Of a DNA stretch of 26,383 nucleotides, positions 1 through 26,383 are shown piece after piece (the stretch's first letter is position 1; the number at the start of each line of letters is the position of its first letter). A model generated the notes under the pieces. That model ran no database searches, was not told the origin of the DNA, and saw only the letters and a program-made list of their open reading frames with translations. A program made the position numbers and the translations under genes. The DNA comes from an uncultured bacterium (GTDB lineage Bacteria > Fidelibacterota > Marinisomatia > Marinisomatales > AB-629-J13), in contig CAZOUJ010000004.1 of NCBI GenBank assembly GCA_964582955.1, positions 1 through 26,383 on the forward strand. The letters run 5' to 3'.

Positions 1-963
1 GGAGGACAATATTTTAATGAAATATATACAGGTGATAGATCAAGTCCTATTTTTAATAATATTGAAACTGTCACATATGGTGCATATATCCCAGAATCTG
101 ATTGTGGTGTAGGTTTTTGGACTGAATATTCTGCTGAGTATAGTTTTTATGCTGATTGTAGTGCTTCTGGATTTGGTATTATTGAATCAGAAAATCCCAT
201 AACGATTTCAAAACCCGTTGTCTTTATTTCAGAAAATGATGTTGAAGATATTAAAAGCTGTAGTGATTATGACTGTTTATTATCTTCCACCTCAATTAAT
301 TTTCAGGAAGATTCTGTATATTTTGGGCGGTATTCTTCAAACCAAAAAATTAGATGGGCCAGCATATTGCCAGATGTAACATTTCAGGTTGTACAGTATT
401 TGTTTGATCGGGCAAATAATGAATACAAATATTATCATGGTCATGCTGGATTTAGTCCTCCAGAATTTCAGTTTAATGATGTTGCGATTAGTGAAGAAAC
501 TATAGTGACTGAATTTTATGATGGAGAAGGAAACGGGGATTGGGATGATGATGAAATTTATGCAGATGAAAATGGAAATGGTCAATGGGATGAAGAGGAA
601 TATTTTATTGATACAGGAGATACTATTCCTGAGGTTGACACATATTATTATGAAATATTTACTTTTTCAGATAGTTATAGAAATTATTATTTCAACGATC
701 AATTATACCTTGATGATCCAGAACGAACAAACCTGCGTGATGAGGAAAGTAATCCTGTAATGGGAGCATTTGGTTCCATGACGTCTGAAAAAATTTATTT
801 CAGAATTATAGATTGCACAATTTATGGACCGTCTGATTGTGAAAGTACAGAGATAACCAAATCAGTATGTGAATGGAATGAAAATATTTCTCTTCAGCCT
901 TGTGTTGATTATGAGGGCCCTATCTGCTTGCCTGTCATTTTTTCAACTGAATTTTGTGAGTAA
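1..963 (+). CDS. 5'-truncated acidic, Cys-rich secreted or lipoprotein-type protein (C-terminal part, loosely DUF4249-like)
   Basis: Frame 1 is open from base 1 (GGQYFNEIYTGDRSSPIF...) through the tracked 367-963 ORF to TAA 961-963, so the true start lies outside the window. Very Asp/Glu-rich with many Cys. The segment YLDDPERTNLRDEESNPVMGAFGS resembles the C-terminus of DUF4249-type lipoproteins (recall only, weak). Confidence 0.75.
   Translation, partial: GGQYFNEIYTGDRSSPIFNNIETVTYGAYIPESDCGVGFWTEYSAEYSFYADCSASGFGIIESENPITISKPVVFISENDVEDIKSCSDYDCLLSSTSINFQEDSVYFGRYSSNQKIRWASILPDVTFQVVQYLFDRANNEYKYYHGHAGFSPPEFQFNDVAISEETIVTEFYDGEGNGDWDDDEIYADENGNGQWDEEEYFIDTGDTIPEVDTYYYEIFTFSDSYRNYYFNDQLYLDDPERTNLRDEESNPVMGAFGSMTSEKIYFRIIDCTIYGPSDCESTEITKSVCEWNENISLQPCVDYEGPICLPVIFSTEFCE
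520..609 (+). repeat. Two tandem 15-aa acidic repeats resembling Dx[DN]xDG calcium-binding loops
   Basis: DGEGNGDWDDDEIYA / DENGNGQWDEEEYFI, read directly from the translation. Confidence 0.65.
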
Positions 964-1043
964 GAGCTATCTTTAATCCTACAAACTTCGAATGTCTAAT
1001 TATCCTCTTATAAAATATTTTTAAATAATTCGACTGGAAAACT

Positions 1044-1076
1044 AAAAAAAACCCCAAATTTACTTTGGGGTTTTTT
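1044..1076. terminator. Bidirectional rho-independent terminator
   Basis: AAAAAACCCCAAA(1046-1058)-TTTAC-TTTGGGGTTTTTT(1064-1076): perfect stem with A and T tracts on either side, between the convergent 1-963 gene and the cold-shock gene. Confidence 0.85.
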
Positions 1077-1136
1077 GGTTGATTAAATGTATGGTGAACC
1101 ACTGGGTATTTCCCAGACAGTTCATTTACTACAAAT

Positions 1137-1349
1137 TTAGAGAGGAACTACTTTAGTTGCTGCGGGTCCTTTCTCGCTTTCGGAAATTTCAAATTCAACA
1201 TTTTGATTTTCCCTTAGTGTTTTATATCCATCCATTTGAATATCATTCATGTGAACGAATAAATCCTGTCCTCCACCTTCGGGGGTTATAAAACCATATC
1301 CCTTGGAATTGTTGAACCATTTTACCGTTCCTGTACTTTTGTCACTCAT
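1137..1349 (-). CDS. cspA: Cold-shock protein (CspA family)
   Basis: GTVKWFN, KGYGFI (RNP1), DLFVH (RNP2), GPAA. Start moved to ATG 1349 (MSDKSTG...), which has AGGA just upstream; 70 aa. Confidence 0.95.
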
Positions 1350-1469
1350 TTTGCTTTCCTTTATAAAAAATTGTTGTCGCAATTTATAAATAAATTATTA
1401 AGAATAAGAAAAGATAAATAAATTTGTTTTTTTGGCACCAAATAATATTTTTGTAGAAATAAAATCATT

Positions 1470-2021
1470 TTATTCTTCATCCCAAATTGCATTTAGTATC
1501 CTGTCTTCTAATTTAAATGTAAATCCTCGCATAGAAATCAAATCATTTCTTTCAATATTATATTTCCCCCCAATCTTTATTATTTCTTTTTCTATATCAT
1601 CTTCATTTTTACAGGTCCATAATCTGTGTAGTGATTTTTTTAATTTATTTTCATCTTTTGATTTAATATTATTTTTATTGGATTTTATTTCCTTGGTTTT
1701 AAAAAAATATTCCAAAAACTTATTATCGTAGTCCTCCTGCCATTTTTTAATACCTGCCATAGGTGCCAATGTCCCGCTATCATTCAAAACAACGGTCAAT
1801 TCATTCATACAACAGATAAACGAATAGTCTATTAGAAATTCAAGGGATTGTTTTTTTTGATAATTTGAAAAATTATTGTTCACCCAATCTTCTTCTCCAA
1901 GAATAAATACGATCTTCCGCATTATAGATCGTAACTGTTCCAACATTTTGTAAATTTCTTTATTTATTATTAAGGTCTTTATATGATTTTCGAAATCATC
2001 ATTATTGAATTTGTCTGGCAT
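1470..2021 (-). CDS. Hypothetical protein (183 aa)
   Basis: Long ORF in very AT-rich DNA, ATG preceded by a purine-rich GAGAAG, soluble charged composition; no family recognised. Confidence 0.75.
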   Translation of the reverse strand: MPDKFNNDDFENHIKTLIINKEIYKMLEQLRSIMRKIVFILGEEDWVNNNFSNYQKKQSLEFLIDYSFICCMNELTVVLNDSGTLAPMAGIKKWQEDYDNKFLEYFFKTKEIKSNKNNIKSKDENKLKKSLHRLWTCKNEDDIEKEIIKIGGKYNIERNDLISMRGFTFKLEDRILNAIWDEE

Positions 2022-2183
2022 GGTTCTATCTTCTCAATTCGTTCCGTTAATTAAATATAAAAAATATATAACATTGATATTTATAAAACCAATCTTATTT
2101 ATTTGAATTTCAATCATATTTCTTGTTAAAATATCAATACAAAAGGTTACAAGATTATACCATCTATAACATGAAGAAACACC

Positions 2184-3407
2184 ATGCCAGTTCATAAGGT
2201 CATTAATAGCGGGAAAGTTCCTGTACATATTTACACGGATAATATTGAGTATCAGGCAATGAAGCAGCTGGAAAATGTTTCTAAACTAAATGTTATCCAC
2301 CATCATATAGCTGTGATGCCTGATGTCCATTGGGGATTGGGTGCAACGATAGGTTCTGTGATTCCAACGCTGAAAGCTATTATTCCAGCAGCAGTTGGTG
2401 TAGATATAGGTTGTGGTATGATGGCGTGTCATTTAAATCTGAACGCCAATGACCTCCCTGATAATTTATGGGATATTCGTTCACAGATTGAACAGGCTGT
2501 TCCCCATGGGAGAACAAACAATGGCGGAAGAAATGACAGGGGGGCATGGCAAAACCCACAGGATGATATTCTTGCATTTTGGAAATTATTTGATATAAAC
2601 AAAAAACTGTCAGATGTGATTAATCGGCATCCAAAATTGCTTAGCAAACGCGTCAATACCTATAATCATTTAGGGACATTAGGTACAGGAAATCATTTTA
2701 TAGAAGTTTGTATGGATGAAAAAAATGATATATGGATAATGCTCCATTCCGGTTCTAGAGGAATAGGAAATCGTATCGGCACCTATTTCATCGGTTTAGC
2801 AAAAAAGGAAATTCTTCGATGGAACGTTCATCTACCTGACAAAGATTTAGCCTATATACCAGAAGGATCGAAATATTTCTTTGACTATGTGAAAGCAGTA
2901 CAATGGGCCCAGGAATTTGCCAAAGCCAACCGAAAGTTCATGATGAGAGCTATCTTGAAAACAATGTCTTTAGCGTTAAACAAAAAAATCCATTCAGTGG
3001 AAGAAGCCATCAACTGCCATCACAATTATGTAGAAAAGGAAAACCATTATGGTAAAACCGTCTGGCTAACTCGGAAAGGCGCTATCCGTGCACGGAAAGG
3101 TGAGTTGGGTATTATACCAGGTAGCATGGGGGCAAAAAGTTATATAGTTCGTGGGAAAGGGAATCCCAAATCTTTCCATTCCTGTTCTCACGGTGCCGGA
3201 CGGACCATGAGTCGTAAATTAGCGAAAAAGAAGTTTACACTTCAAGATATGAGAAAACAAACTGCAGGTGTGGAATGTCGCAAAGACAAGGATGTGATTG
3301 ATGAAATCCCGGGAGCATACAAAAATATTGATGTAGTTATGGATAACCAGAGTGACTTAGTTGAAATTATTCATACCTTAAAACAGGTAGTGTGTGTGAA
3401 GGGTTAG
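2184..3407 (+). CDS. rtcB: RNA-splicing/repair ligase RtcB (3'-phosphate/5'-OH ligase)
   Basis: Motifs MPDVHWG, GVDIGCG, GTLGTGNHFIE, MLHSGSRG, NCHHNY, IIPGSMG, SCSHGAGR, DEIPGAYK; 407 aa, typical bacterial length. Confidence 0.97.
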   Translation: MPVHKVINSGKVPVHIYTDNIEYQAMKQLENVSKLNVIHHHIAVMPDVHWGLGATIGSVIPTLKAIIPAAVGVDIGCGMMACHLNLNANDLPDNLWDIRSQIEQAVPHGRTNNGGRNDRGAWQNPQDDILAFWKLFDINKKLSDVINRHPKLLSKRVNTYNHLGTLGTGNHFIEVCMDEKNDIWIMLHSGSRGIGNRIGTYFIGLAKKEILRWNVHLPDKDLAYIPEGSKYFFDYVKAVQWAQEFAKANRKFMMRAILKTMSLALNKKIHSVEEAINCHHNYVEKENHYGKTVWLTRKGAIRARKGELGIIPGSMGAKSYIVRGKGNPKSFHSCSHGAGRTMSRKLAKKKFTLQDMRKQTAGVECRKDKDVIDEIPGAYKNIDVVMDNQSDLVEIIHTLKQVVCVKG

Positions 3408-3434
3408 AGATCAGTAGGCTGAAAAATGAGATTT

Positions 3435-4346
3435 TTAGGTAACCGAATCTCTGACTTTTTTTAACAGATCCAATGTCAGGCGGATGCCTTCCATCTCGGT
3501 ATGGTTGCTACCCTCATACTCGATTCCCACATAACCATTATAACCTGAATCTAATACAATTTCCATCATTTTATGGAAATCCGTCCCGGTTTCATATCCG
3601 TCTACATCAAATTCATGACTTTTAGCACTGACAGCCTTGGCATATGGTAAGAGCTCCCGAACTCCCTGATATCGATCGTACCATTGGTCCCCTTCAATTC
3701 TGAAATTACCGAAGTCAGGCAGCGTGCCAACCCGTGGGTGATCCACTCTTTTCATCACTGCTGACAACCATTTCCCATTGGATGATAAACCTCCGTGGTT
3801 CTCTACGATTGTGTTGATTCCGATGGAATCACCAAATTCTGTTAGTCGTCTTAAACCATCCGCTGCTAAATCAATTTGATTAGTATATGAACCTTCGCTT
3901 CGGGCATTTACACGGATGGAATGGCACCCCAAAAACTTTGCTGCTTCGGCCCATTTATAATGATTTTCAACTGCTTGGATCCTTTTTGCCGTGTCAGGAT
4001 CACCCAGATTACCCTCATTGTCACACATGATTAACAGACTTTTTACATTATGGTGGTCTGCCTGTGTATTCATTTCTCTAAGATATCTGGAATTCTCTGC
4101 TTTGTCAAAAAAGAAGGTGTTTACATATTCAACAGCAGAAATCCCAAATTTATTATTTGTGATTGAACAAAAATCAAGATGGTCTATTTCTCCATTTTGT
4201 ATTGCACGGTGAAGCGACCATTCTGCTAAGGAAATTTTAAAAGATGTAGACTGTTTACATCCCGATAAAATTGTACTCCCTAAGCCGGTTAAAGCCAATC
4301 CGCTGGGAATTACAACGCTATGTTTAAGAAAATCACGACGATTCAA
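3435..4346 (-). CDS. Tat-exported sugar phosphate isomerase/epimerase-family TIM barrel (probable 3-keto-glycoside lyase)
   Basis: [34 protein letters not shown] motifs. Likely start is TTG 4346 (NRRDFLK twin-arginine signal), 1 nt after the upstream stop; the tracked ORF extends too far 5'. Confidence 0.85.
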
Positions 4347-4347
4347 A

Positions 4348-4998
4348 TCAGAGTTTCCGTATGCGTATATTACGATACCATATCTCTCCATGATCACCCT
4401 GGAGCCCAATCCTGCCTTCTTTAGCCTTCGCAAAAAGGGGCATGTTTTTGAATTTGCTTTTAGCGATTAATTCCTTCATGTGGTCACTTTGGTATATGTA
4501 TTCAACAACCTTTGTACCATTCAGCCAATGCTCAACATAATTATCTTTCACCTTTATACGAACCTTATTGAACTCCCCTACGGGGTTTACTACACTTTCA
4601 GAAGCTGCAATAAGATCATAGAGAGATCCTGCTGAAGTCAACGTGCTTTTTCCTTCGGTGTGAGTACTATCGTCAAGGATCTGCATTTCAGGGGCAGATT
4701 GCCAGATGTAGTCACCATCTTCGGTTGCGAAATAAAAAATGCCACTGTTACCACTGACCGGGACTCTCCATTCAAGTTCAAGTTCAAAATTCTTGTAGAC
4801 ATCTTCACTTATAAGATCAACACCATGCCCGGGAATAGTTTTTAAATTACCATCAACTATTGTCCAATCCTCGGTTGGAAATCCTGTTTGGTTATATCCT
4901 TTTAACCCATTGACTTTCATACCATCAAACAGTACAATCCATTCGGAGCTTGAAGAACATCCAAAAAGTAACATTAGAAGTAAATTGATCTTTTTCAT
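4348..4998 (-). CDS. DUF1080 (3-keto-disaccharide hydrolase/hydratase family) lipoprotein
   Basis: [44 protein letters not shown]...YRNIRIR. Start ATG 4998 with GGAG RBS; [14 protein letters not shown] lipobox-like signal. Confidence 0.9.
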
Positions 4999-4999
4999 T

Positions 5000-6250
5000 T
5001 TAACTCCCAGTTGGGTTCCACTTACCCCGGGCAACAGCAGGGATGAAAGATTCAATATCCCGGTTTGGCAGTTGAATCGTCTTGCATTGCTCTGCGCTCA
5101 TATAGGCTGCCATGAGCAATCTTGTGACATCTAGTCCATCATCAAAATTTTCTTGTGGGCGTTTCCCTGCTAAAAACGACTCCACCATATGACGGTTTTC
5201 TGCTGTATAACCATAGACGTCAGTTTCGCTACTGACCACTGGCATTACTCCTGATTCAGCATTCTGCTTTTCTACTAAATCTTCCCCTGAGCTACCAGAC
5301 ACATTGCGGGAAAAAAATACTTTCAAATCTGAATCTAAGGTATTTACAAACATGGAATATTCGGGGCCGAACAACTCCAAACTTAGGCGGAGACCTGCTC
5401 CTACAAAACACCAGGAAGTTGTTGTTTCCACAACCAGTCTATTCCCATTATCATCTGCATACTCCACCAGTGAACGGGCGAAATCTTCAGATGGCTTTTT
5501 AAGATAGTCTGTTTTACCACCGCTGTTTTTAGATAGTATATTTGCATATTTTGGTTGTTGCCATTTTAGTCATGCAGTGTACGCATTTATGCTGAGGGGC
5601 GGCAGGGAGTCCCTGTGCTTTCCAGGTTCTGTCAACATAAAGCGTGCCTCTTCAACCGAGTGGCACATCATATCGTTGAGGACTCCGCCGCCTTGGAGCT
5701 CACCTTCCCAAAACCATGGCATGTGTGGCCCGCTGTGTTCCTCTGCCGCACGAGCCAGATAGGGTCTTCCGGTAGTGGCAGCGCCCCGAGCCCAGATAAT
5801 TTCTTTGCCTCGGGTAACTGAAGGTGCAAAAACCTGATTTTCTAAATAGCCATCCAACAGTCCAGCCTTTTGTGTTAGTTCTAAAACTTTTTTTGCTTCA
5901 ACCACATTACGGCCAAGGGGTTTTTCACATGTAACACCTATAAGTTTTCCTTTACCAGAAATAACAGCCTCAGAGATTTCTTCAAAAGTTTCTATACGTG
6001 TGAAATTTGGAGAGCAGACCCAGAGAGCATCTATTCTCGGATCAGCCACCATATCGGTAATACCATCGTATGCATTTGCATCGCCAACTCCTGCAGTTCT
6101 AGCAAGTTCGGCAGATTCTTCTGCTGATTTTCGTGTGCGAGACATAACACCCACAACATCACAATCCCTGACACCAATCAAAGATTGAATATGGAAACGG
6201 GTGATGAACCCACCACCGATAAACCCTATCCCCAAACGTTTCTTACTCAT
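5000..6250 (-). pseudogene. Gfo/Idh/MocA oxidoreductase interrupted by one in-frame TGA at 5570-5572 (nonsense allele, readthrough/recoding, or sequence error)
   Basis: Tracked ORFs 5570-6253 and 5000-5467 share a frame. The bridge reads ...NAYTA-TGA-LKWQQPKYANILSKNSGGKTDYLKKPSEDFARSLVEYADD... with no other stop. GIGFIGGG Rossmann motif, CEKPLG, GGGVLNDMMCH. ATG 6250 overlaps the MFS stop. Confidence 0.8.
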
Positions 6251-7515
6251 CAAGATTTGGTATCATCTTCGAGCTGGTTGGAAAAAAGAAAGAAAAAGAG
6301 CAGTCCTGTAACCAGGCCAATGGCGGAAAGAGTATACCAGAATCCAGAATAATCAAATATACCAGATGTAGTATAAATTTCCTGCAGATTCCATGAGAGC
6401 CATCCACCAATAACGGGTCCAACACCCAGAATGATAATACCAAAAACAGTTTGTGCTGAATGGCGTACGTCCTCATCAGCAATCTTATCTACATAGATGT
6501 ATGCTGCGGCAAAAAAGAAAGCATAGCAGAATCCGTGAAATGCTTGGCTAAGAACCATGACCCAGACTGGCAGAATGACAGTTCCAAAAATAGCATAACG
6601 TGCAAAATAGGCAAGAACACCGATAAAGATCACTTTTTTAAACCCTAGACGTTTCAAAAAATATCCCAGATATGCCATTGTTACGATTTCCGCAAATTGA
6701 CCGATGGTCATAGCGGGACCGATCTGGCTGTCCTTAATCCCAATATGGGAAAGGAAAGGTCCTGTTTGAAGAAAATAAATTTGGTGGATAATGCTTACTG
6801 CAAGACTGGCAAACACTAAGACAGTAAATGACGAAAAATTAAATAATTCAAATGCTTTCTTGAACGCAAGTTTTTCCACTGCATTCTGTTTAGGAGGTGT
6901 ATGAGGAAGCAGAAAGCAGAAGATTCCATATGCCATGGAAATGATTCCTGAAAATTTAAGTGCATCAGCTAGGCGTGAGGTAACATCAGGAACTTCCGAT
7001 CCAGATATAAAAGGAGGCATCAAATTAAATGATAGATTCTGCTGGAGCCAGATCATTGGGAAAACCCAACTTGCAGCAATCCATCCGATGGTACCCCATA
7101 CCCTGATTTTGGGAAAACTTATTTCTCTGTTTTCAATATGGGCAAATGTTATGGAATTTGATAGAGCCAATGTTGGCATGTATAGAATACTGTATAAAAT
7201 AGAAAGATATAACCAAGCACTGTAGCTGGTCTGATATGAAGTATACCATTTAACCAATCCACCAGTGAAAACCAGAAATGCCAGGATACGTTCCGTACTA
7301 AAATAGCGATCAGCAAACTGACCTGCAATAAAGGGTGCTGCTACTGCTCCGATGGAACCGGCCAACCCAAGGATCATTCCAATCTGTGAACCGCTGAATC
7401 CAAGGCCTCCCTCACTGACAGTAGCAGAAAGATAGCGGGCTGTCACAGGGAGCCAGGCTCCCCACAGTGCATATTGGAGGAACATCATGGATCCTAGACG
7501 AAAGTTTTTAGTCAT
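6250..7515 (-). CDS. MFS transporter, nucleoside:H+ symporter (NupG/XapB-like) family
   Basis: About 12 hydrophobic segments; FLQYALWGAW, GQFADRYF, FPKIRVWGTIGW, MTIGQFAEI, QAFHGFCY motifs. Confidence 0.9.
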   Translation of the reverse strand: MTKNFRLGSMMFLQYALWGAWLPVTARYLSATVSEGGLGFSGSQIGMILGLAGSIGAVAAPFIAGQFADRYFSTERILAFLVFTGGLVKWYTSYQTSYSAWLYLSILYSILYMPTLALSNSITFAHIENREISFPKIRVWGTIGWIAASWVFPMIWLQQNLSFNLMPPFISGSEVPDVTSRLADALKFSGIISMAYGIFCFLLPHTPPKQNAVEKLAFKKAFELFNFSSFTVLVFASLAVSIIHQIYFLQTGPFLSHIGIKDSQIGPAMTIGQFAEIVTMAYLGYFLKRLGFKKVIFIGVLAYFARYAIFGTVILPVWVMVLSQAFHGFCYAFFFAAAYIYVDKIADEDVRHSAQTVFGIIILGVGPVIGGWLSWNLQEIYTTSGIFDYSGFWYTLSAIGLVTGLLFFFLFSNQLEDDTKS

Positions 7516-7537
7516 ATATTTCTTTGATATTAATAGA

Positions 7538-9133
7538 TTAAATCAATTTTTTATTTACTGGATCCCATTCCATTCGACGCCCTTTTAGATAAGACTCTGT
7601 CGCCATATGACAGGCGACTGCTTCATGGAGTGCTACTTCTATATTGCATTTTGGTTGACCACCATTACGGATTGCATCAAGCCAATCTTTAACATGAAGA
7701 TGAGTGGTATCAACTCGCTTCCCTTCACGGTAGGTATAAAGAAGCCCTTTATTTGCGAAATAACGAGATGTTGCTGATGTAACACCATCAATTTGTTTGG
7801 ACCCAGGTGAGTATGTATAAATGGGATACTGCTGATTAATGATACCGCTTTCAAGACGGTCTTTATACTGGGTTGATTCGGGATCTGCTTTTACTACAAA
7901 TCCATGGACAGATCCACCACCACTTTGGCCACCCATCTGCATGGTGGCATCGTGACCCATAATTCGATTACCACGAGGATCGTTACTTGAAAGTGTTGCG
8001 CTGTAAAGAACTGTCAGATCTTTATCCGGATATTCAAAGGTTGCATTCCAGACATCCGGGACATCCCGTCCATCTTTGTAAAAATAAATCCCTCCTGATG
8101 AAGATGCATATTTTGGAATACCCAAATCCATGATCTGATTTATGGCATCAAAATCATGAGATAATAGATCACCAGAAAGACCAGTGCCATAGTCGAACCA
8201 GCACCGCCAACGGAAAAAACGCTTCAGTGCTTCCTCTCCAAATGGTATTTTGTTTGGAGATGGTTCTTGGAAGGTATCCCAATCAATGGTTTTAGCATTA
8301 CCATCGGGATGAATACTCCATACCCATGCTCCCCATGGAGAATTACGGTTTGTGGATAGTTCAACCAAATTTATTTTGCCTAATAAGCCCTGCTCAATGA
8401 TTTGTTTTGCTTTATAGTTTGCTTCTACCTGACGGTTCTGATGTCCAAGCTGGAAAGTAATACCTGTACTTTTTACAGTATTGTATACATTAATAGCTTC
8501 ATCAAATGTACGGGTGAGACCTTTTTCACAGTAAACGTGTTTTCCTTCTCTAGCAGCAGCAAGGGTAATTTGAGAGTGCCAGTGATCTGGCGTGGCAACA
8601 ATGACCGCATCAATGTCCTTATTCGCTAATAAGTCTGTGTAGTGTCGATATCGGGTAGCATTGGCTGTTGGCTTTCCTCCTGGGCGAACTTCATTTTTTG
8701 AAGCATCTATGCCTTGTTCAGCCCGAACATCAAACAGATCACAGACTCCAATCAGAGAACAGTTCAAATCTTCTTGACTCATAAATGTTTCAAACCGTTT
8801 GTCCAATTTATTGTTACGGGCATTTTCTGATACAATATCTGTCCAGCTTTTTGTGGCAAAACCTGCACCTCGTACCAGATGTGATCCACGACCGCCATAT
8901 CCAATGATCCCTATATTTAAGTGTTGGCTGTCAGACAGTCCTCTGATAAGTGACGGAGCTGATTTTTCTTGAACAAGATCAGATAAAAGATTTGCTTTTT
9001 TCAACGTATCCCTGCGAATCTTTCGCCAAAGATTAACAAGGAACAAGCCGAATATAGGTACAGTTGCCAGCCCCTTTAGTATTTCCCTGCGTTTCATATC
9101 TGTTCCGTTTTCTATATTTGTATCATTACTCAT
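7538..9133 (-). CDS. Gfo/Idh/MocA oxidoreductase with N-terminal twin-arginine-like or membrane-anchor segment
   Basis: IGIIGYGGRG, VIVATPDHWH, HVYCEKG, FQLGHQ, DLLSHDFD; N-terminus KRREILKGLATVPIFGLFLVNLWRK; GGAG/AGGA RBS upstream. Confidence 0.9.
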   Translation of the reverse strand: MSNDTNIENGTDMKRREILKGLATVPIFGLFLVNLWRKIRRDTLKKANLLSDLVQEKSAPSLIRGLSDSQHLNIGIIGYGGRGSHLVRGAGFATKSWTDIVSENARNNKLDKRFETFMSQEDLNCSLIGVCDLFDVRAEQGIDASKNEVRPGGKPTANATRYRHYTDLLANKDIDAVIVATPDHWHSQITLAAAREGKHVYCEKGLTRTFDEAINVYNTVKSTGITFQLGHQNRQVEANYKAKQIIEQGLLGKINLVELSTNRNSPWGAWVWSIHPDGNAKTIDWDTFQEPSPNKIPFGEEALKRFFRWRCWFDYGTGLSGDLLSHDFDAINQIMDLGIPKYASSSGGIYFYKDGRDVPDVWNATFEYPDKDLTVLYSATLSSNDPRGNRIMGHDATMQMGGQSGGGSVHGFVVKADPESTQYKDRLESGIINQQYPIYTYSPGSKQIDGVTSATSRYFANKGLLYTYREGKRVDTTHLHVKDWLDAIRNGGQPKCNIEVALHEAVACHMATESYLKGRRMEWDPVNKKLI

Positions 9134-9145
9134 TCCTTATCTCCA

Positions 9146-9640
9146 TTAATTTAATTTTGAATTGGACAGTAATCGATCCAAACCAATAACGTGACTAGTA
9201 GGAAATGAATGAATTACCAACAACGCACATGCTTCAACCAGATTTTTGTTCACAATTAAATAACTACCTTCCCCAGGCCTGGAATATTCCAAGCCCAAAA
9301 GTGGAGGGGCAAATATATAATATAGAATAATAAATCCCATTCCCATTAATGCCGTATATCGGCAAAACAATCCTAACATCAATGAAGCACCTACTATTGC
9401 GAGTCCCCACATATTTATATAATCTGAAATACTTAATAATATCGGGTTTGAAACAATGGTTTCTGCCAATCCAGAGAACAACCATTTTGAATCGAGAAGA
9501 TAAGCAGCCGAAGACCAATAGGGATTAATAATTTTGGACACTCCTTCATATAAAAAATGCCAGCCGATTAGTACACGTAAAGTGACTAAACTATACAATT
9601 GGAATTTGTTTTTAAAGAGTGATGAATCTAAACAACTCAT
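9146..9640 (-). CDS. DoxX/DoxD-family membrane protein
   Basis: LRVLIGWHFLYEG...K, IVNKNLVE, GLDR motifs; about 4 TM segments; AAGGAG RBS. Confidence 0.88.
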   Translation of the reverse strand: MSCLDSSLFKNKFQLYSLVTLRVLIGWHFLYEGVSKIINPYWSSAAYLLDSKWLFSGLAETIVSNPILLSISDYINMWGLAIVGASLMLGLFCRYTALMGMGFIILYYIFAPPLLGLEYSRPGEGSYLIVNKNLVEACALLVIHSFPTSHVIGLDRLLSNSKLN

Positions 9641-9651
9641 AATATTTGCGT

Positions 9652-9657
9652 CTCCTT
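9652..9657 (-). promoter_or_regulatory. Shine-Dalgarno site of the first gene of the glycoside operon
   Basis: AAGGAG 11 nt upstream of ATG 9640 on the minus strand. Confidence 0.6.
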
Positions 9658-9974
9658 CGAATTAAGAAATTGACGTATGTGGACAGAAATCATAAGACTC
9701 AATCATGCTTTGAAACAAGATATAATACTCCCATAATCAAAAAAGGCCCCTAATATAGAAGCAATGCGATTTTGTAGTTTTTATTACCACCATTTGATTT
9801 TTCTATTTTATCCACAACAGGAAAGTTCACTAGAAAAAACTATTTATTGATGGAAGTTTTCGCTTTATTGTTCTGGTTTAAATATGTTTTGGGTGGATTA
9901 TATTTTATTAATGTATTTCATACTAATGTTTTTGTAAGACTCATTTTTACTTTTTTAAAAAAAGTGAGGAATCA

Positions 9975-10163
9975 TTATTCAGCCAATATATCTTTCATTA
10001 AATCATAAATACTATTCTCTAAAGGTTCGGTCTTTTCTTCGATTAAAATATGCACATCTGAAAGAATCTGATTTATAAAGGAATCCCTTTTCTCACTTAA
10101 TCCTCTCAAACTAAATTTCGTACCAATTCTACTGTTTTCTTTTTTAAATGAGTTCGAAATCAA
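9975..10163 (-). pseudogene. Possible 3' remnant of a truncated gene (62-codon frame)
   Basis: Protein-like helical sequence (GLSEKRDSFINQILSDVHILIEEKTEPLENSIYDLMKDILAE) with host-like codons, but the TTG start lacks an RBS and overlaps the kynA start head-to-head. Confidence 0.3.
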
Positions 10164-11251
10164 AACAAGTTACATATCAGAATTATTTAAAAATTTCTGA
10201 ATTATTGTCTCTCCAAAAACCTCTCAGCAGTGTAGCAGGAAAACTTGCCCATGATGAGATGCTTTTCATCATTATCCACCAGATCTACGAACTATGGTTT
10301 AAACAAATTCTCCATGAATTGGATTCAGTACTCAATCTCTTTCAAAAAGAATCAATCAATGAACGACATATGGGAATTATTGTCTCCCAATTGGAACGGA
10401 TTATTGTAATTCAGAAAATATTGATCGAACAGATTACGGTTATTGAAACTATGTCTCCGGCAGATTTTCTAGAGTTCAGGGACCTGTTGGCACCGGCATC
10501 GGGATTTCAGAGTATACAGTTTAGGCTTCTGGAAATAAAGATGGGGCTGAAAAAGGGGAAGCGCATTCTTTTTGAAAAGCAGGCATTTTCTAGTGCATTA
10601 GATGTGAAAGAAAAGACAATTCTAGAGGAAGCGGAAAAAGAGCCTTCTCTTTTTGATGGGGTGAACCGATGGTTGGAGCGGACACCTTTTCTTGACTTTG
10701 ACGGATTTAACTTTTGGGACTCCTACCGGAAAGCGGTGGAAGAAAATTTAAAGAAACAGGAGCAGGCTTTTAAGTCTAATCAAATTTCCGATGAGGAAAC
10801 CAAAAGGCTTCAGGACAGATATGAGAATACCAGAAAGAACTTTGATGCTATTGTCAATGAAAAAAAACATGATGAGATGGTAGAAACGGGGCAAAGGGAT
10901 CTTTCCTACAAATCAATGCAGGCAGCCCTCCTTATATTCCTCTACAGAGATCAGCCTGTACTTCATCTTCCATACCGCCTGTTAACCGGACTGATAGATA
11001 TGGACGAATATTTAACATCTTGGAGATACAGGCATGCCCTCATGGCGCATCGAATGATTGGAAGAAAAACCGGAACCGGCGGTTCATCTGGGTATAGTTA
11101 TTTACGTACAACAGTTGAACGGCATAAAGTATTTAGTGATTTTACTAATCTGACAACATTTTTTATTCCTCGATCTAGACTGCCTGTTCTTCCTAAGGAT
11201 ATTCAAAATAAACTGGGATTTTATTATTCTCAATTAAAGGAAAATTCATGA
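10148..11251 (+). CDS. kynA: Tryptophan 2,3-dioxygenase (long, eukaryote-like form)
   Basis: YQNYL, HDEMLFIIIHQIYELWFKQ, FRDLLAPASGFQSIQFR, WRYRH, GRKTGTGGSSGYSYL; 367 aa. Confidence 0.97.
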   Translation: MSSKSKQVTYQNYLKISELLSLQKPLSSVAGKLAHDEMLFIIIHQIYELWFKQILHELDSVLNLFQKESINERHMGIIVSQLERIIVIQKILIEQITVIETMSPADFLEFRDLLAPASGFQSIQFRLLEIKMGLKKGKRILFEKQAFSSALDVKEKTILEEAEKEPSLFDGVNRWLERTPFLDFDGFNFWDSYRKAVEENLKKQEQAFKSNQISDEETKRLQDRYENTRKNFDAIVNEKKHDEMVETGQRDLSYKSMQAALLIFLYRDQPVLHLPYRLLTGLIDMDEYLTSWRYRHALMAHRMIGRKTGTGGSSGYSYLRTTVERHKVFSDFTNLTTFFIPRSRLPVLPKDIQNKLGFYYSQLKENS

Positions 11252-12036
11252 CATTCGATTTTTCAGGAAAAAGAACCGTTGTTTGCGGCAGCACCCAGGG
11301 TATGGGCAAAGCGACGGCATTATTGTTTTCTGAATTAGGTGCAGAGGTAATTCTTATTGCTCGTAACAGGGACTCATTGCAGGATGTCTTATCTGAACTC
11401 TCTACATCCTACGGTCAGACTCATGGAAAATTGTGTGCTGATTTTTCCAATCCAGATGAATTAAATGAGGTAATAAATAATTTTTCCAAGAATAGTTCCC
11501 CGATTCATATTTTGGTGAACAATACAGGAGGGCCTCCACATGGAGAGATCACTCAGGCACAATCAGATGATTTCATAAAAGGATTTAATAAACATTTGAT
11601 TTGCAACCAGTTATTATCTCAGGCATTGATTCCTGGTATGAAGAAAGAAAAATATGGCAGGATTATCAATATTATTTCCACATCGGTAAAACAGCCCATA
11701 AAAGGATTGGGTGTATCAAACACCATCAGAGGTGCAGTAGCAAGCTGGGCAAAGACATTATCCAGTGAATTAGCGCCCTATGGTATTACTGTGAACAATG
11801 TCCTCCCGGGAGCCACCAATACAGAACGCCTTTATTCCCTTTTTGAATCCATTGCTGAAAAAAGAAATGTTTCTTCAGATGAAGTAAAAGCGGAGTGGAT
11901 AAAAGAAATACCTTCAGGACGAATTGCTGAACCAATAGAAATGGCTCATGCCATTGCATTTTTAGCATCCCCATTTGCAGGATACATCAATGGAATAAAT
12001 CTTCCGGTGGATGGCGGCAGGCTTCAATGTCTTTGA
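11248..12036 (+). CDS. Atypical SDR-family oxidoreductase (lacks YxxxK)
   Basis: VVCGSTQGMG, ILVNNTGGP, ITVNNVLPG, GINLPVDGG; the catalytic-motif position reads SNTIR. ATGA overlap with kynA. Confidence 0.9.
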   Translation: MTFDFSGKRTVVCGSTQGMGKATALLFSELGAEVILIARNRDSLQDVLSELSTSYGQTHGKLCADFSNPDELNEVINNFSKNSSPIHILVNNTGGPPHGEITQAQSDDFIKGFNKHLICNQLLSQALIPGMKKEKYGRIINIISTSVKQPIKGLGVSNTIRGAVASWAKTLSSELAPYGITVNNVLPGATNTERLYSLFESIAEKRNVSSDEVKAEWIKEIPSGRIAEPIEMAHAIAFLASPFAGYINGINLPVDGGRLQCL

Positions 12037-12926
12037 TTGAGAAAACCCAGCCCATCCAAACGCCCTACTCCAAATTAACATCACTTTCTGCTGATTATGT
12101 CAGAGAAAAGATGGAATTATTTTTATCAGAAGATAAAAGCAATGAAGATATAACTACCTTCACTACCATCAGTGAAAAAGTTAAAATGAAAGCCAAAATC
12201 ATTACTGAAGAAGATTGTGCGGTTGCGGGGATATCATTTCTGAAGAGTTGTTTTCCGGATGAAATAACTGTAGAAGAAAAAATTAAAGATGGACAACATG
12301 CTCAAAAAAGTGAAGTTTTAGCAACGTGTATGGGTTCAGCAAGAACAATACTTTCCAGAGAAAGAGTCATTTTAAATTTATTGCAAAGGCTTTGCGGCAT
12401 TGCCACGTTAACCCAAAAATATGCAGAGATTGGAAATGGTTTTAATTGCAAAATACTGGATACCAGAAAAATGACACCGGGACTGCGGCTGTTTGAAAAA
12501 TATGCAGTAGCCGTTGGAGGTGGATTCAATCATCGTTTGGATTTAAAGTCTGCAGTATTAATTAAAGATAATCACCTTTTGGCTTCGGGAGGGGTAAGGC
12601 CAGCCTTGAAAAATATAAGTCAGTTGAATGGTTCTGTACCGATTGAATTAGAAGTAGATAGATTGGATCAACTATGGGAAGGTCTGGAATGTGAAATAAA
12701 CGGATTCCTTTTAGATAACATGACCCCAGATGAGATTGTACAGGCAATTGATTTTGTAAAAAACAATTCGATGAATAATGTTTTTTTAGAAGCTTCCGGT
12801 GGAATCACTTTGGAGACATTGAAAGAATATGCTGCAACTGGAATAGAAGCGATATCTGTGGGAGCCTTGACGACAAGTGCAAAAAACATTAATTTGAAAA
12901 TGGAATTCAATAAAGTTTCTGAATGA
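12027..12926 (+). CDS. nadC: Quinolinate phosphoribosyltransferase (nicotinate-nucleotide diphosphorylase, carboxylating)
   Basis: ERVILNLLQRLCGIAT, LDTRKMTPGLR, HRLDL, LIKDNH, LLDNM, EASGGIT, ISVGALT. Confidence 0.96.
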   Translation: MSLIEKTQPIQTPYSKLTSLSADYVREKMELFLSEDKSNEDITTFTTISEKVKMKAKIITEEDCAVAGISFLKSCFPDEITVEEKIKDGQHAQKSEVLATCMGSARTILSRERVILNLLQRLCGIATLTQKYAEIGNGFNCKILDTRKMTPGLRLFEKYAVAVGGGFNHRLDLKSAVLIKDNHLLASGGVRPALKNISQLNGSVPIELEVDRLDQLWEGLECEINGFLLDNMTPDEIVQAIDFVKNNSMNNVFLEASGGITLETLKEYAATGIEAISVGALTTSAKNINLKMEFNKVSE

Positions 12927-14365
12927 AACAAATTTTGAATTTCATCAACGGGGAATTAGTTGCGCCAAATTCGGGTAATTATTTCGACAATACTACTCCA
13001 GTGACCGGGCAAATTTATTCTAAAATTCCTGATTGTGATTCTTCTGATATTGATTTAGCGGTTTCATCAGCAAAGAAAGCCTTTAACTCTTGGAGTAAAC
13101 TTTCTAAGAATGAAAGATATAATCATATCATGCGATTGGCGGATGAGATCGAAGAGCATTTTGATGAATTGGTGGAAGCCGAAAGTAAAGATAATGGTAA
13201 GCCGGAATGGTTAGCCCGCACTGTCGATATTCCCCGTGCCTCGGAAAATTTTAGATTTTTTGCTACAGCATCACTCCATTTTGATTCAGAAATTCACGAA
13301 ATGGATGGCAAAGCTCTGAATTATACTCTACGACAACCCGTGGGTGTGGCGGGTTGTATATCTCCTTGGAATTTACCTCTTTATTTACTCACATGGAAAA
13401 TTGCTCCTGCTCTGGCTGCCGGAAATACGGTAGTGGCAAAGCCCTCTGAAATCACCCCAATGACAGCATTTTTACTCAGTAAGATTTGCCAAAAAGCTAA
13501 TCTCCCAAAAGGAGTATTAAATATTGTTCATGGTTATGGTCATAAGGCGGGGGATGCACTGATTCGCCATCCGGATGTACCAATTATTTCCTTTACAGGG
13601 GGTACGGCAACGGGCGAAAAAATTGCATCAGCGGCGGCACCCATGTTTAAAAAATTATCTCTTGAAATGGGTGGTAAAAATCCCAATATTATTTTTGAAG
13701 ATGCCGACTTTGATAAATCAGTGGATATGGCTATAAGGGCGGCATTCTCGAATCAGGGACAAATTTGTCTGTGTGGTTCACGACTTTTTGTTCAGGAATC
13801 TATTTATGAAAAATTCCGTGGTAATTTTACCAGAAAGACCAAAGAGTTGAAAGTGGGAAGTCCCAAGGAAGATGATAATAATTTAGGTGCGATTGTATCT
13901 AAAGCTCATATGGAGAAAGTCTTATCTTGTATAGAGTTAGCAAAATTGGAGGGCGGCACAATCCTCACAGGTGGAAAGCGCATTATTTTAGAGGGTGAAC
14001 TTTCAGAAGGTTTCTATATTGAGCCAACCGTCATAGACGGTCTCAACTACACTTGCCGAACCAATCAGGAAGAGATTTTTGGACCGGTAGTCTCTATGAT
14101 ACCGTTTTCAACTGAGAAAGAAGTTATTGATATGGCCAACTCTACCAAGTATGGTTTATCTGCAAGTATTTTCACTAAAGATGTAAGTCGTGCCCATCGA
14201 GTTGCATCTGCTATTGACTCCGGGATTGTCTGGGTAAATACGTGGATGCTACGAGATCTACGCATCCCGTTTGGTGGTATGAAAAATTCTGGTGTAGGTA
14301 GGGAAGGCGGATTTAAATCTTTGCAATTTTTTACTGAACCTAAAAATGTGTGTGTGAAAATATGA
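12923..14365 (+). CDS. amnC: Aldehyde dehydrogenase, probable 2-aminomuconate 6-semialdehyde dehydrogenase (ALDH8A1/AmnC-like)
   Basis: ISPWNLPLYLLTWK, FTGGT, LEMGGKNP, NQGQICLCGSR, EEIFGPV, WVNTWMLRDLRIPFGGMK; kynurenine-operon context. Confidence 0.88.
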   Translation: MKQILNFINGELVAPNSGNYFDNTTPVTGQIYSKIPDCDSSDIDLAVSSAKKAFNSWSKLSKNERYNHIMRLADEIEEHFDELVEAESKDNGKPEWLARTVDIPRASENFRFFATASLHFDSEIHEMDGKALNYTLRQPVGVAGCISPWNLPLYLLTWKIAPALAAGNTVVAKPSEITPMTAFLLSKICQKANLPKGVLNIVHGYGHKAGDALIRHPDVPIISFTGGTATGEKIASAAAPMFKKLSLEMGGKNPNIIFEDADFDKSVDMAIRAAFSNQGQICLCGSRLFVQESIYEKFRGNFTRKTKELKVGSPKEDDNNLGAIVSKAHMEKVLSCIELAKLEGGTILTGGKRIILEGELSEGFYIEPTVIDGLNYTCRTNQEEIFGPVVSMIPFSTEKEVIDMANSTKYGLSASIFTKDVSRAHRVASAIDSGIVWVNTWMLRDLRIPFGGMKNSGVGREGGFKSLQFFTEPKNVCVKI

Positions 14366-14781
14366 GTGCAGAAAAAATTATTAGCCAAAATGCACCGGAA
14401 CCTGTTGGAGCATACCCACACGCCCGGAGAGTGGGGGATCTTCTTTTTCTGTCGGGAGTTGGTCCAAGAAAACCAGAGACTAATGAAATCCCCGGTCTTG
14501 TATTTGATGAGGCTGGAAAAATAATTGATTATAACATTTCTGAACAGTGTCACTCTGTTTTTAAAAATGTTTGTTCTATACTGGAAGCATCAGGCAGTAA
14601 GTGGGAAGATTTGGTGGATGTAACTGTTTTTCTCACCAATATGAAAAATGATTTTGAAACCTACAATAAGATTTATGCTGAATATTTCAAGGAAAATCAA
14701 CCGTGCCGCACAACCGTGGAAATTACCTCTTTGCCCACACCCATTGCCATTGAATTGAAATGTATAGCTGAACTAAAATGA
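14362..14781 (+). CDS. RidA/YjgF-family protein, probable 2-aminomuconate deaminase
   Basis: APEPVGAYPHA, LFLSG, QPCRTTV (conserved Arg), IAIELK. Start ATG 14362 overlaps the ALDH stop (ATGA). The deaminase role is inferred from context. Confidence 0.85.
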   Translation: MSAEKIISQNAPEPVGAYPHARRVGDLLFLSGVGPRKPETNEIPGLVFDEAGKIIDYNISEQCHSVFKNVCSILEASGSKWEDLVDVTVFLTNMKNDFETYNKIYAEYFKENQPCRTTVEITSLPTPIAIELKCIAELK

Positions 14782-14809
14782 ATTACAATTTAGGACAAAG
14801 GTTGAAATT

Positions 14810-15328
14810 ATGAAATTGCCAATAAATTTCAATGATTGGATTGAAAACAACCGTCATCTATTAAAACCTCCTGTTGGAAATCAGGTTGTATACAAGGACA
14901 CTGAATTTATAATTATGGTTGTAGGTGGTCCTAACAAACGTAAGGACTACCATGTTGATATAGCGGAAGAATTTTTTTATCAATTAGAGGGAGATATGAT
15001 ATTGAAAATTATTGAGTCAGGTGAATTTAAAGATATCCCAATCAGAGAGGGTGATATTTTCCTTTTACCACCAAATATTCCCCATTCTCCTCAAAGATTT
15101 ACTGATACTGTTGGTTTAGTTATTGAACGTCAGAGAAAGACCGGAGAGTTAGATGGATTCAGATGGTATTGTGATTCCTGTGAGACTTTATTGTATGAAA
15201 AATTTATTCAATTAACTGATATTGTAACACAACTTCCCCCACTGTTTGAAAATTATTGGAGTGAAGAATCAAATCGTACCTGTAAAAATTGTGGAGAGAT
15301 TCAACAACCTCCAGAAAAACAATCATGA
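14810..15328 (+). CDS. nbaC: 3-hydroxyanthranilate 3,4-dioxygenase
   Basis: LLKPPVGN, VGGPNKRKDYH, EEFFYQLEGDM, PHSPQR, and rubredoxin-like CDSC...CKNCG. Confidence 0.97.
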   Translation: MKLPINFNDWIENNRHLLKPPVGNQVVYKDTEFIIMVVGGPNKRKDYHVDIAEEFFYQLEGDMILKIIESGEFKDIPIREGDIFLLPPNIPHSPQRFTDTVGLVIERQRKTGELDGFRWYCDSCETLLYEKFIQLTDIVTQLPPLFENYWSEESNRTCKNCGEIQQPPEKQS

Positions 15329-16344
15329 TAAAAATTGATATCCATACTCACATTTTACCTCGGGCATGGGAAGACCTCGAACAAAAATATGGATATGGAG
15401 GATGGGTTCAGCTTCACCATAGAAAAAATGGATGCGCTATGATGGTTAGAGATGGCTTTGATTTTAGAGAAGTAAAACCAAATACATGGGATCCGATGGT
15501 TCGGTTAAAAGAATGCAATCAACAGTCCGTAGATGTTCAGGTACTCTCAACTGTCCCTATAATGTTCAGTTATTGGGCAAAAGCAGAGGACACATATGAT
15601 TTATCAAAATTTCTCAATGATGATTTGGCTCAGACCATAGCACAATTTCCACATCGTTTCATTGGACTGGGGACAATCCCCATGCAGGAGTCAAAATTGG
15701 CGGTGATGGAGCTTGAGAGATGTATGAACCAATTGCATTTTAGAGGAGTTCAGATTGGAACAAATATAAACGGAAAAAATTTGAACGAACCTGAATTCTC
15801 AGATTTTTTCAGTGTTGCTGAGTCTCTGAATGCTTCTATATTTATCCATCCTTGGGATATGATGGGTGAAACGGATATGCAAAAATATTGGCTTCCCTGG
15901 CTTGTGGGAATGCCTGCGGAAACATCCAGAGCGATTTGCTCTATTTTGATGGGCGGAGTTCTTGAAAAATTCCCCAATCTGAAAATTGCTTTTGCTCATG
16001 GAGGAGGGTCATTTCCTGGCACATTAGGTCGAATTGAACACGGATTTAAAGTGAGACCAGATTTATGTGCAGTGGATTCATCGAATAATCCTGCGTCATA
16101 TTTAGGAGAATTTTGGGTTGATTCACTAGTTCATGATGGGTATTCGCTTGAAAACATTGTCAAAATATTTGGTGAAGATAGAGTTACACTTGGAACAGAT
16201 TATCCGTTCCCACTTGGAGAAAAAAATCCTGGAGAATTAATAGAAAACATGAATTTTTCAGAATCACTTCATTCAAAATTGGTTGGAGAAAACGCATTAA
16301 ACTGGCTGGGCATGAAACGATCCGATTTTATAACGGTAGAATAA
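15325..16344 (+). CDS. nbaD: Aminocarboxymuconate-semialdehyde decarboxylase (ACMSD)
   Basis: IDIHTHILP, FIHPWDM, WLVGMPAET, AHGGGSFP, GTDYPFPLGE. Start ATG 15325 overlaps the nbaC stop. Confidence 0.93.
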   Translation: MIKIDIHTHILPRAWEDLEQKYGYGGWVQLHHRKNGCAMMVRDGFDFREVKPNTWDPMVRLKECNQQSVDVQVLSTVPIMFSYWAKAEDTYDLSKFLNDDLAQTIAQFPHRFIGLGTIPMQESKLAVMELERCMNQLHFRGVQIGTNINGKNLNEPEFSDFFSVAESLNASIFIHPWDMMGETDMQKYWLPWLVGMPAETSRAICSILMGGVLEKFPNLKIAFAHGGGSFPGTLGRIEHGFKVRPDLCAVDSSNNPASYLGEFWVDSLVHDGYSLENIVKIFGEDRVTLGTDYPFPLGEKNPGELIENMNFSESLHSKLVGENALNWLGMKRSDFITVE

Positions 16345-17160
16345 ATGGATAGTTTTATCCATGTGGGTAAACACCGATTTCAGGTAGATTTATGCTCTCC
16401 AATTGATATATCCATTCCGGTTGATTTTGAGGGAGACCAATTAAACTATTTTAATGTCCAAGGTTCACAATCCAGACCATATGAAATCGAAAACATAAAG
16501 GGGAGTACTCTTCTTGGTGGCGGATGTAATTTTGATATTGTATCTATCATTCCACACTGTCACACCACACATACTGAGTGCGTAGGCCATATAGTAGATG
16601 AGTCAATTTTAATAAATAGTTTTGCTCTAAATGGACTGAAATCAGCTTATGTCATTTCAATTACTCCTGAGAATGATTTGGAAAAAAGAGAAAAACTATC
16701 CGAATATCATTGTTCAACTGATAAAGTTATTACTGGTGGGATGATCGAGAATGAAATAGGGGATTTAGATTTTCCTGTTGAGGTACTGGTTGTTCGTACT
16801 CTTCCCAACTCTAATGAAAAACTTACAATGAAGTATAATAGAAAAAACATTCCTCCATATTTTTGCTTATCCGCAATTGAGGTCATCAAAAAATTAAATA
16901 TTAGCCATCTCTGCATAGACCTACCTTCCCTTGATAGAGCAATTGATGGTGGAAGCTTATTAGGACATCATTTATTTTGGGATATTCCAATGAATACACA
17001 CTCACTTTCACAAAAACAACCTTCAACTTCAACAATTACTGAATTAATTTTTGTTCCAAATGAAATTAAAGATGGGAATTATTTTATCAATCTTCAGGTA
17101 GCAAATCTATCACTGGATGCATCTCTTTCGCGTCCAGTTCTCTATCCAATTCTTACATGA
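16345..17160 (+). CDS. kynB: Cyclase-family protein, probable kynurenine formamidase (Bacteroidetes-type)
   Basis: PIDISIP, HCHTTHTECVGH (variant of HxGTHxDxPxH), IDLPSLD, HHLFW, TITELIFVP, LDASLSRPVLY; lies directly upstream of kynU. Confidence 0.82.
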   Translation: MDSFIHVGKHRFQVDLCSPIDISIPVDFEGDQLNYFNVQGSQSRPYEIENIKGSTLLGGGCNFDIVSIIPHCHTTHTECVGHIVDESILINSFALNGLKSAYVISITPENDLEKREKLSEYHCSTDKVITGGMIENEIGDLDFPVEVLVVRTLPNSNEKLTMKYNRKNIPPYFCLSAIEVIKKLNISHLCIDLPSLDRAIDGGSLLGHHLFWDIPMNTHSLSQKQPSTSTITELIFVPNEIKDGNYFINLQVANLSLDASLSRPVLYPILT

Positions 17161-18410
17161 ATTTTTCCTACAAGGAATCCTTTGCTCACAAGATGGATGA
17201 GCAGGATTCGTTAAAAAAGTTCCGGAATAAGTTTCATATTCCCCCCGCAGATCAAAGAGATCAGTCTATTTATTTTTGCGGTAATTCACTGGGGCTCCAA
17301 CCAAAAAATGCAGAAAAATATATCCAACAAGAAATAGATAACTGGAGATTGATGGGAGTAAAGGGTCACACAAAGGGAGACACCCCTTGGTTGCCATATC
17401 ATGAATTACTGACTGATTACACCTCCGAGCTTGTAGGGGGCTTGTCCTCTGAAGTGGTTGTTATGAACTCACTGACAGTAAATATTCATTTACTTATGGT
17501 TTCTTTTTACCGGCCAACTAACAAACGTTATAAAATTCTTATTGAAGACCATGCTTTTCCTTCCGATCGATTTGCTCTTGAATCACAAGTTAGGTTCCAC
17601 GGATTCAGTCCAGATGAAGCAATCGTTACTATGAAATCGGGATCCAGGAAACAGTGTATAACGACGGATGAAATTTTAGATTATATCAATAGGAATAAAG
17701 ATAATCTGGCAATGATATTTATGGGGGGAGTAAATTATTTCACGGGCCAAGTATTTGATATGAAAACTGTAACTGAAGCGGGACATAGTGCAGGGTGTAT
17801 TGTTGGGTTTGACCTGGCGCACGGGGCTGGAAATATTATTCTTGAACTACATGATTGGAATGTTGATTTTGCAGCATGGTGTAGTTATAAATATTTAAAC
17901 GGTGGTCCTGGTAGTCTTTCAGGTGTATTTATTCATGAGAACCATCATGGTAATAACAAACTGCCACGCTTTAATGGATGGTGGGGGCATAATAAAAATA
18001 CTCGTTTTAACATGGGAAATTCATTTGATTCTCTTAGCGGAGCGGAAGGTTGGCAATGTTCCAATCCGCCCATTTTTCCTCTGGCGTCCCTGCGAGCGTC
18101 CATGGAGTTATTCCACGCCGCAGGAATAAAGTCACTGAGAGAAAAAAGTAAACTGCTTACCGACTATTTATCTTTTCTACTGAACGATCTTCCATTGGAA
18201 AATATTACTCCGCTTTCCCCTAAGGAAAAAGGATGTCAGCTATCAATTATTTTAAAGAGAAGGGGTAGAGAAATTTTTCAGGAATTAGCTCAAAAAGGGG
18301 TGGTCGCAGATTGGCGAGAACCGAATGTTATTCGCATTGCTCCTGTCCCATTTTACAATACATTTTATGAAGTGTGGAAATTTTCTAAATTATTAAAAGA
18401 AGCGATGTGA
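17157..18410 (+). CDS. kynU: Kynureninase
   Basis: YFCGNSLGLQP, VVMNSLTVNIH, FDLAHGAGN, WCSYKYLNGGPG (PLP Lys), GWWGH, DWREPNVIRIAP. Confidence 0.97.
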   Translation: MNFSYKESFAHKMDEQDSLKKFRNKFHIPPADQRDQSIYFCGNSLGLQPKNAEKYIQQEIDNWRLMGVKGHTKGDTPWLPYHELLTDYTSELVGGLSSEVVVMNSLTVNIHLLMVSFYRPTNKRYKILIEDHAFPSDRFALESQVRFHGFSPDEAIVTMKSGSRKQCITTDEILDYINRNKDNLAMIFMGGVNYFTGQVFDMKTVTEAGHSAGCIVGFDLAHGAGNIILELHDWNVDFAAWCSYKYLNGGPGSLSGVFIHENHHGNNKLPRFNGWWGHNKNTRFNMGNSFDSLSGAEGWQCSNPPIFPLASLRASMELFHAAGIKSLREKSKLLTDYLSFLLNDLPLENITPLSPKEKGCQLSIILKRRGREIFQELAQKGVVADWREPNVIRIAPVPFYNTFYEVWKFSKLLKEAM

Positions 18411-19768
18411 AATCGAGTGGGAATGAAAAAATAACCGTTGTTGGGGGAGGATTATCCGGTCCGGTTATGGCAATGTATCTTGCCAAAAAAGGAATTAGGG
18501 TTGACATATATGAGCGCAGACCAGATATGCGCAAAGAAAATATCTCCGCTGGGAGGTCTATCAATCTGGCGATTTCAAAACGGGGAATCGCGGCCTTGGA
18601 AGAGATAGGAGTTTTTCACCAAATATCTTCCCGATTAATTCCGATGTATGGGAGAAAGATTCACGATATAGATGGGAATAATCGGTTTTTGTCCTATGGA
18701 AGATCTGATCAGTATATTAACTCTGTTTCCCGTTCTGAACTGAATATTCTATTAATGACGGAAGCGGAAAAGACCGATCAGATACGTTTTTTATTCCAAC
18801 ATAGCTGTAGTGGAATGGATTTGGAATCAGGGACTGTTTTTTTTAATAATGAGGTTAATGGAGATCAGAAAACTCTACAAGGAACTCCGGTAATTGCTGC
18901 AGACGGATCTGGTTCTGCAGTGAGAGAATCCATGATAGAAAGTGGACATATATCTGGATCGTTTGACCCTCTTGGACATTCATACAAGGAGCTATCTATT
19001 CCTCCCGATAAATCTGGCGAATTTCAATTGGACCCAAATGCTCTGCACATTTGGCCCCGAGGTAAATTTATGCTTATTGCACTGCCAAATATGGATGGGT
19101 CATTCACTGTGACATTGTTTTTACCAAATACCGGAGATATAAGCTTTGCCACTATCAGATCTCTGGACGATCTTAATATTTTTTTCGAGAAATATTTTCC
19201 GGACGTTCTTGAGTTCATACCTAATTTGGAAATTGATTTTTTTTCAAATCCAACAGGAAAACTTGGAACAGTTAGATGTTCTCAATGGAATGTGAATGAA
19301 TCAGTTCTCATTGGTGATGCGGCTCACGCAGTGGTGCCTTTTTTTGGGCAGGGTATGAATGCTTCCTTTGAAGATTGCACTGTTTTGAACAAAATGATAG
19401 GTAACAGTAATGATTGGAAGAAATTATTTGAATCATTTTCAAAAAAAAGAAAAATAGATGGGGATGCCATTGCAGATATGGCTTTAGAGAATTATATTGA
19501 AATGAGAGATTCAGTCAACAACGATAGATTTCTGAATCAAAGAGACTTGGAAAGACAACTGGAAATAAAATACCCAGATCAATTTATTTCACGATATGCG
19601 ATGGTGTCATTTCATCAAATTCCATATTCTATTATTCAGGAACGGGGTAAGATTCAACAGGAAATACTCGATTGGATCATTGAGAATAACAGTGCAGATA
19701 TACCTGTGTCAGCTGAAACAATAGAAAAAGAAATCAAATCTAAACTTTCAGTTTTACCATTATTATGA
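18407..19768 (+). CDS. kmo: Kynurenine 3-monooxygenase
   Basis: VGGGLSG, GRSINLAIS, YKELSIP, NALHIWPRG, IGDAAHAVVPFFGQGMN. GTG start overlaps the kynU stop. Confidence 0.96.
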   Translation: MKSSGNEKITVVGGGLSGPVMAMYLAKKGIRVDIYERRPDMRKENISAGRSINLAISKRGIAALEEIGVFHQISSRLIPMYGRKIHDIDGNNRFLSYGRSDQYINSVSRSELNILLMTEAEKTDQIRFLFQHSCSGMDLESGTVFFNNEVNGDQKTLQGTPVIAADGSGSAVRESMIESGHISGSFDPLGHSYKELSIPPDKSGEFQLDPNALHIWPRGKFMLIALPNMDGSFTVTLFLPNTGDISFATIRSLDDLNIFFEKYFPDVLEFIPNLEIDFFSNPTGKLGTVRCSQWNVNESVLIGDAAHAVVPFFGQGMNASFEDCTVLNKMIGNSNDWKKLFESFSKKRKIDGDAIADMALENYIEMRDSVNNDRFLNQRDLERQLEIKYPDQFISRYAMVSFHQIPYSIIQERGKIQQEILDWIIENNSADIPVSAETIEKEIKSKLSVLPLL

Positions 19769-19910
19769 GATGGAATATCATTTTCAATAAAATTATATTG
19801 ATCCACGGGATGTTGAGTATTTCATTGGCACAGAATCAGGGAGATATTTATTTAATAGTGCTGATGGAGATATAAACCGCAGAAAAGATCAAAATATTAG
19901 TGATAGATGA
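19765..19910 (+). pseudogene. Probable 5' remnant of a secreted-protein gene (signal peptide, then frameshift and stop)
   Basis: ATGA overlap with the kmo stop. MRWNIIFNKIILIHGMLSISLA-QNQGDIY resembles a Sec signal with a SLA|Q cleavage site. The frame stops at 19875; a one-base shift continues FNSADGDINRRKDQNISDR to TGA 19910. Confidence 0.4.
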
Positions 19911-20031
19911 GTAATCAATCCACCTTTATAAATCTGTCTAATGCTTTGTAAATTTAAAGGCTTTTTATGAACCAATTTAGGTACAAAAATGGATTATAAA
20001 ACAAAAAATCCGACAACCCATTATATAATCC

Positions 20032-20949
20032 ATGTATAATAATTACAGAACGATATTTCAAGAAAAAATAGACGCTGAAATAAAAATTGAGCCAAAAGAC
20101 TGGATGCCGGACAAATACCGAAGTCATCTTATTCGGCAGATTTCACAGCATGCCCATTCGGAAATTATCGGTATGCAGCCCGAAGGTAATTGGATTACCC
20201 GTGCACCTACTCTCCGGGCCAAAATGGTGCTCATCGCTAAGGTTCAAGATGAAGCTGGCCATGGTTTATATCTTTACAGCGCCACAGAGACTTTAGGTAT
20301 AACCCGGAGTAAACTGATTGAGCAACTTCAGTCTGGAAAAGCTAAATATTCCAACATTTTTAATTACCCTACGCTTACTTGGGCTGATATAGGTGCCATT
20401 GGCTGGCTAGTGGACGGAGCAGCAATTGTAAATCAGCAGTCATTACGAAAAACTTCCTATGGCCCCTACTCCAGGGCCATGATTCGCATTTGTAAAGAAG
20501 AGAGTTTTCATCAACGCCAAGGGTATGAAATCATGTCTAAAATGGCAAATGGAACTCCTGAACAACAGGAAATGGCTCAGGATGCTCTCAACCGCTGGTG
20601 GTGGCCATCTCTCATGATGTTTGGTCCCCATGACTCTGATTCAGCGCACTCCTCCATTGCTATGAAGTGGAAGATTAAGCGAAATACCAATGATGAGCTG
20701 AGACAGATTTTTGTAGATCGAACGGTAAAACAAGCAGACTTAATTGGATTGAAAATTCCAGATGATAACCTGAAATGGAATCCCAAAAAAAAGCATTATG
20801 ATTTTGGAGATATTAATTGGGATGAATTCTGGGATGTGATTAGCGGGAATGGATTTTGCAATAGGGAGCGGATGAGTAATCATATCAACTCACACAAAGA
20901 AGGTAAATGGGTAAGAGAAGCAGCATTGGCTTATGCAAAAAAAATATAA
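20032..20949 (+). CDS. paaA: 1,2-phenylacetyl-CoA epoxidase catalytic subunit A
   Basis: [46 protein letters not shown]. Confidence 0.97.
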
Positions 20950-20961
20950 ACGGAAATAAAA

Positions 20962-21249
20962 ATGAGTAAAAACGAACTGCCTTTATGGGAAGTCTTTATA
21001 CAGCCCAAAACAGGAGTCCAGTTTCAACACGCTGGCTCTTTACATGCAGCTGATAAGGAAATGGCTCTTCAGAATGCAAGAGATTTATACACCAGGAGGC
21101 AGGAAGGTACCTGTATATGGGTGGTAAAAGCTGAACATATTGTTTCTTCAAATTCAGAAGACAGAGAACCCTTTTTCGATCCTGCAGATGATAAAGTATA
21201 CCGATATCCCACCTTTTTTAAGGTGTCCAAAAAGGCTAAAGGGTTGTAA
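20962..21249 (+). CDS. paaB: 1,2-phenylacetyl-CoA epoxidase subunit B
   Basis: PLWEVF, HAGSLHAADKEMALQNARDLYTRRQEG, DKVYRYP. Confidence 0.96.
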   Translation: MSKNELPLWEVFIQPKTGVQFQHAGSLHAADKEMALQNARDLYTRRQEGTCIWVVKAEHIVSSNSEDREPFFDPADDKVYRYPTFFKVSKKAKGL

Positions 21250-22004
21250 TGGCTAAAGATGATCTTTTTATATATGTGTTAGCGCTGGGAGATGACGCCC
21301 TCATTTTAGGGCAAAGGTTATCTGAGTGGGCATATAAGGCTCCTTTCCTGGAAGAAGATATTGCTCTCAGCAATATATCCCTTGACATGTTCGGCAGGGC
21401 TAATCTTTATCTGGAATATGCGACTTCTCTAAATGGGGGAGATACCACAGCGGATGATCTGGCCTTTAAACGCAATGAGAGGGAATTCACCAACCATCTT
21501 TTATGTGAACAGCCCAATGGAAATTTTGCCGACACCATGGTGCGTCAATTTTTCCTGGATGTCTTTAACAAATTATTTTTAGAGAAGTTAATTGAAAGCA
21601 ATAACAGTCAGCTTTCAGCTATTGCCCAGAAATCAATAAAGGAAACTAACTATCATTTCCGTCATTCTTCTAAGTGGATTATTCGGCTCGGATTCGGTAC
21701 ACCAGAAAGCCATACAAAGGCCCAATCTGCAATCAACAATTTATGGTTGTTTACGGAAGAATTGTTTGAAATGAACAAAAACGATATTCAAATTGCAGAT
21801 CAGAATATTGGTGTGGACTGTAGAGAGCTGAAGCCTGCATGGAATAATACTGTAAATAATATATTCGCAGAAGCCACTCTTAATAGGCCTGAAGACGGAA
21901 ATATGATAACTGGAGGAAGGCAAGGAATTCACACTGAACACTTGGGTCATATACTTTCAGATATGCAGTATCTCCAACGGGCATATCCGGATGCTAAATG
22001 GTAA
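21249..22004 (+). CDS. paaC: 1,2-phenylacetyl-CoA epoxidase subunit C
   Basis: LGDDALILGQRLSEW, LEEDIALSNI, KETNYH, GRQGIHTEHLG, MQYLQRAYPDAKW. Confidence 0.96.
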   Translation: MAKDDLFIYVLALGDDALILGQRLSEWAYKAPFLEEDIALSNISLDMFGRANLYLEYATSLNGGDTTADDLAFKRNEREFTNHLLCEQPNGNFADTMVRQFFLDVFNKLFLEKLIESNNSQLSAIAQKSIKETNYHFRHSSKWIIRLGFGTPESHTKAQSAINNLWLFTEELFEMNKNDIQIADQNIGVDCRELKPAWNNTVNNIFAEATLNRPEDGNMITGGRQGIHTEHLGHILSDMQYLQRAYPDAKW

Positions 22005-22453
22005 AAGATATTTCAACTGATACAATCTGGGGAATACTGAAAATGATTCCTGATCCTGAAATCCCTGCTATTTCAATAGTAGATTTAGGTATCATTAGGG
22101 ATGTTAAATATGATGACGACATGTTTAATATAACCATTACTCCAACCTATATTGGTTGTCCAGCCATGTCATTTATAAAAGAAGAAATTATTTATAATAT
22201 GGAATCACAGGGTGTTATAAATTACCAAGTCAAAACATCTTTAGCACCTCCTTGGACGACGGATTGGATGAGTGACGAAGTAAAAGCCAAACTGAAGGAT
22301 GCAGGTATAGCACCTCCGTCAAAAAATGTTATTTGTCCGCAATGTGATTCTATGAAAGTAGAGGTCATCAGTAATTTTGGTTCAACTGCTTGTAAGGCCC
22401 TGTACAAGTGTCTTTCATGCGCTGAGCCTTTTCATCATTTTAAACAGTTTTAA
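21998..22453 (+). CDS. paaD: 1,2-phenylacetyl-CoA epoxidase subunit PaaD (assembly factor)
   Basis: DPEIPAISIVDLG, TPTYIGCPAM, WTTDW, CPQC...FGSTACKALYKC..C.EPFHHFK. Confidence 0.95.
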   Translation: MVKDISTDTIWGILKMIPDPEIPAISIVDLGIIRDVKYDDDMFNITITPTYIGCPAMSFIKEEIIYNMESQGVINYQVKTSLAPPWTTDWMSDEVKAKLKDAGIAPPSKNVICPQCDSMKVEVISNFGSTACKALYKCLSCAEPFHHFKQF

Positions 22454-22458
22454 GGCGG

Positions 22459-23229
22459 ATGATTCAGTTTAAAAAAATAGAAGCCGTTGCAAAAATTACC
22501 CTTAATCGCCCAGAAAAATACAACTCGTTTGTGCGGGAGATGGCACTTGAGTTACAAAATATAATGGATGAGTGTGGTCAGGATGAAACAATCCGAAGTA
22601 TATTGATTACAGGAGCGGGGAAGGCTTTTTGCGCTGGTCAGGATTTAAAAGAAGCAATTAATCCAGATGGCCCTGAAATTGAAGAAATTGTTCGGCAGCA
22701 TTATAATCCCATTATACAGAAAATCAAAGGGATTGAAAAACCGGTAATTGCTGCGGTGAATGGTGTAGCAGCTGGAGCAGGTGCAAATCTGGCCTTGGCA
22801 TGTGATATTGTAGTGGCAGCAAAGTCTGCAAGTTTTATACAGGCTTTCAGTAAGATTGGACTTATCCCGGACAGTGGTGGTACTTACTTTCTTCCTCGTC
22901 TTATTGGACTACCTAAAGCAGCAGCCATAATGATGACGGGTGAAAGTGTCATCGCAGAAAAAGCTGAATCACTGGGAATGATTTATGCCGTATATGAAGA
23001 TACTGAATTTGAAAACAGTGCAATGAAACTGGCAAAAACAATTGCATCCATGCCCACAAAGGGATTGGGATATACCAAAAAACTACTATCCCAAACGTTT
23101 AATAATTCATTAAATGAGCAGCTCAGCGTGGAAGCTGAAACCCAAGCATTGTCTGCAGCTACTGAAGACCATAAAGAAGGTATTCGGGCATTTTTGGAAA
23201 AACGGACACCACATTTTACGGGGAAATGA
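22459..23229 (+). CDS. paaG: Crotonase-family ring-1,2-epoxyphenylacetyl-CoA isomerase
   Basis: LNRPEKYNSF, FCAGQDL, GVAAGAGANLALACD, FSKIGLIPDSGG (Asp type, PaaG-like); paa context. Confidence 0.88.
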   Translation: MIQFKKIEAVAKITLNRPEKYNSFVREMALELQNIMDECGQDETIRSILITGAGKAFCAGQDLKEAINPDGPEIEEIVRQHYNPIIQKIKGIEKPVIAAVNGVAAGAGANLALACDIVVAAKSASFIQAFSKIGLIPDSGGTYFLPRLIGLPKAAAIMMTGESVIAEKAESLGMIYAVYEDTEFENSAMKLAKTIASMPTKGLGYTKKLLSQTFNNSLNEQLSVEAETQALSAATEDHKEGIRAFLEKRTPHFTGK

Positions 23230-24389
23230 AACAAAAAATATCTATCATTGGTGCTGGGAACATGGGCACAGGCATTGCCCAGGTTGCAGCAACATATGGA
23301 GCTTGTGTCACCCTAATAGATACCTCACAGGAAGCGATAAAACGCTCAAGGGCCAGTCTTCATTCAGTTATGAATCGCTTAGTAGAAAAAGAAAAATTAA
23401 GTCCGGAGGAATCGGGAGCAATCTTATCAAGAATTCAGTGGACCAATGAAATCGGAAGTGTTGCTGATAGCAAATTGGTTATTGAAGCAGTGATTGAAAA
23501 TATGGAAGTAAAACAGAAAACATTTTCGGATGTTGAATCTTTGGTTTCAAATGACTGTATCATTTCCACTAACACTTCATCACTGTCAGTAGAGGGAATC
23601 GCTTTATCATGTTCTAATCTTAAAAGGATTATAGGTATTCATTTTTTCAACCCGGTGCCTTTAATGAAGTTGGTGGAAGTAGTTCCGGTAGAGCAGACAG
23701 AACCTAGTTTAATAGAAAACGTTAAATCAATCTTGCAAGGCTGGGGAAAGACCGTTGTAATAGCAAAGGATACACCGGGGTTTATTGTAAATAGGGTTGC
23801 TAGACCGTTTTATGGCGAAGCACTTAGGATTTATGATGAAGGCCTTGCAGATTTTGCAACTATTGACTGGGCTATGAAGGAATTTGGAGGATTCAAAATG
23901 GGACCATTTGAACTTATGGATTATATTGGAAATGATGTGAACTATAATGCAACGGAATCTGTTTATATTGGAACAAACTATAACCCTCGTTATAAACCGT
24001 CACCTACCCAGAAAAAGATGGTGGATGAAGGATTGTTGGGCAGGAAATCAGAGCAAGGATATTATGATTATTCAAATGGTGCCGCAATTCCAAAACCTGC
24101 TGCAGATGAAGAATCCGGTAAAAAAATATTTAAGCGAATTCTGGCAATGCTCATTAATGAAGCAGCTGATACATTGAATCTTGCGATTGCATCCCGCGAT
24201 GACATTGATATAGCCATGACTACAGGCGTGAACTATCCTAGAGGATTGCTAAGATGGGCAGATGAGATAGGAGTTGATTTGATATTTCAACAGCTCTGCA
24301 AACTCAAATCTGATTTAGGTGACGAGCGCTATAGACCGAGTCCTTTATTGATAAAAATGGTAAAGGAGAACAGGACCTTTTACGCATGA
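23226..24389 (+). CDS. paaH: 3-hydroxyacyl-CoA (3-hydroxyadipyl-CoA) dehydrogenase
   Basis: IIGAGNMGTGIA, STNTSSLS, GIHFFNPVP, PGFIVNRVARPFYGEA, MGPFELMD, duplicated C-terminal domain. Confidence 0.9.
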   Translation: MKQKISIIGAGNMGTGIAQVAATYGACVTLIDTSQEAIKRSRASLHSVMNRLVEKEKLSPEESGAILSRIQWTNEIGSVADSKLVIEAVIENMEVKQKTFSDVESLVSNDCIISTNTSSLSVEGIALSCSNLKRIIGIHFFNPVPLMKLVEVVPVEQTEPSLIENVKSILQGWGKTVVIAKDTPGFIVNRVARPFYGEALRIYDEGLADFATIDWAMKEFGGFKMGPFELMDYIGNDVNYNATESVYIGTNYNPRYKPSPTQKKMVDEGLLGRKSEQGYYDYSNGAAIPKPAADEESGKKIFKRILAMLINEAADTLNLAIASRDDIDIAMTTGVNYPRGLLRWADEIGVDLIFQQLCKLKSDLGDERYRPSPLLIKMVKENRTFYA

Positions 24390-24808
24390 GCAAAGCTTTA
24401 AAAATAGCCAATAAAATGTATGAACAGGATGCCTTCAGCCAGTGGCTGGGGATTAAAATTGAGGATATCTCCGATGGATATTGTCAGCTGAAAATGATAG
24501 TCAGGAAAGAAATGTTGAACGGATTTCATATTGCACATGGAGGCATTGCATATTCTCTAGCCGATAGTGCTTTGGCTTTTGCATCAAATTCAAATGGTAA
24601 AAAATCTCTTTCAATAGAAACCTCCATTTCACATACTATATCTATTAAAGATGGAGATGAGCTTACTGCAACTACGGAAGAGTTATCTGTTACAGATAAA
24701 ATTGGTGTTTATCTAATTACTGTAACAAATAATAAAGATCAAGAAATAGCGTATTTTAAAGGAACAGTTTATCGTACGTCAATAGGCTGGGCTACAGGAG
24801 ACAAATGA
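24386..24808 (+). CDS. paaI: Hydroxyphenylacetyl-CoA thioesterase PaaI (hotdog fold)
   Basis: DAFSQWLGI, MLNGFHIAHGG...LADSALAFASN. Confidence 0.92.
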   Translation: MSKALKIANKMYEQDAFSQWLGIKIEDISDGYCQLKMIVRKEMLNGFHIAHGGIAYSLADSALAFASNSNGKKSLSIETSISHTISIKDGDELTATTEELSVTDKIGVYLITVTNNKDQEIAYFKGTVYRTSIGWATGDK

Positions 24809-26016
24809 GTAGAAAAGATACGTTTATTATAGATTCTGTACGAACTGCTATTGGGAATTTTGGTGGGTCTTTATCAACTATTCGGACGGATGATTTAGCT
24901 GCCCATGTAATAAAATCGTTAATAGATAGATATGACTTTGATTCTGGTGCAATAGATGATGTTATTATAGGTTGTGCAAATCAAGCCGGTGAAGACAACC
25001 GAAACATTGCCCGAATGGCATCGCTCCTTGCTGGATTACCATATACCGTACCAGGTGAAACAATTAATCGTCTATGTGCCTCTGGTATGTCAGCAGTAAT
25101 TCATGCACACCGCTCTATCCAGGCTGGAGATGGAGATCTTTTTATTTCGGGAGGAGTTGAACATATGACCCGGGGTCCATGGATCATTTCAAAGACCTCA
25201 AAATCTTTTGGCCGGGATGCAGAAATGTATGATTCTAGTTTTGGTTGGCGGTTTATCAATCCGAGGCTGGATGAAGTTTATGGCACTGATAGTATGGGAC
25301 AGACAGCGGAAAATTTAGCTGAAAAATATGATATAAACCGCCAGGACCAGGATGCATTTGCATATAGATCACAGAAAAAGGCATATACAGCACAAACCAA
25401 CGGACGGTTTAAGACAGAGATTGTAGCAGTAAATATTCTGCAGCATAAATCAGATTCGATACTATTTGACGCAGATGAATTTATCAAACCACAAACGACT
25501 ACTGAAGTTTTGGCAACCTTGAACCCGGCGTTTAAAAAGGACGGCACAGTTACAGCGGGGAATTCTTCTGGTATAAATGATGGTGCTATTGCTATGCTTA
25601 TTGCAACAGAAAATGGAGTAAATAACTATGGGCTCAAACCTATAGCTCGAATTGTTGCATCAGCTGTAGTTGGGGTAGAACCATGTATAATGGGGATAGG
25701 TCCTGTTCAAGCTACAAACAATGTTCTGAAAAAAGCAGGATTAAAAATGCAGGATATGGACATTATTGAACTTAATGAGGCATTTGCAGCTCAATCATTG
25801 GCCTGTATTAGGCAATGGAGGATGGAAGAGAATGATCCAAGATTAAATCCAAACGGAGGTTCAATTGCCCTTGGGCATCCCCTTGGGATGAGTGGTACCC
25901 GAATCATCCAAACAGCTGCCGTTGAACTGAAGAAACAAGGTAAAAAATATGCACTAGCAACAATGTGTGTGGGTGTTGGGCAAGGCTATGCTGTAATCAT
26001 TGAAAATGTTAATTAA
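24805..26016 (+). CDS. paaJ: 3-oxoadipyl-CoA / 3-oxo-5,6-dehydrosuberyl-CoA thiolase (PaaJ/PcaF)
   Basis: GCANQAGEDNRNIARM, TINRLCASG, IELNEAFA, GHPLG, MCVGVGQG. Confidence 0.93.
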   Translation: MSRKDTFIIDSVRTAIGNFGGSLSTIRTDDLAAHVIKSLIDRYDFDSGAIDDVIIGCANQAGEDNRNIARMASLLAGLPYTVPGETINRLCASGMSAVIHAHRSIQAGDGDLFISGGVEHMTRGPWIISKTSKSFGRDAEMYDSSFGWRFINPRLDEVYGTDSMGQTAENLAEKYDINRQDQDAFAYRSQKKAYTAQTNGRFKTEIVAVNILQHKSDSILFDADEFIKPQTTTEVLATLNPAFKKDGTVTAGNSSGINDGAIAMLIATENGVNNYGLKPIARIVASAVVGVEPCIMGIGPVQATNNVLKKAGLKMQDMDIIELNEAFAAQSLACIRQWRMEENDPRLNPNGGSIALGHPLGMSGTRIIQTAAVELKKQGKKYALATMCVGVGQGYAVIIENVN

Positions 26017-26093
26017 TAATTATTCCCGTCACACAAAACAGGTAAAAATACCCATTCTTGACATTCAGAGCATCTATCTAACAGGACTTTGCA

Positions 26094-26279
26094 AACATTT
26101 ATGATATGCTTGGTAAAGAGATTACCCAACTGGTTAACACTACTCAACAAGCAGGTTTCAAGTCAGTTCAATGGGATGCTACAGACAGCATGGGCAGGCC
26201 TGTGAGTGCAGGAGTCTACCTCTACCAGATACAGGCAGGAGAGTTTGTGCAGACCAAGAAGATGGTGCTGTTGAAGTAG
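26094..26279 (+). pseudogene. Orphan C-terminal FlgD-Ig / T9SS-type-A-like sorting-domain fragment
   Basis: Not in the ORF track. Frame 3 reads NIYDMLGKEITQLVNTTQQAGFKSVQWDATDSMGRPVSAGVYLYQIQAGEFVQTKKMVLLK-TAG. In-frame TAA at 26079-26081 upstream, so the rest of the gene is missing. Confidence 0.85.
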
Positions 26280-26311
26280 CACCTCTTTGTAAAAAAGTGG
26301 GGATGGGGTAA

Positions 26312-26334
26312 AAGGGGAGCATTACACTCCCCTT
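26312..26334 (+). terminator. GC-rich hairpin, probable terminator
   Basis: AAGGGGAG-CATTACA-CTCCCCTT, perfect 8-bp stem 32 nt after the FlgD-fragment stop; the U tract on + is weak. Confidence 0.6.
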
Positions 26335-26383
26335 ATCTTACAGCACAAAGTCCTCAATCTCAGTAGTCAGTAGTGGAGCATAG

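Follow-up and report, generated by a model that had tools for sequence, protein, structure and literature searches.

The locus and its operon

The gene under study lies at positions 11248..12036 (+) of the window, which is the whole 26,383-nt stretch of DNA that was analysed, and encodes an intact 262-aa NADP(H)-type SDR without the catalytic Tyr, a candidate ene-reductase (PF13561, 5e-41; PF00106, 3e-34). As an earlier note on this DNA had stated, the gene is coupled between TDO (kynA) and nadC. Its ATG at 11248 overlaps the TGA of TDO at 11249-11251 (ATGA), and the ATG of nadC at 12027 produces a 10-nt overlap with the end of the SDR gene (stop codon at 12034-12036). These overlaps of stop and start codons on either side make the SDR a genuine part of the kynurenine operon.

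The remaining nine genes of the string, all on the forward strand (+), could be assigned, as had been claimed. Upstream is a long, eukaryote-like form of tryptophan 2,3-dioxygenase (TDO, 10148..11251; PF03301 over its full length, 1e-110). Downstream are quinolinate phosphoribosyltransferase (NadC, 12027..12926; TIGR00078, 271 bits, over the cut-off), an ALDH of the 2-aminomuconate/2-hydroxymuconate semialdehyde dehydrogenase type (AMSDH, 12923..14365; TIGR03216, 586 bits, below the cut-off of 693), a RidA-family protein (14350..14781; PF01042, 1e-28; TIGR00004, 107 bits), 3-hydroxyanthranilate 3,4-dioxygenase (3-HAO, 14810..15328; TIGR03037, 254 bits, over the cut-off), an ACMSD-type amidohydrolase (15289..16344; PF04909, 2e-42), a KynB-type cyclase/formamidase with a weak family match (16345..17160; PF04199, 28.7 bits), kynureninase (KYNU, 17157..18410; TIGR01814, 441 bits) and a kynurenine 3-monooxygenase-type FAD monooxygenase (KMO, 18407..19768), assigned by family (PF01494) and operon position. 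The RidA-family protein is the probable 2-aminomuconate deaminase, by analogy with AMD enzymes of this family that have been validated in Burkholderia and in fungi. No tautomerase, decarboxylase, hydratase or aldolase gene of the lower pathway was found in the window.

Sequence motifs and family assignment

At the position of the YxxxK motif the SDR reads S157-N158-T159-I160-R161 (11716..11730 (+)), 13 residues past the catalytic-Ser position S144, and its cofactor motif C13-G-S-T-Q-G-M-G20 (11284..11307 (+)) is a variant of TGxxxGxG; the earlier note had read both correctly. NNTGG is present alongside CGSTQGMG, which gives the protein the Rossmann/NNAG-type features of classical SDRs. It does not have the classical Asn-Ser-Tyr-Lys tetrad, the positions of which read H116, S144, S157 and R161. 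H116-L-I-C-N120 (11593..11607 (+)) is located on the helix bearing the catalytic Asn in classical SDRs, and S144-T-S-V-K148 (11677..11691 (+)) combines the catalytic-Ser position with a conserved Lys common to AerF.

Conservation was determined across 81 orthologues (55-96% identity). S157, N158, T159 and R161 were invariant, as were H116, S144, T145, S146 and W167, while N120, V147 and K148 were each kept in 80 of the 81; neither Tyr nor Lys occurred at the YxxxK position in any of them. V12, C13, G14, S15, G18, G20 and R39 (located after beta-2) were invariant in a 30-sequence alignment. The S...R pattern was retained in 113 of 122 cluster representatives, down to 33% identity. This retention across orthologues and representatives shows that SNTIR is no accidental replacement.

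The AF2 model has the SDR fold (pLDDT 88.7), and only SDR domains were found in the protein; the aspartate dehydrogenase fold (Asp_DH_C, NAD_binding_3) was not. The SDR scores under every NCBIfam cut-off, including those of the FabG models (best 147 bits, cut-off 222; TIGR01830 125 bits, cut-off 298). Source-database names of the orthologues are all generic ("SDR family oxidoreductase" or "3-oxoacyl-ACP reductase").

Burkholderia SDRs came first in the profile search, followed by AerF (7e-59), TM1169, APE0912 and BacG (1e-45), and every FabG ranked lower. The top Foldseek match was AerF (TM 0.9), and BacG reached TM 0.91 (range for the two 0.89-0.92). Burkholderia SDRs with NADP(H) were also among the top fold matches, and NADP or NADPH is present in the nearest structures. 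The closest characterised homologues, AerF and BacG, use NADPH to reduce the C=C bond of unsaturated 2-oxo acids, in keeping with the C=C reduction that the earlier note had inferred from the missing Tyr. The best explanation for these sequence features is that the ORF at 11248-12036 encodes a functional NADP(H)-dependent enzyme within a large Tyr-less S-N-x-x-R clade of SDRs.

Occurrence and gene context in other genomes

Strong linkage of this SDR subfamily to kynurenine genes was found well outside the window. Among 80 orthologue loci (SDR identity 55-96%), which by record titles belong to Bacteroidota, Ignavibacteria, a Pirellulaceae MAG, Calditrichota and Marinimicrobia, the SDR adjoined kynurenine genes in approximately 62. 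Several gene orders were seen, namely TDO-SDR-(DUF4286)-AMSDH, HAO<>SDR-AMSDH, KynB<>SDR-AMSDH and SDR-NadC-KYNU. The commonest neighbour was the AMSDH-type ALDH (approximately 46 of 80 loci), usually directly downstream on the same strand, and a RidA-type deaminase gene was present in several of the orthologous clusters.

Co-occurrence was determined in a phylum sample of 200 genomes, 190 of which had a completeness of at least 90% and a contamination of at most 5%, using an orthologue threshold of at least 275 bits. The SDR was present in 53-55 genomes and ACMSD orthologues in 33. The two co-occurred in 31 of the 33 ACMSD-positive genomes and in 19 of 20 genera, in agreement with the expected association, although related genomes are not independent samples in such counts. 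Twenty-nine of the 33 carried an SDR at or above the threshold, and two more, G105 and G106, carried SDR fragments that a contig end cuts right after TDO, an assembly artefact; G135 and G136 are ACMSD-positive genomes without a detected SDR. Three of five genomes in which the SDR lacked a local kynurenine context carried HAO and ACMSD elsewhere. For Ignavibacteria, ACMSD was found in 5/5 and HAO in 4/5.

Lower-pathway genes

The MhpD/DmpH (4-oxalocrotonate-decarboxylase/hydratase) family was found in 1 of the 33 ACMSD-positive genomes and is near-absent throughout the sample (4/200). With so few carriers, the anticorrelation between SDR and decarboxylase that the earlier note had predicted is not supported here. 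As the reading of the earlier note would have it, the decarboxylase route was not found elsewhere in the MAG: no DmpG, tautomerase or DmpH-type protein was detected in an assembly that is 76.5% complete. Two FAA-hydrolase proteins of the MAG were considered as decarboxylase/hydratase candidates and rejected, since neither is of the DmpH/MhpD type. An ASPDH homologue was likewise not detected in the MAG (no PF01958/Asp_DH_C match). At this level of completeness such absences are weak evidence.

A clear glutaryl-CoA dehydrogenase (GCDH) orthologue is present in the MAG. Because GCDH occurs in 134 of the 200 sampled genomes, it is uninformative as a discriminator.

Proposed function

We know of no gene for reducing the deaminated product to 2-oxoadipate, and "oxalocrotonate reductase" in pathway maps is only a placeholder. 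A literature search for a named gene, an assay or fitness data in Bacteroidetes returned only a preprint on ASPDH, a review figure legend and one Aspergillus paper that notes synteny of an SDR with the fungal cluster; no gene for an oxalocrotonate or 2-oxohex-3-enedioate reductase was named in any paper found.

The earlier note had described the reductase gene of the animal-type route as not firmly assigned. This is outdated, as a preprint of June 2026 identified ASPDH as the metazoan 2-aminomuconate reductase, with 2-aminohex-3-enedioate and not 2-oxoadipate as the product (10.64898/2026.06.05.730449). Metazoa use no RidA-type deaminase, fungi, like Burkholderia, deaminate 2-aminomuconate instead, and in eukaryotes the deaminase and the reductase exclude one another (10.64898/2026.06.05.730449). 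The notion of a fully eukaryote-like route in this bacterium therefore has to be given up, because metazoa have ASPDH without a RidA-type deaminase and the deamination step of the operon resembles that of fungi and Burkholderia.

From sequence and gene context, the SDR is a plausible candidate for the C=C reduction of 2-oxohex-3-enedioate to 2-oxoadipate, a reading to which we give a probability of roughly 45%. We infer its substrate, its product and the catalytic roles of its residues as follows. ACMSD, then the aldehyde dehydrogenase and then the RidA-type deaminase would lead to 2-hydroxymuconate / 2-oxohex-3-enedioate. The SDR would use NADPH to deliver a hydride to the C=C bond in conjugation with the 2-oxo-acid group, with protonation from a constellation of H116, K148, S157 and R161. 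The 2-oxoadipate formed would proceed to glutaryl-CoA, the substrate of GCDH, and then to crotonyl-CoA.

SDR genes without the lower pathway and alternative explanations

HAO, ACMSD and AMSDH were all missing from 21 of the 53 SDR-positive genomes in the sample, and KMO was found in 0 of these 21. The SDR is nevertheless intact in them, within TDO-SDR-KYNU, SDR-KYNU, SDR-NadC-KYNU or TDO-SDR arrangements or alone beside housekeeping genes. Neighbours of the lone copies (MgsA, DUF5687/ABC, RNase H, RadA, ProC, M19 dipeptidase, Rpe, Tkt and FolD) gave no metabolic clue, and dN/dS values of 0.06-0.15 indicated purifying selection on these copies. More distant SDRs with H116 and SNTIR (41-47% identity; P0135, P0154 and P0160) had no adjoining kynurenine genes and heterogeneous contexts. 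The SDR is therefore a member of kynurenine clusters by adjacency and co-occurrence that is not restricted to genomes with the aminomuconate branch. Since it occurs in genomes unable to make 2-aminomuconate, reduction of 2-oxohex-3-enedioate is not its exclusive role. That streamlined genomes lacking the pathway still keep the gene is a warning: the operon may give too narrow a picture of the enzyme.

One unlikely alternative is that the SDR works as a general or "damage-control" ene-reductase linked to the upper pathway, with a protective or salvage role outside the main carbon flow. Its substrate would be, for example, the carboxyketoalkene from spontaneous deamination of kynurenine or 3-hydroxykynurenine, or another common unsaturated oxo-acid. 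Overlapping, translationally coupled TDO-SDR-KYNU genes in three species without KMO, HAO, ACMSD, AMSDH or a Pfam cyclase-type KynB fit such a role, as do the SDR-KYNU and SDR-NadC-KYNU arrangements and the selection on lone copies, and the homology to C=C reductases fits it equally well. However, AMSDH, and not TDO or KYNU, is by far the commonest neighbour. Loss of H116 and K148 is confined to remnant clusters lacking the lower pathway (with Leu in place of H116). The TDO-SDR-KYNU copies have lost both residues, with L116/N148 as a natural variant, which looks more like an altered enzyme or one in decay than like the original function. The lone SDRs, furthermore, occur without any kynurenine source. 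Spontaneous carboxyketoalkene formation is known from eye-lens chemistry, and its occurrence in bacteria is conjecture. The absence of a Pfam cyclase match from the TDO-SDR-KYNU genomes also raised the SDR as a replacement of KynB; this was rejected, as the two genes occur together in the window and in most clusters, and the SDR has kept its NADP site.

It is also conceivable, though quite unlikely, that the SDR reduces 2-aminomuconate directly, as an analogue of ASPDH/AMR, and converts the enamine or imine to 2-aminohex-3-enedioate or 2-aminoadipate for later transamination to 2-oxoadipate. The animal enzyme sets a precedent of NAD(P)H-dependent 2-aminomuconate reduction to a stable product (10.64898/2026.06.05.730449), the SDR usually adjoins the dehydrogenase producing 2-aminomuconate, and no ASPDH homologue was detected in the MAG as assembled. 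The RidA-type deaminase in the operon and in several clusters argues instead for prior deamination. In eukaryotes, moreover, an organism has either the deaminase or the reductase (10.64898/2026.06.05.730449). No aminotransferase was found in the clusters, and retention of the SDR without the lower pathway is equally a problem for this explanation.

A further, improbable alternative is that H116 and R161 form a His/Arg pair as in lactate and D-2-hydroxyacid dehydrogenases, so that the enzyme would act on the carbonyl of a 2-oxo acid and yield a 2-hydroxy acid (e.g., 2-hydroxyadipate or an aryl-lactate) with no C=C reduction. The invariant His and Arg at the classical Asn and Lys positions are in its favour, and 2-oxo acids fit the family pocket, as AerF binds 4-hydroxyphenylpyruvate (6JHB). 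On the other hand, no characterised member of the clade has that activity, and a 2-hydroxy acid would lead nowhere in the encoded pathways, with no cluster gene that would use it. Finally, an ordinary FabG-like 3-oxoacyl-ACP reductase or unrelated housekeeping SDR that sits in the operon by chance, as database names and the lone copies among housekeeping genes might suggest, is highly improbable given the absent catalytic Tyr and Lys, FabG scores far under the cut-offs (147 vs 222 bits), a presence in only 53-55 of 200 genomes and the repeated adjacency to kynurenine genes across several phyla in differing gene orders.

The reduction of 2-oxohex-3-enedioate to 2-oxoadipate, the central proposal of the earlier note, accordingly stands in part. 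Kynurenine linkage, the missing decarboxylase route, GCDH and homology to C=C reductases speak for it as a function of the SDR, and it fails as the sole role, given intact genes in genomes without 2-aminomuconate. The survival of orthologues where the lower pathway is missing makes it probable that the SDR accepts further unsaturated oxo-acids too. The proposal may tentatively be extended: the SDR would be an oxalocrotonate (2-oxohex-3-enedioate) reductase with a new His/Ser/Arg site, many Bacteroidota and Ignavibacteria would degrade Trp via 2-oxoadipate and glutaryl-CoA and not via the decarboxylase/aldolase branch, and the adjacent DUF4286 alpha+beta-barrel protein of Ignavibacteria would be a 2-hydroxymuconate tautomerase. 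DUF4286 had no sequence match in the PDB, and by fold it could be placed no more closely than in the broad DABB superfamily.

What becomes of 2-aminomuconate is the one section of the kynurenine pathway still poorly defined, and the SDR is a concrete, easily expressed candidate for the reduction to 2-oxoadipate. If the proposal is true, the automatic "FabG" annotation of many orthologues would be corrected, a second bacterial lower pathway would be defined for carbon from tryptophan, 3-hydroxyanthranilate and possibly 2-aminophenol or nitrobenzoate, and a new catalytic constellation would be added to the SDR ene-reductases.

Comparison with known systems

The best sequence matches (E 1e-60 to 3e-52) were Tyr-less SDRs from structural genomics, namely the Burkholderia entries 5VA8/5VPS/5IDX-5IDY, Thermotoga TM1169 (1O5I) and Aeropyrum APE0912 (2Z1N). 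S-N-x-x-R is common to the SDR, the Burkholderia SDRs and TM1169, which places the SDR in the Tyr-less clade, and the Burkholderia entries were crystallised with NADP(H). Unlike the SDR, these proteins have N or another residue at position 116 and are without H59, H116 and W167; to our knowledge, none is linked to kynurenine genes.

BacG/YwfH of Bacillus subtilis (PDB 3U49/3U4C), from bacilysin biosynthesis, resembles the SDR in profile (1e-45) and fold (TM 0.91), but is only 26% identical and acts in an antibiotic biosynthesis context. BacG/YwfH is an NADPH-dependent SDR that places a hydride onto an olefin conjugated with a 2-oxo acid, in a conjugate reduction of dihydro-hydroxyphenylpyruvate. 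Its reported catalytic residues presumably lie on the helix corresponding to the H116/N120 helix of the SDR.

AerF shares the SDR fold (TM ~0.9), 31-32% identity and a profile E-value of 7e-59. It uses NADPH and a 2-oxo acid with a conjugated C=C, both of which are predicted for the SDR of the window. AerF is also without Tyr at the classical position, has Ser at the S157 position, and has S146, K148, P150 and R194 in common with the SDR. It differs in having K and Y at the positions of H116 and N120, N at the R161 position and G at the S144 position. The catalytic Lys and Tyr positions of AerF/BacG are thus H and N in the SDR, and the mechanism is therefore not simply transferable. The AerF substrate is the cyclic dihydro-hydroxyphenylpyruvate of secondary metabolism, whereas an open-chain dicarboxylate in catabolism is proposed for the SDR.

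The bacterial nba/amn/Burkholderia lower pathway has HAO, ACMSD, semialdehyde dehydrogenase and RidA-type deaminase in common with the operon. Its decarboxylase, hydratase and aldolase genes, in contrast, are missing from the window, from the assembled MAG and from 32 of the 33 ACMSD-positive genomes, with the SDR in their place. Human ASPDH differs in its unrelated fold and family, in acting on the amine to yield 2-aminohex-3-enedioate, and in being exclusive, in eukaryotes, of the RidA-type deaminase that is present in the operon. Common to both would be an NAD(P)H-dependent reduction just past 2-aminomuconate, with hydride transfer to a conjugated system.

Kynurenine operon

The kynurenine string of the window consists of ten genes, all on the + strand: tryptophan 2,3-dioxygenase (TDO, 10148-11251), the SDR (P0001, 262 aa, 11248-12036), NadC (12027-12926), an aminomuconate-semialdehyde-type ALDH (AMSDH, 12923-14365), RidA (14350-14781), 3-hydroxyanthranilate 3,4-dioxygenase (3-HAO or HAO, 14810-15328), an ACMSD-type amidohydrolase (15289-16344), a KynB-type cyclase (16345-17160), kynureninase (KYNU, 17157-18410) and kynurenine 3-monooxygenase (KMO, 18407-19768). 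All coordinates of the earlier note were correct. The TDO stop overlaps the SDR start as ATGA, and nadC starts 10 nt within the SDR gene. Against Pfam's long eukaryote-type model the TDO aligned full length with 370 bits, and the bacterial TIGR03036 model gave it only 176 bits (cut-off 391).

Outside the string, the window contains RtcB, a sugar-oxidoreductase cluster and a paa operon. A GFO/IDH/MocA oxidoreductase (5000-6253, - strand) seemingly occupies two separate ORFs, 5570-6253 and 5000-5467. The paaABCD operon begins 264 nt after KMO (20032-26016) and is accompanied by enoyl-CoA hydratase, 3-hydroxyacyl-CoA dehydrogenase, thioesterase and thiolase; the last three enzyme types of this region could also process crotonyl-CoA from glutaryl-CoA.

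Linkage and co-occurrence

Eighty orthologous loci (55-96% identity) were collected from species-representative genomes and searched by tblastn with the window's proteins. Kynurenine genes lay beside the SDR in 62 of the 80, in varied orders, which bears out the expected linkage of this subfamily to the pathway: TDO-SDR-(DUF4286)-AMSDH in Ignavibacteria, HAO<>SDR-AMSDH with KYNU and KMO in Cytophagales, SDR-NadC-KYNU in Marinimicrobia, and further orders in a Pirellulaceae MAG and Calditrichota. AMSDH was the commonest neighbour (about 46 loci). Twelve loci lacking local kynurenine context formed three nested clades in the SDR tree, and HAO and ACMSD were encoded elsewhere in 3/5 genomes whose SDR lacks such context.

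All searches within the phylum drew on one set of 200 genomes (190 of them ≥90% complete and ≤5% contaminated). SDR orthologues (≥275 bits; paralogues ≤222) were present in 53, TDO in 42, ACMSD in 33, and HAO and AMSDH in 30 each. The orthologue was found in 29 of the 33 ACMSD-positive genomes. G105 and G106 carry orthologue-grade fragments ended by the contig end directly after TDO, and in G135 and G136, too, the assembly is broken at this point. Counting G105 and G106, the proposed co-occurrence with ACMSD holds in 31/33 genomes and 19/20 genera, relatives among these being non-independent.

In 21/80 loci, mostly of Ignavibacteria, a DUF4286 (PF14114) gene of ~100 aa lies directly after the SDR and before AMSDH (L004:10761-11129, L005:10831-11142 and 19 other loci); none was found in the window's own MAG. 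Modelled with AF2 (pLDDT 95.7), the protein shows a dimeric alpha+beta-barrel fold similar to that of EthD, SnoaB, OAC cyclase, LsrG and methylmuconolactone isomerase; it is a possible cofactor-free tautomerase or isomerase acting on 2-hydroxymuconate.

Lower pathway

As claimed earlier, no tautomerase, decarboxylase, hydratase or aldolase gene was found in the window. The decarboxylase route was likewise not found in the own MAG (76.5% complete), which yielded no DmpG communication domain, tautomerase or ASPDH, and two FAA-hydrolase proteins, neither of DmpH/MhpD type. The DmpH/MhpD family occurred in 4/200 genomes, never above cut-off, and in a single ACMSD-positive one (1/33), G021, which shares its genus with the window. 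There, one contig (L081, G021:C108:1-5722), which may represent a second locus or a strain variant, encodes catechol 2,3-dioxygenase, a 347-aa unknown, an HAD protein, an MhpD/DmpE/DmpH-like protein, another HAD protein, two RidA and the 5' part of HAO. The kynurenine operon of G021 also holds a four-helix-bundle gene of the type of 23S rRNA intervening sequences, between RidA and a 3' HAO fragment (L082:1496-2318, G021:C87). Glutaryl-CoA dehydrogenase was unambiguous in the own MAG and is so widespread (134/200 genomes) that it does not discriminate.

From this gene content, these organisms make 2-aminomuconate and lack the textbook route for its deaminated product; one conserved cluster gene is left unassigned, whose relatives are 2-oxo acid ene-reductases. 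The earlier observation of the SDR is confirmed and its interpretation partly supported: we tentatively assign it (probability about 0.45) NADPH-dependent C=C reduction of 2-oxohex-3-enedioate to 2-oxoadipate, with a probably broader substrate range.

SDR copies lacking the lower branch

Among the 53 SDR-positive genomes, 21 lacked HAO, ACMSD and AMSDH. Twenty of these loci were fetched, and KYNU and KMO were searched in the genomes; KMO was found in none. Remnant clusters persist in streamlined relatives (L106:5978-9107 of G088; also L105, L107, L108, L089, L090 and L091), all devoid of KMO, HAO, ACMSD and AMSDH. Three species (G087-G089) have TDO-SDR-KYNU, in which stop and start codons overlap, and no match to the Pfam cyclase, G061 and G062 have SDR-KYNU, G108 has TDO-SDR, and G059 shares SDR-NadC-KYNU with a Marinimicrobia locus (L040). 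In fourteen genomes the SDR stands alone, with ProC, M19 dipeptidase, Rpe, Tkt or FolD as neighbours. A further genome, G085, has it beside an ACMSD pseudogene fragment.

Within two genera, dN/dS of lone copies was 0.06-0.15, and these copies are therefore functional. Since the gene is kept intact without HAO, ACMSD and AMSDH, reduction of 2-oxohex-3-enedioate cannot, judging by gene content, be its only role. An upper-pathway or general ene-reductase, the reading these remnants bring forward, is unlikely. Leu replaces H116 in G087-G089, G108, G093 and G094, with K148N additionally in G087-G089, which suggests altered or relaxed catalysis after loss of the lower branch; H116 is retained in the remaining 14 of the fetched copies. 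The SDR is not the only single gene to outlast the erosion of the pathway, since a solitary intact TDO occurs in another genus (L109-L111 of G115, G117 and G118); no other kynurenine gene lies within 7 kb of it, and SDR, HAO, ACMSD and AMSDH were not found in these genomes. More distant H116/SNTIR SDRs (41-47% identity) had no adjacent kynurenine genes.

Assignment of the reductive step

A June 2026 preprint (10.64898/2026.06.05.730449) showed that human ASPDH reduces 2-aminomuconate to 2-aminohex-3-enedioate, that a RidA-family deaminase serves in fungi as it does in Burkholderia, and that the two are mutually exclusive in eukaryotes; no SDR is mentioned in it. As regards metazoa, the earlier view that the reductase is not firmly assigned is therefore outdated; nor is the operon 'fully eukaryote-like'. 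Direct reduction of 2-aminomuconate by the SDR, as by ASPDH, is improbable, RidA probably deaminating this compound in SDR/ACMSD-bearing organisms. The step following deamination, to which we provisionally assign the SDR, remains without a gene; the literature search found no named gene for an oxalocrotonate or 2-oxohex-3-enedioate reductase.

Active site and comparison with known reductases

P0001 has CGSTQGMG, NNTGG and S144, and thirteen residues past S144, at the YxxxK position of classical SDRs, it reads S157-N-T-I-R161; the reported replacement was confirmed and is conserved in orthologues. In an alignment of 81 sequences, a set biased toward the closest relatives, R39, H116, S144-T-S146, P150, S157, N158, T159, R161, W167, K169, T170, E174, R194 and R225 were invariant, and H59, N120, V147 and K148 were each present in 80/81. 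A wider scan of 1.8 billion cluster representatives gave 122 full-length matches with identities as low as 33%. S...R is kept in 113 of them, and the half closer to P0001 is distinguished by H at 116. The invariant residues and the recurrent S...R place the SDR, by sequence, in a large, selected, Tyr-less clade and not among decayed genes. Reduction of a 2-oxo-acid carbonyl is a remote prospect for this enzyme.

Orthologues are named only 'SDR family oxidoreductase' or '3-oxoacyl-ACP reductase' in source databases, yet a FabG-like bystander is scarcely credible: no NCBIfam model reached its cut-off (FabG models 125-147 bits vs 222-298), and kynurenine linkage recurs. A profile of 30 orthologues matched, ahead of any ketoreductase in the PDB, 5VA8, 5VPS and 5IDX (Burkholderia structural-genomics SDRs), 6JH7, TM1169, APE0912 and BacG/YwfH. 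The AF2 model (pLDDT 88.7) best matched 6JH7/6JHA/6JHB, AerF of Microcystis (TM about 0.9), and NADP(H) is the cofactor in all near structures as solved.

BacG performs a conjugate reduction of dihydro-hydroxyphenylpyruvate equivalent to that of AerF. AerF itself reduces a C=C conjugated to a 2-oxo acid, according to 2020 work as cited in PMC10143770. The nearest characterised relatives of the SDR are therefore reductases of this bond type. This is the chemistry proposed earlier for the Tyr-less SDR. The residue-level picture is shared only in part: in AerF the H116 and N120 positions are K and Y and the R161 position is N, whereas S at the S157 position and S146, K148, P150 and R194 are common to both.
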